Origin: a virus | Lineage: Duplodnaviria > Caudoviricetes | Virus record (IMG/VR): IMGVR_UViG_3300028025_001549 | Coordinates: 1 to 60,465 of that record | Length of the DNA: 60,465 bases | Strand: one strand, 5' to 3' | Part shown: positions 1-60,465 of the stretch, one piece after another | Layout: every line of letters begins with the position of its first letter | Position numbering within the stretch: position 1 is the stretch's first letter | Notes under the pieces: generated by a model | Database searches by the model: none | What the model was told of the DNA's origin: nothing | Seen by the model: the letters and a program-made list of their open reading frames with translations, nothing else | Program-made: the position numbers and the translations under genes

Positions 1-1
1 A

Positions 2-73
2 ACAGAGATTATCGAGTATATGAGAGAGTCAAAAGAGAACTTCTTTCATGTGCTTGAACAAATAGAGGAATAA
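2..73 (+). CDS. 3' end of upstream gene (partial, probably prohead-core region)
   Basis: Open frame TEIIEYMRESKENFFHVLEQIEE* ends at TAA 71-73, just before the next ATG. Confidence 0.5.
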   Translation, partial: TEIIEYMRESKENFFHVLEQIEE

Positions 74-76
74 CAA

Positions 77-538
77 ATGGCTGTCTTATTTACAACTGTA
101 AAAAATACTAACTTAGAAACTATCATTCACTTTGATACTGTTGCTGCTGAGTCTGGTACAATTACTATCGCTAACTTAACTGCTTCTACTCAGGTTCGTA
201 ATTCTGATACTCCAGCAGTAAATATCGTTAAGTTTTTCTGTACTGGTGCAGTTGGGGCTGGTACTCGTATTACTCGTAGCAGTAAAAATATTATTTCTGT
301 TGCTCCAGAAAATGCTCCAATCCTAGATTTGAATTCAAATGGTTTTGTTGATAACACTAACAACACTGCAGACATTGTAGTTGTTAATGATGCTGCTAAA
401 GCAGTTACTGGTTATATCGTTCTACGTAAAGTTGCTGGTTGGAATACTAAAGTTGAAACTGCTACTTACGGTGCTTACGATGATGAGTCTCGTGTTGGCG
501 CTTCTACCACTATCAGTGGTTCTCCAGATAAGGTCTAA
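77..538 (+). CDS. hypothetical protein in head-gene cluster
   Basis: 153 aa ORF with GAGG RBS, directly upstream of gp21. Confidence 0.7.
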   Translation: MAVLFTTVKNTNLETIIHFDTVAAESGTITIANLTASTQVRNSDTPAVNIVKFFCTGAVGAGTRITRSSKNIISVAPENAPILDLNSNGFVDNTNNTADIVVVNDAAKAVTGYIVLRKVAGWNTKVETATYGAYDDESRVGASTTISGSPDKV

Positions 539-540
539 CT

Positions 541-1194
541 ATGAAACTAATTAGAGAAGTCTACGACACTACCAACGTAATCGTTGAAGAGAAACTAGGC
601 AAACCAAAGCAATACTTTATTGAAGGTGTTTTCCTTCAATCAGAAATTACTAACCGCAATGGTCGTATGTACAAAGAAAGTACAATGGATCGTGAAGTTG
701 GTCGTTACATTAAAGAAGCAGTTGAGAACAATCGTGCATACGGTGAACTGGGTCACCCAGAAGGTCCAGGTATTAACCTTGATCGCGTATCACATATGAT
801 TACTTCTCTACGCAAAGAAGGTACGAACTATATTGGTCGTGCCAAGATTTTAGATACTCCAATGGGTCAAATCGCTAAAGGTCTTTTAGAAGGTGGCGCA
901 AACCTTGGTGTGTCTTCAAGAGCAATGGGTTCACTTAAGACTAATAACGAAGGTGTTCAAATTGTTCAGGACGATTTCATGCTGTCTACTGCAGCTGATA
1001 TCGTCGCCGATCCTTCAGCCCCCGATGCTTATGTGCGTGGGATTATGGAAGGTAAGGAATGGACATTTGTTGATGGAAAGTTTGTGGAGCAAAATATTGA
1101 AGAGGTAAAATCTTTCATTAAGAAAACTTCTTCTAGAAATCTAGAGGAAGCAAAGATTCAGGCTTTCCAACACTTTCTGAGTAAAATCAGATAA
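541..1194 (+). CDS. 21: prohead core protease gp21
   Basis: MKLIRE start, YFIEGVFLQ, NRNGRMY, GELGHP, GVSSRAMGS, DIVADPSAPDA motifs; synteny. Confidence 0.97.
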   Translation: MKLIREVYDTTNVIVEEKLGKPKQYFIEGVFLQSEITNRNGRMYKESTMDREVGRYIKEAVENNRAYGELGHPEGPGINLDRVSHMITSLRKEGTNYIGRAKILDTPMGQIAKGLLEGGANLGVSSRAMGSLKTNNEGVQIVQDDFMLSTAADIVADPSAPDAYVRGIMEGKEWTFVDGKFVEQNIEEVKSFIKKTSSRNLEEAKIQAFQHFLSKIR

Positions 1195-1196
1195 AA

Positions 1197-1204
1197 TATA
1201 AATA
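1197..1204 (+). promoter_or_regulatory. T4-type late promoter TATAAATA
   Basis: Exact gp55 consensus upstream of gene 22. Confidence 0.8.
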
Positions 1205-1236
1205 AATCATAGAACTATCCAGTTAGGAGAACATAG

Positions 1237-2271
1237 ATGTCAATCGAACAAAAAATCGCTGAAATTTTAGCTGAGTCTAAAAAGAAACAATTAGACGAAG
1301 CCAAGTTTGCAGGTGCAGAAGGTGGTAAGGATTCTGGTAAAGACGGTGCGCAAGCTGGCGACCAAGCCGTAATTCGCACAGGTAACCCAGTTCCAAATGG
1401 TGGTGAAACACCTAATCCCGATAATGCACGCAACAACGTGGACAATGAAAAAGAAGCTGAGGGTGGTACTTCTAAAAAGTCTAACCCAGCTAATAGCAGC
1501 GCAAATCCTGGCGACCAAGCTGTTGTCCGCAATGGTACTGCTGTTAAAGGTATGAAAGAAGATCTAGACGCTATGTTTGGCGCTGATGATCTGTCTGAAG
1601 AATTCAAGACTAAAGCTGCTACGATTTTCGAAGCTGCTGTTATGTCCCGTGTAACTGCTGAAGTTACTCGTTTAGAAGAAGAGTTCGAAGCAAAAGTAGC
1701 TACTACTGTTGCTGAAGAAATTGAGGGTATTGTTGAACAAGTTGATGGATACCTCGGCTATATTGCTGAGCAGTGGATGACACAGAATGAAATCGCCCTT
1801 GAGCGTGGTATTAAGTCTGATATACTAGAAAGTTTCGTTGATGGTCTGAAAGGACTATTCGAAGAACACTATATTGATGTTCCAGAAGAAAAGTATGACC
1901 TACTTGGTGAGATGGAAGAAACAATTAGTGAACTTAAATCTAAGATTGACGAGCAAGTTTCTGCTAATGTTGAGTTAACTAAAACAGTTAGCGAAGCAAA
2001 GCGTAATGAAATCGTTAAGACAGTTAGCGAAGGTTTAACTGATACAGAAGCTGAGAAGTTTGCTGGTCTAGTTGCTGAAGTAACTTTCGATGATGCTGAA
2101 ACTTATGAATCTAAAGTCAAGACTTTACGTGAATCTTATTTCACTACTAAAACTACATCAGGTGTAACATCTGTTGTAACTGATACTCCAGTTGAAGTAA
2201 TTACTGAAGCTGGCTCAAAGAAAGTAGATCCTAAAATGTCTGCTTACTTATCAGCTCTCAACAATAAATAA
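1237..2271 (+). CDS. 22: prohead core scaffold protein gp22
   Basis: Acidic coiled coil, LSEEFKTKAATIFEAAV, YLGYIAEQWM; lies between 21 and 23. Confidence 0.93.
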   Translation: MSIEQKIAEILAESKKKQLDEAKFAGAEGGKDSGKDGAQAGDQAVIRTGNPVPNGGETPNPDNARNNVDNEKEAEGGTSKKSNPANSSANPGDQAVVRNGTAVKGMKEDLDAMFGADDLSEEFKTKAATIFEAAVMSRVTAEVTRLEEEFEAKVATTVAEEIEGIVEQVDGYLGYIAEQWMTQNEIALERGIKSDILESFVDGLKGLFEEHYIDVPEEKYDLLGEMEETISELKSKIDEQVSANVELTKTVSEAKRNEIVKTVSEGLTDTEAEKFAGLVAEVTFDDAETYESKVKTLRESYFTTKTTSGVTSVVTDTPVEVITEAGSKKVDPKMSAYLSALNNK

Positions 2272-2295
2272 ATTTTAATTTAAAGGAAATCCAAA

Positions 2296-3585
2296 ATGGA
2301 TCGCAAACAATTAATGGAAAAATGGGCACCCGTGTTGAATCACGAAGGCTCTGCTCCAATCGAATCCGCTTACAAGCGTGAAGTAACTGCTGTTCTTCTA
2401 GAGAACCAAGAACGCGAAATGGGCAAGCAACAAGAAGCCCTATTCGAAACTGCTCCAACTAACTCTGTTGGTTCATACGGTGACACTGGCGGTATCGCTA
2501 AGTTTGACCCAGTATTGATCAGCTTGGTTCGTCGTGCAATGCCACAACTTATCGCTTATGATATCGCTGGTGTACAACCAATGACTCAGCCAACTGGTTT
2601 AATCTTCGCGATGAAATCACGTTACAGCACTCAAGGTGGTACTGAAGCGTTGTTCAACGAAGCTGATACAGACTTCTCTGGTACTGGTACTCACTCTGCT
2701 GCAGCTAACACTGACCCATTCACTTCTTACACTACTGGTACTGGCTTGGCTACTTCTGCAGCTGAGCGTCTAGGTCAAGGTGGTACTGGTGATGGTTCTT
2801 TCGGTCAAATGGCTTTCTCAATCGAAAAGACTTCTGTAACTGCTAAGACTCGTGCTTTGAAAGCTGAATACTCAGTTGAACTAGCACAAGACTTGAAGGC
2901 TGTTCATGGTCTTGACGCTGAAGGTGAACTAAGCAACATCTTGTCTACTGAGATTCTTGCTGAGATCAACCGTGAAGTTGTTCGTACTGTTTATACTACT
3001 GCAAAGCCAGGTGCCCAAGTTGGTACTGCTACTGCTGGTACTTTTGACCTTGACGTTGACTCTAATGGTCGTTGGTCTGTTGAAAAATTCAAAGGTCTAA
3101 TGTTCCAAATCGAACGTGAAGCCAATGCTATCGGTCAACAAACTCGTCGTGGTCGTGGTAACTTTATCATCACTTCAGCTGACGTTGCTTCTGCTCTAGC
3201 AATGGCTGGTGTTCTTGATTACTCTTCTGGTCTAACTGGTAAGAATAACTTGAACGTAGATGATACTTCTACTACTTTCGCTGGTGTTCTAAATGGCAAG
3301 TACAAAGTTTATGTTGACCCATACACTGCTAACGTACAAGCTCAACAGTTCTTCGTTGTTGGCTACAAAGGTCAATCAGCGTTTGATGCTGGTTTGTTCT
3401 ACTGCCCATACGTACCTCTCCAAATGGTTCGTGCTGTTGATCCTAACAGCTTCCAACCAAAGATTGGTTTCAAGACTCGTTATGGCATGGTTGCTAACCC
3501 ATTCGTTTCATTGGATGGTACTGGCGGTCTAACTGCTAACGAGAACTACTACTACCGTCGTGTTAAGGTTACTAACCTAATGTAA
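2296..3585 (+). CDS. 23: major capsid protein gp23
   Basis: KWAPVL, LLENQE, GVQPMTQPTGLIFAM, AGLFYCPYVPL, FQPKIGFKTRYG motifs. Confidence 0.99.
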   Translation: MDRKQLMEKWAPVLNHEGSAPIESAYKREVTAVLLENQEREMGKQQEALFETAPTNSVGSYGDTGGIAKFDPVLISLVRRAMPQLIAYDIAGVQPMTQPTGLIFAMKSRYSTQGGTEALFNEADTDFSGTGTHSAAANTDPFTSYTTGTGLATSAAERLGQGGTGDGSFGQMAFSIEKTSVTAKTRALKAEYSVELAQDLKAVHGLDAEGELSNILSTEILAEINREVVRTVYTTAKPGAQVGTATAGTFDLDVDSNGRWSVEKFKGLMFQIEREANAIGQQTRRGRGNFIITSADVASALAMAGVLDYSSGLTGKNNLNVDDTSTTFAGVLNGKYKVYVDPYTANVQAQQFFVVGYKGQSAFDAGLFYCPYVPLQMVRAVDPNSFQPKIGFKTRYGMVANPFVSLDGTGGLTANENYYYRRVKVTNLM

Positions 3586-3634
3586 TCGGACAGGGCTTCG
3601 TAATGATTATGAAGCCTACGTAGATAGGTATTTT

Positions 3635-3666
3635 AAAGGGGGACTTTCGGGTCTCCCTTTTTTTTC
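3635..3666 (+). terminator. intrinsic terminator after gene 23
   Basis: AAAGGGGGACT-TTCG-GGTCTCCCTTT hairpin followed by a T tract. Confidence 0.85.
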
Positions 3667-3668
3667 TT

Positions 3669-3676
3669 CCTAAATA
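3669..3676 (+). promoter_or_regulatory. late promoter variant CCTAAATA
   Basis: TAAATA core just before gp3; same variant at 22440 and 43561. Confidence 0.6.
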
Positions 3677-3681
3677 ATAAT

Positions 3682-4200
3682 ATGACAATATCTATTCCAG
3701 CTGGACTTAATCCTCTATCGCCAAATGGCTTTAACTTTAGTATATCTAAGGTTCCAGGAGTTACATTCTTTTGCCAACAAGCAAATATTCCTGGCATTAT
3801 GTTAGGCGATCCTACTTTCTCCACACCATTCTCAACTCAGCCGTTACCTGGAGATACGCTTTCGTATGATCCACTAACGATTCAGTTTTTGATTGATGAG
3901 GAAATGTTAAACTATAACGTAATCTATAATTGGATTGTTGCTTTGGGTTTCCCTGAATCATATGGGCAATACACAACTTTACTTTCCAATGATCAAACTG
4001 CATACGGTGAACTTGCAAAGAACTATTCTGATGCTACTTTGCAAATATTAGATTCTAACAACAACCCTGTTAGAAGTGTTACCTTTCAAGATGTATTTCC
4101 TACTTCTTTAGAAACTCTTACCTTTGCTTCAACTAATGATGGTGTTAACTATCTTATCGGTAGTGCAACATTTAAATTCGGACTCTATAGATTTGCATAA
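3682..4200 (+). CDS. 3: tail completion / tube terminator protein gp3-like
   Basis: NPLSPNGFNF, FFCQQANIPG, YDPLTIQFLIDE, SDATLQIL, FQDVFPTSL; usual position after 23 in environmental T4-like phages. Confidence 0.85.
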   Translation: MTISIPAGLNPLSPNGFNFSISKVPGVTFFCQQANIPGIMLGDPTFSTPFSTQPLPGDTLSYDPLTIQFLIDEEMLNYNVIYNWIVALGFPESYGQYTTLLSNDQTAYGELAKNYSDATLQILDSNNNPVRSVTFQDVFPTSLETLTFASTNDGVNYLIGSATFKFGLYRFA

Positions 4201-4205
4201 TTAAT

Positions 4206-4234
4206 TTGACTTTTTTGCAGATTTATAGTATAAT
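4206..4234 (+). promoter_or_regulatory. sigma70-type promoter for uvsY/uvsW
   Basis: TTGACT-N17-TATAAT. Confidence 0.75.
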
Positions 4235-4251
4235 GTTATTTTGAGGTTATT

Positions 4252-4689
4252 ATGAATATAGAACAATTGCAGGAACAGTGGGACATTGATTGCCAAATAG
4301 ATGATAACTATCTTGGTGAAACCACTACAGCTACCCCCAAACTTCACGCTAAGTATTTAAAACTACTTGTCAATATCAAACTCAAACACACTAAGTTGGG
4401 TTCTGATTATAACATCCTCCGTAAAAATAAATTCCGTTTGTATCGTGGTGAACTATCGCGCGATGAATTAGTTGCGCTCGATTGGCCACAATGGCAAGGT
4501 GTCAAGCCACTCAAGAATGAGATGGATGAATTCCTACAAGGTGATACTGAACTAAACGTAATGCGTGTTAAAATTGATTATCTTGAAACAATGATATATT
4601 TCCTTGAGTCAGTTCTTGGCCAAATTAAAGCAAGAGACTGGCAAATTAAATCACATATAGAATGGAAGAAATTCCTAGCTGGAATGTAA
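4252..4689 (+). CDS. uvsY: recombination mediator UvsY
   Basis: PKLHAKYL and RDWQIKSHIEWKKFLAG; precedes uvsW. Confidence 0.9.
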   Translation: MNIEQLQEQWDIDCQIDDNYLGETTTATPKLHAKYLKLLVNIKLKHTKLGSDYNILRKNKFRLYRGELSRDELVALDWPQWQGVKPLKNEMDEFLQGDTELNVMRVKIDYLETMIYFLESVLGQIKARDWQIKSHIEWKKFLAGM

Positions 4690-6164
4690 TGATATTAAAG
4701 ATTGAGAAACTTGATGAAGTTTATGTTCGCATATTTTCTGACTCTAGTATTGAGCAAGAATTAGTAGACTTCTTCACATACGAATATCCAGGTGCTCGGT
4801 TTACACCACAGTTCAGAGCAAGACTGTGGGATGGCAAAGTTCGCTTATATGATGGTATTCGTAAAACTCTTTACCTTGGGCTTGTTCCTTATGTTGAACA
4901 GTTTGCCGTAAGTAATGGTTATGCAGTTGAGTATGTTAATACCGTGTCAGTGGTTAATGATATCAAGACAACTGATGTAGAAGGTTTTGTTACTGCGTTA
5001 GAGTTACCAGAAAAAATTGAGATTCGTGATTACCAAATAGAAGCAATGACAACTGCTCTTGCTAAAGAACGCACACTGTTACTTTCTCCAACTGCTTCTG
5101 GTAAATCGTTTATCATCTATTCAATTATGCGCTGGCATTTAAATGCTGGACGTAAGTGCATTATTATTGTTCCAACAACCTCATTGGTTGAGCAGTTGTT
5201 TACTGACTTTGAAGATTACTCAACAGTGAACCAATGGCCAGTTCAAGAGCATGTTCAAAAACTATACAGCGGTTTTACTAAAGATATAACCAAGGATGTT
5301 TTAATTACAACTTGGCAGTCGGTTTATCTACAACCAAAATCTTGGTTCTCTCAGTTCAATGTTATCTTTGGTGATGAAGCCCACCAATTTAAAGCGAAGT
5401 CCCTTACCACAGTTATGGAAAAGATGGACAAGATTCGCTACCGTATTGGCACAACAGGTACGTTAGATAATAAGAAGATTCATAAATTAGTTCTTGAAGG
5501 TATGTTTGGTCCAGTGCATAGAGTTACCACTACTAAGAAACTAATGGATAGTGGGAAACTTGCTGAACTAAATATCATGTGTGTACTACTTAAATATAAC
5601 GAAGAGATTCGTAAAGAACGCAAAAACAAAACGTACCAAGAAGAAATGGACTGGCTTATATCTTGTGAACCAAGAAATAAGTTTATCCGAAACTTGGCAG
5701 TAAATTCTAAAGGTAATACGCTAGTTCTTTTTCAATACGTTGAAAAGCACGGTAAAGTTCTTTACGACCTTATTAAAAATAAAGTACATGACAAAAGAAA
5801 AATATTTTTTGTCTACGGTGGCACTGAAACCACAGATAGAGAAGCAATCCGTCATATCACAGAGGGGGAAAGTGACGCCATTATCATTGCTTCTTTTGGC
5901 ACTTTTAGTACTGGAATTAATATCCCATCATTGGAGAATGTAATTTTTGCATCACCTTCAAAAAGTAAGATTCGTAACCTACAATCAATTGGTCGTGGTC
6001 TAAGATTGAAAGATGGCAAAACAACTTGCAACTTATTTGATCTTGCTGATGACTTACATTGGAAGTCTTGGAAGAATCATACGCTTAATCATGCAGCAGA
6101 GCGTTATAAAACTTACGCTGAAGAAGAGTTTAAAATCAAACTTGTTGAGGTTGATTTATGCTAA
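4689..6164 (+). CDS. uvsW: SF2 helicase UvsW
   Basis: WDGKVRL, SPTASGKS, DEAH, QSIGRGLR; likely start ATG 4689 overlapping the uvsY stop. Confidence 0.96.
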   Translation: MILKIEKLDEVYVRIFSDSSIEQELVDFFTYEYPGARFTPQFRARLWDGKVRLYDGIRKTLYLGLVPYVEQFAVSNGYAVEYVNTVSVVNDIKTTDVEGFVTALELPEKIEIRDYQIEAMTTALAKERTLLLSPTASGKSFIIYSIMRWHLNAGRKCIIIVPTTSLVEQLFTDFEDYSTVNQWPVQEHVQKLYSGFTKDITKDVLITTWQSVYLQPKSWFSQFNVIFGDEAHQFKAKSLTTVMEKMDKIRYRIGTTGTLDNKKIHKLVLEGMFGPVHRVTTTKKLMDSGKLAELNIMCVLLKYNEEIRKERKNKTYQEEMDWLISCEPRNKFIRNLAVNSKGNTLVLFQYVEKHGKVLYDLIKNKVHDKRKIFFVYGGTETTDREAIRHITEGESDAIIIASFGTFSTGINIPSLENVIFASPSKSKIRNLQSIGRGLRLKDGKTTCNLFDLADDLHWKSWKNHTLNHAAERYKTYAEEEFKIKLVEVDLC

Positions 6165-6628
6165 TTAATAACGAATCGTATATAGTGTTGAAACTAAGCA
6201 CTGGTGAACAACTTATGGGAATTCTTGAACAAGAAGATGCAACCCATATCCAAATATTAGATCCTATGATTATCAGAACTATACCTGTTGTAAGTGAAGG
6301 TAGAGAGCACGTTACTGCTCATCCTTATTGCCAATTTACAGGCGACAATGTTTTTGATATCGAGAAACGAAACGTAATCTTTATTAAACCATTGTTGGCT
6401 ACAATGATTCCCCACTATCTTAGAATTGTAAAAGAACATGAAAATAGTCCTGCCTTGCGAACACAGAAACGTGCTGAGGATTTAGACTGGGGAGATGGGG
6501 GAGATATCTCAAGAGAAGAAGCGATTCGTAGAATACAAATGCTTGAGAATATTACTGGGATCTCCGTGGCGGAGCAAGAGGAAGAACCAGAAGGTTGGTT
6601 CATTGAAGGAAACGATACTAAGCACTAA
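6158..6628 (+). CDS. hypothetical protein (Sm-like N-terminus)
   Basis: IVLKLSTGEQLMG motif, similar to 22659-22961; lies between uvsW and 55. Confidence 0.65.
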   Translation: MLINNESYIVLKLSTGEQLMGILEQEDATHIQILDPMIIRTIPVVSEGREHVTAHPYCQFTGDNVFDIEKRNVIFIKPLLATMIPHYLRIVKEHENSPALRTQKRAEDLDWGDGGDISREEAIRRIQMLENITGISVAEQEEEPEGWFIEGNDTKH

Positions 6629-6719
6629 TCACTTATATCAAACCCGACATGGTTTATTATACCCATGTATGAGTAGAAAGGCAAATTTAAATAACTGCAA
6701 GATGCAAGTTAAATGAAGT

Positions 6720-6748
6720 TTGCCTTTCATCATTATATAAGGTATACT
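6720..6748 (+). promoter_or_regulatory. sigma70-type promoter for gene 55
   Basis: TTGCCT-N17-TATACT. Confidence 0.6.
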
Positions 6749-6786
6749 ATGGATATGTTGATAAATTTAAGGAAGCAATAAATGCT

Positions 6787-7431
6787 ATGGCTCATTACGT
6801 AAACAATAAAGACTTTCTCGCAGCAATCGTTGAGATGAAAGAAAAAGTTAAACATGCTGAAGAGAATGGTTTACCAAAGCCAATCATTAGTAACTATATC
6901 GGCGAGTGCATCTTAAAGATCGCAACTCACTTATCATATAAGCCGAATTTTATTAACTACTCGTATCGTGATGATATGATTCTTGATGGGATTGAAAACT
7001 GTATTCAGTATATAGATAACTTTGATCCTGCTAAATCAAGCAATCCTTTTGCTTACTTTACACAAATTATTTACTACGCATTTTTAAGACGCATAGCCAA
7101 AGAAAAGAAACAATCATATATTAAAGGTAAGTTGATTCAGAACATGCCATTTGAAATGTTTGAACTTCAAGAACATGATGAGACTGGCGAATTCCATAAT
7201 GCTTATCTTGAATTTATGCAAAACAACAGCACGTTCGATGATTTCATAGGCAGGAAAAAAGAAAAAGCTGCCAAGAAGAAAATGGAAAATACATTGAACG
7301 CATTTATAGATGATGAGGTGATAGATGACACGATCGATATCGGATTGGATAGCGGAATTGAGCAAGGGAGTGCGAGTGAGTCATCGGAACTACCCACCGA
7401 TCCGCAGATCGAAGAAACGAAAGAACATTAG
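6787..7431 (+). CDS. 55: late-transcription sigma factor gp55
   Basis: HYVNNKDF, IGECILKIA, NFINYSYRDDMI, NPFAYFTQI. Confidence 0.96.
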   Translation: MAHYVNNKDFLAAIVEMKEKVKHAEENGLPKPIISNYIGECILKIATHLSYKPNFINYSYRDDMILDGIENCIQYIDNFDPAKSSNPFAYFTQIIYYAFLRRIAKEKKQSYIKGKLIQNMPFEMFELQEHDETGEFHNAYLEFMQNNSTFDDFIGRKKEKAAKKKMENTLNAFIDDEVIDDTIDIGLDSGIEQGSASESSELPTDPQIEETKEH

Positions 7432-8509
7432 AACAATCAAGAGATTTGCTTGGGATGCTAGTGATAACATATTTGACTTGAATAAAATTATGAACGAAAA
7501 TACAAACGAAAAAATCTTTCTTGGTGTTAGTGACTTTGACGACTTGATTACTTCAGAGATCCTGAAGCGTCGTGTTGAAGCAGGACAACGTACAACTCAT
7601 CGTGAAACCAGCGTTCTTTGTAATAGAGAACAATGGGCTGAGTGGGCAGAAGAAACCTTTGAGAAAGACCTTCATGTTCAAGGTAACTCCTCTAATGGTA
7701 TTATTATTGAGCGTGACACTAATAACTATATTAAGTTCGATGTTAATAGCAACACAACTTCAGTTCGTGCTTATGGTGATTCTGACTTTGGTGATGCAAT
7801 CGTTGCGCTTGTTGAGTCTAAGTTTGATGTTGTAACATCCCACATTGAGTGGGTTTATGGTGCTGATGGTAACTCTGTTAATGTTCCATTGAATCGTGAT
7901 CGTCTTCCAGTTGATGAGATGTATCCATTCCTTGATGGTGAAAAACTTGGTGATTATTATGAACGCTACATGGCGTCCTCAGCGAATATCCTACTATTGA
8001 TTGGTCCACCTGGAACTGGTAAGACTACGTTCATTCGTGGTCTACTGGCTCACACAAACTCATCCGCAATCGTTTCATATGATTCTGGGATTCTTGAGAA
8101 AGATGGTTTCTTTGCTCGCTTTATTGAGAGTGATGATAACGTAATGGTTCTTGAAGACTCTGATGCGTTTCTAAAATCTCGCAGTGATGGCAACACAATG
8201 ATGCATCGTTTCCTTAACGTAGGTGATGGTCTTGTGACAACCAAAGGTAAGAAAATGATTTTCTCTACCAACCTACCATCTATTCGTGATGTTGATTCTG
8301 CATTGGTTCGTCCAGGTCGTTGTTTTGATATTTTAACTTTCGATACACTGAATGTTGAACAAGCAAATATCTTGGCTAAACGTCTGGGTGTTACTATCCC
8401 GACTCGTCCACGTGGCAAAGAGACTGAACCATATAGCATTGCTGAAGTATTTAATCAAAAGACTGAAGGTATGACAACTGCATCAACTAGAAAGGTAGGT
8501 TTCATTTGA
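7325..8509 (+). CDS. AAA+ ATPase (alternative start 7490)
   Basis: Walker A GPPGTGKT, Walker B VLEDSD, STN sensor, ALVRPGRCFD, C-terminal VGF. Confidence 0.88.
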   Translation: MTRSISDWIAELSKGVRVSHRNYPPIRRSKKRKNIRTIKRFAWDASDNIFDLNKIMNENTNEKIFLGVSDFDDLITSEILKRRVEAGQRTTHRETSVLCNREQWAEWAEETFEKDLHVQGNSSNGIIIERDTNNYIKFDVNSNTTSVRAYGDSDFGDAIVALVESKFDVVTSHIEWVYGADGNSVNVPLNRDRLPVDEMYPFLDGEKLGDYYERYMASSANILLLIGPPGTGKTTFIRGLLAHTNSSAIVSYDSGILEKDGFFARFIESDDNVMVLEDSDAFLKSRSDGNTMMHRFLNVGDGLVTTKGKKMIFSTNLPSIRDVDSALVRPGRCFDILTFDTLNVEQANILAKRLGVTIPTRPRGKETEPYSIAEVFNQKTEGMTTASTRKVGFI

Positions 8510-9561
8510 AGGTAGCCATTATCACTGATCAGCATTTCGGTGCTCGTAATGATAGTATTGCTTTCTTAGACTTCTTTCAAAAATTCTATGATAATACTTT
8601 CTTTCCTACTCTTGACGCATCTGGCATTAACACTGTTCTTGTTCTTGGTGATACATTTGATAGACGTAAATATGTCAACTTCTATGCTCTCGATCGTGCC
8701 AAGAAAATGTTCTTCGATAAATTGGAAGAGCGTGGCATTACTGTTTATATGCTGGCTGGGAATCATGACACTTATTTTAAAAACACTAATGAAGTAAACT
8801 CTCCCGACTTATTGCTTGCTGAATACAACAATATTGAAGTCATCGATGAACCAAAAACTATTAATGTAAATGGTTTTGAGGTTTGTATGTTACCTTGGAT
8901 CTGTCCTGAAAACTATACACAAAGTCTTGACGAAATAAAGAACACCACTTCTACATTATGCATGGGGCATCTTGAGATCGCTGGGTTCGCAATGTATAGA
9001 GGAATGGAATCCCATGAAGGATTTTCTGCAGAAACTTTCAACAAATTTGACTTGGTTTTTAGTGGTCATTATCACCATCGTAGTAACGACCGCAATATTC
9101 ACTATCTGGGAAATCCGTACGAACTTACTTGGCAGGATTATAACGATCCCAGAGGATTCCACTTGTTCGACTTCACTACAAGACAACTCGACTTCTTTGA
9201 AAATCCTTATCGAATGTTCGAAAGACTCGAGTACACCGACAAAGAAACTGAGCCGATCGACCTTGATCAGTTAGATCTTAAAGACAAGTATATTAAATTA
9301 GTTGTTTTGGAAAAGACTGACTTTTATAAATTTGACAAATTCATTCAGAAGTTGTATAATAAAGGTTGCCACGAAATTAAAATTGTGGAAGACTTTTCTG
9401 AATTTCAAGAAGGTGAAATCAATGAAGAGATTAACTTAGAAGATACAGTTTCTGTTCTTTCTAATTATATTGAATCAATTGAAACCGATGTTGACAAAGA
9501 AAAGGTTAAGTCATATATGCGTGGCTTATATACTGAGGCGATTAACATAGAGGTTATCTAA
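8506..9561 (+). CDS. 47: recombination endonuclease gp47 (Mre11/SbcD-like)
   Basis: TDQHFG, LGDTFDRRK, GNHD, SGHYH phosphoesterase motifs. Confidence 0.96.
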   Translation: MKVAIITDQHFGARNDSIAFLDFFQKFYDNTFFPTLDASGINTVLVLGDTFDRRKYVNFYALDRAKKMFFDKLEERGITVYMLAGNHDTYFKNTNEVNSPDLLLAEYNNIEVIDEPKTINVNGFEVCMLPWICPENYTQSLDEIKNTTSTLCMGHLEIAGFAMYRGMESHEGFSAETFNKFDLVFSGHYHHRSNDRNIHYLGNPYELTWQDYNDPRGFHLFDFTTRQLDFFENPYRMFERLEYTDKETEPIDLDQLDLKDKYIKLVVLEKTDFYKFDKFIQKLYNKGCHEIKIVEDFSEFQEGEINEEINLEDTVSVLSNYIESIETDVDKEKVKSYMRGLYTEAINIEVI

Positions 9562-9827
9562 TGTATCAACAAGAGATTCAATTCTTCTGGCCACTTACTG
9601 AGCAGATTAAACTTGACTTAGATTATACTGAATGTGATAAGCCAAAGTTGTGGACAACACTACCACTTATTGGTGGCACTGGTATGACATTAATGTCTAC
9701 TGGTGGTGATGTTACTTGGTCAACTAGATTAGGTAATTGGGAACTCCCCAATGAAACAAAACAACCAAGCAAATTTCAAAAGTTTATGATGAAGTATTTC
9801 TTGGGTTGGAAATGGATGGGTAAATGA
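9561..9827 (+). CDS. hypothetical protein between 47 and 46
   Basis: 88 aa ORF with GAGG RBS, overlapping both neighbours. Confidence 0.6.
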   Translation: MYQQEIQFFWPLTEQIKLDLDYTECDKPKLWTTLPLIGGTGMTLMSTGGDVTWSTRLGNWELPNETKQPSKFQKFMMKYFLGWKWMGK

Positions 9828-11539
9828 TTGTATTTAAAAGTGTAAGCTGGAAGAACTTTCTTTCTACTGGCAACTCACCTAATAAGGTTCTCTTAAACAA
9901 ATCGCAAACTACTTTAATCATCGGTAAGAATGGTGAAGGTAAAAGCACAATCTTAGATGCATTGTGCTTTTCATTGTTTGGTAAGCCCTTTCGTAATGTT
10001 AACAAAGGTCAGCTGATTAACTCTATCAATGGTAAGGGTTGTTTAGTTGAGGTTGAGTTTGAAGTTAATGGCAAAGAGTATAAAATCATTCGTGGTATTA
10101 AACCAAACGTATTTGAGATTTGGTGTGAGAATGAAATGCTTAATCAGGATGCTGCTTCTCGTGATTACCAAAAGATCCTTGAGCAACAAATCCTTCGATT
10201 AAACTATAAGACTTTTACTCAGGTAGTTATCTTAGGTTCTGCGTCATTCGTTCCATTTATGCAGTTGTCTTCATCACAACGTAGAGAAGTTATTGAGGAT
10301 ATCCTTGACATTAGAATCTTCTCTACAATGAATACCTTATTGAAAGAAAAAGCGCAGGAGACTAAAGATGCTATTACCCGAACAGAGAATGATATCAGGA
10401 GTGCAAAAGACAAGGTCGAAAATCAACAGACGATTATCAAAACGATTACCGAAGCAAAGACTACCGCAATCGAAAGCATCGTATCAAAGATATCTGTTAA
10501 CAATGCTGAAATTTTACAGACAGAGGGCGAGATCGAACTTATCGTTTCGGAGATCGATACTCTTAAAGCAAGCATCAATGATAAAGGCAATGTTACTGAA
10601 GACATCGACAAAGCCAAGTCAATCAAATCCAAGTTACTCCAGAAGATCGAAACTTGCGAGCACCACTCGGAGTTTTTTAACGAACATGACGTATGTCCAA
10701 GTTGTAACCAAGATATCGCAGAAGAATACAAAGAGAGTATTGTCAAAGATCTTAATGAGAAAATGTTGGACAACAACACAAAGATTAATGAACTCGAAAC
10801 AATACTTACAAACCTCAACGAAAAGTTATCTGAAATTAACGAAGTGGTTGGGCAAATTACCGATAAGAACATTGAGTTATCTACAAGAAACAGTACGATC
10901 ACCTTACTCAACAAACAAATCCGTGAACTTGAAGCTGAGACCCAAAGGGTTAAATCTGACACAACTAACATCGATGAGGAGAAGGGTAAACTAAAAGAAC
11001 TTGCCCAAGATGCGTTGAATAAGATTACTCAAAAGAATCAGTTGATGGAACATCGTAACATTGAAGAAGTTGCCAATGTTCTATTGAAGGACACTGGTAT
11101 TAAGACTGCGATTATTCGTGAGTATTTACCAGCGATGAATAAGTTGATCAATAAATATCTGAACGCAATGGATACGTATATTCACTTTGAACTTGACGAA
11201 GCGTTCAATGAAAAGATCAAGTCTCGTTTCCGTGATGAGTTTACTTATGCAAGTTTCTCTGAGGGCGAGAAGATGCGTATTGACCTTGCGATCCTTTTTA
11301 CTTGGCGTTCAATTGCAAAGATGAAGAACTCGGTCAACACTAACCTTCTCTTACTTGATGAAATCTTTGATTCAAGTTTAGATACGGCAGGGACTGACTA
11401 TTTCCTTACGCTTATGAATACCCTCGGAGAGAATTCAAACATCTTTGTTATCAGTCATAAGGGTGATCAACTCTTTGATAAGTTCAGATCTGTCATAAAA
11501 TTTGAGAAACGCAACGACTTTTCAGTGATTTCACAATAA
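9824..11539 (+). CDS. 46: recombination ATPase gp46 (Rad50/SbcC-like)
   Basis: WKNFLSTGN, GKNGEGKS, CPSC hook, FSEGEKMRID, LLDEIFD, ISH. Confidence 0.97.
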   Translation: MIVFKSVSWKNFLSTGNSPNKVLLNKSQTTLIIGKNGEGKSTILDALCFSLFGKPFRNVNKGQLINSINGKGCLVEVEFEVNGKEYKIIRGIKPNVFEIWCENEMLNQDAASRDYQKILEQQILRLNYKTFTQVVILGSASFVPFMQLSSSQRREVIEDILDIRIFSTMNTLLKEKAQETKDAITRTENDIRSAKDKVENQQTIIKTITEAKTTAIESIVSKISVNNAEILQTEGEIELIVSEIDTLKASINDKGNVTEDIDKAKSIKSKLLQKIETCEHHSEFFNEHDVCPSCNQDIAEEYKESIVKDLNEKMLDNNTKINELETILTNLNEKLSEINEVVGQITDKNIELSTRNSTITLLNKQIRELEAETQRVKSDTTNIDEEKGKLKELAQDALNKITQKNQLMEHRNIEEVANVLLKDTGIKTAIIREYLPAMNKLINKYLNAMDTYIHFELDEAFNEKIKSRFRDEFTYASFSEGEKMRIDLAILFTWRSIAKMKNSVNTNLLLLDEIFDSSLDTAGTDYFLTLMNTLGENSNIFVISHKGDQLFDKFRSVIKFEKRNDFSVISQ

Positions 11540-11640
11540 CCCTACAGGTAGTAGGGTTAAAAAACCCTTTAAAATCAATAACTTACGGCTGCAATTAAAT
11601 ATCGCTTTACTTTTACCAAAGGATAGTGTATAATAGTTGT
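11537..11640 (+). promoter_or_regulatory. early promoter module 1 (palindrome, IHF-like site, TTTACT-N17-TATAAT)
   Basis: TAACCCTAC-N5-GTAGGGTTA 11537-11559; AATCAATAACTTA 11573-11585; -35 at 11606-11611, -10 at 11629-11634. Confidence 0.8.
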
Positions 11641-11665
11641 ATAAATTGATTGAAAGGTGTTTATT

Positions 11666-11851
11666 ATGCAAATTCATAAAGATATGTGGGCAGACTTTAA
11701 TGACTACGAACTAGCCAAACTCTGCTATACGTATGGCATCGAAGAAGAATTGGTGTTCGCTGATAACCTTACTTTGGCAAATCGCGACGAAGTTGAAAAA
11801 TTGCTCACTGATTTTGAAATGGATATCGCTGCAGCTGGAGAATACCTATAA
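11666..11851 (+). CDS. small acidic hypothetical early protein
   Basis: ORF after early promoter, AAAGG RBS, overlaps next start. Confidence 0.6.
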   Translation: MQIHKDMWADFNDYELAKLCYTYGIEEELVFADNLTLANRDEVEKLLTDFEMDIAAAGEYL

Positions 11852-14034
11852 TGGATATCAAATCATCAGACCTTTCCGCACGTCTACTCGCTACTGAAAA
11901 TCTTTCAGTTCAACGTGCTAGAACTCGCACTGCATCATTCGATGTAAAATCCCGTGTATTAACACTACCTCTTTGGAAGGACATGACTCCCGAGATTGAG
12001 GATATGCTTGTTGGTCACGAAGTCGGTCATGCATTGTATACGACTGAAGACTACTTTGTTCCTATTCAACAGAATTCAAAAATTATGACTTACCTCAACG
12101 TACTGGAAGATGTACGTATTGAGAAACTCATCAAGCGCAAATATCCAGGGCTGCGTAAACGCATGAACGAAGGATATAAGCAACTGAACGATCGCGACTT
12201 CTTTGGTGTCAAACAAGTTCAGTCCTTTGACGACCTGTTGTTGATTGATAAAATTAATCTTTACTTCAAAGCAGGATTCTCCTGTGGTGTTCAATTTTCA
12301 CCTGAAGAAAAACAATTCGCAAATCGTGCTGAACGCACCGAGACTGTTGAAGAAGTTATCGCTCTGGCTGAAGAAGTATGGGCTTATTCAAAAGAACAGT
12401 TGGAAGAAAAGAAGAAGAAAGCATTACAAAATGCTACACCTGAAGATCTTGAAGACCTCGAAGAGCAAGAAGATTCCGATGGTGAGTTTGATGATGCTGA
12501 TATTGATTATGATGACTTCGAGGAAACTGACGAAGAACAAGAACAAGAACTGAAGCCAGCCAAACAAAAATCTTCTAGTGAAGAAAAGAAAGAAGAGCAG
12601 GAATCCCCTTCAGTTGGTGACCAAGAACTTGAGTCAAAAACCGAGAAAGCATTCGCTGAGAAGTTGGAAGACCTCGCTGACGAAAGCACTGAATATCTTT
12701 ATCATGAATTTGATACTGAATATATGGTTGACCCAGTTGTTGGCTATAAAACAATTCTCAATGAAACCAAAGCAGTATGGGTCAAAGACGAAGAGAATGT
12801 TACCGAGGAAGATCGCAAGTTTATTGCTTCCGAGAATGGTAAGTACGATAAGTTTAAAGCTGAGACTACCAGTGCAGTCAACTACTTGGTAAAAGAATTT
12901 GAGATGCGTAAGTCTGCCGCCCTATACAAACGTGCTCAGGTTTCTAAGTCTGGTACATTGGATATGAAAAAAGTTTATGCATATAAATTGCAGGATGACT
13001 TGTTCAAACGTGTTACTATTCTCCCACAAGGTAAGAACCATGGTATGTTGTTCTTGCTTGACTGGTCGGGTTCAATGGATGGTGTTCTTGAAGATACATT
13101 GAAACAAGTTATCAACTTAGCAATGTTCTGCGCTCGAATCAATATTCCATATCGTGTGTTGGCATTCACATCGCAATACAATGACCGTAAGTATCCTACT
13201 GAAGCAGAACAGATTCGTCAACGTAACTTCATTACCAACAAACGTATTCGCAATGAAGGTAAGAATGTTCTTACTAATGCCAACAACAATTTCAATCTCC
13301 TTGAGTTGTTTTCTAGCAAGATGACTACCAGCGAATTCCATTCTATGGGTAAACGTGTTATCAATCGTAGATTCCAATGGAACGAAGGGTATAGCACTGG
13401 TGGCACTCCGCTGAATGAAGCATTGGTTTGGATGTATCTTAACATCGACAAGTATATCAAACAGAATTCTATTGAGAAGCTGACCTTGATTACGTTGACT
13501 GATGGTGAGGGTGGTCCGCTATATTCTTCTGAGGGTGATATGTCTGATACACGTTATGGATATGATTCCAGCGGTATGACTAAGAAAATCAAACAGAAAC
13601 ATTTTATCCGTGATGAAGTTACGCAAAAGACTTATCAGTTGACAAGATTCGCGAATCCTCAAACTGAAACGTATTTGCGTATGATTAAAGATCGTCATAA
13701 TATTATGGTTGTTGGTTTCTATATCTGCCGCAATGCTCGTCGTGACTTGCAGTGTGCGCTGAATTCTAACCTACCATCATTCAATGGTGATACTTATTCT
13801 CAAATTGAATCTTGGAGGAAAGACTTCCGCCACCAAGGGTTTGCGTCAATTAAGAATACTGGTCGCGATGATCTGTTCTTGATTCCTCAAACTGCAACGA
13901 AGATTGTTGAATCTGACCTTGATGTAAAAGCCGATGCAAATGCAAAGGTTATTGCAAAGGAATTCGGTAAGTTTTTGAACGTAAGGAAGACTTCCCGAGT
14001 CCTACTCAATAGGTTCGTAGGCTACGTTGCGTAA
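11851..14034 (+). CDS. metallopeptidase-like plus vWA domain protein (CobT-like MoxR partner)
   Basis: HEVGH, NVLEDVRIE, acidic linker, MIDAS DWSGS, GGTPL, LTDGE. Confidence 0.85.
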   Translation: MDIKSSDLSARLLATENLSVQRARTRTASFDVKSRVLTLPLWKDMTPEIEDMLVGHEVGHALYTTEDYFVPIQQNSKIMTYLNVLEDVRIEKLIKRKYPGLRKRMNEGYKQLNDRDFFGVKQVQSFDDLLLIDKINLYFKAGFSCGVQFSPEEKQFANRAERTETVEEVIALAEEVWAYSKEQLEEKKKKALQNATPEDLEDLEEQEDSDGEFDDADIDYDDFEETDEEQEQELKPAKQKSSSEEKKEEQESPSVGDQELESKTEKAFAEKLEDLADESTEYLYHEFDTEYMVDPVVGYKTILNETKAVWVKDEENVTEEDRKFIASENGKYDKFKAETTSAVNYLVKEFEMRKSAALYKRAQVSKSGTLDMKKVYAYKLQDDLFKRVTILPQGKNHGMLFLLDWSGSMDGVLEDTLKQVINLAMFCARINIPYRVLAFTSQYNDRKYPTEAEQIRQRNFITNKRIRNEGKNVLTNANNNFNLLELFSSKMTTSEFHSMGKRVINRRFQWNEGYSTGGTPLNEALVWMYLNIDKYIKQNSIEKLTLITLTDGEGGPLYSSEGDMSDTRYGYDSSGMTKKIKQKHFIRDEVTQKTYQLTRFANPQTETYLRMIKDRHNIMVVGFYICRNARRDLQCALNSNLPSFNGDTYSQIESWRKDFRHQGFASIKNTGRDDLFLIPQTATKIVESDLDVKADANAKVIAKEFGKFLNVRKTSRVLLNRFVGYVA

Positions 14035-14130
14035 GTTGTTGATTTTAAAGGGGATTTTATTCCCCTCAAATCTGCAAGGGATTACAAAATTTCGCTTTAC
14101 TTTAATGCAAGGTTGGCGTATAATAGTTGT
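14032..14130 (+). promoter_or_regulatory. early promoter module 2
   Basis: Reverse-oriented IHF-like TAAGTTGTTGATT 14032-14044; TTTACT 14096-14101, N17, TATAAT 14119-14124. Confidence 0.8.
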
Positions 14131-14172
14131 ATAAGTTGATTAAATTATGATGTTTTTTTGAAAGTGAGTTAT

Positions 14173-15336
14173 ATGATGGCTAAAATTGACCCTGTGTTTC
14201 AGACTGAGTTTGAGACAAAATTGTTTGAATTGTTCCCAGACGTAAAGACTGAAGGCATGGTTCAAAATGCGCAGTTGCTAGAAACAATGCGTGCTCTTAA
14301 TACGAAGACCTCGCCCAAGTGGTTGATGGTGAATAAAGTAAGTCGTGGTTTGTATGCGATTGATGGTAGTAAACCTATGGTCGTTGGCAATACTGTATTG
14401 AAACCCCAACCAAAGATTGAATCGTTTACAGTGGATTATACTAATACAGCATCTTTGATCCCTGCGAAGGATCCGAACTTTGTTCCATTCGGTAACTATG
14501 CCGACTTGGAAAATATTATTAAGGCGAAGATTTTCTATCCAGCCTATATCAGTGGTCCGACTGGGAACGGTAAGTCAACTATGATTGAGCAGATTTGCGC
14601 CAAGCATAAGCGTCCATTGATTCGTGTTAACTTGAATATGATGACTGATGAGGAACAACTCATCGGTACGAAAACCCTTGAAGATGGTAACGTGCTTATC
14701 GTTGAAGGTCCAGTCCTTATCGCTATGCGAACTGGTTGCACTTTGTTGCTTGACGAGATTGATGCTGGCTCAGCAAATACTTTGCTTTGCTTGCAACCAA
14801 TCCTTGAGGGTAAACCTTATTACTTCAAACTAAAGAATGAGATGATTGTTCCTGCTCCTGGATTTAATATTTTCGCCACTGCGAATACCAAGGGTAAGGG
14901 TTCAGATGATGGTCGTTACATTGGTACGAACGTCTTGAACGAAGCATTCTTGGAACGATTCGCTGTGACCTTTGAACAGGATTATCCTAACGCAAAGATT
15001 GAGCAAAAGATTATTGAGAATCTGATGGAAAGCTACGAATGCAAAGACGTAGAGTTCGCAGAGACATTAGTTAAATGGGCTGACGCAATCCGTCGCACGT
15101 TTGCTGATGGTGGTGTGGATGAAACTATTACGACTCGTCGTATGATTCATATTGTTCGTGCTTATGCAATCTTTAAGAAGCGTGAGAAAGCAGTGGAACT
15201 TTGCTGCAATCGGTTTGACACTGCTACTAAGAATGCATTTATCGACCTGTATGATAAAGTTGCAAATCCTGCGCCTGAGGTTATTGCAACACCTGAAGTT
15301 GCTGCAACACCTGCAAGTGATGAGGTTCCATTTTAA
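14173..15336 (+). CDS. CobS/MoxR-like AAA+ ATPase
   Basis: GPTGNGKS, LLDEID, ATANTKGKGSDDGRYIGT, EAFLERF. Confidence 0.9.
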   Translation: MMAKIDPVFQTEFETKLFELFPDVKTEGMVQNAQLLETMRALNTKTSPKWLMVNKVSRGLYAIDGSKPMVVGNTVLKPQPKIESFTVDYTNTASLIPAKDPNFVPFGNYADLENIIKAKIFYPAYISGPTGNGKSTMIEQICAKHKRPLIRVNLNMMTDEEQLIGTKTLEDGNVLIVEGPVLIAMRTGCTLLLDEIDAGSANTLLCLQPILEGKPYYFKLKNEMIVPAPGFNIFATANTKGKGSDDGRYIGTNVLNEAFLERFAVTFEQDYPNAKIEQKIIENLMESYECKDVEFAETLVKWADAIRRTFADGGVDETITTRRMIHIVRAYAIFKKREKAVELCCNRFDTATKNAFIDLYDKVANPAPEVIATPEVAATPASDEVPF

Positions 15337-15338
15337 AC

Positions 15339-15367
15339 TTGACTTGCAATCTAAATCGTAGTATAAT
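15339..15367 (+). promoter_or_regulatory. sigma70-type promoter
   Basis: TTGACT-N17-TATAAT. Confidence 0.75.
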
Positions 15368-15397
15368 ATTATTTGAAACTGAAAAAGGAAATTGATT

Positions 15398-15850
15398 ATG
15401 TTGAAATTTGTTGACCTGAGCATGGCTCAAAAGAAATGCGTTGTTGCTTTGATTGAAGCCCAACCCTCTCTTAAGAAAAATGGCAAGATCTCTTTGAAAG
15501 AAGTCGTTGCTATCACCCAAGACTTGGCATCCAAGCGTACTGCTGGTGCTGTCAAGATTGGTTATCCTAACTGGTTGTTCAAGACCAATAAAGTAGAACG
15601 TGGTGTGTACCAATTGCCAGTTCCTACTGACGCTGAACTTTCTTCTTATACGAAAGCACTAACCAACAAACCTGCGTCTAGCAAGATTGTTAAGAACAAG
15701 AAAGTGGTAAAGGTTGTTTCTAAAGCGAAACCTTCCACTGATCTTTCTGAGACCACTCGTCTTGAAAAGATTATTAATGATTCTGTTGAAGTTGATCAGG
15801 ACACTGAAGACTTCAATCAGATCTTACGTGAGAACGGCATCGAAGTCTAA
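15398..15850 (+). CDS. basic hypothetical protein, possibly DNA-binding
   Basis: Lys-rich; YPNWL..KVERGVY resembles the N-terminal module of the adjacent ATPase (PKWL..KVSRGLY). Confidence 0.65.
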   Translation: MLKFVDLSMAQKKCVVALIEAQPSLKKNGKISLKEVVAITQDLASKRTAGAVKIGYPNWLFKTNKVERGVYQLPVPTDAELSSYTKALTNKPASSKIVKNKKVVKVVSKAKPSTDLSETTRLEKIINDSVEVDQDTEDFNQILRENGIEV

Positions 15851-15864
15851 CTCACGTCTTTGGT

Positions 15865-15903
15865 ACCAGAGGGGTCACTGCCATCTCCCCTCTGGTTTTT
15901 TTT
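15865..15903 (+). terminator. hairpin terminator
   Basis: ACCAGAGGGG-N12-CCCCTCTGGT then T tract. Confidence 0.7.
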
Positions 15904-15938
15904 ATTTTGTGATGGTTAAATTATGGAGTCATTTTAAA

Positions 15939-16199
15939 ATGTCTAAACAAAACTTGCTGTTGAAGCACCTTAATGCTGGTAAAGCATTCACCGCAAAGCA
16001 AATCTCTGCTTCTTTCGGTATCGCTCAACCAGCGTCCACAATCCGTAACTTGCGTGAGCAAGGCTACTGCGTTTACTCTAACCCAGCAGTTGTAAATGGT
16101 GCTGAAGTTGTTAAGTACCGCATTGGTAAGCCAACTCGTGCTATGGTCGCTCTTGCTGCAGCTGTGCGTGGTTCTTCTGTATTTACTCGTACAGTTTAA
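15939..16199 (+). CDS. small winged-HTH DNA-binding protein
   Basis: LLKHLNAGKAFTAKQISASFGIAQPASTIRNLREQGY; GGAG RBS before ATG 15939. Confidence 0.7.
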   Translation: MSKQNLLLKHLNAGKAFTAKQISASFGIAQPASTIRNLREQGYCVYSNPAVVNGAEVVKYRIGKPTRAMVALAAAVRGSSVFTRTV

Positions 16200-16212
16200 T
16201 TAAGTGAGTTAT

Positions 16213-16240
16213 AAATGGGCATTCTTCGGAGTGCTCATTT
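16213..16240 (+). terminator. UUCG hairpin, probable terminator or stabiliser
   Basis: AAATGGGCATTC-TTCG-GAGTGCTCATTT. Confidence 0.6.
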
Positions 16241-16262
16241 GTAGCATCCATTTGGAGATACT

Positions 16263-16364
16263 ATGACTGAGATTATTTTAACTATTACTTTCCTTATTAT
16301 CATTGCTATAATTTGGAAAGGTATTTCCTGTTTGAAGAACAGTAAAGAAACATCGGAGGATTAA
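16263..16364 (+). CDS. 33 aa membrane peptide (not in ORF track)
   Basis: GGAG RBS; MTEIILTITFLIIIAIIWKG...; stop overlaps next ATG. Confidence 0.55.
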   Translation: MTEIILTITFLIIIAIIWKGISCLKNSKETSED

Positions 16365-16705
16365 TGCCAACACCAGAAGAAGTAAAAGCATCGCAAATTG
16401 CCACCACAGGTGGTCGTAAATTTGATGGTGGTAAACTACAATATGGTTTGCTCCCACCACTTGCATTAAAAGCAACTGTAGAAATCCTAACATTTGGTGC
16501 GGAGAAATATGAACCAGATAATTGGAAGAATGTTCCTGACTCAAAACGTAGATACTTTGACGCAATGCAAAGACATCTTTGGGCATGGAAAGAGGGAGAA
16601 CAAGATGATCCCGAAACTGGCAAGAATCACTTGGCACACGCAATGTGTTGCCTAATGTTCTTGTATGAACACGATGTAAAGTATTCTAAGGATTCAAATG
16701 TTTAA
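16364..16705 (+). CDS. dATP/dGTP diphosphohydrolase-like (DUF5664-type) protein
   Basis: GRKFDGGKLQYGLLP, FGAEKYEPDNWK, YFDAMQRHLWAW, DPETGKNHLAHA. Confidence 0.85.
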   Translation: MPTPEEVKASQIATTGGRKFDGGKLQYGLLPPLALKATVEILTFGAEKYEPDNWKNVPDSKRRYFDAMQRHLWAWKEGEQDDPETGKNHLAHAMCCLMFLYEHDVKYSKDSNV

Positions 16706-16874
16706 AATGTTAATTACATTTATTTCTTTGTTCATTATATTCTATACTGGAATTGAAATCTTCCGTAAGTTTACTGGCAAAGAGAAATGGGAAATCGCAA
16801 AGACAATTTCATATAGTCTAGCAATTTCTCTGGCAGTGGTAGTGTTTCTGGTTTTAATTGTTGTTTTATTTTAA
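16698..16874 (+). CDS. 58 aa two-TM membrane protein (not in ORF track)
   Basis: MFKMLITFISLFIIFYTG...SLAISLAVVVFLVLIVVLF*, AAGGA RBS. Confidence 0.6.
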   Translation: MFKMLITFISLFIIFYTGIEIFRKFTGKEKWEIAKTISYSLAISLAVVVFLVLIVVLF

Positions 16875-16883
16875 GGATTAATT

Positions 16884-17687
16884 ATGAAAAGTGTTTTGAA
16901 AATCTCTGCCCTTGTTACTGCTATGGCTCTGGCCACTGGTTGTACTCGTATTGAAACTGGAGAAGTTGGTCTGCGTCGTGGCTTTGATAAGCAAGTTAAG
17001 AATGAAGAGTTGCTTCCTGGATCTTTCAACCAAGTTATTATTGGAGAGGTTCTAACATTCCCTGTGAAAGAAATTTCAGTCAAGGTTGAGGATATGACTC
17101 CATTGGCTAAAGATAATAGCACAATGAAAGACTTTGATGCATTGGTTACATATAATATTAACCAAGCCCAAGTAGCTGAAATTTATAACAGTAAGAATCG
17201 TAGCTTCCATGCTACACATAATGGTGATGTTTACTTGATGTATAACTACATCTTCAATGCTTCACGCAATGCTATCTACAAGTCAGCACGAAAGTATGAA
17301 GCACTTGAGATGGGTGATGCTCGTCAAGCAATGGAAACTGAAATCAAAGAACAGATTACACGAACTCTGGCTGAGGAAAAGTTGGATGGTACTATTGTTA
17401 TCGGACAGGTTCTAATCCGTAACATCGTACCTGCTGATTCAGTTGTTGCTTCTGCCAACGAATTGGTAAAAGCAAAGAATGAATATAAGACTGAAGAAGT
17501 TAAGGTGGCTACTGCTCGTAAGCGTAACGAATCTATGCAAGCAAACCCTATGGCTATCCCATTGCTGAAAGCAGAAGCCGAAGCAGATGCTATGCGTAGT
17601 TTGCCAGGTGCCATTGCCAACTTTAAGGGACAGACACTTGTTATCAATGGTGTAGTAACTCCAACTGTAACTACTAACCAAAAATAA
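16884..17687 (+). CDS. SPFH/band-7 (prohibitin-like) lipoprotein
   Basis: Lipobox LATGC, RIETGEVGLR, SPFH-like core and C-terminal AEAEA coil. Confidence 0.8.
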   Translation: MKSVLKISALVTAMALATGCTRIETGEVGLRRGFDKQVKNEELLPGSFNQVIIGEVLTFPVKEISVKVEDMTPLAKDNSTMKDFDALVTYNINQAQVAEIYNSKNRSFHATHNGDVYLMYNYIFNASRNAIYKSARKYEALEMGDARQAMETEIKEQITRTLAEEKLDGTIVIGQVLIRNIVPADSVVASANELVKAKNEYKTEEVKVATARKRNESMQANPMAIPLLKAEAEADAMRSLPGAIANFKGQTLVINGVVTPTVTTNQK

Positions 17688-17689
17688 AT

Positions 17690-17718
17690 TTGACAAAAAT
17701 GTCATTTAGGGGTATAAT
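17690..17718 (+). promoter_or_regulatory. consensus sigma70 promoter upstream of the clamp/clamp-loader genes
   Basis: TTGACA-N17-TATAAT, perfect consensus. Confidence 0.85.
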
Positions 17719-17759
17719 GTATTATACATATTATTATACCAAACAAAAAGGAGATAATA

Positions 17760-17936
17760 ATGGACCAAGTATTTGTACGTTGTGCCCTAGATGGACATGA
17801 GAATCAAAAGTATTGTGGATTGGTTGAACACTACAAAACCAATGGAACTGCCGACCAGTGCCCACATCAACAAGAATGTAGTGATTTGAAAACCCATGTT
17901 AATAATGAAGAAGGAAAATTAAATGAAATTAAGTAA
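17760..17936 (+). CDS. 58 aa Cys/His-containing hypothetical protein (not in ORF track)
   Basis: AGGGAG RBS; MDQVFVRCALDGHENQKYCG...CPHQQEC. Confidence 0.55.
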   Translation: MDQVFVRCALDGHENQKYCGLVEHYKTNGTADQCPHQQECSDLKTHVNNEEGKLNEIK

Positions 17937-18579
17937 AGAAACCGTAGGATTGATTAAGAACTTTGCTGGTATTAATAGCAATCTGCTTTTGAAGTCTGGT
18001 AATAAACTAGCCACTATCTCGGCTCAGAAAAACGTAATGGCTGATGCAGTTGTTACTGAAACATTCCCCGACTTCGGCATCTATGATCTTAATGAGTTCC
18101 TCGGTGCCATGTCTTTGTTTGAAGATCCAGAATTGACATTCAATGAGAAATGGGTAACGATCGAACAAGGTGGTAACAGCATTAAGTATTTCGCAGCTGA
18201 TGCAAGCGTATTGACTGCTCCGCAAAAAGCAATTACCTTCCCTGATGCAGAAATTGAATTCCCTATGAGTGCTAATATGCTCAGCATGATTCAACGCACC
18301 GCTTCTGTGCTGCGTGCTTCTGACGTGTCAATCGTTGGTGATGGTTCAACTATTGCTGTAGTTGTTGGTGACAAAAAGAATGCCACTGGTAACTCGTATA
18401 ACTCCGCAGTTGGCGCAACTGATAAGAAGTTCAAAGTTAATTTGAAGGTAGAAAACCTAAAGATGATTCCAGGTGACTATCAAGTGTCTATTTCCAGTAA
18501 GAAGATCTCTCGCTTCAAAGGTGCTGGCGATTTAGTTTATTATGTTGCAGTTGAGGCAGATTCTACATTCGAAGTTTAA
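17923..18579 (+). CDS. 45: sliding clamp gp45
   Basis: MKLSKETV..KNFAGINS, FGIYDLNEFL, YYVAVE. Confidence 0.95.
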   Translation: MKLSKETVGLIKNFAGINSNLLLKSGNKLATISAQKNVMADAVVTETFPDFGIYDLNEFLGAMSLFEDPELTFNEKWVTIEQGGNSIKYFAADASVLTAPQKAITFPDAEIEFPMSANMLSMIQRTASVLRASDVSIVGDGSTIAVVVGDKKNATGNSYNSAVGATDKKFKVNLKVENLKMIPGDYQVSISSKKISRFKGAGDLVYYVAVEADSTFEV

Positions 18580-18595
18580 TTGAGAGATTTATATT

Positions 18596-19546
18596 ATGAT
18601 TGATTCACGTGATGACCAGTTTCTGTGGGTGGAGAAATATCGCCCACAGAAAATCGATGATTGTGTCCTTCCAGAATCATTGAAGGATACATTCAAGCAG
18701 TATATCGCCCAAGGCGAACTACCACACTTTCTTCTTTCGGGGACAGCTGGTGTAGGTAAAACTACCGTAGCAAAAGCACTATGTAATGAGATTGGTGCTG
18801 AATATATTATGATCAACGGCTCAGAGGAATCAGGTATTGATACCCTCCGAACTAAGATTAAAGGATTCGCTTCAACGGTATCCCTAACTGATTCACCAAA
18901 GATTGTTATTATTGATGAGGCAGATTATCTTCAAGCCAACTCTACTCAGCCAGCATTGCGTAGTTTCATTGAAGAGTTTTCTGCTAATTGTCGCTTTATC
19001 TTTACTTGTAATTTTAAGAATCGTATCTTAGAAGCGATTCATTCTCGTTGCGCTTGTATTGATTTTAAGATTGATAATAAAGATAAGCAAGTTCTTCTTG
19101 GTCTATTCTTCAAACGTGCCACGCAGATTCTCAAACAAGAGAATGTAGACTTCGACCAGAAAGTGGTTGCTGAGTTAATCACTAAACACTTTCCTGATTA
19201 CCGCAGGGTTCTAAACGAACTTCAGCGTTACAGTGTTTCAGGTAAGATTGATTCGGGTATCCTAGTCAACATGAGTCAGGAATCTTTCAAAGACTTGATC
19301 AAGTTGATGAAAGAAAAAGACTTTACCAATGTCCGTAAATGGGTAGGTAAAAATTCTGATTCAGATACAGTAGCATTGTTCCGTGAACTATATGATAATT
19401 CTGTAACCTATATGGCTCCAGAAAGTATTCCTCAACTTGTTTTAATTTTAGCAGACTATCAATACAAAGCAGCATTTGTAGCTGATCACGAACTAAATAT
19501 TATGGCAGCATTGACCGAGGTAATGGCCAATGTTAAATTCAAATGA
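18596..19546 (+). CDS. 44: clamp loader large subunit gp44
   Basis: LWVEKYRP, GTAGVGKTT, IIDEAD, HSRC, FPDYR. Confidence 0.97.
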   Translation: MIDSRDDQFLWVEKYRPQKIDDCVLPESLKDTFKQYIAQGELPHFLLSGTAGVGKTTVAKALCNEIGAEYIMINGSEESGIDTLRTKIKGFASTVSLTDSPKIVIIDEADYLQANSTQPALRSFIEEFSANCRFIFTCNFKNRILEAIHSRCACIDFKIDNKDKQVLLGLFFKRATQILKQENVDFDQKVVAELITKHFPDYRRVLNELQRYSVSGKIDSGILVNMSQESFKDLIKLMKEKDFTNVRKWVGKNSDSDTVALFRELYDNSVTYMAPESIPQLVLILADYQYKAAFVADHELNIMAALTEVMANVKFK

Positions 19547-19553
19547 GGATGCC

Positions 19554-19886
19554 ATGGAATTTATTGATTATGTAACATACGTAGTAGTTTGGGTAATGGG
19601 TGCGGTCTATGGTTGGTATGCAAGAGAGCGTCATGCGAAACGAACTATTGATAGATTCTTTTCTGAGGTTGCGGATGAAGTTGATGAACAAGTCAATGAC
19701 TCAGTAATCCCAATTAAGATTGATCGACATAGTGGTGTCTTTTATGTTTACAATAAAGATACTGAAGAGTTTATGGGTCAGGGTAATACTAAAAAAGATT
19801 TAGAATTTAATCTTGCAAAAAGATTTCCTGATAAAAAGTTTGCTGCAGATAAAGAAAGTCTGAAGGTTCTCAATGAGTCCTTTTGA
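19554..19886 (+). CDS. hypothetical protein with N-terminal TM helix
   Basis: GAGG RBS; VTYVVVWVMGAVYGWY. Confidence 0.6.
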   Translation: MEFIDYVTYVVVWVMGAVYGWYARERHAKRTIDRFFSEVADEVDEQVNDSVIPIKIDRHSGVFYVYNKDTEEFMGQGNTKKDLEFNLAKRFPDKKFAADKESLKVLNESF

Positions 19887-20256
19887 TTTTTTAAATGCTA
19901 TAAATTCAACCAAAGAAAATTTATTTGAAAAGGATCCGCAAGCAGGTAAGGATTATAAACCTTTCCTAATAAATAGAGGGTTATCGTATTTTCCCGATAC
20001 TATCTTTTATGCTAATCAGATGAATCAACATGCTGGTTTGGATAAAGATATGCAGTTTTTCTTTTTCCTAAATATTATTTCAAGGAAGAAGAGGTTTAGT
20101 AAGTGGTCTAAAAAAGACGCTGAAACTGAATCTCTTGAACTTGTTAAAGAGTATTATGGATATTCAAGTGAGAAAGCGACAGAAGCACTTAAAGTCCTGT
20201 CTGAAGAGAACTTGATTATGATAAAAGAAAAATTATATAAAGGTGGAAAATCATGA
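19873..20256 (+). CDS. 62: clamp loader small subunit gp62
   Basis: PFDFLNAIN, YKPFLINRGLS, KKRFSKW, VKEYYGYS. Confidence 0.93.
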   Translation: MSPFDFLNAINSTKENLFEKDPQAGKDYKPFLINRGLSYFPDTIFYANQMNQHAGLDKDMQFFFFLNIISRKKRFSKWSKKDAETESLELVKEYYGYSSEKATEALKVLSEENLIMIKEKLYKGGKS

Positions 20257-20672
20257 CTGTTGAAATGATTTATTACGACTGGACTCCAGAGTCTATGCTT
20301 GAAGTGAGTTTACCTGAGCCTGATAACTTTCTAAAGGTTCGCGAAACTTTGACACGCATTGGCATTGCTTCTAGGAAAGAAAATAAACTGTACCAATCTT
20401 GCCATATCTTGCATAAGCAGGGTAGGTATTTTATCGTTCACTTCAAAGAACTATTTGCTTTGGACGGTAAAGAATCGAATATCACTGCAGGTGATATTGA
20501 GCGTAGGAATGCGATAGCTGGTTTGCTTCAGGATTGGGATCTGTTAAAGATCCTAAATAATTCTCAAGCCGACCAGAAAGCATCTCTGTCGCAAATTAAA
20601 GTTGTTTCTTTCAAAGAGAAAGAACAATGGGAATTAGTACCGAAATATAACATAGGAAAAAAATCAAAATGA
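20253..20672 (+). CDS. regA: translational repressor RegA
   Basis: FLKVRETLTRIG, LYQSCHILHKQG, YFIVHFKELF. Confidence 0.97.
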   Translation: MTVEMIYYDWTPESMLEVSLPEPDNFLKVRETLTRIGIASRKENKLYQSCHILHKQGRYFIVHFKELFALDGKESNITAGDIERRNAIAGLLQDWDLLKILNNSQADQKASLSQIKVVSFKEKEQWELVPKYNIGKKSK

Positions 20673-20845
20673 TTAAACTTGAACTTGAAATTAATGAAGT
20701 AAACATGATTCTTGCAGTGTTGGGTAAGCATCCTTTCGAGGAAGTTGCCAGCCTAGTTGTTAAAATTAAACAACAAGGTGACCCACAAGCCGAAGCAATT
20801 GTTGCCGCACAAGCAACAGCTGCAGCTGAACTACCAGCTGCATAA
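20669..20845 (+). CDS. 58 aa hypothetical protein (not in ORF track)
   Basis: MIKLELEINEVNMILAVLGKHPFEEVASLV...; ATGA overlap with regA. Confidence 0.65.
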   Translation: MIKLELEINEVNMILAVLGKHPFEEVASLVVKIKQQGDPQAEAIVAAQATAAAELPAA

Positions 20846-21016
20846 AGTATCCACCTTAGGATCCGTCGTAGTCTACGGTTATAGGCGTCCGTGCAATTGA
20901 ACTGACATACGTAATTGTCGCTGGATAAAGTAACCAGCATTTTAATATGGCTCTCTTCATTTCGCCTTCGGGGATTTGCTTGAGAGTTTTTCTAACTCGC
21001 TTAATAGGAGAAAACA

Positions 21017-21241
21017 ATGTTGAATAACATTAACACAGCCATCGATTCCTTCCAAGGAATCAAAACTAAATTCGTTGAGACCTGCGTCAAAAACGAAGAA
21101 CTCAAAAAACCCCTCAATACTTTTATTGCTGCGCAATCTTCCTTTGCGAAGAATGTGGCAAAATCGTATAATGACTTCTTCACTGCCTTGGGTATGTCAG
21201 CATATACCTTCGATGCGAAGAAAGCATTCACTAAACAGTAA
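21017..21241 (+). CDS. small amphipathic helical protein (phasin-like?)
   Basis: Strong AGGAG RBS; amphipathic pattern; function is inference only. Confidence 0.55.
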   Translation: MLNNINTAIDSFQGIKTKFVETCVKNEELKKPLNTFIAAQSSFAKNVAKSYNDFFTALGMSAYTFDAKKAFTKQ

Positions 21242-21251
21242 GGGGACGACA

Positions 21252-21755
21252 ATGACACATCTAACATTATTTGGTCCAGGATTTAAGGACTTTGATAAAT
21301 TCTTTGTCGGCTTTGAAGATCACGCAAAACAGTTACAGTCTTTGCACGCTGATCTAACTAAAAACATTCCAAACTACCCACCATATAATATTCGTAAGAA
21401 TAGTGAGAACTCATACACAATCGAAATCGCAGTTGCTGGTTTTGGTGAGTCTGAGATTGATGTTGAGATTGATGGCGGTAAGTTGATTGTTAAGGGTAAT
21501 GTTGATGCAGCTACTGAAGCACTAGAAGACAACTTCTTGTTCAAAGGTATTGCTACACGTGCATTTACTCGTGCATTTGCTATTGATGATCATATTGAAG
21601 TCAAGAACGCAGAACTATTCAATGGTATGCTTAAGATCGCTTTGGAGCGTTTGATTCCAGAAGAACAAAAGCCAAAGAAAGTTAAAGTAAAGACTGCAGG
21701 TAAAAAAGAATTCTTACGCGAGGACTCTTATGACAAAGCTGCTGAAACACTTTAA
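21252..21755 (+). CDS. small heat-shock protein Hsp20 (IbpA-like)
   Basis: NYPPYNI, IEIAVAGF, KGIATRAFTRAF, NGMLKIAL; start ATG 21252. Confidence 0.95.
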   Translation: MTHLTLFGPGFKDFDKFFVGFEDHAKQLQSLHADLTKNIPNYPPYNIRKNSENSYTIEIAVAGFGESEIDVEIDGGKLIVKGNVDAATEALEDNFLFKGIATRAFTRAFAIDDHIEVKNAELFNGMLKIALERLIPEEQKPKKVKVKTAGKKEFLREDSYDKAAETL

Positions 21756-21825
21756 GAATATCATTATTGGTATTGCTGACGGAATCCAAACATTCAGAAC
21801 TTACAAAGCAGGTAAAGTCAAATGA
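21730..21825 (+). CDS. 31 aa peptide (not in ORF track)
   Basis: GAGGA RBS; MTKLLKHFKNIIIGIADGIQTFRTYKAGKVK*, ATGA-coupled to rubrerythrin. Confidence 0.4.
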   Translation: MTKLLKHFKNIIIGIADGIQTFRTYKAGKVK

Positions 21826-22277
21826 GCAATTCTGTAACATTAAAAAATCTTGAGAGTGCATTGGCTGGCGAGTCAATGGCTCATATCAAGTATCGCTACT
21901 TTGCCAAGATTGCTCGTGAAGAAGGTTTCGAAGATGTTGCAAAACACTTTGAGCATACTGCTGATCAAGAAATCAAACACGCATGGGGACATCTTGAGTT
22001 GCTAATCGGCAAGCCATCCACTAAGGAATGTTTGCAGAAAGCAATTGATGGAGAGACTTATGAGTTTACAGAAATGTATCCACAGTTTGAAGCAATTGCT
22101 ATAAAAGAAAAAGATCTGCAAGCTGAGAAAGAAATGCGTGGTCAGATTCAAGAATCATTTGAACACGCAGAAGCATTTAAGGCTGTGTTGGCTAAAGCTG
22201 AAAAGCGTTTTGCTGCTTTGAAGAAAGTAGAAGAGCGCCATGCTAATGCTTACAAACAGGTCATGGGGAGTTTATAA
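21822..22277 (+). CDS. rubrerythrin (ferritin-like di-iron)
   Basis: NLESALAGESMA..KYRYFA, EIKHA, GETYE..MYP.F, EERHA. Confidence 0.92.
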   Translation: MSNSVTLKNLESALAGESMAHIKYRYFAKIAREEGFEDVAKHFEHTADQEIKHAWGHLELLIGKPSTKECLQKAIDGETYEFTEMYPQFEAIAIKEKDLQAEKEMRGQIQESFEHAEAFKAVLAKAEKRFAALKKVEERHANAYKQVMGSL

Positions 22278-22405
22278 TGGATTACGTATGTATAGTTTGC
22301 GGACACGTACATGATGAGGAAACAGAAGGTAAGTGGGAAGATCTTCCTGCTGACTTTGAATGCCCAGAATGTGGTGTTGGCAAAGATGATTATGTAGAAA
22401 TGTAA
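22277..22405 (+). CDS. rubredoxin (42 aa, not in ORF track)
   Basis: MDYVCIVCGHVHDE...WEDLPADFECPECGVGKDDY with two CxxC motifs. Confidence 0.92.
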   Translation: MDYVCIVCGHVHDEETEGKWEDLPADFECPECGVGKDDYVEM

Positions 22406-22419
22406 TTAGTCGTGACAAG

Positions 22420-22447
22420 TAGGGGGACTTTCGGGTTCCCCTAAATA
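22420..22447 (+). terminator. UUCG hairpin overlapping a CCTAAATA late promoter
   Basis: TAGGGGGACT-TTCG-GGTTCCCCTA then AATA; near copy of the 3635 hairpin. Confidence 0.65.
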
Positions 22448-22453
22448 CTTGTT

Positions 22454-22657
22454 ATGATGAAAGCAAAACTATCACCAAACCTAATATCCTTCTTTCTGGT
22501 TCGCAGAGGGAATTGGATGCTCAAAGTATCGGTGTATAAGAATAAACAGATTCTAGTTTTTATGCAACACGTATATGACATGGATAAAATTATTATGCAA
22601 TATTTCCATGATCAAAACCAAGCAGCAGATTTTATTGAATATATGATAGAGGAATAA
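22454..22657 (+). CDS. hypothetical protein
   Basis: 67 aa ORF directly after late promoter. Confidence 0.55.
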   Translation: MMKAKLSPNLISFFLVRRGNWMLKVSVYKNKQILVFMQHVYDMDKIIMQYFHDQNQAADFIEYMIEE

Positions 22658-22658
22658 C

Positions 22659-22961
22659 ATGATTAAAGTTTTTAAACTATTGAATGGTGAAGAGATTATC
22701 GCCAAGACTGAAGTAAATGGACTTGGATATACATTATCTGATCCCGCTGCAATTGTAATTCAGCAAACAGAAAAGGGTGTTGGCGTTGGACTTGCTCCAT
22801 ATATGCCATATGCCGAAAGCGATATTACTTTATACGCTTCTTCTATTACAACTGAAGGTACTCCCTCAAAGAATATGGCGAACGAATATAACCGAATCTT
22901 CGGATCGGGTATCGAGGTTGTTCCTGCCAGTGCTTTAAGCGGACTTCAAATCGTCTCCTAG
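22659..22961 (+). CDS. conserved T4-like hypothetical protein (Sm-like)
   Basis: IKVFKLLNGEEIIAK, LAPYMPY, YNRIFGSGI. Confidence 0.7.
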   Translation: MIKVFKLLNGEEIIAKTEVNGLGYTLSDPAAIVIQQTEKGVGVGLAPYMPYAESDITLYASSITTEGTPSKNMANEYNRIFGSGIEVVPASALSGLQIVS

Positions 22962-23082
22962 GACGTGCCAGGACGACCGTAGGGACGTTTTTCGGCTTCA
23001 AACAGGGGTTTACCCACCCCTACCTCCCCAACGGCTCTACAGCCCTCTCTCGGGGTCTAAATACTAATAAAAAAGTATTAAA

Positions 23083-23170
23083 AATCAATGACTTAGGATA
23101 ACCCTACAAACTGTAGGGTTTTTCAACATTTCGCTTTACTTTAATGCAATCTTGGAGTATAATAGTTGTA
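23083..23170 (+). promoter_or_regulatory. early promoter module 3
   Basis: IHF-like AATCAATGACTTA 23083-23095; AACCCTACA-AAC-TGTAGGGTT 23100-23120; TTTACT 23135-23140, N17, TATAAT 23158-23163. Confidence 0.8.
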
Positions 23171-23189
23171 TAAATGATGAAAAAAGGAA

Positions 23190-23390
23190 ATGATTATGTA
23201 TAAGTCTAAGTCTGAGTTGCGTATTGAAACCGAACAAGCCATCAAGAAATTCTTGAAGCAAGGTGGTTCTATTGAGGTTGTAAAATCCCGCAAAGGACCA
23301 AAGATGGTTATGCGTTCCAAAGTTACCAAACAAGCATCCACTGGTACTTCTGGTTTCGCTGTTGGTTTTCCACGTAAGTCGTTCGTTTAA
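23190..23390 (+). CDS. small basic early protein
   Basis: AIKKFLKQGGSIEVV; follows early promoter. Confidence 0.65.
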   Translation: MIMYKSKSELRIETEQAIKKFLKQGGSIEVVKSRKGPKMVMRSKVTKQASTGTSGFAVGFPRKSFV

Positions 23391-23406
23391 TTTTAGGAGA
23401 TCATAA

Positions 23407-23781
23407 ATGTCTGAATTCAAATCTTGGGAAGAGATGTCTGTGTTGGAACAAATGCAGTGCCAATACTGGGATATGTATAAAGATGCGTATGGTAGTCGCC
23501 CTCGTGGTATCGACACCACTGAGTGGACCGAGGAACAATTCATGGCAGAATTTGAAACCCTTGGTAAAGTTATTGAGCGTGAAGAGATCGCTCGCAAGGA
23601 ATCTGAAGCCCAAGCATCAATCCGCTTTGAGGCGCAGATCCAGTCTATGATATCTTCTGGCGCAAAGAATCGTGAAGCAGCACTCGCTTGGATTCACGAA
23701 GCCGAAGGTAGCAATGGTGATGACGAATATCTTTGCTTCTTGCTCGGTCTTCCTTATGGTTACTTCAGGAAAGCAGCATGA
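23407..23781 (+). CDS. hypothetical early protein
   Basis: AGGAG RBS; YWDMYKDAYGSRPRG. Confidence 0.75.
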   Translation: MSEFKSWEEMSVLEQMQCQYWDMYKDAYGSRPRGIDTTEWTEEQFMAEFETLGKVIEREEIARKESEAQASIRFEAQIQSMISSGAKNREAALAWIHEAEGSNGDDEYLCFLLGLPYGYFRKAA

Positions 23782-23966
23782 GAGTTTTCCAAGAGACCAC
23801 CAACTGGAAGGAACATAATGTTCCAAACCATATCTACTATACCAGTGATAGCAAAAGCAAAATCTATGCATTCTATAACACGGTAACAGGTCAGGTTAAG
23901 AAATTCAAAAACCCAATTCGCTGGGACATGCGGTATAGAACTTTTAAGGAATTGAAACACAAATGA
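23778..23966 (+). CDS. hypothetical protein
   Basis: ATGA-coupled on both sides; MRVFQETTNW... Confidence 0.6.
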   Translation: MRVFQETTNWKEHNVPNHIYYTSDSKSKIYAFYNTVTGQVKKFKNPIRWDMRYRTFKELKHK

Positions 23967-25264
23967 ATATTAATGCACTCTTTAATGACCTCGCTGCCAA
24001 CCCATCACGCAATTATAAGTTAGAGAAACTGCGTGAACACCAAGGGCATGAAACCCTCCGTGAAGTAATTCGTTTGGCTCTTTGCCCATTTACTCAGTTC
24101 TATCAGCGCAAGATTCCTACATATAAATGCGATGGTACTAATGCGAACATTGAATCAATCTTGCCAGCGTTGTATGACTTATCTTCTAGACAAGTTACAG
24201 GTAATGCAGCGATTGAATATCTGCGAATGTTATTGTCTTCACTTAATGAAGATGACGCAAAGGTTCTTGAGCGTATCATTGATAAGAGTTTAGATTGTGG
24301 GGTTCAAGTATCAACTGCCAACGATGTATGGCCAGGATTGATTACCGAATATCCATGTATGTTGTGTAGCCCATTCGAACAAAAGCTGGTTGATAAAATT
24401 AATTTCCCTGCTTATGCTCAGATGAAGATGGACGGTATGCGTTTCAATGCGATCGTTCGTGATGGTAAATGTGAATTTAGGAGCAGAAATGGAAAAGAAA
24501 TCCTCTTATTGGGTAACCTCGAGCAAGAATTTATTGCTCTTGCTGGGTCTATCGATTGCGTGTTTGATGGAGAACTTCTGGTTATGCTTGACGGTGATTA
24601 TCAGTTTGCTGATCGCCAGACTGGCAATGGAATCTTAAACAAAGCAAACAAAGGGACTATCTCAGCCAAAGAAGCAGCAATGGTTCACGCTACTGTTTGG
24701 GATTTGATTCCTTATGTTCAATTCGTTGACGGATATTGTGGAACTCCATACTCAAAACGATACTCAACTCTTGAAGCAATTGTTTCAAAACAAAAGCCAG
24801 AGGGTAAAAGGATTTGGAATGTTACTTCAACTATCGTTCAAACGCTAGAAGAAGCCCAAGAGATTTTCCAAGGATATCTTGCAGAAGGTTACGAAGGTAT
24901 CATTCTTAAAGATGGTAATGGTGTTTGGGAAGATAAGCGTGCAAAACATCAGATTAAATTCAAAGGTGAACTTGAGTGTGACCTGAAGATCGTTGCAATT
25001 GAAGAAGGTACTGGTAAATATGCAGGTATGCTTGGTGCAATTGTTTGTGAATCTTCTGATGGTAAGATTAAGGTAAACGTGGGTTCTGGTTTCAATGATG
25101 CGCATCGCAAGAATCTAGGGAAAGAAATACTTGACAAAATTGTGGCAATCAAGTATAATAGTCGTATAAAGAATAAGTTGGGAGACGAAAGTTTATTCCT
25201 TCCAATCTTTGTTGAAATTCGTGATGATAAAGATATCGCAGATAGTTCAAAGGATATAAAATGA
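23963..25264 (+). CDS. 30: ATP-dependent DNA ligase gp30
   Basis: KMDGMR, FDGELL, EGIILK, WEDKR, VGSGF, SLFLPIF. Confidence 0.95.
   Translation: MNINALFNDLAANPSRNYKLEKLREHQGHETLREVIRLALCPFTQFYQRKIPTYKCDGTNANIESILPALYDLSSRQVTGNAAIEYLRMLLSSLNEDDAKVLERIIDKSLDCGVQVSTANDVWPGLITEYPCMLCSPFEQKLVDKINFPAYAQMKMDGMRFNAIVRDGKCEFRSRNGKEILLLGNLEQEFIALAGSIDCVFDGELLVMLDGDYQFADRQTGNGILNKANKGTISAKEAAMVHATVWDLIPYVQFVDGYCGTPYSKRYSTLEAIVSKQKPEGKRIWNVTSTIVQTLEEAQEIFQGYLAEGYEGIILKDGNGVWEDKRAKHQIKFKGELECDLKIVAIEEGTGKYAGMLGAIVCESSDGKIKVNVGSGFNDAHRKNLGKEILDKIVAIKYNSRIKNKLGDESLFLPIFVEIRDDKDIADSSKDIK
25131..25159 (+). promoter_or_regulatory. consensus sigma70 promoter inside the ligase 3' end
   Basis: TTGACA-N17-TATAAT. 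Confidence 0.7.
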
Positions 25265-25626
25265 AAGTAGCAATCAATCGTTGTTTTGGTGGGTTCGGTA
25301 TTTCGAATGAAGCATTCGAGAAATTACTGGACCGTAAAGGTATTGCATTTGATAAAGTCGAAGCTGAGGAAGGTCGTGCTTTTGTGGGTGCGACTTATTA
25401 TGAGGCAGGTTACTCTGGTAATGATGACTACTACCTAAGTGATTACAGTATGACTGAGGATCGCGCAGATCTAGATTTGATCGCAGTTATTGAAGAACTG
25501 GGTGATAAAGCAAACTCTTTTGCAGCAGATATTCGTATTGTTGAGATTCCTGACGATGTCAAATGGCACATTCATGAGTACGATGGACTTGAACATGTAG
25601 CAGAAGATCATAGGACTTGGGATTGA
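25261..25626 (+). CDS. conserved phage hypothetical protein
   Basis: KVAINRCFGGFGIS, LIAVIEELG, IVEIPDDVKWHIHEYDGLE. Confidence 0.75.
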   Translation: MKVAINRCFGGFGISNEAFEKLLDRKGIAFDKVEAEEGRAFVGATYYEAGYSGNDDYYLSDYSMTEDRADLDLIAVIEELGDKANSFAADIRIVEIPDDVKWHIHEYDGLEHVAEDHRTWD

Positions 25627-27134
25627 TGGCTGACATAATTATACTAAGTGGTTCAAAGGTAAATGAAGATACTATGCCTCAGATCCAACGATCTCTTGGT
25701 CCGTATCGCATTGCTTCTGAGTTAAAGAAACATGGATATAGCGCAGTTGTTATTGACTATTGTCAATACATGACAGCAGAAGAAATTAATAATGCTTTAT
25801 CTAAACATTTAACTAAAAATACCTTATGGGTAGGATATTCATCAACATTTTTCTTCTTAACTAAACCAGATGGTGTTTTTTCAAAAATTGAAAAGATGTA
25901 TCAAACCAATTCATATGAAAAAATGCAAAGCATTTATGCTTATGTTAAAGAGAACAGTTCAGCTAAACTTGTTTTTGGTGGAGCGTATGCATTAATCTCT
26001 CATGCTGATCATAAAATTGATTACTACCTAGCAGGATATGCTGATGTTACTTGTGTAGATTTAACAAATTTTTTGGCTGGAAAAACTAAACAAATCCAAT
26101 ACCCAATACCAATTGAAACTGATGATGGCGGCAAATCTATTTTAATAGATGCGTCGAAATACCCAGAGCCTCAAATGGATACACTTCAAACATTCTATCA
26201 TGATAAAGATTTTTGTTTACTTCCAGGTGAAGGTATTCCTTTAGAATTTGCAAGAGGATGTATTTTTAAATGTAAGTTTTGTTCATACCCATTGCTAGGT
26301 AAAAAGAAAGGCACTTATATTAGGGATATGGAAGAAGTTCGTGATGAACTTCTTAGACTTTGGGAAACCAATGGCACAGATTCTTTTTATATTACTGATG
26401 ACACGTTTAATGATGATAATGATAAAATGGAAGAGTTTCACAAACTGTTTACTTCATTACCATTCAAACCGAAGTTTGCTTGTTTCTTAAGATTAGATTT
26501 AATTGATAGGTTCCCTCATCAAGCAGATCTTCTTCTTGAAGCTGGATTGGTTGGCAACTTTTTTGGTATTGAATCATTTAATCATAAAAGTGCAAAAGCA
26601 ATTGGTAAAGGATTGCATCCAGATAGAATTAAAGAAAGATTGAAATGGGTTCGTGAAAAGTGGAAGGGTAAAGTTAATACTGGTGTTGGCTTAATTATTG
26701 GATTGCCATATGATGATGACAAATATTTCCAAGAACTTTGGGATTATATTCATAGTGGTGATTACCCAGTTCAACATACATCATTTAATGCTTTACACAT
26801 AACAGATAAAACAAAAGGGGTTAATCTTTATGGATCTGAGTTTGCTATGAATCCTGAAATTTATGGTTATGCTTTTGATGATAACGGACATTGGTATCAT
26901 AAGGAACAAGGCTTGGATTTTAATATGTGCAGGAATATTGCTTATAATTTTGGCAATAGCATGTCAGACAAAACATTAGTTCCAGACTTTCAAGTAATAA
27001 CATATTTAAATCTTGGTATACCTATGCAAGATATTGTTACTTTGACTGAGAATCAGATACGGTCAAAATACAATATTGCTGAGATGAATAATGATAAATT
27101 GACCATGTATAAACAAATGATTGGAGCAATATAA
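25626..27134 (+). CDS. B12-binding-like radical SAM enzyme
   Basis: LGPYRIASEL and VFGGAY N-domain; EFARGCIFKCKFC (CxxxCxxC); DDTFND, FGIES, GLIIGLP. Confidence 0.88.
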   Translation: MADIIILSGSKVNEDTMPQIQRSLGPYRIASELKKHGYSAVVIDYCQYMTAEEINNALSKHLTKNTLWVGYSSTFFFLTKPDGVFSKIEKMYQTNSYEKMQSIYAYVKENSSAKLVFGGAYALISHADHKIDYYLAGYADVTCVDLTNFLAGKTKQIQYPIPIETDDGGKSILIDASKYPEPQMDTLQTFYHDKDFCLLPGEGIPLEFARGCIFKCKFCSYPLLGKKKGTYIRDMEEVRDELLRLWETNGTDSFYITDDTFNDDNDKMEEFHKLFTSLPFKPKFACFLRLDLIDRFPHQADLLLEAGLVGNFFGIESFNHKSAKAIGKGLHPDRIKERLKWVREKWKGKVNTGVGLIIGLPYDDDKYFQELWDYIHSGDYPVQHTSFNALHITDKTKGVNLYGSEFAMNPEIYGYAFDDNGHWYHKEQGLDFNMCRNIAYNFGNSMSDKTLVPDFQVITYLNLGIPMQDIVTLTENQIRSKYNIAEMNNDKLTMYKQMIGAI

Positions 27135-27664
27135 TGAGACGTGAACTTGATGAAGCACTCTGCGCAAAGTATCCGCTGATCTTCAAAGATCGTAATGCAG
27201 ATATGCGCACCACTGCCATGTGTTGGGGACTTGAGTGTGGTGATGGGTGGTATAACATCATCGATGTTCTGTGTGGTCTATTGACTTCTGACTATCGTCA
27301 AGCGCAAAGTCGTTACGAATCTATCAAAGATTTAGTTGATCAACCACGCTGGGAAGGTAGTAAAGATATTGTCACCCAAGAAAAAATTGATGAAGCCAAA
27401 GCCAAACTAGATGAAGAAACTCTAAAGGTTCCAGTTGCGGTTCAGGTTAAAGAGAAGTTCGGTGGACTTCGATTCTATGTTCAGGCTGCAACTGATAAAC
27501 ACTATCAGTATATCTCTTTTGCTGAGAGTATGAGTTATCGTACTTGTGAGGAGTGTGGTGCTCCAGGTAAAACATATACCGATGGATGGCACACAACTCT
27601 TTGTGATATCCATGCAGCAATGGCTGGTAAGGAAGAAGAATATCAGTATGAGGAGAATGAATAA
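27134..27664 (+). CDS. conserved phage hypothetical protein
   Basis: ECGDGWYNII, QVKEKFGGLRFY, CEECG..LC. Confidence 0.75.
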   Translation: MRRELDEALCAKYPLIFKDRNADMRTTAMCWGLECGDGWYNIIDVLCGLLTSDYRQAQSRYESIKDLVDQPRWEGSKDIVTQEKIDEAKAKLDEETLKVPVAVQVKEKFGGLRFYVQAATDKHYQYISFAESMSYRTCEECGAPGKTYTDGWHTTLCDIHAAMAGKEEEYQYEENE

Positions 27665-28032
27665 TGTTTTACGGTAAAGATACTATTGAAAAGAACTTTG
27701 ATGTTCTCCTACAGAAATTAGAACAACAAGAATTGTTTTTGTTTGAACCAATGCCATCTTATAAAGAAGGCGACCGATGGACTGACGAATTTCGTATTCG
27801 TGATGGTCATACTAAACTTGCTGATGGTTCTTGGGTTACTATTCATAAAGTAACTACTTGGGTTCAAAAGATGAAACAAGATACTATTGAAGTATATGAC
27901 AATTATCAAGATGCTCTAAGAAAGAATCGATTATTGGTTCAGAAAAATCGTGAAATGGAATATGGACTGCGAGTTGCTGGTAAAGCATTGAAGAACTCGT
28001 TGGAATTAACTAAGGAGATGATCGATGAGTGA
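27664..28032 (+). CDS. hypothetical protein
   Basis: 122 aa ORF, coupled to neighbours. Confidence 0.65.
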   Translation: MFYGKDTIEKNFDVLLQKLEQQELFLFEPMPSYKEGDRWTDEFRIRDGHTKLADGSWVTIHKVTTWVQKMKQDTIEVYDNYQDALRKNRLLVQKNREMEYGLRVAGKALKNSLELTKEMIDE

Positions 28033-28315
28033 TAAAGTATGGGTAATGGTTGATGCCATTTATACGTATCGGATGAGGTATTGTGTTGAAGCACCAAAAG
28101 ATCATCCTGAGTATGCGCTTGATGATGTAACAATGGAAACTGCTAAAGAATTTTCTCAGTTGGGTCTTGGTGAAACTATTACAAGTCATCGTGTGGTTTC
28201 AACAATGGAAGCATTAGATATGTGTGATGTTGATAATGATTATTGTAAATCTTGGACTGATGAGCAGAAGATGAATGCTTTCTTTACAAGAGAAGGTGAC
28301 AAGAGGGAATTTTAA
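28025..28315 (+). CDS. hypothetical protein
   Basis: AGGAG RBS; EFSQLGLGETI. Confidence 0.65.
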   Translation: MSDKVWVMVDAIYTYRMRYCVEAPKDHPEYALDDVTMETAKEFSQLGLGETITSHRVVSTMEALDMCDVDNDYCKSWTDEQKMNAFFTREGDKREF

Positions 28316-28884
28316 TGTTTATATTTGACGTAGAAACTCTAGGTGTTGAATCAAATGCAGTTATCCTTTCAGCTGCATTGATTCATTTCGATCCAGAGAA
28401 GCGTCCAACATATCAAGACCTGCTAGACAATGCATGTTTTGTTAAGTTGAATGCAAAGGATCAGGCGAAACGTCTTGGGAGAACTGTGGATGTTGGAACA
28501 CTTGAGTGGTGGTCTAATCAACATGAATATACTCGTAGCGTATCGTTTGATTCACAACCAACTGATATGTATGCAGAAGATGCAATCAAAGAGTTGCATA
28601 ACTATATGAACAAGTTCATTAATGCAAATGGACAGACTATGTGGGCTCGAGGTTCTCTTGATCAAATGGCAATTGACTCACTTGCTAAAAAACTTGACAT
28701 GCAACCAATTACAGGGTATAATATGTGGAGGGACGTTAGAACTGCTGTTGATTTAATGAGTGGCGGAACTAATGGTTATTGTGATGTAAACCATCCTCTA
28801 TTTGAACGAGCGCAAGTTATTAAACACCACCCTGTTCATGATTGTGCTCTTGATGCTATGATGTTAATGTATGGGAAAAACTAA
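28315..28884 (+). CDS. DEDDh 3'-5' exonuclease (DexA-like)
   Basis: FDVETLG, WARGSLD, WRDVRT, HHPVHDCALD. Confidence 0.85.
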   Translation: MFIFDVETLGVESNAVILSAALIHFDPEKRPTYQDLLDNACFVKLNAKDQAKRLGRTVDVGTLEWWSNQHEYTRSVSFDSQPTDMYAEDAIKELHNYMNKFINANGQTMWARGSLDQMAIDSLAKKLDMQPITGYNMWRDVRTAVDLMSGGTNGYCDVNHPLFERAQVIKHHPVHDCALDAMMLMYGKN

Positions 28885-29285
28885 TGTTAGAATGTTTAAT
28901 CGCAGGGGATTCAATAGCAGTTGGAATTGCCAACGTAAGAAAAGAATGCGTTTCGTACTCTAAAGGTGGAATTAATTCTTACCAATGGCTCAATAAAAAT
29001 ATTCAGAATACGCCACTTCAAGCACGTCATGTTATTATCTCGCTTGGTTCAAATGACCACAAGTATATTAAAACAGAACAAGAACTAAGAACTATTCGTC
29101 AACTTACAAATGCCCAAAGAGTTTATTGGGTAATGCCAAGCAATAAGTTTCCAAATGCACAGTCAGCAGTTTGGCATGTTGCCAATGAACATAATGATAT
29201 AATCCTTAATACTGAAAGATATCAAACAGATGGTGTGCATCCATCATGGGCAGGGTATAAAGAATTAGCTGAGAAAACAAAATAA
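28884..29285 (+). CDS. SGNH/GDSL-like hydrolase
   Basis: GDSIA, SLGSND, DGVHP. Confidence 0.8.
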   Translation: MLECLIAGDSIAVGIANVRKECVSYSKGGINSYQWLNKNIQNTPLQARHVIISLGSNDHKYIKTEQELRTIRQLTNAQRVYWVMPSNKFPNAQSAVWHVANEHNDIILNTERYQTDGVHPSWAGYKELAEKTK

Positions 29286-31771
29286 TGGAATTTTATACTT
29301 CGGTTCACCCGATTGGAGATCGAATCTTCATTCGTGGTGTTGAGAATGGTAAGCGTTACCAACGCAAACTAGATTTCTCTCCTACTCTTTATGTAACTTC
29401 AAAGAAACCCTCCAAGTGGAAGACACTGGAGGGATCATTCGTTGATGAAGTGAATCCTGGATCTATCAAAGATACCAGAGAATTCATTAAACGATATGAT
29501 GGTGTTCAGGGATTTGATGTTTACGGTAACTCAAACTATGCGTATCAATACATCAGCGATAACTATTCACATGATGTTAATTGGGATATGGAACAGATTA
29601 AGGTATTCACCATTGACATTGAAACTTCAACTGAGAATGGTTTCCCTGATATCAAATCTGCCAATGAAGAGATTCTGTTAATCACTGTCAAAGAACTATC
29701 AACTAAACGTATTATTACTTTCGGCAGTAAGACTTATGTCAATCCTCGTGAAGATGTAATCTATGTTAATTGTAAAGATGAACAAGCACTTCTTACTCAA
29801 TTCCTAGAGTTTTGGTCTAAGAGTCATCCTGATGTTATCACTGGTTGGAATACTGACTTCTTCGATATGCCATATCTTATTCGTAGGATTGAGCGTGAAC
29901 TTGGCGATGGTGAATCTAATAAACTAAGCCCATGGGGTTATGTGAATGAGCGCAAGACGTTCATCAAAGGTAATGAAGAGATTCACTACGATATCGTTGG
30001 TATCGCTCAACTAGATTATCTTGAACTTTATAAGAAATATACATATTCTAAACAGGAATCATATCGCCTTGATTATATCGCTGACCAAGAACTTGGTGAC
30101 AAGAAGAAAGTCAATCCAGGTGATTCTTTCAAAGATTTCTATACCAATCACTGGCAAGAATTCGTTGACTATAACATACATGACGTAGAGTTGGTTGACA
30201 AGTTAGAAGATAAGATGCGTCTGATTGAGTTGCATTTGACTATGGCTTACAATGCGAAAATTAATTTCGAAGATGTTTATTCTCAGGTTCGTATGTGGGA
30301 TACGATTATCTATAATCACTTGCGTAAAAAAGGTATCGTTGTTCCAGCAAAGTCTTACTCTGGTAAAGATTCTCAGTTCGAAGGTGCTTATGTTAAAGAT
30401 CCTATCATTGGTCTACATAAATGGATGGCATCCTTTGACTTGAACTCATTGTACCCTCACTTGATCATGCAGTATAACATTAGTCCTGAGACTTTGACAT
30501 CTGAAAAGATTAGTGTCACTGTTGACAAACTACTCAATCAAGAGATTGATACTACATATGTTAAGCAACGAGATCTTGCGCTAACTGCCAACGGCTGGAC
30601 TTATACCAAAGAGTTCAAAGGGTTTATGCCTGAGTTGATGGAACAGATGTATAAGAATCGTTCTAAGTTTAAGAAACAGATGCTTGTTATTCAGCAAGAG
30701 TATGAGAAAGATAAGTCCAAGAAACACTTGTTGAAAGATATCTCTCGTCTTAATAATCTGCAGATGGCAATGAAGATTGCTCTTAACTCTGCTTATGGTG
30801 CGATGGGTAATCAGTATTTCCGATACTTTGATATCCGTATGGCTGAGGGTATTACTACGTCAGGTCAGTTGTCTATTCGTTGGATGGCAAACAAGTTAAA
30901 TGCATTTATGAATAAAACTCTCAAGACTGAGGGTAAGGATTACGTTGTTGCGATTGATACTGACTCAATTTATCTTACTCTTGAAACTCTAGTTGAGAAG
31001 ATGTGTGAAGGTAAAACTGACGAACAGAAGATTAGGTTTATGGACAAGATCTGTGAAGATGTTTTTCAACCATTCATTGATAGTGGGTATCAAGAACTGG
31101 CTGATTATATGAATGCGTATAGTCAGAAGATGCAGATGAAGCGTGAGGTTCTGGCTGACAAAGGTATCTGGACTGCTAAGAAACGATACATTCTTAATGT
31201 TCATAACTCAGAAGGTGTTCAGTATGAGAAACCAAAGATTAAAGTTATGGGTCTTGAGATGGTCAAGTCTTCTACACCAGCGGTCATTCGTGACAAGTTG
31301 CGAGATTCAATTGAGGTTATTCTTAGAGGTAATCAAGCCGATCTTCAGAACTATATCATGGAATTCCGTAAAGAGTTTGATAAACTTCCCGTTGAAGAGA
31401 TTGCGTTTCCTCGTGGCGTGAATGGTATGAAACAGTACGCTGGTTCACCTATCTATTCTAAGGGTACACCAATTCATGTTCGTGGTGCGTTGTTGTTTAA
31501 TCACTACACTAAGAAGATGGGACTTGATAAAAAGTATCAACCAATTCGGGATGGTGATAAGATTAGATTTGTCTATGTTCGTAAACCTAATAAATTCCAA
31601 GAAGATGTTATTGCGTTTAGTCAAGAGTTGCCACCAGAGTTTGAATTGCACTCCTACATAGATTATGACAAGATGTTTGAAAAAGTATTTACTGATGCTC
31701 TTCAAATTATTATTGGTTCGCTTGGTTGGTCTACTTCCGAGCAAAGTTCATTGGAGGATTTCTTTGGCTAA
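29285..31771 (+). CDS. 43: family B DNA polymerase gp43
   Basis: DIET exonuclease, SFDLNSLYP, KIALNSAYG, DTDS, KKRY; C-terminal SLEDFFG. Confidence 0.98.
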   Translation: MEFYTSVHPIGDRIFIRGVENGKRYQRKLDFSPTLYVTSKKPSKWKTLEGSFVDEVNPGSIKDTREFIKRYDGVQGFDVYGNSNYAYQYISDNYSHDVNWDMEQIKVFTIDIETSTENGFPDIKSANEEILLITVKELSTKRIITFGSKTYVNPREDVIYVNCKDEQALLTQFLEFWSKSHPDVITGWNTDFFDMPYLIRRIERELGDGESNKLSPWGYVNERKTFIKGNEEIHYDIVGIAQLDYLELYKKYTYSKQESYRLDYIADQELGDKKKVNPGDSFKDFYTNHWQEFVDYNIHDVELVDKLEDKMRLIELHLTMAYNAKINFEDVYSQVRMWDTIIYNHLRKKGIVVPAKSYSGKDSQFEGAYVKDPIIGLHKWMASFDLNSLYPHLIMQYNISPETLTSEKISVTVDKLLNQEIDTTYVKQRDLALTANGWTYTKEFKGFMPELMEQMYKNRSKFKKQMLVIQQEYEKDKSKKHLLKDISRLNNLQMAMKIALNSAYGAMGNQYFRYFDIRMAEGITTSGQLSIRWMANKLNAFMNKTLKTEGKDYVVAIDTDSIYLTLETLVEKMCEGKTDEQKIRFMDKICEDVFQPFIDSGYQELADYMNAYSQKMQMKREVLADKGIWTAKKRYILNVHNSEGVQYEKPKIKVMGLEMVKSSTPAVIRDKLRDSIEVILRGNQADLQNYIMEFRKEFDKLPVEEIAFPRGVNGMKQYAGSPIYSKGTPIHVRGALLFNHYTKKMGLDKKYQPIRDGDKIRFVYVRKPNKFQEDVIAFSQELPPEFELHSYIDYDKMFEKVFTDALQIIIGSLGWSTSEQSSLEDFFG

Positions 31772-32312
31772 TATCCGTATCATTAAAACTGGAATCAATG
31801 TTTCAAAGATAGTGAAACAATTGAAAGAACACCCAACTGATTGGGGTTCACAAAAGAATATAGAGAATGTAGGTTCTTTAATTGATAGAGGGTTTGCTGA
31901 TTTACCAGTAGATGCATTACAATTAGTTATGGGTAGTGTACAAAAAGCAGAAGACTTTGTTGGGGATAGTGAGATGTGTATTCCAACTCCTGCCATAAAT
32001 CATCATACTGAAGTTGTAAGTTTTATGAAACGTAATTTCAAGAAGTTCAGTCGTTGTGGATTCCTTTCTCTTCCAATTGGAGGTCATGTTGGGTTGCACA
32101 TTGATGAAGGAACTTACTATCTTACACGAGATCGTTATCATCTATCCATTTTAGGAAGATATAGATATTTTGTAGGCGATGAGTATGTAGATGTTGAACC
32201 TGGAACATTACTTTGGTTCAACAATAAGTTAAAGCACGGAACTGAGAACACTGGCGATTGCACAAGGATTACATTTGTCTTTGATGTTCCACATTCGAAA
32301 AATAATCCATGA
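31764..32312 (+). CDS. Asp/Asn beta-hydroxylase-like 2OG-Fe(II) oxygenase
   Basis: HIDEG, RYHLSI, WFNNKLKHG, RITFVFD; probable TTG start 31764. Confidence 0.8.
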   Translation: MANIRIIKTGINVSKIVKQLKEHPTDWGSQKNIENVGSLIDRGFADLPVDALQLVMGSVQKAEDFVGDSEMCIPTPAINHHTEVVSFMKRNFKKFSRCGFLSLPIGGHVGLHIDEGTYYLTRDRYHLSILGRYRYFVGDEYVDVEPGTLLWFNNKLKHGTENTGDCTRITFVFDVPHSKNNP

Positions 32313-32974
32313 TACATTTAAATTTCCCTTCAAATTCTCCAATGCTACCTGCGTTTGATATTGCTCTACATAATAGTTCTATTGATATAGAAAATTGTCA
32401 ACAATTAGTAAAAGTAGTTCTTAAAGAACAACCGAATATTATTGCAATTAAGTCTAGTAATCCTAACGATGATCCTAACTGGATAACAGGTAAACTATGG
32501 TCATATAACTTTTTAGATTTTGATTATCCATGTGTGCGTTATCTAGAGAAGTTTATATATCAAAAATACTTAGAGTATGCATTATTTTGTAGTATTGATT
32601 CATCTAAACCAGTATATGTTCAATGTTGGGTTAATATCATTAACAATGATGGAAGAAATATTACACGACACCATCACGCTAATGCGCATGGGGAAGCCCC
32701 AGCAGAGTATTCTTATATCTCAGGGAATATAGCCTTACAGACAGAAAACACAAGCACATTTTTTGCACATCCTATATCGCAAACTAATATATACCGAGGT
32801 ATTCCAAATATAAATGGTGAGTTGATTTTATTCCCATCATTTATGGTTCATTGGACGTCAAAAAATTTATCAGATATGCCAAGGATAACAATTTCATTTG
32901 ATATTATAACAGAAGAAGTTTATAATATGGTAGAAAACACTAATTACAGATTACTTACGAAAGGGAATATATGA
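32309..32974 (+). CDS. putative 2OG-Fe(II) oxygenase
   Basis: WVNI, HHH, ISGNI, LILFPSFMVH, RITISFD. Confidence 0.78.
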   Translation: MIHLNFPSNSPMLPAFDIALHNSSIDIENCQQLVKVVLKEQPNIIAIKSSNPNDDPNWITGKLWSYNFLDFDYPCVRYLEKFIYQKYLEYALFCSIDSSKPVYVQCWVNIINNDGRNITRHHHANAHGEAPAEYSYISGNIALQTENTSTFFAHPISQTNIYRGIPNINGELILFPSFMVHWTSKNLSDMPRITISFDIITEEVYNMVENTNYRLLTKGNI

Positions 32975-33222
32975 AAGTTTTGAAATTTTACGCTGAGTGG
33001 TGCGGTCCATGTAAAGGACTTAGCATGGTTATTAAAGGTGCTGGTGATAAAATTAAAATTCCAATTGAAGAACTGGATATTGATAATGAGATGATGACAT
33101 CAATTGAGTATGGTGTTCGTTCTGTCCCTACTATGATTCTTATCGATGAACATGGAACTGAAGTGAAACGACACGTTGGTACATTAAATGAAGAGCAATT
33201 ACTCACTTTCCTAAAGGTATAA
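32971..33222 (+). CDS. thioredoxin
   Basis: FYAEWCGPCK, GVRSVPT. Confidence 0.93.
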   Translation: MKVLKFYAEWCGPCKGLSMVIKGAGDKIKIPIEELDIDNEMMTSIEYGVRSVPTMILIDEHGTEVKRHVGTLNEEQLLTFLKV

Positions 33223-33223
33223 T

Positions 33224-34297
33224 ATGGCAAGCATCCTAGACAAAATTAAAAAGAATTCTACAATCAAAGACTCTGCGATTCTTTCTGAATCAAAGTTCTT
33301 TAAGAAGAAGGATATGATTCCAACTTCTGTTCCAATCATCAATGTGGCTTTGTCTGGTCGTCTTGATGGTGGATTGACTCCAGGTATCACTATGTGGGCT
33401 GGTCCATCGAAACACTTTAAAACTGCTTTCAGTTTACTGATGGCAAAATCTTATCTTGACAAATATCCAGATGCTGCTTTACTTTTTTACGATTCTGAGT
33501 TCGGTACTCCTCAGTCTTACTTTGATACTTTCGGGATTGACACATCCAGAGTTGTTCATACTCCACTTACCGATGTAGAACAATTGAAGTTTGACATCAT
33601 GCAACAACTATCTGAGGTTGAGCGTGGTGATCACCTAATTATTGTTATTGACTCAATTGGTAATCTGGCTTCTAAGAAAGAAGTTGATGATGCCATGGAA
33701 GGTAAGTCTGTTGGTGATATGACTCGAGCAAAACAATTAAAGAGTTTGTTCCGTATGGTTACACCACATCTTAACTTGAAAGATATTCCGCTGGTTGTTG
33801 TTAATCACACCTACATGGAAATTGGTATGTTCCCCAAAGCAATCGTTGGTGGTGGCACTGGTGCAATGTATTCTGCAGATAACGTATACATTCTTGGTCG
33901 TCAGCAAGAGAAAGAAGGAACAGAGATTGTAGGTTACAACTTTATTATCAACGTAGAGAAGAGTCGTTATGTCAAAGAAAAATCCAAAATCCCTGTTAGT
34001 GTATCTTTTGATGGTGGTCTATCTAAGTGGTCTGGTCTACTTGACGTGGCACTTGAGTCAGGACATGTCATCAAGCCATCGAATGGTTGGTACCAAAAAG
34101 TAAACAAAGAAACTGGTGAGATTGAAGACAAGAAACATCGTATTAAAGATACGGACTCCAAAGAGTTTTGGTTGTCAATTCTTACAAGCAAGTCTTTCTA
34201 CGATTTTATCAAGAACAAATATTCAATTGGTCAAGGTGAAGTAATGATGCGTGATGATCTTGATGAAGCACTTGAGGCTCTAGAATTCGATGAGTGA
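33224..34297 (+). CDS. uvsX: RecA-like recombinase UvsX
   Basis: AGPSKHFKT, YDSEFG, DSIGNLASKKE, GGGTG. Confidence 0.96.
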   Translation: MASILDKIKKNSTIKDSAILSESKFFKKKDMIPTSVPIINVALSGRLDGGLTPGITMWAGPSKHFKTAFSLLMAKSYLDKYPDAALLFYDSEFGTPQSYFDTFGIDTSRVVHTPLTDVEQLKFDIMQQLSEVERGDHLIIVIDSIGNLASKKEVDDAMEGKSVGDMTRAKQLKSLFRMVTPHLNLKDIPLVVVNHTYMEIGMFPKAIVGGGTGAMYSADNVYILGRQQEKEGTEIVGYNFIINVEKSRYVKEKSKIPVSVSFDGGLSKWSGLLDVALESGHVIKPSNGWYQKVNKETGEIEDKKHRIKDTDSKEFWLSILTSKSFYDFIKNKYSIGQGEVMMRDDLDEALEALEFDE

Positions 34298-34586
34298 ACA
34301 TCTTGCGAAACCTCCATTCGTTGTAGTTGAGAATCGCAAAACAGGAGTTGACGCAATAAAGTTGACTTCTGGACCGTATTCAGGTATAATTTATACTTAC
34401 GGTAAAGTGAAGTTTGATGAACAAGATGATGGTACTTGCAAACTTTGCTTTGAGTATGACGTCATAGAAAATGAACAAGAGTATGTTGCTGAAGAGTTTG
34501 AACACTACATCGGCGACTTGCTTCAGTTTATTATGATGGACCAACTACAGAAAAACAATATTACTTACACTGGCGGAACTGAATGA
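34290..34586 (+). CDS. hypothetical protein at the gp40 position
   Basis: Between uvsX and 41; GIIYTYGKVKF. Confidence 0.6.
   Translation: MSEHLAKPPFVVVENRKTGVDAIKLTSGPYSGIIYTYGKVKFDEQDDGTCKLCFEYDVIENEQEYVAEEFEHYIGDLLQFIMMDQLQKNNITYTGGTE
34362..34390 (+). promoter_or_regulatory. sigma70-type promoter upstream of gene 41
   Basis: TTGACT-N17-TATAAT. Confidence 0.65.
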
Positions 34587-35977
34587 GAATTGAAACAAAG
34601 ATTTTAAGTAATCTTGTATATGATGAACAGTATTGTCGTAAAGTAATTCCCTTTATTAGAACTGATTATTTCTCTGAACGAAAAGAAGCAATCCTTTCTA
34701 AGATTATTGTGGAGTTCTTTACGAAGTATAACAAACCATTAACAAAAGAGATCCTATCAATTGAGGTAGGAAACCGAACTGATATCAACGACAAAGAACT
34801 TGCTGAGATTAATAGTTATGTAGATACAATGACTCACGAAGAAGTTAATGAGTCATGGATGTTGGAACAAACAGAAAAGTTCTGTAAAGATAAGGCAGTC
34901 TATAATGCAATTCTACACTCGATCCGAATCATTGATGGCGGAGATAAAGTTAACACCAAGGATTCCATTCCTTCTATCCTTTCTGATGCTCTTGCCATCT
35001 CTTTCGATAATCACGTTGGCCACGATTACATCGAAGACAGCGATGCACGTTATGACTACTATCACCGAGTTGAAGAAAAGGTTCCATTCGATCTAGACAT
35101 GTTTAACAAAATCACCAAAGGTGGTTTGTCCAAGAAAACTCTTAACATTGTTTTGGCTGGTACTGGTGTTGGTAAGTCTTTGTTTATGTGTCACGTTGCA
35201 GCTGGAGTATTGACTCAGGGTAAGAACGTGCTTTACATTACTATGGAAATGGCTGAGGAACGTATCGCTGAACGTATCGATGCGAACTTGTTGAACCTTA
35301 CCATGGATGAGTTGAAAGTTATTGATAAAGATATCTTTGATAATCGTATCAAGAAGATCTCTAGTAAGACGCAAGGTAAGTTAATCGTTAAAGAATACCC
35401 AACTGCTGGCGCACATGCTGGTCACTTTAGAGCATTGCTTGAAGAGTTGAAGTTGAAGCGTGAGTTTCTTCCTGATATTATCTTCATTGACTATCTGAAT
35501 ATTTGCGCAAGTCAGCGAATGAAGCAAGGTGGAAGTATTAACTCTTATACATATATTAAGTCCATCGCTGAAGAGTTGCGTGGTTTGGCAGTAGAATATA
35601 ATGTTCCGATTGTTTCAGCCACACAAACTACTCGAAGTGGATTTACAAATAGCGATCCAGGTTTGGAAGATACTTCTGAATCATTTGGATTACCTGCCAC
35701 TGCTGACTTAATGTTTGCGTTAGTTTCAAATGAAGAACTTGAACAGTTGAATCAAATTATTGTAAAGCAATTGAAGAATCGTTATAATGATCCTAGTTTT
35801 TATAAGAGATTTGTTATTGGTGTTGATAGAGCAAAGATGAAGTTATATGATGTTGAAGCGTCTGCTCAAGTAGGTTTATCTGATTCTGGTCAAGTTCAAG
35901 ATGATGTACCTATGTTTGATAAGAGCGAATTTGGTAAACGACAAAAAGCAGAAGCATTCAGTGGGTTTAAGTTTTAG
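34583..35977 (+). CDS. 41: replicative helicase gp41
   Basis: AGTGVGKS, ITMEMAE, IDYLNIC, SATQTTR, SESFGLP. Confidence 0.97.
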   Translation: MRIETKILSNLVYDEQYCRKVIPFIRTDYFSERKEAILSKIIVEFFTKYNKPLTKEILSIEVGNRTDINDKELAEINSYVDTMTHEEVNESWMLEQTEKFCKDKAVYNAILHSIRIIDGGDKVNTKDSIPSILSDALAISFDNHVGHDYIEDSDARYDYYHRVEEKVPFDLDMFNKITKGGLSKKTLNIVLAGTGVGKSLFMCHVAAGVLTQGKNVLYITMEMAEERIAERIDANLLNLTMDELKVIDKDIFDNRIKKISSKTQGKLIVKEYPTAGAHAGHFRALLEELKLKREFLPDIIFIDYLNICASQRMKQGGSINSYTYIKSIAEELRGLAVEYNVPIVSATQTTRSGFTNSDPGLEDTSESFGLPATADLMFALVSNEELEQLNQIIVKQLKNRYNDPSFYKRFVIGVDRAKMKLYDVEASAQVGLSDSGQVQDDVPMFDKSEFGKRQKAEAFSGFKF

Positions 35978-35986
35978 GAGAATAAT

Positions 35987-37348
35987 ATGGTAAAAGTAAT
36001 TGTAGCTGAAAAGAAAATTGATTGCTCACATTTGTTGGGTAAATTTGTTGATGAATCACATTATGATATTCTTGTTGAAGAAGATTGTGATGTTTACGCA
36101 CCACCAAACTGCGACCTAGCAACTCAAGCTGAGTGTAATGTTCCAAAAGATTGCGGGACTTGTGCCACAGGCGCAGACGAACACCGAATTGTATTTAAAT
36201 TCCGTAAAAACTATTTTAGTAAAGAACAACAAGATGCAGCATACGCTGGACTTAGAGAAGCAGCTATTCGCACAGAGAATCGTGGACTTGCTTCTGGTAT
36301 CAAAGATGGCATTGTTGCCACTTCAGAAGGTCGTGAGTGGGTTACCAACTACCAACAAGAAATGATGGAGCAGTTGATCAAGAATCGTAACTCATCTCTT
36401 GACAACGAAGACGTCATTGAAACTATCCGTGGAAAGTATCCACGTGAAGTAGATAAGAAAATGGCTGGTGGTAGCGGTAAGAATAACGTATGGGTCATCT
36501 CACGTTTCCGTGGTAAGTTTGATTTCGAAGCATGGTTGGATTCTATCAAACCAATGAATCGTCAAGAACGAGCAACTGCCACTGAAGAAGTATTGAAGAT
36601 GGTAAGTACCACTACCTATGGCACTGCAGTTAATTCTGGTATTGCTGGTTGGTTCGATCGTTATCCACGCATTCCTTATGGTCGTGCTACTTCTTATACA
36701 CGTGATAATCCAGAGAAGTTTGCTATGGCATATCCATTCTTACAAAATCTTGCCAAAGGTTTTAAAGATCTCCTGCCATGGCGTTATAATAATCAAATGC
36801 AAGCTGCAGAGAAACTAGACCCACGTTTCTTGGTTCCTGGAACTCCATTCACAACTATCACTGTGAACAAAACATTCCGAACTGCAGCCCACTATGACGC
36901 TGGTGATTTAAATACTGGTCTATCTAATCTATTGACTTTGTCAAATGACGGTAATTATACTGGCGGATATTTGATTGCTCCAGAATATCGTGTTGCGGTA
37001 AACGTAAGACCTGGAGATTTGTTATTGATTAACAACCATGAAGTTATGCATGGTAATACTGAAATCAAATGTGCTGAAGGTTCTGAGCGTGTATCATTGG
37101 TATGTTATTTCCGTGAGAAGATGCTAGAACTTGGGTCACATGAATATGAAGACACTCGCTATAACTTTGTTGAATCGCGTAGACTAAACAAAGAACATCC
37201 ACTTTGGAAACCCCTGTGGAATGGTGTATCTGAATCTATGTGGGACAGCCAAGAATGGTATGACTATTGTGAAGACAAACTTGGTCGCGAAGAGTTAATG
37301 AAGTATCACCCAGAAGCCAATGCTTCTTCACTAGAAAGTTTCTTCTGA
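35987..37348 (+). CDS. TET/JBP-family 2OG-Fe(II) dioxygenase (5-methylpyrimidine oxidase)
   Basis: SGIAGWFDR, FTTITVN..FRTAAHYDAGD (HxD), HGNT (distal His), RVSLVCYFRE (2OG-binding Arg). Confidence 0.82.
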   Translation: MVKVIVAEKKIDCSHLLGKFVDESHYDILVEEDCDVYAPPNCDLATQAECNVPKDCGTCATGADEHRIVFKFRKNYFSKEQQDAAYAGLREAAIRTENRGLASGIKDGIVATSEGREWVTNYQQEMMEQLIKNRNSSLDNEDVIETIRGKYPREVDKKMAGGSGKNNVWVISRFRGKFDFEAWLDSIKPMNRQERATATEEVLKMVSTTTYGTAVNSGIAGWFDRYPRIPYGRATSYTRDNPEKFAMAYPFLQNLAKGFKDLLPWRYNNQMQAAEKLDPRFLVPGTPFTTITVNKTFRTAAHYDAGDLNTGLSNLLTLSNDGNYTGGYLIAPEYRVAVNVRPGDLLLINNHEVMHGNTEIKCAEGSERVSLVCYFREKMLELGSHEYEDTRYNFVESRRLNKEHPLWKPLWNGVSESMWDSQEWYDYCEDKLGREELMKYHPEANASSLESFF

Positions 37349-38052
37349 TGTGTTCAGTCATTGGTGCTTTGATTCAGAATCCTACTTCAAAAGATTTTGA
37401 AACTATCCGTAAGGTATTCCTTGAGTCTAAGATTCGAGGAATGCACGCAACAGGTATGTCTGTCATTTATAATGGTAAGGTTCTAACATTCAAAGAGCCA
37501 GTTCCTGCTGATAGATTTGTGCATTTAGATGATTTAGAGGAGATGGTTAATGATGACGGTAATCTTTACCTTATTGGTCACTGTAGATATTCTACTAGCG
37601 ATTTATTGTATAACCAGCCGATAGCAAATGAAGAACACTCTATTGTTCACAATGGGGTTATTACTCAAGAACTAGCAGAGAACTGGGATAAGTTATTCAA
37701 CTACAAATGTGAAACAAAGAATGATTCTGAATTAGTATTACATTCTGATTCACCTCTTGAAGAATATACTGATGCATCAATGGCTGTTTGTGAACTAACT
37801 GTGGATAAGAAACTTCTTGCATATCGTAACGGTAAGCGTCCATTATACTTGACTTCTTTAGTGAATGGCGTTATAATTACTTCTACTGCGGATATTCCTA
37901 AACGTGCAGGTATTAAAATGCCAGCAGTTGAGATTCCAATGAATACATATATTACATTTGATGAACGTATGACAATGAATGTTCAAGTTGTTCAAACAAC
38001 AAAAACTGATTTACAAAAGGTAGATTATGAATCTCAAACCATATCCAACTGA
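37348..38052 (+). CDS. class II (Ntn) glutamine amidotransferase
   Basis: N-terminal Met-Cys, RG.HATG, GHCRYST, NQP, HNG, NDSE, RPL. Confidence 0.87.
   Translation: MCSVIGALIQNPTSKDFETIRKVFLESKIRGMHATGMSVIYNGKVLTFKEPVPADRFVHLDDLEEMVNDDGNLYLIGHCRYSTSDLLYNQPIANEEHSIVHNGVITQELAENWDKLFNYKCETKNDSELVLHSDSPLEEYTDASMAVCELTVDKKLLAYRNGKRPLYLTSLVNGVIITSTADIPKRAGIKMPAVEIPMNTYITFDERMTMNVQVVQTTKTDLQKVDYESQTISN
37849..37877 (+). promoter_or_regulatory. internal sigma70-type promoter upstream of the amidoligase
   Basis: TTGACT-N17-TATAAT. Confidence 0.55.
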
Positions 38053-38911
38053 TAAATTTACTTACGGAATGGAAATAGAGTGGGGTGATATTCCTCGCTC
38101 TTTTTCAATTCCAGAACATCTCGGCACTTGGGAATTCTCAGAACGAGATATTATTAATCTAAGAGAGCCATATCAATATGTCTGCGCTGACCCACTTGGT
38201 ATCGATCCTCCATTCGGTGGTGAGATCAACACGAAACCGACTAGAACTTGGGAAGAACAAGTTGATCGGTATTTTGAACTTCAAAAACTATTCACAGATA
38301 ATGGTACTCCACCTACAATTGGTGCTACTGCTCATACACACATTCATTGTCGTGTGCCTAATCTACGTGATGATATCGATGCACTGAAGCGTCTAACCAA
38401 ATACATTAAAGAAAACCAACACGATACTGTAGAGAACGTATATGGTTACTTTGAGCACAATCAAATGAAAGGTGCCAAAGGCGCAAAGATGTATTTGAAG
38501 TTTGATGGTGGTCGTACTCTTCCAGATTATATGGCAGATAACATCATCAATCTAGCAACAGACTTTCCTTCATTCATTAAGATGCACGCTGCAGGTAAAG
38601 ATGGAGTGTCAATGGGTCGCCCATTCCGATACGCTATTAATATGTACGCATTGAAACATATCGATACTGTAGAGTTTAGATTGTTTCGTGGAACAATGGA
38701 TCGTACTCAATTAGAATCTTGCTTTAGATTTGTTCAAGACTTCCTCGATGCTGCGCTGAACGATGGTCAAAGTGTTCTTGAACTAATCTCAAATAACAAT
38801 TATACTTTCCCTCCAATGATTTGGGAGTTGAATCAGTTTATTGGCTGGGAGAAAACTAAACATCCAGAAGATCGTGGAGAAAAGGTAAGAACTTATGTTG
38901 AAGTTGTCTAA
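38027..38911 (+). CDS. amidoligase (COOH-NH2 ligase, GS/GCS-like fold)
   Basis: TYGMEIEW, GGEIN, HTHIH, RYAIN, TVEFRLF. Confidence 0.8.
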   Translation: MNLKPYPTDKFTYGMEIEWGDIPRSFSIPEHLGTWEFSERDIINLREPYQYVCADPLGIDPPFGGEINTKPTRTWEEQVDRYFELQKLFTDNGTPPTIGATAHTHIHCRVPNLRDDIDALKRLTKYIKENQHDTVENVYGYFEHNQMKGAKGAKMYLKFDGGRTLPDYMADNIINLATDFPSFIKMHAAGKDGVSMGRPFRYAINMYALKHIDTVEFRLFRGTMDRTQLESCFRFVQDFLDAALNDGQSVLELISNNNYTFPPMIWELNQFIGWEKTKHPEDRGEKVRTYVEVV

Positions 38912-39449
38912 GTGTTCCCGTGCTGAATTTATCTCAAGTATAGATCAGACGAATCCACTTGATAACTTTGCCAGAACATTTGTTGCCAAAGCAGATATGC
39001 AAGACCAATGGGATTATTGTATTGGTGTATATGATGGTAATGATTTAACTGCTGCAATTATTACCACAATATCAAAGACCAAACCTCATGTTGCCAACCT
39101 TCAACTCTTACACACATTTGCAAAACATAGAGGTAAAGGTTCTGCTAGAATTCTATGCGAGGATTCGTTAAAACGTGCCAGAACAAATGGGGCTACATAT
39201 TATAGGGTGTCCTCTGAGAAACCTGCAGTGGGGTTTTACGAGCGTCTGGGGTTTAAGTTTTGGGGAGCCCAAAAGAGCGGATGCTCCCTATCGGTCTTTA
39301 GAATAGGGGGAGATACCTTCTTAGAGGGCGACTACGACCTCTCCGACACGACTATCAATAAAGCGGTCAACCGTAAGGGTAAAGGGGGTTGTACGACCTT
39401 CTACGACCTTGCAAACACCCAAAATAGGGTCAAAATAGACGATTTTTGA
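38895..39449 (+). CDS. GNAT acetyltransferase
   Basis: HRGKGSAR (motif A) and AVGFYERLGF (motif B). Confidence 0.85.
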   Translation: MLKLSKCSRAEFISSIDQTNPLDNFARTFVAKADMQDQWDYCIGVYDGNDLTAAIITTISKTKPHVANLQLLHTFAKHRGKGSARILCEDSLKRARTNGATYYRVSSEKPAVGFYERLGFKFWGAQKSGCSLSVFRIGGDTFLEGDYDLSDTTINKAVNRKGKGGCTTFYDLANTQNRVKIDDF

Positions 39450-39451
39450 GT

Positions 39452-39492
39452 CAAATATCGCTTTACTTTTATTGCGAAATAGGGTATAATAG
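39452..39492 (+). promoter_or_regulatory. early promoter module 4 (41 bp near-identical to 45898-45938)
   Basis: TTTACT 39462-39467, N17, TATAAT 39485-39490. Confidence 0.8.
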
Positions 39493-39523
39493 TGGTTGTA
39501 ACAATTGAAAATGGAACTATATC

Positions 39524-40810
39524 ATGAAACACACTACAAAATTTTATCTATATGCATGGTTAAAACGACAACCATATACAGTTAATATGGGAAAGAAGGT
39601 TTCGCAAAAAACTTCTTACGTTTCATCAGCATCATCACAAGAGTTCTGGAATGATTTTGGTAATGCCAAACTAGAACAGTATTGTATTTTTGAATCTGAT
39701 GATGAAGCAGTTGTTAGTGCATCTGAGTGGTGGGGACTTGATTATGGTATGAAAGTTTTGGGTAAAAATAAATTCTACAACAAGGTCAACAATGCCCATC
39801 GTGGCGACCAATCGTTAGTAACAGAAGAAATCAAACAGAAGATAGTTGACTTCTATGAAGGTAAATTGAAGCCAGAAACAACTACTGATACATTCTCACT
39901 TGGTAGGAATATTATTGACAAGGTTGAGAATGGTTTTTACCCAGTCATTCAATATCCAGTATACAAACTGGTTGAATTACAACGTAACCAAGCACGGGCG
40001 ATTGAACAGAATGTCACTACTGAAGACCAGATTGTTCGAGCATATAATGACTCACCAGAACAAGTGTTGCGTGATATCACTCCAGCAACATTAGTGAAAC
40101 GTCCAGATGGTAGTCTTGAAATTGTTAATGGCCATACTCGAATTGGTGCTGCTTCTAGATGTCGTGGATGGAATGAGATTCCTGTTTGTATAATAGAAGA
40201 ATCTGACTTTGGTGACACGAAAAAAGATATCGCTATTAATATCTTGCTCGCTGGTAGTTATGCTAATCGCCGAAGTCCAGTCATTACTAAAGAAAACACT
40301 GATGAAGACCTTATGTTCCAGATGGAAAATTATCTGGTAATTCAGGAGATGGATGCTTCTGTTGAAACTGCTCAAGAGTATATCAGAGAAGTTCTTACTG
40401 CTGAGTTTACAAAGAGCGCAGGTTCTAAAAGGGCAGCATCAGGTATTGTTACTAAGATTTTTAACAAGTACGAGAAACAGAAAAATGAAATGTCAATCAC
40501 TAAGAACATGATTGTTTATAGTGATTCTGAACTGCGTGATTATTGTTATAAGAAATATGAGAAGCGTGGCATCGCTGCTGTTCACTCAACTATGAGTAGC
40601 ATGGCTCACTTTGACCCACTTGGTTTTATCTTCCATCACTCAAGTCATATGAATACTCTCCCTAAGAAACTCGCTATTGTACTTCACTGTAGGACAAAAG
40701 ACGAATATGTAAAAGGACAAGCTGCTGGTAAAGTTACCGCAATGCAAAGGGTCATCGATGGCTATAAACTACCTGTCGTGATTGATGTTTTACCTTCCTT
40801 TGAAGAATAA
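39524..40810 (+). CDS. ParB/Srx-like domain protein with GIY-YIG-like N-terminus
   Basis: LEIVNGHTRIGAA...IPVCII (ParB-like); FYLY..MGKK..YVSS..E..FYNK N-domain. Confidence 0.6.
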   Translation: MKHTTKFYLYAWLKRQPYTVNMGKKVSQKTSYVSSASSQEFWNDFGNAKLEQYCIFESDDEAVVSASEWWGLDYGMKVLGKNKFYNKVNNAHRGDQSLVTEEIKQKIVDFYEGKLKPETTTDTFSLGRNIIDKVENGFYPVIQYPVYKLVELQRNQARAIEQNVTTEDQIVRAYNDSPEQVLRDITPATLVKRPDGSLEIVNGHTRIGAASRCRGWNEIPVCIIEESDFGDTKKDIAINILLAGSYANRRSPVITKENTDEDLMFQMENYLVIQEMDASVETAQEYIREVLTAEFTKSAGSKRAASGIVTKIFNKYEKQKNEMSITKNMIVYSDSELRDYCYKKYEKRGIAAVHSTMSSMAHFDPLGFIFHHSSHMNTLPKKLAIVLHCRTKDEYVKGQAAGKVTAMQRVIDGYKLPVVIDVLPSFEE

Positions 40811-41826
40811 TGGATTACAGACAACCACAAAATAATAGAGAAGCGTTCATCCGCTGGTACGCATGGTCATTAAAGTATGATGACTGTGACCCAGCTGTTT
40901 GGGCAACGAACTACCTCAACAAACGCTACGAGCATAATGATGAACAACGTCTTTGGCTTGCGTGGCTTTACGGTAACACTTATCAATTACCAACTGCGTG
41001 GGTATTGATGAATGAATTTCCTGATTATGAATTAGCAACAGTTGATAGAATTACGCAATGGAATACTACAAACTACAAACGACTGCGTTACCAAACTGAT
41101 ACAAAGTGGAACAAGGGGCATCTACCTGCCATGTTTGCTTCTTATCAACAGTTCATTGGTAACAGAACACAACGAGAAAGAATGGAAGGTTTTTATGGAG
41201 ATAATGAGGAAGCAAACTTTGATAACTTGTGGGAAAGCGTTAAGTCTGGGCTGCATAAGTTTGGTCGCTATTCCACTTGGTTTTATCTTCAGCATCTTAA
41301 GCATACCGCTGGTATTCGCATCAGCCCTACTAGTCTCATGCTGGATGATTATGATGGCTCTCGCTCTCATCGTAATGGATTACTTTGCGCCCTCGGCAGA
41401 CACGACGATATGGATAGAAAACTCAATGCAGGCGAGTATGCAACTCTTGAGCACGAAGCCAGATCTATTATCACCGAAACCAAAGATAGATTCCCAGATT
41501 TGGAAGCGCAAATAGATTTCTTTACAATGGAAACCTGCTTATGTTCATTCAAGAAAATCTTTAGAGCACACCATGGTCGTTACCTTGGATATTACCTAGA
41601 TCGTCAGGCTGAAGAGATTATCAAAGCTGAGGGTGATGGTTGGTATGGTATTGATTGGGATGTCCTTTGGCAAGCAAGAGATGAAACTATTGACTTACGC
41701 TTGGATAACAAAAGAGGAATTGATAAAGAAAAGTTTCCTGCATTTATAAATTCAGGTAGAATAGAAAACTTGGAATGGATGTTTGATGATGAAGAACCTA
41801 TGTTGATTGGATTGGAGAATTTTTAA
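40810..41826 (+). CDS. amino acid:DNA transferase (alpha-glutamyl/putrescinyl-thymine pyrophosphorylase-like, HhH fold)
   Basis: DCDP, WLAWLYG, KFGRYSTWFYLQHL, METCLCSFKK, YLGYY. Confidence 0.78.
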   Translation: MDYRQPQNNREAFIRWYAWSLKYDDCDPAVWATNYLNKRYEHNDEQRLWLAWLYGNTYQLPTAWVLMNEFPDYELATVDRITQWNTTNYKRLRYQTDTKWNKGHLPAMFASYQQFIGNRTQRERMEGFYGDNEEANFDNLWESVKSGLHKFGRYSTWFYLQHLKHTAGIRISPTSLMLDDYDGSRSHRNGLLCALGRHDDMDRKLNAGEYATLEHEARSIITETKDRFPDLEAQIDFFTMETCLCSFKKIFRAHHGRYLGYYLDRQAEEIIKAEGDGWYGIDWDVLWQARDETIDLRLDNKRGIDKEKFPAFINSGRIENLEWMFDDEEPMLIGLENF

Positions 41827-42248
41827 TGGCTATTACTAAAGGACAATTTGGTGGATTGACTGGTGCGATTTATGATGATATGAATAGTAGTGTAACTATT
41901 TCATCACCAATGATGGGTAGCGCAAGCACAATTACTACCAGTTCTAATATCACACCAATGCGCACTCCGACTGAAGTTATTCTAGATCGTTATCAGTTAA
42001 ATGAAATCACTGTTCAGCATCGAGTTCAAGAGTTTGAACTTATGAAACTGCGTGAAAGTAATGTAGATTATGCTACTGAGATTAAACAAAATCTAGCCAA
42101 GTGGGCTTCAGAAGAAGTTACTAACAAGATGACCTTTACTAAAAAGACAGAAATAAACACAGATACCCATTCTTTCCGTGGACGTGTATGGGTCTTTAGT
42201 AAAGAAGAACTAATTAAAATGATTGAGGAAATTAGAAATGGCATTTAA
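41826..42248 (+). CDS. hypothetical protein within the modification cluster
   Basis: 140 aa ORF coupled to both neighbours. Confidence 0.6.
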   Translation: MAITKGQFGGLTGAIYDDMNSSVTISSPMMGSASTITTSSNITPMRTPTEVILDRYQLNEITVQHRVQEFELMKLRESNVDYATEIKQNLAKWASEEVTNKMTFTKKTEINTDTHSFRGRVWVFSKEELIKMIEEIRNGI

Positions 42249-42849
42249 TGAAAACGTGGGTGTAGTTGACACCATCAAAGTAGAAAGGGTAACTAATGCT
42301 ATGAAGACCAGAAAGATTATCGCAGTTGGTGGCTCACCTGGAACTGGCAAGACTACTTTGTTTCGTAAGTTTATGGAAGATAAAACTTGGCTAGAAGTTT
42401 CCCCTGCCAAGTTGGTAAATGCCAGTTACAATACCGAGAGAGATTTATACATCCTTGGTAAGTATGATGATGGCGAAGTATTCGCTGGAACTGACCGACT
42501 ATCCATGGCAGTTCAACCACCTCTTCAAGAATGGGTCGCCTCCCATAATTGTAATATCCTTTTCGAGGGAGATCGGGTTTTTAACCAATCATTCCTAGAG
42601 TTCTGTATGGGTCTCCCAAATACACAATTAGAAGTGGTATTTCTAAAGGCTCCAAAAGATATCCTAGAACAACGCTATAAAGATCGTGGATCCGACCAAT
42701 CTGAGCAATTCCTACGTGGAAGAGAAACTAAATATAGTAACCTGATGTCAAACTTTGATTTGATGCCATATATTACTGAGTTTGCAAACACTAACTTAGA
42801 GGAGCAGACGAAGGTACTTGCTTTTTTGGAGAAGCAATTTATTAGTTAA
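42238..42849 (+). CDS. P-loop nucleotide kinase of the type linked to base-modification clusters
   Basis: GGSPGTGKTT, LGKY..GTDRLSMAVQP, LFEGDR, RY..RGS.Q. Confidence 0.78.
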   Translation: MAFNENVGVVDTIKVERVTNAMKTRKIIAVGGSPGTGKTTLFRKFMEDKTWLEVSPAKLVNASYNTERDLYILGKYDDGEVFAGTDRLSMAVQPPLQEWVASHNCNILFEGDRVFNQSFLEFCMGLPNTQLEVVFLKAPKDILEQRYKDRGSDQSEQFLRGRETKYSNLMSNFDLMPYITEFANTNLEEQTKVLAFLEKQFIS

Positions 42850-42869
42850 GCAAGCATCTTCTAGGGAAT

Positions 42870-43565
42870 ATGAATTACCTAGAGAAAGCTGATTTTGACT
42901 GGATGGACTTACTCAATTTCTATGAGCGTCCATTTAGAGCAAAACTCATTCCAGCAAAAGTATGGGTAGATCTAGATTCATATAAACACGACTCAATCGG
43001 GTTAACAAACTATGCTAGAAAATGGCGCACTAAGATAGAGTGGCGCAATGAAAAGTCCAAAGCAAAGTGGGCAACAAATTATGTAGCAATCGGTGGCGAG
43101 TATTCTCCTGATGATCGCCAAATAACCCTACAGATTTATACAAAGAAATTTAATAGTTTCCCTTTCACTGATAAATCTTGGTCATCATTTAAGATGAGAT
43201 TTATTCAGACTCTTATGCATGAGATAATTCACTTCATGCAATATGACAGAAGGGGTGATGAATGGAGTAACTACGTTGTTCCATATAAGAAAGTTGGCAT
43301 AGCCAAGAAAGATGAACAGAGAGCATACCTCTCTGAGTTTGATGAGATACAAGCATATGCGCATTGTGTGTATCTAGACTTTAAAATGCGCAGACCAAAT
43401 GTAGATATCGACACCCTGTTGAATCGTTATAAGACAAAACGAGATTCATCTACACTCCACTATTTCTTAAAGACGTTCGACTACGATTTAAGAAACAACA
43501 TAGCCACTCGTAAGATTATAGACCAGATCGGTAAATGGGATCGCAAGTATAATCGCATGACCTAA
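42870..43565 (+). CDS. hypothetical protein with HExxH zincin-like motif
   Basis: TLMHEIIHFMQY and downstream YLSEFDEIQAYA. Confidence 0.65.
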   Translation: MNYLEKADFDWMDLLNFYERPFRAKLIPAKVWVDLDSYKHDSIGLTNYARKWRTKIEWRNEKSKAKWATNYVAIGGEYSPDDRQITLQIYTKKFNSFPFTDKSWSSFKMRFIQTLMHEIIHFMQYDRRGDEWSNYVVPYKKVGIAKKDEQRAYLSEFDEIQAYAHCVYLDFKMRRPNVDIDTLLNRYKTKRDSSTLHYFLKTFDYDLRNNIATRKIIDQIGKWDRKYNRMT

Positions 43566-43568
43566 ATA
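43561..43568 (+). promoter_or_regulatory. late promoter variant CCTAAATA
   Basis: TAAATA core upstream of 43593. Confidence 0.55.
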
Positions 43569-43592
43569 TCCCTATGTTAATATGGGGTTATT

Positions 43593-44507
43593 ATGGCTAC
43601 AGCAAATACAATTCTTTCTGATATAAATGAAATCCAAACTGGATACTTTCTCAATGGAGAAAAGTGGTATGACAGCGATGCTAAAGCACAGTTTGAGCAA
43701 AGAAGTAAACAAGCAACTCCAGAAGAAGTAAAGGATGCTATTGCCAAAGCAAAGGTAATGGCAAGTGAGTTTGTTATATGGGCTAAGAATAATGGTTACA
43801 GATTGCCAATTAAAAATATTTGGTGGACTGCTCGACCAAATTCAATGTCGTCTGCTGTTGGTTATCCTGTTGATCAAAAGAAAAACCCAACTGATATTCT
43901 AGTTAAGTTTAGCTCTGGACCATCTGATGGGTTTCTAGGATTATCTGCTAAAGCCACCCAAGGTAAAGGAGAGATTGGATTTAAGAATCCTGGACTTGGA
44001 ACTATTGACAGAAATCTAGGATTGCATCTAACTGAAGAATATAACAATCAAGTAAAGCAAGCAGTTAAGAAATACTCATTACCTGAGACTGCCACTACCC
44101 GTAAAACATACATACGAGCAAATCCAGGTATCAAAAAACAAACAGAAGAAATTGGTGTATCTATCTTGGCAGCAATGCGCGATGAATTAATGGTTCGTCT
44201 ACAAAAAATGAAACAACCAGAGTTAATGAAGTACCTTTTAACTGACTGGATGGACGCTGATATAATGAAACCTCCTTACATCAAAGTTACTGGTCAGGGG
44301 AATAAAGAGCCATACCGAGCCATTGTTATGGATCCTACCGCCAATGATAAACTAAGTGCTTTGGGTAAATATGCAATTACTTTAGAAAATGTGGGTAATG
44401 AGTCTATCGGTGTTAAAGCAGGTGAAAAGAAGATTATGAAGATCCGATTTAAGTTCGAATCCGAAAAGATCGCTTCCTCTGTTAAGTTATCTGGGGAACC
44501 TTGGTAA
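43593..44507 (+). CDS. PD-(D/E)xK-like nuclease-fold protein, normal-composition paralog of 47150
   Basis: N-terminal NE, PTDILV, GLSAK pattern; aligns by eye with 47150-48196. Confidence 0.6.
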   Translation: MATANTILSDINEIQTGYFLNGEKWYDSDAKAQFEQRSKQATPEEVKDAIAKAKVMASEFVIWAKNNGYRLPIKNIWWTARPNSMSSAVGYPVDQKKNPTDILVKFSSGPSDGFLGLSAKATQGKGEIGFKNPGLGTIDRNLGLHLTEEYNNQVKQAVKKYSLPETATTRKTYIRANPGIKKQTEEIGVSILAAMRDELMVRLQKMKQPELMKYLLTDWMDADIMKPPYIKVTGQGNKEPYRAIVMDPTANDKLSALGKYAITLENVGNESIGVKAGEKKIMKIRFKFESEKIASSVKLSGEPW

Positions 44508-44519
44508 CATATTGCGTAT

Positions 44520-44527
44520 TATAAATA
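44520..44527 (+). promoter_or_regulatory. late promoter TATAAATA
   Basis: Exact consensus upstream of 44559. Confidence 0.75.
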
Positions 44528-44558
44528 ACCATATAACACTACTTAATTGATGGATTAA

Positions 44559-45428
44559 ATGAAAGATTATAGACAACTAATCAGAGAACTACCGAGTAAA
44601 ACGATAGTCCTAGCCTGTTCGAAGTTTAACCCTCCGACTATCGGACATGAACTTCTAATCAAGGCAGTCAAATCTGTAGCCGAGCAAAAGAATGCCAGCT
44701 ACGCCATTTATGCATCCGATTCTAGCGATGCGAAAAAGAATCCCTTAATTGTAGAAAAGAAATTGCAGTATTTGAATGCATTGTTTCCGAACACGCAGTT
44801 CAATACTTACTCTGACAACATGAGCGAAGTGGTTGCTAAATTAAAAGAAACCTATCGTAATGTTATCATTGTTACCAGCGCAGACAAAGTAGCTTCCATG
44901 AAGAAATCTCTAAAGGAAGCTACAGTCATATCAGCTATGGATAAAGATCCTGACAGCGAAGACGCTACTCGTAATTATGCAGTCAAAGGTTTATACGAAG
45001 ATTTTAAAAAGAATCTACCATCAGCAATACGTGATATTGATTCTCGTAGATTAATGAATGATATTAGAATTGGTTCAGGACTTGATCCAATCAAAGAAGA
45101 AATTAAATTAGTTAAAGACGAACTACGTGAACAATATTTTCGTGGCGAAATCTTTAATGTTGGTGAGCAAGTAGAAGCCGATGGCCAACAATATGAAATT
45201 GTTAAGCGTGGTTCTAATCACCTATTATTAAAAGAATCTACTGGTAAATTAGTCAGCAAGTGGATTCAGAATGTTAAATTAGTAGAGAAAAAAGTAGAAA
45301 AGAAAAAGCTGAAGTCTTTTAAATCTACTGTTAGAAATACTGAACAGCCAGCTGGTTTGGCTCCACAAGATTTTACTTCTAGAACATTTGATGCGTTTTC
45401 AAACACTACAGTTACACCTGGAATTTAA
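44559..45428 (+). CDS. cytidyltransferase-like (HIGH superfamily) protein, partly degenerate
   Basis: KFNPPTIGHELL, DAKKNPL, DPD; C-terminal LREQYFRGEIFNVGE domain. Confidence 0.75.
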   Translation: MKDYRQLIRELPSKTIVLACSKFNPPTIGHELLIKAVKSVAEQKNASYAIYASDSSDAKKNPLIVEKKLQYLNALFPNTQFNTYSDNMSEVVAKLKETYRNVIIVTSADKVASMKKSLKEATVISAMDKDPDSEDATRNYAVKGLYEDFKKNLPSAIRDIDSRRLMNDIRIGSGLDPIKEEIKLVKDELREQYFRGEIFNVGEQVEADGQQYEIVKRGSNHLLLKESTGKLVSKWIQNVKLVEKKVEKKKLKSFKSTVRNTEQPAGLAPQDFTSRTFDAFSNTTVTPGI

Positions 45429-45875
45429 ATGAACGAATTAACAACTGCAATTAAAGTTTTGCTGGCTAATGCTACTGTAATGTATTACAAAGTGCATCAG
45501 TTCCATTGGAATATAGAGGGTATTGAGTTCACTCAGTACCACGAGTTCTTTGGCGATTTATATGCTGAAGTTTATGGATCAATCGATCCAACTGCAGAAT
45601 GGCTACGCAAGTTAGATGAATATGCTCCAGTAAGTATGGATGAGTTATTCAAATATAAAACATTAAAAGAAGAATCTCAACGTGTTGAGAAACTTGAAGA
45701 TATATTCGTGAGTCTTATCGCTGCAAACCAAGAAGTCTTGGACAGCCTAAATAAAGTGTTCACTATTGCTAATGCCAATAAACAGCAAGGTGTTTGTAAC
45801 TTTATAGCGGATAGAATAGATACTCATCAGAAGCATGCTTGGTTCTTAAAAGCATCTGCGAAGAAAATAGGATAA
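45429..45875 (+). CDS. dps: Dps-family ferritin-like protein
   Basis: HQFHWNIEG, FTQYHEFFGDLY, D.TAE, HQKHAWFL. Confidence 0.9.
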   Translation: MNELTTAIKVLLANATVMYYKVHQFHWNIEGIEFTQYHEFFGDLYAEVYGSIDPTAEWLRKLDEYAPVSMDELFKYKTLKEESQRVEKLEDIFVSLIAANQEVLDSLNKVFTIANANKQQGVCNFIADRIDTHQKHAWFLKASAKKIG

Positions 45876-45938
45876 CCCTCAGAAGTTGAGGGGATTGCAA
45901 ATATCGCTTTACTTTTATTGCAAAATAGGGTATAATAG
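45876..45938 (+). promoter_or_regulatory. early promoter module 5
   Basis: CCCTCA-GAAGT-TGAGGG 45876-45892; TTTACT 45908-45913, N17, TATAAT 45931-45936. Confidence 0.8.
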
Positions 45939-45956
45939 GTTAATAGGATATAAAAA

Positions 45957-47153
45957 ATGAAATCATTTAGCACATACTTAAAAGAGTCTGCCGAAGAAGG
46001 TACTAAACTAAAGCACATCACCCATCCTGAAGATCGTCCACTGATGCATGGCCATGATGGCTTTGAACATGCTCATGGTGCTTTGTCTCATGCGCATGAG
46101 CATATGAAGTCTGGTAAAAATAATAGCAACCTTACTACAAAGTATGATGGTTCACCTGCTGTAGTTTTCGGTTCTCATCCAAAGACTGGTAAGTTCTTTG
46201 TTGCTTCTAAATCTGCTTTCAATAAAGATCCAAAGATTAATCATACTGATGCTGATATCGATAAGAACCACGGACATGCTCCAGGTCTTGCTGCCAAATT
46301 AAAAGCTGCGTTACACCACTTACCCAAAGTTACTCCAAAAGGTAAAGTCTATCAGGGCGACATTATGCACTCTGAAGGTGATGTTAAGCACGATAAGAAA
46401 ACTGGCAAAGCATCTTTTACTCCAAACACTATTACCTATACTGCTTCTGGCGATGAAGCCAAGAAAGCAGCAAAAGCAAAAGTAGGTGTTGCTGTTCATA
46501 CTCAATATCACGGTAAAGATATCCACTCGATGTCTGCTCATCACGAAGTTGATCACCACGAATTCAAACAGCATCCTGATGTTCACCACCACGATGCCAG
46601 CTACGATACTAGCAAAGCGTCGCACTCTCAAGCCAATCAAGATGAGTTCCATAAGCATATGGCTGCAGCAAAAGCAGTTCATGATACTCATGGCGACAAA
46701 ATGTATAACGCTGTTCACTCTGCCCATAGTGGTGAGCATGGTCATTTAGCCACTTACATTAACTCAACTGTTCGCAATAACACTACTCCAAACGTAAAAG
46801 ATTTCAAAGCCCATCTTGAAACACACCACGCTAAACAAGTTGCTGGTGTTAAGACTGAAAAGTCTCAAGACGCTAAACGTGCTAAAGGCAAAGAAGAAGT
46901 TGATCACGTAGAAAAGAATAAGGCTCATTACGAAAACGTATTGACTGCACATAACCATCTTGCTGCTGCAAAGAACTCTTTGGTTAAGTCGCTAGAAAGT
47001 GGTCATAGCAATTATGAACACCATATCGAAGGTAAAGAATCTAAGCCAGAAGGTTTCGTTGTTAACCATGAACACAATGGTAAAACTGAACCTTCTAAAC
47101 TTGTGAATCGTGCTGAGTTCGCAAGATCTAACTTGTTGAAGGTGCGTAAATGA
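45957..47153 (+). CDS. His-rich ligase-like nucleotidyltransferase-fold protein with capsid-targeting N-terminus
   Basis: MKSFSTYLKE; TKYDGSP, YQGDIM, PEGFVV, KLV; about 49 His in 398 aa (hand count). Confidence 0.7.
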   Translation: MKSFSTYLKESAEEGTKLKHITHPEDRPLMHGHDGFEHAHGALSHAHEHMKSGKNNSNLTTKYDGSPAVVFGSHPKTGKFFVASKSAFNKDPKINHTDADIDKNHGHAPGLAAKLKAALHHLPKVTPKGKVYQGDIMHSEGDVKHDKKTGKASFTPNTITYTASGDEAKKAAKAKVGVAVHTQYHGKDIHSMSAHHEVDHHEFKQHPDVHHHDASYDTSKASHSQANQDEFHKHMAAAKAVHDTHGDKMYNAVHSAHSGEHGHLATYINSTVRNNTTPNVKDFKAHLETHHAKQVAGVKTEKSQDAKRAKGKEEVDHVEKNKAHYENVLTAHNHLAAAKNSLVKSLESGHSNYEHHIEGKESKPEGFVVNHEHNGKTEPSKLVNRAEFARSNLLKVRK

Positions 47154-48196
47154 AATCCTTTAAATCTTTCTTAAACGAAGAAATCTATTTCGATGATGAT
47201 CTGACAGAAGCAGTCGATGACGCTTCCAAAGAAGGTGGTGTTTCAAATAACACTAAAGGTGTTCTACACGAGATTCTAACTGGCAAGCACCTTAATGGTG
47301 GCAAGCATATGGAGAAACATGTTAATGAACACAATGAAACTCCTGAGCAAACTCATAAACGATTAAAGGATTCAATTCACCCAGCTGACTATAAGCGCAT
47401 TGATGCCAATGCTAAGTCTGCTGCTAATCACATTAAGAAACATATTGAGTCTACTCATCCAGGTCACGCTATTCATGCTGTTACTCATACTTCCAAACCT
47501 GGAGATACAGAAAAGGTAACTGGTCACAAAGCAACTCAGAAAGAAGATTCTTCTGATGTTTATGTTTCTACTAAGCATCCTAAGACTGGTAAAGTAACTC
47601 ACCATGGTGTAAGTTTAAAAGTTAGCGATAACTCTAGCAAGAATATTCCTTCATCAAGTCTTGGTATGGAATCTGGTGGCTCAAAAGCCAGAGAACATTA
47701 CAAAGCACATCAAGAAGGAATTCTAAAAGCACATCCACAATTAAAAGGTAAGAATAAAGAACAGCGTAAAGAAGCTGCAAAAGCAGATCCTAAGATGCAC
47801 GCTGATGTTAAAGAACGCAACAAAGTGCTATTGCACAAAGTTGCACACAGTCATGCTGCTGAATTACAGCATCACTTAGATACTGGCAATCATGAGCACG
47901 TAGTTAAGCATATTCGTGAGGTTCTACATGCTCATAAAACACCTGCTCAAGAAAGGGGTCATACCTTTATCAAGCATACCACTTACAAAACTGCCAAAGG
48001 TGTTCAACACCACGCTAGTAGCCCAAGTGAAGACCATGAACATATTTTAAAAGATCATAAGAATCTTTCAGTTAAATCTAGTGGTGGTTCTGTTCACTTC
48101 TATCATAATGGTAAGAAGTTTGCGTCTCAAGCCCATAAGTTTGATTCACAAAGCGATCCACTAAGTTCATTAAAATCCGCAGGTAAGGCAGTCTAA
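47150..48196 (+). CDS. His-rich PD-(D/E)xK-like protein with capsid-targeting N-terminus
   Basis: MKSFKSFLNE; SSDVYV..GVSLK; about 41 His in 348 aa (hand count); paralog of 43593. Confidence 0.65.
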   Translation: MKSFKSFLNEEIYFDDDLTEAVDDASKEGGVSNNTKGVLHEILTGKHLNGGKHMEKHVNEHNETPEQTHKRLKDSIHPADYKRIDANAKSAANHIKKHIESTHPGHAIHAVTHTSKPGDTEKVTGHKATQKEDSSDVYVSTKHPKTGKVTHHGVSLKVSDNSSKNIPSSSLGMESGGSKAREHYKAHQEGILKAHPQLKGKNKEQRKEAAKADPKMHADVKERNKVLLHKVAHSHAAELQHHLDTGNHEHVVKHIREVLHAHKTPAQERGHTFIKHTTYKTAKGVQHHASSPSEDHEHILKDHKNLSVKSSGGSVHFYHNGKKFASQAHKFDSQSDPLSSLKSAGKAV

Positions 48197-48197
48197 T

Positions 48198-48434
48198 ATG
48201 CTATCATTCAAAGAATACCTAGATGAAGCCATCGTTCATAATGGTATTCACGCAGAGATAAAAAAAGATAGAATTGATTTCCATTATGGTGGTAAATTAG
48301 TTCACAGCCGTAAGGGTGATTATTCAAACCCAACTAAAACCGACCATAACACTGCTAAGAGTATTGCAACTAGAGTTCATTTATCTGTTAAGAATAAACC
48401 AGGTGGGTATACTTTAAACTATGGGAAGATATAA
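48198..48434 (+). CDS. small putative internal head protein
   Basis: MLSFKEYLDE N-terminus, His/Lys-rich. Confidence 0.65.
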   Translation: MLSFKEYLDEAIVHNGIHAEIKKDRIDFHYGGKLVHSRKGDYSNPTKTDHNTAKSIATRVHLSVKNKPGGYTLNYGKI

Positions 48435-48456
48435 TGCTATCATTCAAAGAATACCT
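48198..48456 (+). repeat. 23 bp direct repeat ATGCTATCATTCAAAGAATACCT at two adjacent gene starts
   Basis: Identical at 48198-48220 and 48434-48456. Confidence 0.9.
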
Positions 48457-48721
48457 TGTAGAATATGCAATTGATGCCAAGGGGCATAAGAGTTCCGAAG
48501 GTGGATTGACACAAAAAGGTGTTGATGCATATAATCGTAAGACTGGCGGAAACTTAAAGATGGCTGTTACTACACCACCATCTAAGTTAAAGAAAGGTAG
48601 TAAAGCTGCCAATCGTAGAAAATCTTTTTGTGCACGTATGAGTGGCGTTGATGGTCCAATGAAGAAACCAAATGGTGAACCAACTCGTAAAGCACTGGCA
48701 TTAAGAAAATGGAATTGCTAA
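48434..48721 (+). CDS. small basic putative internal head protein
   Basis: MLSFKEYLVE; GGLTQKG, RRKSFCARM, ALRKWNC. Confidence 0.7.
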   Translation: MLSFKEYLVEYAIDAKGHKSSEGGLTQKGVDAYNRKTGGNLKMAVTTPPSKLKKGSKAANRRKSFCARMSGVDGPMKKPNGEPTRKALALRKWNC

Positions 48722-48722
48722 T

Positions 48723-51422
48723 ATGTTAACATATAACGAATTAAAAGAAAAGTGTAACTGCTGGAAAGGTTACAAACGTGTTCCAGGCACTAAACCATGC
48801 GCAGAGGATAGTTGTATGAAAGAAGAATTAGAAAAACACCACGTGTTAGCATTTGGTCGTATGAACCCAATCACTTCTGGCCACGAAGCAGTAGTTAATA
48901 AACTACATTCAGTTGCTAAGGAACATGGCGCAAGTCACAGTCTTGTAGTTTCTCATAGCCAAGATGCTAAGAAAAACCCATTGACTGGTGAACAGAAAGT
49001 TGCTCACGCTAAGAATGCATTCCCTGGGACTAATGTAAGTTCTGCAAGCAAAGATAAGCCAACTATCCTACACCATGCCGCAGCTGCTCATGCTGCTGGC
49101 GCAACTCACTTACACGTAGTTGCTGGATCTGATCGCCATGAAGAGATGCATAATCTTCTTCATAAGTATAATGGTAAAGACTCTGGTCATGGCCATTATA
49201 ACTTTAAAAAGATTACTGTTCATTCTTCTGGTGAACGTGATCCAGACGCTGAGGGTACTACTGGTATCTCTGCAAGTAAAATGCGTGAGCATGCTGCTTC
49301 TGGTAACAAAGCAGAGTTTCATAAAGGTGCTCCATCAAATATGAAGCCAGAACATAAGGACGCCATGTATAACGATGTGCGTAAAGGTATGAATATAAAA
49401 GAAGAAACTGTTCAAGAAGAACTACGTCCAGATATGGGCGCAGGTGCTTATGTCAATGATTTTATTAAATCTACTAATCCAAGATTTAATAACAAATCTA
49501 AAGAAGAACGTCGCAAGATGGCTATTGGTGCATTCATGGCTGCTAAATCTAGACTAAAAGAAGGTCGTGGATTAGCGGACAAATATTGGAGCATGGCTCA
49601 GGATCGTAAAGAAACTGCCGATGAGAATAAAGATAATCATGAAATATATCATACCCATATGGCTGATCATCATGACCATATGAGTCGTTACCATGAAGAA
49701 CTTGGTCAGCATACTCATGCTCAATCTCATGCAGATAAGGCAGAAATTCATCACGAGAAATCAATGCAAAGACCAAACCGTAAATCCACTGTTAAAGAAG
49801 GTACTCTTCAAGGTAACATCGGTGGTGGTGATGCCATGAACACTACAACTTCTGCTCCATCTGCATCAACCGCAAAGGATACTACTATGGGTAAAAAGAT
49901 TAAAGGATTTAAATTCTTTAATGGCGAGAATGATAAACAAATGAATATGAATCAGCCAGTTAAAGAAGCAACCGAATTAGATTCTCCTTCTAAACATGCT
50001 GAACATATTGTCGCAGCTGATACCGATGATGAAGCAAAGAAACGAATCGCAAAAGTTCCAACTAAGCACCTTCAATCAGCACATCATTGGAATCTTGGTT
50101 ATTCTGGTGGAGAACACAAATATACTACGCATGTTAAATCTGAGTTGCAAAAGCGTGGTGCAATGTTATCTGCTTCTGAATCTTCAAAACGATTTGACGA
50201 AGAAGTAAAGAAAGAAGACCCTCCATTTGATGGACCATACAAATCTACTTTCAAGAAACCAAATAATCCAAATCGTACTGGAATGGATGCTGCTCGTTCA
50301 TTGGCTCAGCGTTCAATGGATCAACTCAATAAAAAGAAACCAGTTAATGAAGAAACTCTTGATGAGCGTAACAAAGCAAATGCTCTTATGCGTAAAACTA
50401 TGGACGCATCCCGTGGCGCCAAGTTTAAGTTAAAGAATCCAGTACCTGACGCTGATCCAAAACACAAAACTGCCAGAGACCACAACGTAGCAATTGGACG
50501 TGCTTTACGTAACGAAGCCACTACTGGTAATCCAGGATTTGGATATCATGGTCAACATAAGACTGAAAATGATGCCGATGAAGCATATAAAAAGATTCAC
50601 GCTCATGTTAAAAGTTTGACTGATAGTGATGACAAAACTGTCAAGCACTATCTTGATTCTGCTCATGGTCGCCATCTAGTTGGCCATGAAAATGATCATG
50701 ATCATATTAAGAAAGACTTCAAGAAATTCTCGAAGTACTACAAACCAGAAATGCACGAAGCCACTGCGCAGAAAGGTGTTAACGTAGATAAAGTTAATAC
50801 TGCTGGACAAGAGCCTCATGACGAGAAATTTGAAACAGCACCTAAGACAGTATCCAAAATTAAAAAAGTAAAAGAGGAAAATATGAAATCATATAAAGAG
50901 TTTTTACAAGGATTAGATGAAAAACTAATTGGTAAACAACACAAGATCGACAAGAATAAGAATGGTGAGGTTGATGGGCATGACTTTGAACTTCTTCGTA
51001 AAGAAGAAGTTGAATTAGATGAGTCTACTTACGCATCTGCTGATCAGGCAAAAAATGTTGTTGCGGCATTAAAGCAAAAACATAATGATGGTAATTATTC
51101 TGTTAAACAAACTAAGAATGGACACAAAGTAGTTCATGCTTATGATAGCGACGCTAAAGTTAAATCTGCTTGTAAATCAGTGAATGAAGAAGCTGATCAC
51201 TTACTTGAATATGAGTCTGATGAAAGCGGTGTATATCGTCACACTAAGAAAGCTACTTACGGAACTTCTTACCAAGACCCAGAAGGTGCTGATGAGACTG
51301 CAGCTGATATGAAGAAAAAAGAAAAGAAAGCAGCTGGTCGTAAAACTGGTCAAAGTACTGGTTCTTACAAGCCACGTGCAACTATGTCCAAGCTGAAATC
51401 AGCTGGCGCAACTTATAAATAA
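48723..51422 (+). CDS. His-rich modular protein: cytidyltransferase/NMNAT-like domain plus many short modules (probable processed internal head protein)
   Basis: FGRMNPITSGHE, VAGSDR, ISASKMR; repeated (L/V/I/M)xE junctions; EF-hand-like DKNKNGEVDGHDF. Confidence 0.72.
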   Translation: MLTYNELKEKCNCWKGYKRVPGTKPCAEDSCMKEELEKHHVLAFGRMNPITSGHEAVVNKLHSVAKEHGASHSLVVSHSQDAKKNPLTGEQKVAHAKNAFPGTNVSSASKDKPTILHHAAAAHAAGATHLHVVAGSDRHEEMHNLLHKYNGKDSGHGHYNFKKITVHSSGERDPDAEGTTGISASKMREHAASGNKAEFHKGAPSNMKPEHKDAMYNDVRKGMNIKEETVQEELRPDMGAGAYVNDFIKSTNPRFNNKSKEERRKMAIGAFMAAKSRLKEGRGLADKYWSMAQDRKETADENKDNHEIYHTHMADHHDHMSRYHEELGQHTHAQSHADKAEIHHEKSMQRPNRKSTVKEGTLQGNIGGGDAMNTTTSAPSASTAKDTTMGKKIKGFKFFNGENDKQMNMNQPVKEATELDSPSKHAEHIVAADTDDEAKKRIAKVPTKHLQSAHHWNLGYSGGEHKYTTHVKSELQKRGAMLSASESSKRFDEEVKKEDPPFDGPYKSTFKKPNNPNRTGMDAARSLAQRSMDQLNKKKPVNEETLDERNKANALMRKTMDASRGAKFKLKNPVPDADPKHKTARDHNVAIGRALRNEATTGNPGFGYHGQHKTENDADEAYKKIHAHVKSLTDSDDKTVKHYLDSAHGRHLVGHENDHDHIKKDFKKFSKYYKPEMHEATAQKGVNVDKVNTAGQEPHDEKFETAPKTVSKIKKVKEENMKSYKEFLQGLDEKLIGKQHKIDKNKNGEVDGHDFELLRKEEVELDESTYASADQAKNVVAALKQKHNDGNYSVKQTKNGHKVVHAYDSDAKVKSACKSVNEEADHLLEYESDESGVYRHTKKATYGTSYQDPEGADETAADMKKKEKKAAGRKTGQSTGSYKPRATMSKLKSAGATYK

Positions 51423-51449
51423 AACAAGTCCAATTCAAGGAGAATTAAA

Positions 51450-52217
51450 ATGGCACTATGGTCAAATACAGATGGCGATGCAGGTAAACCAAAATACCTA
51501 TCAGACGCTGACAAAGCAATTACATTCGGTATGGATGCTACCGAAATCACAGCAGGTGGCGATAACGTAACTTCAGTTGGTGTTGCCAATGCAGGTGCTC
51601 GTTACTTAGAAGTACCAGCAGTCACCTTCTCTGGTGGCGCAGGATCTTCTGCTGCAGCTACTGCTACTATCGCTGGTGGCGTAGTTACAGCTGTTACTGT
51701 TACTAATACTGGTACTGGTTATACTTCAGTACCAACTGTTGCTATCGCAATCCCAAGACGCACTATTCCTACTACTGGTATTACTATTGCTACTGACACT
51801 ATCGCTTATACAGCGCATGGTCTAAGTGCTGGTGATGCTGTTAAGTACTTCCATGGCGGTGGCACTGCTGCAACTGGTTTAACAAATAACACAACATATT
51901 ATGTTATTGCTTCTGGTCTAACAGCCGATGCATTTAAAGTTTCTGCTACTGATGGTGGTACAACTGTTGACATTAGTGGTACTGGTAACAATGCTCAATA
52001 CTTTGAACTTGCTACTGCTGTAGCAACTATCCAAGCAACTGCTGTAGCTGATCAAGGTTATGGTGCTGGTAGTGGTATTGCTGCTACTCACGCTGGCTGG
52101 GTTCGTCGCACTGTTGGTACTGGCGGTCGTGCTGGTCGTGTGTTTACTGAGACATTAGTTGCCATGGGTTCTATGTCTTCTGATGCTTCTGACGATACAG
52201 TTCTGCCTGACGCTTAA
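51450..52217 (+). CDS. Gly/Thr/Ala-rich virion structural protein (fibre or decoration-like)
   Basis: MALW start, GxGYTSVPTV repeats, HGL..GDAV, HAGWV, ETLVAM. Confidence 0.7.
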   Translation: MALWSNTDGDAGKPKYLSDADKAITFGMDATEITAGGDNVTSVGVANAGARYLEVPAVTFSGGAGSSAAATATIAGGVVTAVTVTNTGTGYTSVPTVAIAIPRRTIPTTGITIATDTIAYTAHGLSAGDAVKYFHGGGTAATGLTNNTTYYVIASGLTADAFKVSATDGGTTVDISGTGNNAQYFELATAVATIQATAVADQGYGAGSGIAATHAGWVRRTVGTGGRAGRVFTETLVAMGSMSSDASDDTVLPDA

Positions 52218-52233
52218 TAAGTAGTTATGTATG

Positions 52234-52260
52234 ATGGGGGAATTGTTCCCCCATTCCTTT
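52234..52260 (+). terminator. hairpin, probable terminator
   Basis: ATGGGGGAA-TTG-TTCCCCCAT then TCCTTT. Confidence 0.55.
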
Positions 52261-52277
52261 GAGAGATATAATGTGGT

Positions 52278-52655
52278 ATGAATGAAAAGTTAAGTGAAGC
52301 GAATTTTCTAATCTACGCAATGCATCACTATGATAATACGCAGTGTTATAGTTTAGCAGAATTCGAAGACGATTTAAAAAAGTTTTTATATCTTAAGAAA
52401 TTAATCTCTAGGTATAAAAACAATGGCGATTTAAAAGAAAGACTAATACTCAATCATATAATCGTTCTTTATAATTTGTTTGGTGAAGCAACCACCAAAA
52501 TGCTTTTTTATAAAGTAGATGAAGAATGTTGGGATATCCTAGTTACATTTCTAGTATATCTAAACTTAATGCCAGAACATATAGTTGACTATGGTATTAC
52601 TTTATCAGAAGTTGTATTAGATGAGAGAGTTATCTCCACACTAAGGAAAATTTAA
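52278..52655 (+). CDS. conserved T4-like hypothetical protein
   Basis: NFLIYAMHHYDN, EFEDDLKKF, LKERLILNH. Confidence 0.75.
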   Translation: MNEKLSEANFLIYAMHHYDNTQCYSLAEFEDDLKKFLYLKKLISRYKNNGDLKERLILNHIIVLYNLFGEATTKMLFYKVDEECWDILVTFLVYLNLMPEHIVDYGITLSEVVLDERVISTLRKI

Positions 52656-53179
52656 TGAGCCGTATTATAGACAACGTGGTAGCATATAAAGTGCTCCGAA
52701 TGTTAATTACTAACTTCACTGATACTGAAGCATTCAAACTTGGTATCATTGATGCGAAAGGTAACACGCTAAGAAAGTCTAATCAATTCAGCACTGAAGC
52801 GGAACGTAATGCATTCACGTATTTGAATCGTCTAGTATTTAACATGAAGAAACTAATCAACAAGATTGGTGGTGAGAATAAATTAAAAAGTATGGCTGCT
52901 GCAATTTGGTTGATTCGTGAGAACTATCAAAGTGGTTCAAGAACTACTTCTGGATTAGAAGCAAAATATAAAAAACTAATGGAAACTAATATCCATTTGG
53001 TTGAAGAAGAAATTCTAGTTGGCAGATTCCTTAAAGAAGAAGGTGAAGGTGGTGCACCGACCAATAATACTTCTGGTCCAGTGTCAACACAAGAGCCAAA
53101 GATCTATCCAAATAGCAAGAAGAAACCTATTATGGGTATGGCTAGACGCAAGCCAGTGGCAGTTAAAGAGATCGTCTAA
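52655..53179 (+). CDS. conserved T4-like hypothetical protein
   Basis: AFKLGIIDAKGN, RLVFNMKKLI. Confidence 0.7.
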   Translation: MSRIIDNVVAYKVLRMLITNFTDTEAFKLGIIDAKGNTLRKSNQFSTEAERNAFTYLNRLVFNMKKLINKIGGENKLKSMAAAIWLIRENYQSGSRTTSGLEAKYKKLMETNIHLVEEEILVGRFLKEEGEGGAPTNNTSGPVSTQEPKIYPNSKKKPIMGMARRKPVAVKEIV

Positions 53180-53622
53180 TGTGGATGATGAGTTTCATTC
53201 CTGATGCTTGGTTGCATCTTGCAGTAATTTATGTATTATTCGCAGGGGTGGGATTATATGCATTAAGTTTTTTCACTAGATTTATACCACCACTAATTCC
53301 GTATTCTGGGATTACTAGAATTGTGGCAACGGTATTGATAGTGTGTGGCATTTATTTTTATGGCAGTTACTCTACTGAGATGTCATGGAGAAATAAAGTA
53401 GCGCAACTTGAAGAACAAGTTAAAATTAGTGAAGCAAAATCTAAAACAGCCAATGTTGAAATACAAACTGTTTATAGAGATAAGGTTAAGATAGTAAAAG
53501 AAACGCAAGTAGTAATACAAGAACGAATTAAAGAAGTCGAGAAGCGCATTGATTCACAATGCACTATTGACACTGAAGTTATTAATATCCTCAATGAAGC
53601 TGCAAAGAGGAAAGCCAAATGA
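53179..53622 (+). CDS. inner-membrane spanin (Rz-like)
   Basis: N-terminal TM helices plus coiled coil with late Cys; overlaps a lipoprotein gene. Confidence 0.65.
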   Translation: MWMMSFIPDAWLHLAVIYVLFAGVGLYALSFFTRFIPPLIPYSGITRIVATVLIVCGIYFYGSYSTEMSWRNKVAQLEEQVKISEAKSKTANVEIQTVYRDKVKIVKETQVVIQERIKEVEKRIDSQCTIDTEVINILNEAAKRKAK

Positions 53623-53879
53623 AACTATTATTAATCGTTCCTGTATTATTATTGACTGGGTGTTTAGCGACACCAGTAAAAAGAAGTTTTCCTGATGTTC
53701 CTGTGGAACTAAAGGTTACTTGTCCTGATTTGACTACTCATGAACCAACAACTAAACTAAGCGAAGTTATATCTACTGTTACAAAAAATTACGGGCAATA
53801 CCAAGAATGTCAAATTAAAAATGAAACTTGGATTGAATGGTATAACACCCAAAAACAAATATTCGAGAGTGTAAAATAA
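53619..53879 (+). CDS. outer-membrane spanin lipoprotein (Rz1-like)
   Basis: Lipobox LLTGC, Pro-rich segment, further Cys residues. Confidence 0.7.
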   Translation: MKLLLIVPVLLLTGCLATPVKRSFPDVPVELKVTCPDLTTHEPTTKLSEVISTVTKNYGQYQECQIKNETWIEWYNTQKQIFESVK

Positions 53880-53880
53880 C

Positions 53881-54234
53881 ATGGACTTAGAGAGATTAGC
53901 AAAAATGGAAGCACAGGTTGAAACCATTAAAGAGGATGTTAAAGATTTGAAATCAGACATCAAGGAAATTCACTCTCGTGTCACCACATCCAATAGAGAG
54001 ATTGTTGACAAGATTGATGACATGCAAACTCGTCTTGAACACAAGATGAATGCAAATGCTCAAATTTCACAAAATCAACACGAAGAAATTCGTAAAGATG
54101 TTGTTGAAGATTTAGCAAAAATGAATGACCGTGTCTCTGCGCTTGAACAATGGAAATGGTATGTTATCGGTGGCGCAGCAGTTGCAGGATATATGCTTGC
54201 TCATCTAGACTTCTTTGTTAAATTAGTAAAATAA
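53881..54234 (+). CDS. coiled-coil protein with C-terminal TM helix (possible holin)
   Basis: Heptad repeat then WKWYVIGGAAVAGYML; next to the spanins. Confidence 0.55.
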   Translation: MDLERLAKMEAQVETIKEDVKDLKSDIKEIHSRVTTSNREIVDKIDDMQTRLEHKMNANAQISQNQHEEIRKDVVEDLAKMNDRVSALEQWKWYVIGGAAVAGYMLAHLDFFVKLVK

Positions 54235-54249
54235 TAAAAGGTAATCTAT

Positions 54250-54819
54250 ATGGCATCTACATTCAAATTACTAGCAGATAAAATGGGTGGCAGAGATGCT
54301 GCTGCTTATATCGGTACTAGTGGAGAAATCTTCTATGACCCAAGTGGCGCAACTCCACTCCGTATATCTGATGGTACAACTCCAGGTGGTATCCCATTCG
54401 GTGGTGGTACTGCATTTCAATCATTCACTCCACAATTTAAAACTGTTACTGGCAATACTCTTGCTGGAACTGTTACTACTGGCACTTATGTTCTTCAGGG
54501 ATTAATTTGTCACTTTAGAGTTAATGTTAGTTTTGCTGCAACATCAGACTTTGGTTCTGCCAATCAGTATCAAATCACATTACCATTCCCAACTGCTCAC
54601 ACTGTGACTATTCGTGGTGGAACTTTACATGCTCCTACCCCTAATGATGCAATTTATCATATTGCAGGAATTACAGATATTGCTGATTCTACAACTATAA
54701 TGAAATTATATTATTCTGGAAGCGCAACAGATTTGGCTTGGAAATCTTCCACTCCAGTTTCTGCAACAAATACTGCTAGCCACTTTGACATTTCTGGTGC
54801 ATATCAGATAGCAATATAA
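54250..54819 (+). CDS. hypothetical, probably virion-associated protein
   Basis: GEIFYD..LRISDGTTPGG motif followed by a beta-rich domain. Confidence 0.6.
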   Translation: MASTFKLLADKMGGRDAAAYIGTSGEIFYDPSGATPLRISDGTTPGGIPFGGGTAFQSFTPQFKTVTGNTLAGTVTTGTYVLQGLICHFRVNVSFAATSDFGSANQYQITLPFPTAHTVTIRGGTLHAPTPNDAIYHIAGITDIADSTTIMKLYYSGSATDLAWKSSTPVSATNTASHFDISGAYQIAI

Positions 54820-54821
54820 AT

Positions 54822-54850
54822 TTGCTTTGCAAGAGCATATGGGGTATAAT
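54822..54850 (+). promoter_or_regulatory. sigma70-type promoter for the primase (leaderless or short leader)
   Basis: TTGCTT-N17-TATAAT, 8 nt before the ATG. Confidence 0.6.
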
Positions 54851-54858
54851 TACTCTAT

Positions 54859-55890
54859 ATGCTCTATATTGACAACAAATACGCACAAATCCTTGGCACT
54901 CGTCTAAGGAACTTCAAACAAAAGAAAGACTACCTCTGGAACTACTCGTGTCCAGTTTGTGGAGATTCTTCGAAGAACAAACTAAAGGCTCGTGGTTATA
55001 TTTACCGTGGCGAGCAAGAGTTGTTCGTGAAGTGTCACAACTGCGGTTATGGCACTAACCTTGGTAATCTTATTAAGTATGTAGATGCGAAACTTTATGA
55101 TGAATATGTTTTGGAACGCTACAAAGCTGGCGCATCAAAACATCATGATCACAAAGACGTTAAAGTAACAAGCGTCATCATAGAAACTCCCAAAGAAGAA
55201 TTACTCGAAGACGATATCCTCTCAAGTTTATCTCGTCTGGACAAACTGCCACTAACGCATCCAGCAGTTCAGTACCTAGTTAAAAGAAAAATTCCAAAAG
55301 ATAAGTGGCATCTATTATACTTTGCTCCAAAGTTTAAAGCATTTACTAATTCAGTAACTGCTAAATTCCAAGAGCCAATTAAAGATGAACACCCAAGAAT
55401 GATAATACCATTCTTTACACCTGCAGGTAAATGCTTTGCTTTTCAAGGCAGAGCATATGGTGCAGAAGAACCTAAGTATTATACTATTAAAGTTGATGAA
55501 ACACAGGAGAAAATTTATGGACTCGATCGCTTGGATTATAGCAAACGTATATATGTGGTTGAAGGACCAATTGATTCGTTATTCTTACCGAATTGTATCG
55601 CTGTGTCAGGAGCCAGTTTTGATACCCCTACTATTCGGCAGTTACTTGCTAACGCAACGATTGTAATGGATAATGAACCAAGAAGCCGAGAGATAACTAA
55701 GTTTCTTGAAAAGAATATTGAAGCAGGGTATAGTGTTTGTATGTTTCCAGAACATATTAATCAGAAAGATATCAATGATATGGTTTTAGATGGTAAAATG
55801 AAACCAGATGAGATTGTTGATACGATAAATACAAATACCTTCAAAGGAATGGAAGCAAAATTGAAATTTAGTACATGGAAGAAAATATGA
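54859..55890 (+). CDS. 61: DNA primase gp61
   Basis: CPVCGDS..CHNC zinc finger, FQGR, VEGPIDSLF, DNEPR, KDINDM. Confidence 0.96.
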   Translation: MLYIDNKYAQILGTRLRNFKQKKDYLWNYSCPVCGDSSKNKLKARGYIYRGEQELFVKCHNCGYGTNLGNLIKYVDAKLYDEYVLERYKAGASKHHDHKDVKVTSVIIETPKEELLEDDILSSLSRLDKLPLTHPAVQYLVKRKIPKDKWHLLYFAPKFKAFTNSVTAKFQEPIKDEHPRMIIPFFTPAGKCFAFQGRAYGAEEPKYYTIKVDETQEKIYGLDRLDYSKRIYVVEGPIDSLFLPNCIAVSGASFDTPTIRQLLANATIVMDNEPRSREITKFLEKNIEAGYSVCMFPEHINQKDINDMVLDGKMKPDEIVDTINTNTFKGMEAKLKFSTWKKI

Positions 55891-56555
55891 ATGTTAGAAT
55901 GATTAGTTATAGTAAACCCTCTCGAGAGATGTATGATGAGGGTTTGTTAGATGTGCAGGAGTTAGTTGCGTTCTGTGCACGTGTTAGTAATCCAAGCAAC
56001 CAGTTCAACACAGATACATCAGAGAAGTTAATTAAATATTTAATTAAGCATCAGCATTGGTCACCACTAGAAATGGTCAGTGCGTGTTTAGAAATTGAAA
56101 CTACTCGTGACATCGCAAGACAGATTTTGCGTCATCGCTCTTTCTCGTTTCAAGAATTCAGCCAACGATATGCAGATCCAACCAAAGACTTATCTTTCGT
56201 TCTTAGAGAAGCCCGACTTCAAGATACGAAGAATCGTCAAAATAGCGTTGAGAATGAAAATCTAGCATTGGCTGCTTGGTGGGAAGAAAGACAAAAGCGT
56301 GTTATTGAAGAAGCAAGAAATGCTTATGAGTGGGCAATTACCAATGGTATTGCCAAAGAACAAGCAAGAGCAGTATTGCCAGAAGGACTGACTGTCTCAC
56401 GTTTATACATGAATGGTACACTGCGTAGCTGGATTCATTTTATCGAACTCCGATCCGCCAATGGTACACAAAAAGAACACCAAGAAGTCGCACGACAATG
56501 CGCAAAGGTTATTGCTGAGGTATTTCCTCTAGCAAACGAATTAATAAAACTATAA
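55887..56555 (+). CDS. thyX: flavin-dependent thymidylate synthase ThyX
   Basis: HWSPLE, RHRSFSFQEFSQRY, EQARAVLP, TQKEH. Confidence 0.96.
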   Translation: MNVRMISYSKPSREMYDEGLLDVQELVAFCARVSNPSNQFNTDTSEKLIKYLIKHQHWSPLEMVSACLEIETTRDIARQILRHRSFSFQEFSQRYADPTKDLSFVLREARLQDTKNRQNSVENENLALAAWWEERQKRVIEEARNAYEWAITNGIAKEQARAVLPEGLTVSRLYMNGTLRSWIHFIELRSANGTQKEHQEVARQCAKVIAEVFPLANELIKL

Positions 56556-56572
56556 GAATATCGGGGCATCAT

Positions 56573-58369
56573 ATGGAAGAGATTGTACATGGCATTAAAG
56601 TTGATTACACACGTGATAAACTTTTTGATGAATTAGGTAAGTTACGATTAAAAGAAAGTTACATGAAAGATGATGAGGTAAGCCCACAAGAGAGGTTTGC
56701 TTTTGTTTCTAACACATTTGGGAGTAATCCAGAACATGCGCAACGACTATATGAATACAGTAGTAAGCATTGGCTCTCTTATTCTACTCCCATTCTCAGT
56801 TTTGGTCGTAGTAAGCGTGGCATGCCTATATCATGTTTCCTTAATTATATCGAAGATACTGCGGAGGGTCTAGTTGATAATCTATCAGAAACTAATTGGC
56901 TTTCTATGCTTGGGGGTGGTGTTGGGATTGGTTTTGGTATTCGTTCAGCAGACGATAAATCTACTGGTGTCATGCCTCACCTCAAGATGTATGACGCAAG
57001 TTCTTTGGCATATCGCCAAGGTCGTACTCGCAGGGGTAGTTATGCTGCTTACCTGTCTATTGATCATCCAGACATTATTAACTTTCTAGAAATGCGTAAA
57101 CCAACAGGCGACCAGAATATGCGTTGCTTGAATATGCACCATGGTATTAATATTCCAGATGCGTTCATGGAAATTATTGAGAAGTCAATGTTAGATCCAA
57201 ACTTTGATGACTCATGGAATCTAGTTGATCCAGCATCAAATGAAGTTCGTGAAACTGTTTCAGCAAGAGAATTATGGCAACGTATCCTTGAGATGCGTAT
57301 GATGACTGGTGAGCCATATCTTCACTTCATTGATGAATCAAATCGTAAGATGCCGCAGTGGTTAAAGGATAAGGGATTATCCATTAATCAATCTAATCTT
57401 TGCTCAGAGATTATTTTACCAACAGATGTTAAGAGAACTGCAGTTTGTTGTTTGTCATCTTTGAATCTTGAACACTATGATGCTTGGAAAAATGATAAGT
57501 TGTTTTTGAAAGACGTTGCTGAAATGCTTGATAATGTACTCCAGTATTTTATCGACAAAGCACCAAACACTATTAAACGTGCAAAATATAGTGCTACTCG
57601 TGAACGTAGTATTGGTATCGGTGCTCTTGGTTGGCATGCGTATCTTCAACGAAATAATCTTCCATGGGAATCTTCACAAGCAGTTGGAAGAAACAAACAA
57701 ATCTTTGCTCATATCAGAGGACAATTAGATGAAGCGAATAAGTTATTGGGATTGGAGCGTGGTGAAGCACCTGATGCAGTGGGTACTGGGAATAGGTTTA
57801 GTCATCTTATGGCTATTGCTCCCAATGCTTCTTCTTCCATTCTCATGGGCAATACTAGTCCTAGCATTGAACCTTACCGTGCCAATGCTTATCGCCAAGA
57901 CACTCTATCGGGTTCTCACTTAAATAAGAACAGGTGGCTCGATGCGATTATTCAAAAGGAAGCAGTCAATCATAAAGAAGGTTGGTCAGATGAAGTATGG
58001 TCAAGCATTATTGCGAACGATGGTTCAGTTCAGCACTTGGATTGGATGGACGACTGGTCAAAAGATGTTTTCAAAACTTCTATGGAAATCGACCAGCGTT
58101 GGGTCGTCCAACATGCAGCAGACAGGCAAGTATATATAGACCAAGCCCAGTCGTTGAATGTTTTCTTTAGACCAGATAGTCATATCAAATATATTCATGC
58201 TGTTCACTTTCAAGCATGGAAGCAAGGACTTAAAACAATGTACTACTGTCGTTCTGATAAGATCGCCAAGGCAGATAAAGTATCAAAGCGTATTGAACGT
58301 GAAGTCATTAAAGAAATCGATCTTCATGCATTAGCTGAAGGAAATGATTGTTTGGCTTGTGAGGGTTAA
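56573..58369 (+). CDS. nrdA: class I ribonucleotide reductase alpha subunit
   Basis: STPIL, SCF, SNLCSEI, AIAPNASSS, LKTMYY, C-terminal CLACEG. Confidence 0.96.
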   Translation: MEEIVHGIKVDYTRDKLFDELGKLRLKESYMKDDEVSPQERFAFVSNTFGSNPEHAQRLYEYSSKHWLSYSTPILSFGRSKRGMPISCFLNYIEDTAEGLVDNLSETNWLSMLGGGVGIGFGIRSADDKSTGVMPHLKMYDASSLAYRQGRTRRGSYAAYLSIDHPDIINFLEMRKPTGDQNMRCLNMHHGINIPDAFMEIIEKSMLDPNFDDSWNLVDPASNEVRETVSARELWQRILEMRMMTGEPYLHFIDESNRKMPQWLKDKGLSINQSNLCSEIILPTDVKRTAVCCLSSLNLEHYDAWKNDKLFLKDVAEMLDNVLQYFIDKAPNTIKRAKYSATRERSIGIGALGWHAYLQRNNLPWESSQAVGRNKQIFAHIRGQLDEANKLLGLERGEAPDAVGTGNRFSHLMAIAPNASSSILMGNTSPSIEPYRANAYRQDTLSGSHLNKNRWLDAIIQKEAVNHKEGWSDEVWSSIIANDGSVQHLDWMDDWSKDVFKTSMEIDQRWVVQHAADRQVYIDQAQSLNVFFRPDSHIKYIHAVHFQAWKQGLKTMYYCRSDKIAKADKVSKRIEREVIKEIDLHALAEGNDCLACEG

Positions 58370-58906
58370 ATGTTTGACATAAATCAAATTTACAAAATTG
58401 ATAATCTCCTAGATGATAATGAAAGATCTATATTAAATAAGTTTACTGATCAATATACTTGGACATTTACTGGATTTTCACATGATCCAAACTGTAGAAG
58501 ATTTTGGATAAAAGATTTTTGGGGCGATGATTTTGGGTATTGTGTTGAGGTAGAAACTGTATTCAGAGAAAAAATTGAAAAGATTCTTGGATTAAAACTA
58601 GAAACTTGTGATTTATATCTTAATGGTCAAGCGCATGGTCAATGTGGTTCATTACATTGTGATGTAAAAGAACATATTGATGGTAATTTTATAACGATAG
58701 TATATTTTCCATTAGAATTCTGGCATCCTGAGTGGGGCGGGTTCACTGTAATTTTAGATATTAATGAGAACCCACATGTTATATACCCAAAACCAAATAG
58801 TGTTGTTATTTTTAATTCTAGATTTGCCCATGTTGGATTAGAGCCAACTGTGCATTGTAAAGAACAAAGAGTATCACTAGCGCATAAATTTAAAATTATA
58901 GGATAA
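58370..58906 (+). CDS. 2OG-Fe(II) oxygenase (prolyl-hydroxylase-like)
   Basis: YLNGQ, LHCD, WGG, distal H (FAHVG), RVSLA. Confidence 0.8.
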   Translation: MFDINQIYKIDNLLDDNERSILNKFTDQYTWTFTGFSHDPNCRRFWIKDFWGDDFGYCVEVETVFREKIEKILGLKLETCDLYLNGQAHGQCGSLHCDVKEHIDGNFITIVYFPLEFWHPEWGGFTVILDINENPHVIYPKPNSVVIFNSRFAHVGLEPTVHCKEQRVSLAHKFKIIG

Positions 58907-58908
58907 CA

Positions 58909-59901
58909 ATGATAACTAAAACAAAAAACAATTTAACAGACGAACGTAATTATTTTAAACCATTCAACTATCCATGGGCATATGATGCGTGGTTGAAACA
59001 TGAGCAAGCACATTGGTTACATTCAGAAGTGCCAATGGCAGAAGATGTTAAAGACTGGAAGAAGAAACTAACACTGGAAGAAAAGCAATTCCTTACTAAC
59101 ATCTTTAGATTCTTCACACAGGGTGACATCGATGTGGCAGGTGGTTATGTGAATAACTATCTACCATACTTTCCTCAGCCTGAGATTCGTATGATGCTTA
59201 TGGGCTTTGCTGCAAGAGAAGCATTACACATTGCTGCATACTCTCATCTAATTGAAACTCTCGGCATGCCTGAGTCTACTTACAACGAGTTTCTCGAATA
59301 CCAAGAGATGAGGGATAAGCATGACTATGTACTTGACATTTCTAGTCGCAATGGTACTATCGCTAGTACTGCTGAGCATATTGCTGTTTTCAGTGCCTTT
59401 ACTGAAGGCATGCAGTTGTTTAGTTCTTTTATCATGTTGCTTAATTTTCCACGTCACGGCATCATGAAAGGTATGGGACAAATCGTTACTTGGTCTATCG
59501 TTGATGAAACGATGCACTCAGAGAACATGATTCGTCTATTCAAAGAGTATATTAAAGAAAACAATGAAATCTGGAATGACGAACTCAAAGGAAAGATCTA
59601 TACTATTGCTGAAAAGATGGTACAACTAGAAGATAAGTTTATTGACTTATGCTATGCAGCTGGCGATATGCGTGAACTTTCTGCAGCTGATGTTAAACAA
59701 TATATTCGTTACATTGCTGATCGTCGTCTAATCTCTCTTGGTATGAAAGGTATCTTTAAAGTTAAAAAGAATCCACTTCCATGGGTTGAAGAAATGATCA
59801 ATGCTCCAGTACACGGTAACTTCTTTGAGAATCGTGTAACAGATTACGCAAAAGGTGCGCTGTCTGGTTCTTGGAATGACGTATGGGGTAAGGCAGCGTG
59901 A
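58909..59901 (+). CDS. nrdB: class I ribonucleotide reductase beta subunit
   Basis: FFTQGD, EALHIAAYS, EGMQLFSSF, DETMH, NFFE. Confidence 0.96.
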   Translation: MITKTKNNLTDERNYFKPFNYPWAYDAWLKHEQAHWLHSEVPMAEDVKDWKKKLTLEEKQFLTNIFRFFTQGDIDVAGGYVNNYLPYFPQPEIRMMLMGFAAREALHIAAYSHLIETLGMPESTYNEFLEYQEMRDKHDYVLDISSRNGTIASTAEHIAVFSAFTEGMQLFSSFIMLLNFPRHGIMKGMGQIVTWSIVDETMHSENMIRLFKEYIKENNEIWNDELKGKIYTIAEKMVQLEDKFIDLCYAAGDMRELSAADVKQYIRYIADRRLISLGMKGIFKVKKNPLPWVEEMINAPVHGNFFENRVTDYAKGALSGSWNDVWGKAA

Positions 59902-60465
59902 TGGAGTTAATCTATCTGTTGATTGTGACGCACATTACCATTGTGTGCGTCACTCTATATCTTCATAGAGGACAGACTCATAGAGGAATAACCTTTCATC
60001 CAGCAGTTACACAATTCATGCGTTTCTGGCTTTGGTTAACAACAGGCATGGTAACAAAACAATGGGTAGCCATACATCGTAAACATCATCAGATGTGCGA
60101 GAAAGAAGGTGATCCTCACTCACCTCATGTCTATGGCATTTGGAGAGTGGTGTTTGGTGGTGCTTTATTGTACAATGATGCAAGTAAAAATAAAGCAATG
60201 GTTGATCAATATGGAGTTGGAACACCAGATGATTGGTTAGAAAACAATATATACTCAAAACATAGCAGAGCAGGCATCATGATTATGTTAGCCATCAATA
60301 TTATTTTGTTTGGCTGGATTGGTCTGCTTCTATGGGGCATTCAAATGATTTGGATTCCATTCTGGGCAGCAGGTATTGTTAATGGTGTTGGTCATTGGTT
60401 TGGTTATCGAAACACTGATACCAAAGATCGTTCAAAGAACATATCAATATTTGGTATCATTATTG
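59901..60465 (+). CDS. membrane fatty-acid desaturase (DesA/delta-9-like), truncated by window end; not in ORF track
   Basis: MELIYLLIVTHITIVCVTLYLHRGQTH..WLWLTTGM..WVAIHRKHH..DPHSP..NGVGHWFGYRN histidine boxes. Confidence 0.9.
   Translation, partial: MELIYLLIVTHITIVCVTLYLHRGQTHRGITFHPAVTQFMRFWLWLTTGMVTKQWVAIHRKHHQMCEKEGDPHSPHVYGIWRVVFGGALLYNDASKNKAMVDQYGVGTPDDWLENNIYSKHSRAGIMIMLAINIILFGWIGLLLWGIQMIWIPFWAAGIVNGVGHWFGYRNTDTKDRSKNISIFGIII

What the first reader, a model, noticed from the sequence alone, without database searches (positions are those of the whole stretch)
35987..42849. Predicted DNA hypermodification pathway: TET/JBP oxidase + kinase + amino acid:DNA transferase + GATase + amidoligase + GNAT
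Seen: directly after gene 41 are motif-supported genes for a TET/JBP-like dioxygenase, an Ntn glutamine amidotransferase, an amidoligase, a GNAT, an aGPT-Pplase-like transferase and a P-loop kinase. Known: in characterised thymidine-hypermodifying phages (ViI, M6, SP10, phiW-14), hmdU is made at the nucleotide level, phosphorylated on DNA, and displaced by an amine or amino acid via this transferase family. Inference: here hmU would instead be made on DNA by the dioxygenase and activated by the kinase. It would then be substituted with a group built or tailored by the GATase/amidoligase pair and acetylated by the GNAT. I know of no characterised base made by this combination, so it may be a new modified nucleoside, probably for restriction or CRISPR evasion.
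Basis: partly seen in the sequence, partly recalled or inferred. Interest (0 to 1): 0.92.

Follow-up and report, generated by a model that had tools for sequence, protein, structure and literature searches.

The report
Phage thymine hypermodification gene cassette
An uncultured T4-like phage carries a tightly packed set of enzymes that most likely oxidise thymine already in its DNA and build a nitrogen-bearing, acylated side chain on it; this kind of gene set is already published, but the base it makes is still unknown.

Summary
Window 35987-42849 carries eight co-directional, mostly overlapping genes directly after gp41: a TET/JBP dioxygenase, an Ntn glutamine amidotransferase (GATase), an amidoligase, a GNAT, a 428-aa gene the finding did not list, an amino acid:DNA transferase (AADT), a 140-aa unknown and a P-loop kinase.

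It is not a new kind. Lee et al. 2021 and O'Toole et al. 2026 describe metavirome clusters joining TET_JBP with kinase, AADT, GATase and amidoligase. This scan also noted the same cassette in at least 15 other genomes. The product remains unknown.

New here:
- Four complete relatives have ThyX but no ThyA-family enzyme and no C5-methyltransferase, so thymine in DNA is the likely substrate.
- Among 36 fully covered related islands, GATase occurs in 18, always with AADT and kinase, and with amidoligase in only 12. This suggests GATase feeds ammonia to the AADT.
- TET, AADT and GNAT end in the same tail as the phage's DNA polymerase, which suggests tethering to the sliding clamp. The only binding test gave weak support.
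- The unlisted gene is a GIY-YIG-like/ParB-like fusion. It is a clean 1.3-kb optional insertion, so more likely of homing-endonuclease origin than an obligatory ParB activator.

Verdict: new member of a known kind, of moderate interest.

The parts
35987..37348 (+). TET/JBP-family (5mYOX) Fe(II)/2-oxoglutarate dioxygenase, 453 aa. It has a roughly 215-aa N-terminal extension with a Cys-rich loop and a C-terminal tail (SSLESFF) like that of the phage's DNA polymerase.
   Evidence: Pfam Tet_JBP E 1.8e-26. phrog_24024 E 2.2e-150 over the whole length. H302xD304, H355 and R368 are invariant in 30 sequences and align to TET2. Tail pattern in 74 of 77 IMG/VR homologues.
37348..38052 (+). Stand-alone class II (Ntn) glutamine amidotransferase, 234 aa
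   Evidence: GATase_6 E 1e-8. The purF N-domain is the best NCBIfam hit, E 5.5e-7. Cys2 invariant in 36 sequences. In related islands it occurs in 18 of 18 cases with AADT and kinase.
38027..38911 (+). Amidoligase_2-family COOH-NH2 ligase, 294 aa
   Evidence: On its own only E 0.04. 10 of 10 aligned homologues match, best 2e-7. A 30%-identical homologue lies inside an AADT/FAD-oxidoreductase/HMUDK cluster of phage Simon.
38895..39449 (+). GNAT acyltransferase, 184 aa, ending in KIDDF
   Evidence: Acetyltransf_10 E 7.1e-9. R79-G80-K81-G82 invariant. Tail pattern in 12 of 23 homologues.
39462..39490 (+). Sigma-70-like promoter match (TTTACT-17-TATAAT). Relatives without the insert share it, and there it sits just upstream of the AADT gene.
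   Evidence: such sites are not enriched in the region: 42 found, 42.2 expected. DNA alignment.
39524..40810 (+). Optional inserted gene, 428 aa: GIY-YIG-like N-domain (about 5-91), ParB_N/sulfiredoxin-fold domain (about 137-254, motif NGHTRIGAA), helical middle, and a C-terminal alpha/beta domain (329-428). The indel spans 39494-40806.
   Evidence: AF2 model, pLDDT 80.3. Foldseek top hits are Noc/ParB/PadC/KorB. VIA-align: KorB Z 9.3, sulfiredoxin Z 8.9, I-TevI catalytic domain Z 6.7. Indel borders. Present in 5 of 11 A-type islands. Absent from 4 of 4 complete relatives, with a positive control of 5 of 5.
40810..41826 (+). Amino acid:DNA transferase (AADT, formerly aGPT-Pplase clade 2), 338 aa, ending in GLENF
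   Evidence: PF18724 E 4.4e-23. Cys245 invariant and Glu241 conserved, and both align to the ETxLC of M6 gp51. Tail pattern in 26 of 26 homologues.
41826..42248 (+). 140-aa protein of unknown function. It is conserved in part of the islands, including glycosyltransferase-type ones.
   Evidence: No family above cut-off. No atlas hit. Present in 3 of 17 GT-type islands and in most A-type islands.
42223..42849 (+). P-loop kinase, 208 aa; predicted to phosphorylate 5-hmU in DNA
   Evidence: Ploopntkinase3 E 6.3e-7. Walker A invariant. Always with AADT (18 of 18). Not in PF18748, the family of M6 gp54.
29285..31771 (+). gp43 DNA polymerase, which ends in SSLEDFFG; the reference for the clamp-binding tail
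   Evidence: DNA_pol_B E 1.4e-28. Tail read. 40 related polymerases end in the same motif.
17923..18579 (+). gp45 sliding clamp; proposed docking partner of the tails
   Evidence: gp45-slide_C E 1.6e-10. Complex test gave weak support.
55875..56555 (+). ThyX thymidylate synthase: the phage makes ordinary dTMP
   Evidence: PF02511 E 1.6e-47.
25617..27134 (+). Radical SAM enzyme, 505 aa; candidate accessory tailoring enzyme
   Evidence: Radical_SAM E 4.9e-17. Paralogues of 46-50% identity lie inside the cassette in L021, L024 and L080/L081.

Best explanation
This is a post-replicative thymine-hypermodification cassette of an uncultured T4-like phage.

Proposed pathway:
1. The phage makes ordinary dTMP with ThyX and replicates with T.
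2. The TET/JBP-family dioxygenase oxidises T in DNA to 5-hydroxymethyluracil.
3. The P-loop kinase phosphorylates the hydroxymethyl group.
4. The AADT uses its Cys/Glu pair to displace the phosphate with a nucleophile.
5. The Ntn GATase always travels with AADT and kinase. It most likely supplies that nucleophile as glutamine-derived ammonia, much as PurF displaces pyrophosphate (recalled chemistry). The product would be 5-aminomethyl-uracil.
6. The amidoligase then joins a carboxylic acid to the new amine, and the GNAT acylates the product.

TET, AADT and GNAT end in the same acidic-hydrophobic tail as the phage's own DNA polymerase. They probably dock on the gp45 sliding clamp and work behind the fork.

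The 428-aa GIY-YIG-like/ParB-like gene is an optional insertion between a resident promoter-like element and the AADT start. It is probably derived from a homing endonuclease and is not a core pathway enzyme.

What is shown and what is inferred: the family assignments, gene content and synteny are shown here. T-to-5hmU activity is shown only for other phage 5mYOX enzymes in the literature. Every later chemical step, the order of steps and the clamp docking are inferred.
For: Setting. The window is T4-like: UvsX, gp41-type DnaB helicase, ligase, gp46-like SMC_N/Rad50-type ATPase; gp43, gp45, gp44, ribonucleotide reductase.

Families and motifs.

Thymine as substrate:
- ThyA family (PF00303): none in the window; 0 of 4 complete relatives.
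- C5-methyltransferase (PF00145): none in the window; 0 of 4 complete relatives.
- ThyX: present in the window and in 4 of 4 complete relatives.

Literature:
- Phage clade C1/C2 5mYOXs convert T to 5hmU in E. coli and in vitro, and clade C1 is linked with GATases, P-loop kinases and AADTs (O'Toole 2026, PMC13229309; sections read).
- 5-HMUDK makes 5-PmdU. AADT transfers Gly or Ser through an essential Cys/Glu pair. PaMx11 gp48 acetylates 5-NmdU (Lee 2021, PMC8989533; passages read).

Synteny:
- 320 IMG/VR stretches encode relatives of this TET, and the best 80 were kept.
- In the loci that reach upstream, uvsX-g98-gp41-TET is conserved.
- 36 islands are covered from TET to the downstream anchor gene. 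They divide into 17 glycosyltransferase type, 11 window type, 6 GATase + second GNAT + AADT + kinase without amidoligase, 1 GATase + amidoligase + AADT + kinase without GNAT, and 1 with two AADT-like genes + kinase.
- GATase is present in 18, in 18 of 18 with AADT and kinase, and in 12 of 18 with an amidoligase.

Amidoligase context. A homologue (30% identity, E 7e-22) in phage Simon sits between an FAD-dependent oxidoreductase and a 5-hmdU kinase, next to an AADT. That is the place where PaMx11 has its acetyltransferase.

Tails:
- Only 4 of 69 window ORFs end in [LIVM][DE]xF plus 0-2 residues: polymerase, TET, GNAT and AADT. Shuffles gave a mean of 0.32.
- The pattern holds in 74 of 77 TETs, 26 of 26 AADTs, 8 of the 8 second-GNATs examined (of 10 found) and 12 of 23 GNATs. 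Of the 14 glycosyltransferases examined (of 17 found), 13 end in (L/M)ESLFG.
- It is absent from the GATases, amidoligases and kinases examined: 0 of 13 (of 43 found), 0 of 10 (of 26) and 0 of 12 (of 19).
- 40 related polymerases end in the same motif, most often SSLEDFFG (18 of 40).
- In distant phages the tails co-vary: C48C1 polymerase ATLEDFFG with TET ISLEEFFV, and DLP6 ATLDSFFA with ATLGDFFV.
- The T4 gp43, gp55 and gp33 C-termini are interchangeable clamp-binding motifs (Geiduschek & Kassavetis 2010, PMC2988020; passages read).

Complex test, gp45 with TET residues 384-453: weak support.
- Median score 0.42 (runs 0.02, 0.53, 0.42); best of 3 controls 0.00.
- The runs agree in at least 79% of contacts, and partner pLDDT is at least 54.
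- The mark was reached by 58 of 80 solved complexes and 2 of 110 mismatched pairs. At 0.60 or under, only 7 of those 80 solved complexes reached it, and so did both mismatches that passed.
- A clamp-peptide complex is solved for RB69, so the pass may reflect likeness only.
Against: - No chemistry was measured, and no read-level evidence of modification is available.
- The kinase is not in PF18748, the family of the characterised 5-hmdU DNA kinase M6 gp54. BLAST similarity to gp54 is limited to the Walker A stretch (23 residues, E 6e-4). Its role rests on context.
- The window's own amidoligase scores under Pfam's cut-off.
- The kinase must act on DNA under this model, yet it lacks the tail (0 of 12 examined). 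Tail absence therefore does not separate DNA-acting from other enzymes.
- Only 12 of 23 GNATs fit the strict tail pattern.
- The complex score is weak, and one of three runs gave 0.02.
- A 2025 preprint found no T4 alpha- or beta-glucosyltransferase binding to gp45. It used C-terminally His-tagged enzymes (bioRxiv 10.64898/2025.12.06.692756; passages read).
- O'Toole 2026 report that some clade C1 enzymes without ParB had no detectable activity.
- The window is a fragment, about 38% complete by CheckV.
- The AF2 model of TET was poor (pLDDT 58.4), so its N-terminal 215 residues remain unassigned.
- GATase feeding ammonia to the AADT is inferred from co-occurrence only.
Confidence: 0.78

Rival explanations
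1. The 428-aa ParB-like protein is the obligatory activator of this TET. The system would then belong to the ParB-dependent subclass of phage T-dioxygenases (5mYOX176/ParB176 type).
For: - The protein has a ParB_N/sulfiredoxin-fold domain with a GxxRxxA-type motif.
- Divergent alleles at the same site match Pfam ParB_N weakly: L012 E 0.0014, L008 0.019, L065 0.0047, all under the cut-off.
- O'Toole 2026 show ParB-dependent T oxidation, and ParB in 27% of 5mYOX contigs.
- Here the gene occurs only inside window-type cassettes: 5 of 11, against 0 of the 25 other fully covered islands.
Against: - It is optional. It is absent from 6 of 11 window-type islands. There is no ParB-like gene anywhere in 4 of 4 complete relatives, two of which carry the full cassette; the positive control was 5 of 5.
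- The architecture differs. ParB176 has its nucleotide-binding domain at the very N-terminus (mutations N14, R16, S29, R56). Here a GIY-YIG-like domain comes first (I-TevI Z 6.7, rmsd 2.8 over 81 residues).
- Alleles at the same site are only 19-21% identical, while the flanking GNAT and AADT are 51-93% identical.
- The insert is a clean indel between a resident promoter-like element and the AADT start.
- The same junction holds unrelated small ORFs in other loci, one of them weakly HNH-like (E 0.0098).
Confidence: 0.2
2. One reading: the AADT installs a free amino acid on 5-PmdU. The GATase/amidoligase pair then amidates that amino acid's carboxylate, and the GNAT acetylates it.
For: - Characterised AADTs use free Gly or Ser (Lee 2021).
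- GATase and amidoligase genes overlap by 26 nt in the window.
- An Ntn aminohydrolase and an amidoligase homologue also lie near each other in the 7-deazaguanine gene region of Vibrio phage 2.275.O.
Against: - 6 of 18 GATase-bearing islands have no amidoligase, yet all 18 have AADT and kinase.
- In phage Simon the amidoligase homologue occurs with an FAD-dependent oxidoreductase. No GATase homologue was found in the 16.8-kb locus (E <= 0.01; Pfam on 10 of its ORFs). There the ligase would meet a free amine, not a carboxylate that needs ammonia.
Confidence: 0.3
3. The dioxygenase acts on 5-methylcytosine rather than thymine, and the cassette builds a cytosine hypermodification.
For: - Phage clade A/B 5mYOXs oxidise 5mC.
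- The in-vitro enzymes of O'Toole 2026 also oxidise 5mC iteratively (abstract and sections read).
Against: - No C5-methyltransferase in the window or in 0 of 4 complete relatives.
- No ThyA-family hydroxymethylase.
- The downstream enzymes, AADT and kinase, are known only from thymidine pathways.
Confidence: 0.04
4. The GATase, amidoligase and GNAT are not part of DNA modification. They make or modify a small molecule or a protein, and only TET, kinase and AADT act on DNA.
For: - GATase and amidoligase lack the polymerase-like tail: 0 of 13 and 0 of 10 examined.
- Amidoligase_2 proteins are also known outside DNA contexts (recalled).
Against: - The genes overlap within one co-directional block.
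- GATase co-occurs strictly with AADT and kinase, 18 of 18.
- The GNAT carries the tail in the window, and a GNAT acting on modified thymine is precedented.
- Two divergent amidoligases do end in polymerase-like tails: EVGF in L046 and GFFG in L068.
Confidence: 0.08

Closest known systems
Metavirome TET_JBP + 5-HMUDK + aGPT-Pplase2 (AADT) contigs with amidoligase and glutaminotransferase genes (Lee et al. 2021, NAR, PMC8989533, Fig. 2 sequences 22-25; passages read)
   Same: The same enzyme families in one cluster. No dUMP hydroxymethylase. TET_JBP proposed to make 5-hmU in situ for the kinase/transferase route. Product unknown.
   Different: I could not check whether this very lineage is among their sequences, because figures and supplements were not available. 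Here the kinase is PF18751 rather than the HMUDK family PF18748.
ParB-dependent (clade C1) phage T-dioxygenases, e.g. 5mYOX176/ParB176 (O'Toole et al. 2026, PNAS, PMC13229309; outline and sections 5, 6, 9, 11, 12 and 13 read)
   Same: A phage 5mYOX with a C-terminal extension, next to GATase, P-loop kinase and AADT, with a ParB-fold gene in the cluster.
   Different: The ParB-like gene here is optional (5 of 11 islands; 0 of 4 complete genomes). It starts with a GIY-YIG-like domain and varies far more than its flanks. This TET is 453 aa with a roughly 215-aa N-terminal extension, whereas the paper's enzymes are about 290-300 aa. Clade placement was not testable, since their sequences are in closed supplements.
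Pseudomonas phage PaMx11 pathway to 5-acetylaminomethyl-dU: kinase, gp46 AADT, gp47 FAD oxidoreductase, gp48 acetyltransferase (Lee 2021; passages read)
   Same: The kinase-then-AADT logic, a primary amine on the C5 methyl, and a final GNAT-type acylation.
   Different: PaMx11 starts from 5-hmdU made at the nucleotide level and unmasks the amine from glycine with an FAD enzyme. Here a DNA dioxygenase starts the route. There is no FAD enzyme, but a GATase and an amidoligase are present.
Base J synthesis in trypanosomes (JBP1/2 oxidation of T, then glucosylation; as summarised in O'Toole 2026)
   Same: T in DNA is oxidised by a TET/JBP enzyme. 17 of 36 sister islands at this very site pair the same TET with a glycosyltransferase.
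   Different: The window's island uses the kinase/AADT route, not a sugar.
Sliding-clamp-binding C-termini of T4 gp43, gp55 and gp33 (Geiduschek & Kassavetis 2010, PMC2988020; passages read)
   Same: A short acidic-hydrophobic C-terminal tail that matches the cognate polymerase's tail, on proteins that work on DNA.
   Different: Not described for DNA-modifying enzymes of this pathway in the papers I read. A clamp link of T4 alpha-glucosyltransferase was proposed and is now contested. Binding was not measured here.
Free-standing GIY-YIG homing endonucleases of T4-like phages (Seg type; I-TevI catalytic domain 1ln0). The Seg comparison is recalled; the fold match is.
   Same: Presence/absence polymorphism of a whole ORF at an intergenic site between conserved genes, with a GIY-YIG-like N-domain.
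   Different: The canonical Arg is not conserved. The DNA-binding part is replaced by a ParB/sulfiredoxin-fold domain. Nuclease activity is unknown.

Membership tests
TET/JBP (5mYOX) dioxygenases, Pfam PF12851 | Profile match above the curated cut-off | tested here: met
   92.7 bits against 34.9, E 1.8e-26.
TET/JBP (5mYOX) dioxygenases, Pfam PF12851 | HxD...H iron ligands and the 2-oxoglutarate Arg | tested here: met
   H302, D304, H355 and R368 are invariant in 30 sequences. They align to the corresponding TET2 stretches.
TET/JBP (5mYOX) dioxygenases, Pfam PF12851 | Oxidation of T (not 5mC) in DNA | not testable with these tools
   Indirect only: no C5-methyltransferase or ThyA-family gene in 0 of 4 complete relatives, and ThyX in 4 of 4.
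ParB-dependent subclass of phage T-dioxygenases (O'Toole 2026) | A cognate ParB homologue regularly co-located with the 5mYOX | tested here: not met
   ParB-like gene in 5 of 11 window-type islands and 0 of 25 others. None in 4 of 4 complete relatives, with a positive control of 5 of 5.
ParB-dependent subclass of phage T-dioxygenases (O'Toole 2026) | ParB with an N-terminal nucleotide-binding domain plus a C-terminal dimerisation domain, and no DNA-binding domain | tested here: inconclusive
   A ParB_N/sulfiredoxin fold lies at residues 137-254 (Z 8-9.3). It is preceded by a GIY-YIG-like domain at residues 5-91. The C-terminal domain (329-428) has no clear match.
ParB-dependent subclass of phage T-dioxygenases (O'Toole 2026) | Placement in clade C1 of their network or tree | not testable with these tools
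Amino acid:DNA transferase (AADT, aGPT-Pplase clade 2), PF18724 | Profile match above cut-off | tested here: met
   82.7 bits against 26.2. The characterised M6 gp51 hits the same family at E 1.4e-46.
Amino acid:DNA transferase (AADT, aGPT-Pplase clade 2), PF18724 | Essential Cys with a neighbouring Glu | tested here: met
   C245 is invariant in 8 sequences. E241 is present in 7 of 8 by my reading of the alignment. It aligns to the ETVLC of M6 gp51.
5-hmdU DNA kinase (5-HMUDK), PF18748 | Membership of the family of the characterised kinase M6 gp54 | tested here: not met
   The window kinase matches PF18751 (29.5 bits) and does not list PF18748 at E <= 0.1. M6 gp54 matches PF18748 at E 7.7e-18. 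BLAST similarity is limited to Walker A.
5-hmdU DNA kinase (5-HMUDK), PF18748 | P-loop kinase encoded beside an AADT | tested here: met
   18 of 18 AADT-bearing islands have it. Walker A is invariant.
Class II (Ntn) glutamine amidotransferases | N-terminal nucleophile Cys right after Met1, and a profile match | tested here: met
   Cys2 invariant in 36 sequences. GATase_6 scores 35.7 against 27.
Amidoligase_2 (PF12224) | Profile match above cut-off | tested here: inconclusive
   The window protein scores 14.2 bits against 22. 10 of 10 aligned homologues match at E <= 0.1, best 2e-7. No PDB sequence match.
GNAT acyltransferases | Profile match and the R/Q-x-x-G-x-G/A CoA-binding motif (motif recalled) | tested here: met
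   Acetyltransf_10 scores 36.2 against 23.6. R79-G80-K81-G82 invariant.
gp45 sliding-clamp ligands with a polymerase-type C-terminal tail | C-terminal acidic-hydrophobic motif like that of the cognate polymerase, conserved across homologues | tested here: met
   Polymerase SSLEDFFG against TET SSLESFF. 74 of 77 TETs and 26 of 26 AADTs carry the pattern. 40 related polymerases share the motif. Covariation in C48C1 and DLP6.
gp45 sliding-clamp ligands with a polymerase-type C-terminal tail | Physical binding to the clamp | tested here: inconclusive
   Complex test gave weak support: 0.42 against a best control of 0.00, and one of three runs gave 0.02.
GIY-YIG homing endonucleases | GIY-YIG fold with catalytic Tyr, Arg, Glu and Asn | tested here: inconclusive
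   I-TevI Z 6.7, rmsd 2.8, 81 residues aligned. Y10, G23 and N86 are invariant and a Glu sits at 67/68, but there is no conserved Arg. No Pfam GIY-YIG hit.
GIY-YIG homing endonucleases | Whole-ORF presence/absence at an intergenic site between conserved genes | tested here: met
   Homology to empty-site loci ends at 39493 and resumes at 40807.

The most novel reading that the evidence does not exclude
The cassette makes a thymine derivative not yet described. Glutamine-derived ammonia would be passed by the stand-alone Ntn GATase to the AADT, giving 5-aminomethyl-uracil directly on DNA. The amidoligase would extend it with a carboxylic or amino acid, and the GNAT would cap it. TET, AADT and GNAT would do this while riding the gp45 sliding clamp through tails that copy the DNA polymerase's clamp-binding motif. 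If so, hypermodification is physically coupled to the replisome.
Probability: 0.3. Interest if true: 0.75.

Novelty: new member of a known kind. Interest (0 to 1): 0.42.

Why it matters
Phage DNA hypermodifications block restriction enzymes and shape CRISPR and other defences. Their enzymes are also tools for DNA chemistry.

This cassette belongs to a published but chemically unsolved class, so naming its product would add a new natural nucleoside. Three leads sharpen the experiments:
- GATase goes with the AADT rather than with the amidoligase.
- The amidoligase occupies the slot of the PaMx11 acetyltransferase in another phage.
- The polymerase-like tails on TET, AADT and GNAT offer a concrete, testable way for post-replicative enzymes to find newly made DNA.

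The optional GIY-YIG/ParB-like insert is a caution. A ParB-fold gene next to a 5mYOX is not by itself proof of the ParB-dependent subclass.

Tried and rejected
- Megablast of the whole stretch against 50,697 phage records found nothing. No close cultured relative is held there.
- phmmer of the 428-aa protein and an hmmsearch of the amidoligase profile against PDB sequences gave 0 matches each.
- The AF2 model of the TET protein was too poor to search with (pLDDT 58.4). The N-terminal 215 residues stay unassigned, and I make no claim about their fold.
- The ESM atlas gave no usable hit for the 140-aa protein.
- Promoter-like and terminator-like sites are not enriched in 33000-46000: 42 found against 42.2 expected, and 7 against 7.5. 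I make no operon claim from them beyond the shared element at 39462-39490.
- I considered that the TET neighbours in cultured relatives would show the cassette. They do not: DLP6 and C48C1 have other genes, and Cr30 has an AADT 1.8 kb downstream, a TAGT-like protein and a kinase.
- I considered that the amidoligase/GATase pair might belong to a 7-deazaguanine system, because Vibrio phage 2.275.O has an amidoligase homologue beside such genes. The strict link of GATase with AADT and kinase argues against it. I did not search the window for TGT/DpdA or queuosine-pathway genes, so that absence is untested.
- Iyer et al. 2013 (NAR) is not held. What I say about it comes from Lee 2021's introduction and from recall.
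- The supplements of O'Toole 2026 (sequences, Dataset S10) and of Lee 2021 are closed and may show that this very lineage was already screened.
- Not used: the look-up of sequencing runs and read laying (short reads cannot show this modification) and the search of protein representatives.

Full report
WHAT IS THERE

The window is a 60,465-base IMG/VR virus record, about 38% complete by CheckV, and it is the whole 'genome' held. It is T4-like. It encodes UvsX, a gp41-type DnaB helicase, an ATP-dependent ligase, a gp46-like SMC_N/Rad50-type ATPase and thioredoxin. It also encodes gp43 polymerase, the gp45 clamp, the gp44 clamp loader and ribonucleotide reductase, and ThyX.

Directly after gp41 lie eight + strand ORFs, almost all overlapping or abutting:

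| ORF | Coordinates | Length |
|---|---|---|
| TET/JBP | 35987-37348 | 453 aa |
| GATase | 37348-38052 | 234 aa |
| Amidoligase | 38027-38911 | 294 aa |
| GNAT | 38895-39449 | 184 aa |
| 428-aa gene | 39524-40810 | 428 aa |
| AADT | 40810-41826 | 338 aa |
| 140-aa unknown | 41826-42248 | 140 aa |
| P-loop kinase | 42223-42849 | 208 aa |

FAMILY CHECKS

Pfam supports Tet_JBP (E 1.8e-26), GATase_6 (1e-8), GNAT (7.1e-9), ADDT (4.4e-23) and Ploopntkinase3 (6.3e-7), all above their curated cut-offs. Amidoligase_2 reaches only E 0.04, under its cut-off. I aligned the amidoligase with nine homologues of 32-93% identity from related loci. All 10 members match Amidoligase_2 at E <= 0.1, best 2e-7.

Catalytic residues are kept:
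- TET: H302xD304, H355 and R368 are invariant in 30 sequences. A profile of these aligns the same motifs to human TET2, E 0.0017.
- GATase: Cys2 is invariant in 36 sequences. The GNAT RGKG motif and the kinase Walker A are also invariant.
- AADT: Cys245 and Glu241 correspond to the Cys/Glu pair that Lee 2021 showed to be essential. They align to the ETVLC of M6 gp51.

One membership fails. The characterised 5-hmdU DNA kinase M6 gp54 belongs to PF18748 (E 7.7e-18). The window kinase matches PF18751 instead and resembles gp54 only at the Walker A stretch. Its role is inferred from context.

IS IT KNOWN?

Yes, as a class.
- Lee et al. 2021 (PMC8989533; passages read) report viral contigs that lack a dUMP hydroxymethylase. 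These contigs carry a TET_JBP protein beside 5-HMUDK and aGPT-Pplase2, with amidoligase and glutaminotransferase genes of unknown role.
- O'Toole et al. 2026 (PMC13229309; outline and sections 5, 6, 9, 11, 12 and 13 read) show that phage clade C1 and C2 5mYOX enzymes oxidise T to 5hmU. They define a ParB-dependent subclass that is 'consistently linked' with GATases, P-loop kinases and AADTs.
- My two literature searches for a characterised product of the amidoligase/GATase-bearing route found none.
- This scan has noted the same cassette in at least 15 other genomes, with follow-up reports reaching similar readings. Those are not independent evidence.

SUBSTRATE

The window has no ThyA-family gene and no C5-methyltransferase, but it is a fragment. 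I therefore searched four relatives that CheckV rates 100% complete. They are 165-174 kb, and three have terminal repeats.
- ThyA family: 0 of 4.
- C5-methyltransferase: 0 of 4.
- ThyX: 4 of 4.

Two of these four carry the full window-type cassette. The phage group thus makes ordinary dTMP. It has no nucleotide-level route to hmU or hmC and no way to make 5mC. That leaves thymine in DNA as the substrate of the dioxygenase.

COMPARATIVE ANATOMY

The TET protein has 320 relatives in IMG/VR, and the best 80 (64-96% identity) were fetched. In the loci that reach upstream, uvsX-g98-gp41-TET is conserved. What follows TET varies in modules.

Among the 36 loci covered from TET to the downstream anchor gene:

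| Island type | Count |
|---|---|
| TET + GT-B glycosyltransferase (a base-J-like layout) | 17 |
| Window type: GATase, amidoligase, GNAT, AADT, kinase | 11 |
| GATase, a different GNAT, AADT, kinase; no amidoligase | 6 |
| GATase, amidoligase, AADT, kinase, plus a 2OG oxygenase and a low-molecular-weight phosphatase | 1 |
| Two AADT-like genes plus kinase | 1 |

GATase is present in 18 islands. It occurs in 18 of 18 with AADT and kinase, but in only 12 of 18 with an amidoligase. This does not fit a GATase that merely serves the amidoligase.

My preferred reading is that the GATase delivers ammonia to the AADT. The AADT would then displace the phosphate of 5-PmdU to give 5-aminomethyl-uracil. 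The logic resembles PurF, whose N-domain is the GATase's best NCBIfam hit; the PurF chemistry is recalled.

A second clue concerns the amidoligase. Its only two homologues in 50,697 phage records are in phage Simon and in a Vibrio jumbo phage. In Simon it lies in a PaMx11-like cluster: AADT, FAD-dependent oxidoreductase, amidoligase, HMUDK, HMUDK helical domain, Nmad5 and a ThyA-like gene. That is the slot where PaMx11 has the acetyltransferase that caps 5-aminomethyl-dU. An ATP-dependent ligase that acylates the new amine fits both contexts. These chemical steps are inferences.

POLYMERASE-LIKE TAILS

A first-reader note on this genome (e1-6341702) led me to look at the C-termini.
- The polymerase ends in SSLEDFFG, TET in SSLESFF, AADT in GLENF and GNAT in KIDDF.
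- With the pattern [LIVM][DE]xF plus 0-2 residues at the very end, only 4 of 69 window ORFs match. They are exactly these four. Shuffles gave a mean of 0.32 and a maximum of 4 in 500.

Across homologues:

| Protein | Match the pattern | Examined, of those found |
|---|---|---|
| TET | 74 of 77 | all IMG/VR homologues with a full-length ORF |
| AADT | 26 of 26 | all |
| Second GNAT | 8 of 8 | 8 of 10 |
| GNAT | 12 of 23 | all; the rest end in related DLNxFL or LDFHSFL |
| Glycosyltransferase | 1 of 14 | 14 of 17; the other 13 end in (L/M)ESLFG |
| GATase | 0 of 13 | 13 of 43 |
| Amidoligase | 0 of 10 | 10 of 26 |
| Kinase | 0 of 12 | 12 of 19 |

Further points:
- 40 related polymerases end in the same motif, most often SSLEDFFG (18 of 40).
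- In distant cultured phages the TET tail follows the polymerase tail: C48C1 ATLEDFFG with ISLEEFFV, and DLP6 ATLDSFFA with ATLGDFFV. In Cr30 a TAGT-like protein ends in DLSKLF beside a polymerase ending in DLSSLFD.
- In T4 the similar C-termini of gp43, gp55 and gp33 are interchangeable clamp-binding motifs (PMC2988020).
- A complex test of the window's gp45 with TET residues 384-453 gave weak support. The median was 0.42 (runs 0.02, 0.53, 0.42) and the best of three controls was 0.00. The runs agree in at least 79% of contacts, and partner pLDDT is at least 54. The mark was reached by 58 of 80 solved complexes and 2 of 110 mismatches. At 0.60 or under, only 7 of the 80 solved complexes reached it, along with both mismatches that passed. 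A clamp-peptide complex is solved for RB69, so the pass may be from likeness.

Against the idea:
- The kinase must act on DNA yet lacks the tail.
- A 2025 preprint found no binding of T4 glucosyltransferases to gp45, though it used C-terminal His tags.

I rate clamp docking at about even odds or slightly better.

THE 428-AA GENE

Pfam, PHROGs and NCBIfam give no family for it. It has 21 homologues of 46-97% identity. An AF2 model built on 18 sequences has pLDDT 80.3.
- Foldseek's best hits are Noc, ParB, PadC and KorB, E from 8.9e-4.
- VIA-align places a ParB_N/sulfiredoxin fold at residues 137-254: KorB Z 9.3, sulfiredoxin Z 8.9, ParB Z 8.5.
- It places the I-TevI GIY-YIG catalytic domain at residues 5-91: Z 6.7, rmsd 2.8, 81 residues.
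- Y10, G23 and N86 are invariant and a Glu at 67/68 is kept, but the canonical Arg is not.

The gene is optional:
- It is present in 5 of 11 window-type islands and in none of the 25 others.
- No ParB-like gene is found anywhere in the four complete relatives. The same profile found it in 5 of 5 loci known to carry it.
- Alleles at the same site share only 19-21% identity, while the flanking GNAT and AADT share 51-93%.
- At the DNA level, homology to five empty-site relatives runs through the GNAT stop and a promoter-like element to base 39493 and resumes at 40807, three bases before the AADT start.
- Other loci carry unrelated small ORFs at this junction, one of them weakly HNH-like.
- ParB176 of O'Toole 2026 has its nucleotide-binding domain at the very N-terminus, unlike this protein.

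I conclude that the gene is most likely a descendant of a homing endonuclease sitting in an insertion hot spot. I leave 20% for a role as TET activator.

VERDICT

The cassette is a new member of a published kind with an unknown product.

Limits of this work:
- No chemistry was measured.
- The TET model was poor.
- The supplements of both key papers were closed.

Noticed in passing
window 25617-27134: A 505-aa radical SAM enzyme about 9 kb upstream of the cassette. Paralogues of 46-50% identity sit inside the cassette, between AADT and the 140-aa gene, in L021, L024 and L080/L081. It may be a movable tailoring enzyme of the same pathway.
   Followed up: partly
L013-L015, L018, L023, L025-L028, L035, L037-L041, L043, L078 (IMG/VR loci): At the same genomic site, 17 of 36 fully covered islands pair the same TET with a 449-aa Glycos_transf_1 glycosyltransferase and have no kinase/AADT route. 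This is a base-J-like layout. The 14 glycosyltransferases examined end in (L/M)ES(L/F)FG.
   Followed up: partly
L102 (phage Simon, PQ683277.1) 4882-12561: An unannotated phage record with a PaMx11-like thymidine hypermodification cluster. An amidoligase homologue stands where PaMx11 has its acetyltransferase: AADT, FAD oxidoreductase, amidoligase, HMUDK, HMUDK_hel, Nmad5, ThyA-like.
   Followed up: partly
L101 (Vibrio phage 2.275.O, MG592671.1) 7896-13104: An amidoligase homologue lies beside 7-deazaguanine genes (QueF-like, QueC-like, GTP cyclohydrolase I, a vitamin uptake transporter) and an Ntn aminohydrolase. The amidation module may also serve deazaguanine modification.
   Followed up: no
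L006, L007, L010, L016, L020, L024, L064, L083 between TET and GATase; also L033, L060: A roughly 198-aa 2OG-FeII_Oxy_5 protein is inserted at the TET|GATase junction in several relatives. A different small 2OG oxygenase sits between amidoligase and GNAT in L019, L030 and L033. These are further optional modules.
   Followed up: no
L100 (Pseudomonas phage M6, NC_007809.1) 11686-12249; window 42223-42849: The characterised 5-hmdU DNA kinase M6 gp54 is annotated 'terminase small subunit' in RefSeq. The same label is carried by phrog_800, which the window kinase hits. This looks like a propagating misannotation.
   Followed up: no
L002 (Caulobacter phage Cr30) 13238-14164: A 308-aa protein with a weak TET-associated glycosyltransferase match (E 8.5e-4) next to an AADT. 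It ends in DLSKLF, close to the Cr30 polymerase tail DLSSLFD.
   Followed up: no
window 45429-47153: A ferritin/Dps-like protein (45429-45875) and a DUF6267 protein (45957-47153, E 2.7e-105) lie downstream. Other first-reader notes on this genome cover His-rich paralogues here.
   Followed up: no

What the first reader, a model, noticed from the sequence alone, without database searches (positions are those of the whole stretch)
43593..48196. Paralog pair in which one copy is systematically rewritten in histidine
Seen: 43593-44507 and 47150-48196 align by eye end to end. Examples: NEIQTGYFLNGEK/HEILTGKHLNGGK; IWWTARP/VTHTSKP; QKKNPTDILV/QKEDSSDVYV; FLGLSAK/HHGVSLK; PYIKVT/TFIKHT; KKIMKIRFKFES/KKFASQAHKFDS. 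The second copy gained an MKSFKSFLNE leader, is about 12% His, lacks Trp and Cys, and has His where the first has aromatic or hydrophobic residues. Inference: a capsid-packaged version adapted through composition, e.g. to unfold easily for ejection, switch folding with pH or metal, neutralise DNA charge, or carry metal. I know of no description of this.
Basis: partly seen in the sequence, partly recalled or inferred. Interest (0 to 1): 0.85.

Follow-up and report, generated by a model that had tools for sequence, protein, structure and literature searches.

The report
Histidine-rich packaged enzyme cassette in phage
A marine T4-like phage carries two distant copies of a restriction-enzyme-like protein, and the copy with a capsid-targeting leader sits in a block of leader-bearing enzymes that are all about 7-12% histidine, a makeup that our paper searches did not find described.

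Summary
A (43593-44507, 304 aa) and B (47150-48196, 348 aa) are true but old relatives: BLASTP is weak (E 0.027), while profile-profile comparison gives E 6.9e-13 and the predicted folds are colinear. B has 11.8% His and no Trp or Cys.

Both belong to a phage superfamily of at least 500 clusters. It has an invariant E...D...SxK set and a weak fold match to HinP1I/MspI.

B's leader fits the T4 capsid-targeting rules, and the window encodes the matching gp21-type protease.

- The leader-bearing neighbours DUF6267 (12.3% His) and a 78-aa protein (7.7%), and the 899-aa transferase (6.9%), whose own leader is degenerate, are His-rich too.
- The His-rich state is a deep clade trait: 5 changes on the tree against 18 for the leader.

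Packaging therefore does not require histidine.

Why histidine was selected is untested. I favour a titratable charge or folding switch. This is a new variant of a known kind.

The parts
43593..44507 (+). A: His-poor, leaderless member (304 aa) of the E...D...SxK nuclease-like superfamily. Candidate catalytic residues: E13 (43629-43631), D101 (43893-43895), S118 (43944-43946), K120 (43950-43952).
47150..48196 (+). B: His-rich (11.8%), Trp- and Cys-free member (348 aa) of the same superfamily. Candidate catalytic residues: E41 (47270-47272), D136 (47555-47557), S155 (47612-47614), K157 (47618-47620).
47150..47209 (+). Propeptide of B. The 10-residue capsid-targeting-type leader is at 47150-47179 (F4, F7, L8, E10). 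A second L-x-E site is at residues 18-20 (47201-47209). The whole stretch is disordered in the model.
45957..47153 (+). DUF6267 protein (398 aa) with a canonical leader, 12.3% His, no Trp or Cys. The cyanophage homologue is leaderless with 1.7% His.
48198..48434 (+). 78-aa protein with a canonical leader, 7.7% His.
48434..48721 (+). DUF6321 protein (95 aa) with a canonical leader but only 1.1% His. It is a leader-bearing member of the block that is not His-rich.
48723..51422 (+). 899-aa protein with an N-terminal cytidylyltransferase-like domain, 6.9% His. Its own N-terminus is a degenerate leader (score -3.6). Short homologues in related loci carry a canonical one.
44559..45428 (+). His-poor (0.7%) cytidylyltransferase-like protein (289 aa). 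It is the counterpart of the His-rich N-domain of 48723-51422, so it forms a second pair of the same kind.
45429..45875 (+). Dps/ferritin-like protein (148 aa, 3.4% His, no leader) lying between the His-poor pair and the His-rich block.
541..1194 (+). gp21-type prohead core serine protease (Peptidase_S77), the enzyme expected to cut the leaders after L/I-x-E.
1237..3585 (+). T4-type capsid assembly scaffold protein (1237-2271) and gp23 major capsid protein (2296-3585).

Best explanation
The window is about 38% of an uncultured marine T4-like myovirus.

What A and B are. They are anciently diverged members (about 19% identity) of a phage superfamily with one conserved fold and an invariant Glu...Asp...Ser-x-Lys set. 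They are most likely Mg-dependent nucleases of the PD-(D/E)xK kind, in the structural neighbourhood of the monomeric restriction enzymes HinP1I, MspI and HaeIII.

How B reaches the host (inferred). B starts with a T4-type capsid-targeting sequence. It is probably built into the prohead core, trimmed by the gp21-type protease after L-N-E (residue 10) and probably L-T-E (residue 20), kept in the DNA-filled head and ejected into the host with the DNA. A is the version made in the cell.

The cassette. B belongs to a cassette (DUF6267 enzyme, B, small proteins, nucleotidyltransferase) that in this phage lineage has been recoded as a whole. His is about 7-12%. Trp and Cys are almost absent. Ile, Leu, Phe, Met and Tyr are fewer. 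The number of Lys+Arg and Asp+Glu is unchanged.

Most likely reason for the histidine (inferred, not shown). The histidines act as a titratable charge reserve. Calculated net charge is about +10 to +15 at pH 8, like A, but +32 to +36 at pH 6, or wherever nearby DNA phosphates raise the imidazole pKa. These large enzymes could then behave as polycations beside packed DNA, as T4's basic internal proteins are assumed to, with a weakened hydrophobic core that eases unfolding for passage through the tail. They would return to ordinary folded enzymes in the cytoplasm.

Shown here: homology, composition, clade structure, leader pattern, presence of the protease. Inferred: packaging, nuclease activity, and the reason for His.
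For: Homology:
- hhalign E 6.9e-13 and, run globally, 3.1e-12.
- Models are colinear, with pLDDT 90.2 and 87.8.

Superfamily:
- 500 representatives at E<=0.001, of which 395 at E<=1e-10.
- Among 135 aligned rows, E41 is present in 134, and D136, S155 and K157 in all 135.

Nuclease link:
- Foldseek of model B against the PDB gives HinP1I (2fkc_A, E 6.3e-4, probability 1.00) and MspI (E 7.7e-3) as the top three rows.
- In the ESM Atlas search for A among named clusters, 23 of 30 hits are RE_HaeIII clusters (scores 0.97-0.98). R-HINP1I and Endonuc-MspI clusters score 0.94-0.95.

Packaging:
- Peptidase_S77 (E 1e-36), T4_CASP (1.6e-70) and Gp23 (1.3e-142) are in the window.
- Passages of PMC9026906 say that gp21 cuts after L/I-x-E, that the first 10 residues of IPIII suffice for targeting, that residues 4 and 7 matter for targeting and residues 8 and 10 for processing. 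B has F4, F7, L8 and E10.
- Residues 1-19 are disordered in the model.
- Only four ORFs of the window carry this leader, and they are contiguous, 45957-48721.

Recoding of the cassette:
- His is 12.3, 11.8, 7.7 and 6.9% in the block, against a mostly 0-4% background.
- In ORFs of the 80 IMG/VR loci with a B homologue plus the window, DUF6267 neighbours average 9.1-9.6% His.
- His preferentially takes aromatic positions in three families: odds ratios 7.4 (p 3e-5), 3.0 (p 0.013) and 4.5 (p 0.03).
- About ten His of B that are kept in at least 83% of 24 B-family rows stand where the A family has conserved hydrophobic residues.

Charge: K+R and D+E are alike in A and B. Calculated net charge at pH 8 / pH 6 is +9 / +11 for A and +15 / +36 for mature B.

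Ejection of large cargo: a passage of PMC9026906 reports that GFP packaged in T4 appears to refold after ejection.

Size pattern: small leader-bearing proteins (DUF6321, 95-139 aa) are not His-rich, at 1.4%. This fits a need that applies only to large cargo.
Against: - No virion proteomics or expression data exist for this phage, so packaging is inferred from the leader alone.
- The same cassette with leaders has 0-2.9% His in 15 other loci, and 12 of 120 A-family proteins have a leader and at most 0.9% His. His is therefore not needed for packaging or ejection in T4-like phages in general.
- Six leaderless B-clade members still have 3.7-8.8% core His.
- Nuclease membership is weak. TM-scores to HinP1I are only 0.30/0.40. 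Model A finds no solved structure at E<=0.001. Profiles find no solved relative by sequence. No Pfam family matches more than 2 of 117 members, and no restriction-enzyme family is among the 25 shown. PF09556 and PF11463 find nothing in the window.
- The middle catalytic position is Ser, which is not canonical.
- The model of B is confidently folded, which gives no sign of easy unfolding.
- The charge figures are textbook-pKa calculations, not measurements.
- BLOSUM-based alignment slightly favours His-Tyr pairs, which inflates the aromatic-to-His odds ratios somewhat.
Confidence: 0.5

Rival explanations
1. The histidines bind metal. The His-rich cassette proteins carry or are cross-linked by Zn, Ni, Co, Cu or Fe inside the head. 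This could serve as cofactor supply, as a condensing agent, or as a metal-gated fold.
For: B and the DUF6267 protein are about 12% His. A Dps/ferritin-like gene lies directly before the His-rich block, and a Dps homologue is found in 27 of the 81 sources surveyed (80 loci plus the window). Conserved His stand at former core positions, where several could meet in space. Known His-rich proteins such as Hpn bind Ni (title and abstract of 10.1101/081331 in the listing).
Against: There are no His runs. There is no excess of His pairs at spacings of 1-7 residues in B or in the DUF6267 protein compared with 2000 shuffles; the lowest fraction of shuffles reaching the observed count is 0.05. The His are dispersed over the whole chain. 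The Dps protein has no leader.
Confidence: 0.17
2. The His enrichment has no function of its own. It is a lineage-specific drift or mutational bias, or a hitch-hiking feature of a cassette that moves between phages as one piece.
For: His-richness follows the clade and not the leader: 5 state changes against 18. His-poor leader-bearing cassettes work in other phages. The region has an unusual base skew, with AT skew 0.14-0.16 and GC skew -0.06.
Against: The enrichment is confined to four proteins of the block (45957-48434 and 48723-51422), among genes with mostly 0-4% His. It recurs in three unrelated protein families. Many His columns are kept in 83-100% of 24 B-family rows that are only about 50-80% identical overall. 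A base bias would also raise Asn, Thr and Gln, but these fall or stay level. The skew is more likely the result of CAY and AAR codons than their cause.
Confidence: 0.1
3. The leader is not a capsid-targeting signal here, and B acts only in the cytoplasm. The shared N-terminus would then be a relic of cassette recombination or a translation-start module.
For: There is no proteomic evidence. Leader state flips often on the tree (18 changes). Some flips may be start-codon calls. The leader score was trained on the B family itself.
Against: The leader matches all four positions that experiments define in T4. It ends in the gp21 cleavage motif. It is followed by a second L-x-E before the folded domain begins. 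It occurs on at least eight unrelated protein families clustered beside each other in related phages. The protease and scaffold are encoded in the window.
Confidence: 0.1

Closest known systems
T4 internal head proteins IPI, IPII, IPIII and Alt, with their capsid targeting sequence
   Same: A short N-terminal propeptide of about 10 residues. Positions 4 and 7 matter for targeting and positions 8 and 10 for cleavage after L/I-x-E by the gp21 prohead protease (passages of PMC9026906; PMC3012670). The proteins are basic, diverse and poorly conserved, sit with the DNA and are ejected. The window has gp21-, gp22- and gp23-type genes.
   Different: The cargo here consists of 35-100 kDa enzyme-like proteins of three families, recoded to 7-12% His without Trp or Cys. 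Five paper searches and one term search within a paper found no report of His-rich internal proteins. Packaging is not shown for this phage.
Monomeric type II restriction endonucleases HinP1I and MspI (PD-(D/E)xK), and the RE_HaeIII family
   Same: These are the best structural matches of model B and the nearest language-model clusters of A. A Glu on the first helix plus Asp...x-Lys is kept in 134-135 of 135 relatives. Size is similar, about 250-320 aa.
   Different: There is no sequence-profile membership. Ser sits where these enzymes have Gln, Asn or an acid (recalled, not checked: the HinP1I paper was not held). There are extra helices and a C-terminal sheet, and TM-scores are low. The genes are phage-borne, and no partner methyltransferase was looked for.
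Host-DNA-degrading nucleases of phages with modified DNA (T4 endonucleases II and IV; recalled)
   Same: A possible working analogy. Just upstream of A the window encodes an amino acid:DNA transferase and a P-loop nucleotide kinase. That suggests hypermodified phage DNA, which a phage nuclease could spare while cutting host DNA.
   Different: The fold family is different (recalled). No activity or specificity is known here. The link between the Pfam families and DNA modification is recalled, not tested.
Histidine-rich metal-binding proteins such as Hpn of Helicobacter pylori
   Same: Very high His content (listing: title and abstract only).
   Different: Those are described as small proteins with His runs (recalled). 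Here the His are dispersed through conserved enzyme folds, without any spacing pattern.

Membership tests
T4-type capsid-targeted internal head proteins | N-terminal leader of about 10 residues with targeting residues at positions 4 and 7 and processing residues at 8 (L/I) and 10 (E) | tested here: met
   B has F4, F7, L8 and E10. The rule comes from passages of PMC9026906. Leader score is 32.7 bits, against a 95th percentile of 10 for other ORFs.
T4-type capsid-targeted internal head proteins | The phage encodes a gp21-type prohead protease and a gp22-type scaffold core | tested here: met
   Peptidase_S77 E 1e-36, T4_CASP E 1.6e-70, Gp23 E 1.3e-142.
T4-type capsid-targeted internal head proteins | The protein is present in the mature virion with the propeptide removed, and is ejected into the host | not testable with these tools
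   No proteome and no cultured phage. The only cultured-phage homologue is in Synechococcus phage S-B68.
T4-type capsid-targeted internal head proteins | Basic protein | tested here: met
   Calculated pI is 9.3-9.6 for mature B. Net charge is about +10 to +15 at pH 8.
PD-(D/E)xK nucleases of the HinP1I/MspI kind | Shared fold with solved members | tested here: inconclusive
   Model B: HinP1I E 6.3e-4 with probability 1.00 but TM 0.30/0.40; MspI E 7.7e-3. Model A: no match at E<=0.001. The VIA-align libraries were not available.
PD-(D/E)xK nucleases of the HinP1I/MspI kind | Conserved acidic residue(s) and an x-Lys catalytic motif | tested here: met
   E41 in 134 of 135 aligned rows; D136, S155 and K157 in 135 of 135. 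The residue two before Lys is Ser, which is not the canonical D/E. Superposition on the HinP1I catalytic residues was not possible without coordinates.
Pfam RE_HaeIII (PF09556), R-HINP1I (PF11463), Endonuc-MspI (PF09208) | Match to the family HMM above its gathering score | tested here: not met
   No match to PF09556 or PF11463 in the window at E<=10. No Pfam hit for A or B. Among 117 superfamily members no family matched more than 2, and none of the 25 families shown is a restriction-enzyme family. PF09208 was not searched on its own. The only link is by language-model features.
Type II restriction-modification systems | Cognate DNA methyltransferase encoded beside the nuclease | not tested
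   Neighbours scanned with Pfam are a transferase, Dps, DUF6267, ADDT and a P-loop kinase. No systematic methyltransferase search was run.

The most novel reading that the evidence does not exclude
A lineage of marine T4-like phages has recoded a whole set of injected enzymes (nuclease-like, DUF6267, nucleotidyltransferase) into a histidine-based chemistry. Imidazoles replace much of the aromatic and aliphatic core. The proteins would then switch with pH or DNA proximity between a highly cationic, loosened, inactive state inside the DNA-filled head and a folded active state in the host. This would be a general design solution for co-packaging large enzymes, including a nuclease, with the genome and threading them through the tail.
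Probability: 0.25. Interest if true: 0.8.

Novelty: new variant of a known kind. Interest (0 to 1): 0.6.

Why it matters
Capsid-targeted internal proteins are known from T4. How large enzymes tolerate life beside DNA packed at about 500 mg/ml, and then pass through the tail, is poorly understood.

Here nature offers a matched comparison. The same three enzyme families occur with leaders in a His-poor style and in a His-rich style. In this one window a His-poor leaderless copy stands 2.6 kb from a His-rich leader-bearing copy.

That makes the question directly testable with pairs of natural proteins, by measuring stability, charge, DNA binding, metal content, packaging and delivery. It could also guide the design of protein cargo for T4-based delivery vehicles.

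The work also defines a large, unannotated phage superfamily (at least 500 clusters at 50% identity) with an invariant E...D...SxK set and restriction-enzyme-like features, lying next to a probable DNA-hypermodification gene set.

Tried and rejected
Searches that found nothing:
- Pairwise BLASTP as proof of homology is too weak.
- Pfam, PHROGs and PADLOC gave nothing for A or B.
- PDB searches by sequence with three profiles found no relevant match.
- The DUF6267 protein and the 899-aa protein have no solved relatives by sequence.
- The phage collection has no DNA match and no match for B. A matches only S-B68.
- HTVC008M, Melnitz and S-MbCM7 have no A/B homologue.
- Pfam scans of ten fused or long superfamily members, looking for informative partner domains, found only DUF5661, in 2 of 10.
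- BFVD fold search for A found family members without names (5 at E<=0.001). PD-(D/E)XK and RecB-like rows appear only at E 0.16-2.7.

Ideas tested and set aside:
- A protease-avoidance idea (fewer L/I-x-E sites in the His-rich copies) shows no clear pattern: A has 3 sites, mature B 2, both DUF6267 forms 0, the His-poor transferase 9 and the His-rich one 7.
- Linear metal-site spacing of His is not enriched in B or in the DUF6267 protein.
- My first leader regex called the His-poor transferase (44559) and the 899-aa protein leader-bearing. The position-weight score does not (2.7 and -3.6 bits). I dropped that claim.
- Single-linkage clustering merged all cassette proteins into one cluster of 293. 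I replaced it by domain assignment and stricter clustering.

Caveats on the counts:
- ORFs in loci were called crudely: longest ATG frame, + strand, at least 60 aa.
- IMG/VR loci were not de-replicated, so ORF counts are not independent.
- The 15-bit leader threshold was chosen by eye from a bimodal score distribution.
- The tree is FastTree, built on an alignment with all His masked. 135 of the 152 sequences available (150 listed representatives plus the window's A and B) were used; the 17 shorter than 280 aa were dropped.
- I did not examine the habitat or origin of any sample.
- Supplementary files of papers were not consulted.

Full report
WHAT THE WINDOW IS. All long ORFs run on the + strand. 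The window encodes a gp21-type prohead protease (541-1194, Peptidase_S77, E 1e-36), a T4-type scaffold protein (1237-2271, E 1.6e-70), a gp23 major capsid protein (2296-3585, E 1.3e-142), a UvsW-type helicase and a ribonucleotide reductase. The capsid protein is about 65% identical to those of Methylophilales phage Melnitz, Pelagibacter phage HTVC008M and cyanomyoviruses. The record is a linear virus contig that equals the window, with CheckV completeness 38%. No DNA match exists in the phage collection. It is an uncultured marine-type T4-like myovirus.

THE OBSERVATION. A (43593-44507, 304 aa) and B (47150-48196, 348 aa) are as described.
- B has 41 His (11.8%), no Trp and no Cys. A has 0.3% His and 2.0% Trp.
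- BLASTP alone would not prove kinship (E 0.027 and 0.70).
- Each protein has a large family in metagenomes: 242 hits for B and 526 for A at E<=0.001, with the best 120 of each listed.
- Profile against profile gives 97.8% probability, E 6.9e-13 over 194 columns, and E 3.1e-12 over 280 columns when run globally.
- The two AlphaFold models (pLDDT 90.2 and 87.8) show the same succession of helices and strands to the C-terminus.
- In the joint alignment the two window proteins share 56 of 298 aligned positions.

WHAT THE FAMILY IS.
- A profile of both families finds 500 cluster representatives at E<=0.001 in 1.84 billion proteins, 395 of them at E<=1e-10.
- Among 135 aligned rows (133 representatives of at least 280 aa plus the window's A and B), Glu41 is present in 134, and Asp136, Ser155 and Lys157 (B numbering) in all 135.
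- Model B's three best PDB matches are HinP1I (two entries, E 6.3e-4 and 4.6e-3) and MspI (E 7.7e-3), though with low TM-scores. Model A finds nothing significant.
- Independently, language-model features place A beside RE_HaeIII clusters (23 of 30 named hits, scores 0.97-0.98), and beside R-HINP1I and MspI clusters. One such viral cluster also appears for B.
- No sequence profile confirms membership.
- I therefore read the proteins as working like PD-(D/E)xK restriction-type nucleases, not as members of those families.
- Directly upstream lie an amino acid:DNA transferase (40810-41826, PF18724, E 4.4e-23) and a P-loop nucleotide kinase (42238-42849). From recalled knowledge these mark thymidine hypermodification. 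A nuclease that spares modified phage DNA and cuts host DNA would make sense, but this is inference.

THE LEADER.
- Passages of PMC9026906 state that gp21 cuts after L/I-x-E, that internal proteins have 10-19-residue propeptides, and that the first 10 residues of IPIII suffice for capsid targeting. Residues 4 and 7 matter for targeting, and residues 8 and 10 for processing.
- B has F4, F7, L8 and E10, and a second L-T-E at residues 18-20. Residues 1-19 are disordered in the model.
- A position-weight score trained on 60 distinct B-family leaders finds exactly four such N-termini in the window. They are contiguous: 45957 (DUF6267 protein), 47150 (B), 48198 (78 aa) and 48434 (DUF6321 protein).
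- Packaging is thus well motivated but not shown.

THE HISTIDINE PATTERN IS WIDER THAN THE PAIR.
- His is 12.3% in the DUF6267 protein, 11.8% in B, 7.7% in the 78-aa protein and 6.9% in the 899-aa transferase. All have almost no Trp or Cys, against a background of mostly 0-4%.
- The transferase has its own His-poor counterpart next to A (44559-45428, 0.7% His).
- The DUF6267 family occurs in 461 phage records, mostly cyanophages. In S-MbCM7 it is leaderless with 1.7% His and is followed by a cytidylyltransferase.
- In all three families His preferentially occupies positions that are aromatic in the plain homologue. The odds ratios are 7.4 (p 3e-5), 3.0 (p 0.013) and 4.5 (p 0.03). A fourth comparison gives 2.1 and is not significant.
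- Overall, His rises by 6-12 points at the cost of Ile, Leu, Phe, Met, Tyr and Trp. Lys+Arg and Asp+Glu stay alike.
- In ORFs of the 80 IMG/VR loci with a B homologue plus the window, DUF6267 neighbours average 9.1-9.6% His and short transferases 6.3%. DUF6321 proteins average 1.4%.

DOES HISTIDINE TRACK THE LEADER? Only partly.

For:
- 64% of leader-bearing ORFs in these loci have at least 5% His, against 11% of the others. With B and DUF6267 left out the figures are 30% against 6% (counts not independent).
- In the B clade, members with no N-terminal extension have less core His: 5.3% (n=6) against 9.1% (n=56), p 0.003.

Against:
- 12 of the 120 listed A-family proteins have a clear leader and at most 0.9% His.
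- In 15 loci of two phage groups (L086-L089, L154-L164) the A-type protein, the DUF6267 protein, the transferase and further small proteins all bear leaders yet have 0-2.9% His.
- On a tree built with every His masked, a branch with 100% support splits a B-type side from an A-type side. On the B-type side 58 of 64 rows have at least 5% core His. On the A-type side 69 of 71 rows are His-poor.
- His state needs 5 changes on that tree and the leader 18. Among 12 independent pairs that differ in leader, His state differs in 1-2.

So His-richness is an old, conserved property of one lineage of the cassette. It is not a consequence of having the leader. A and B are not the product of a recent duplication and rewrite. 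The window phage holds a His-poor leaderless set (A, transferase) beside a His-rich leader-bearing set.

WHY HISTIDINE? Nothing here tests this.
- Calculated net charge at pH 8 is similar for A (+9) and mature B (+15). At pH 6 it is +11 against +36. That fits a titratable polycation next to DNA.
- The loss of core hydrophobics, and the fact that small leader-bearing proteins are not recoded, fit easier unfolding of large cargo. GFP packaged in T4 appears to refold after ejection (passage of PMC9026906).
- A nuclease packed with DNA also needs to be kept idle.
- Against a dedicated metal-binding role, His pairs at spacings of 1-7 are not enriched in B or in the DUF6267 protein. Spatial clustering could not be checked.
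- Against drift, the enrichment is local, recurs in three families, and many His columns are conserved.

NOVELTY.
- Searches of the paper library returned nothing that describes His-rich internal or ejection proteins of phages. The term sets were: 'capsid targeting sequence / internal protein / histidine-rich'; 'histidine-rich / myophage / marine / virion'; 'histidine-rich / bacteriophage / ejection proteins' (0 papers); and 'His-rich / phage / internal head protein'.
- 'DUF6267' occurs in no paper.
- The pelagimyophage survey PMC7029224 holds none of my six terms.
- For these papers I saw only listings or term searches. Supplements were closed.

VERDICT. The capsid-targeting reading is well founded but unproven. 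The idea that composition was adapted for packaging is only partly supported and is contradicted as a general rule. The finding is best described as a His-rich variant of the T4-type internal-protein cassette, with a restriction-enzyme-like nuclease as one member.

Noticed in passing
window 40810-42849: An amino acid:DNA transferase (PF18724 ADDT, E 4.4e-23) and a P-loop nucleotide kinase 3 (PF18751, E 5.9e-7) lie just upstream of A. From recalled knowledge these mark thymidine hypermodification of phage DNA. That would bear on how a phage nuclease spares its own genome.
   Followed up: partly
window 42870-43565: A 231-aa protein with an HExxH-like motif and no Pfam or PHROG hit. A homologue is present in 30 of the 81 sources surveyed (80 loci with a B homologue plus the window).
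   Followed up: no
window 45429-45875: A Dps/ferritin-like protein (PF00210, E 7.9e-23; PHROG 'DNA binding protein') sits exactly between the His-poor pair and the His-rich block. A homologue is present in 27 of the 81 sources surveyed. It has no leader.
   Followed up: partly
window 44559-45428 and 48723-51422: A second pair of the same kind. Two cytidylyltransferase-like domains are 65 of 188 aligned residues identical, one with 0.7% His and the other, in an 899-aa protein, with 6.9% His.
   Followed up: partly
window 45957-47153: The DUF6267 protein contains a K-Y-D-G stretch that recalls the nucleotidyl-transfer motif of ligases and capping enzymes (recalled lead). It has no solved relative by sequence. 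In cyanophage S-MbCM7 and in PHROG 455 the family is joined or adjacent to a cytidylyltransferase.
   Followed up: no
window 44001-52000: AT skew rises to 0.14-0.16, and GC skew turns negative (-0.06) at 46001-48000. The rest of the window has AT skew about 0-0.11 and positive GC skew. This probably reflects the many CAY (His) and AAR (Lys) codons.
   Followed up: no
L001 4987-6738 (Synechococcus phage S-B68, QBP06017.1): This is the only homologue in 50,697 phage records. It is a 583-aa protein whose C-terminal 270 residues belong to the superfamily (E 4.6e-26). It has the B-type H-E and S-L-K motifs but only 1.0% His, a long low-complexity N-terminal region and a leader-like stretch about 18 residues from the annotated start.
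   Followed up: partly
window 48198-48721: Two adjacent small genes (78 and 95 aa) begin with the same eight residues, and their stop and start codons overlap or abut the neighbouring genes. This suggests leader-bearing modules added in tandem.
   Followed up: no
P0381 and P0384 (superfamily representatives): Two long-branch members on the A-type side of the tree have 7.8-8.7% core His. This is a possible second, independent origin of His-richness.
   Followed up: no
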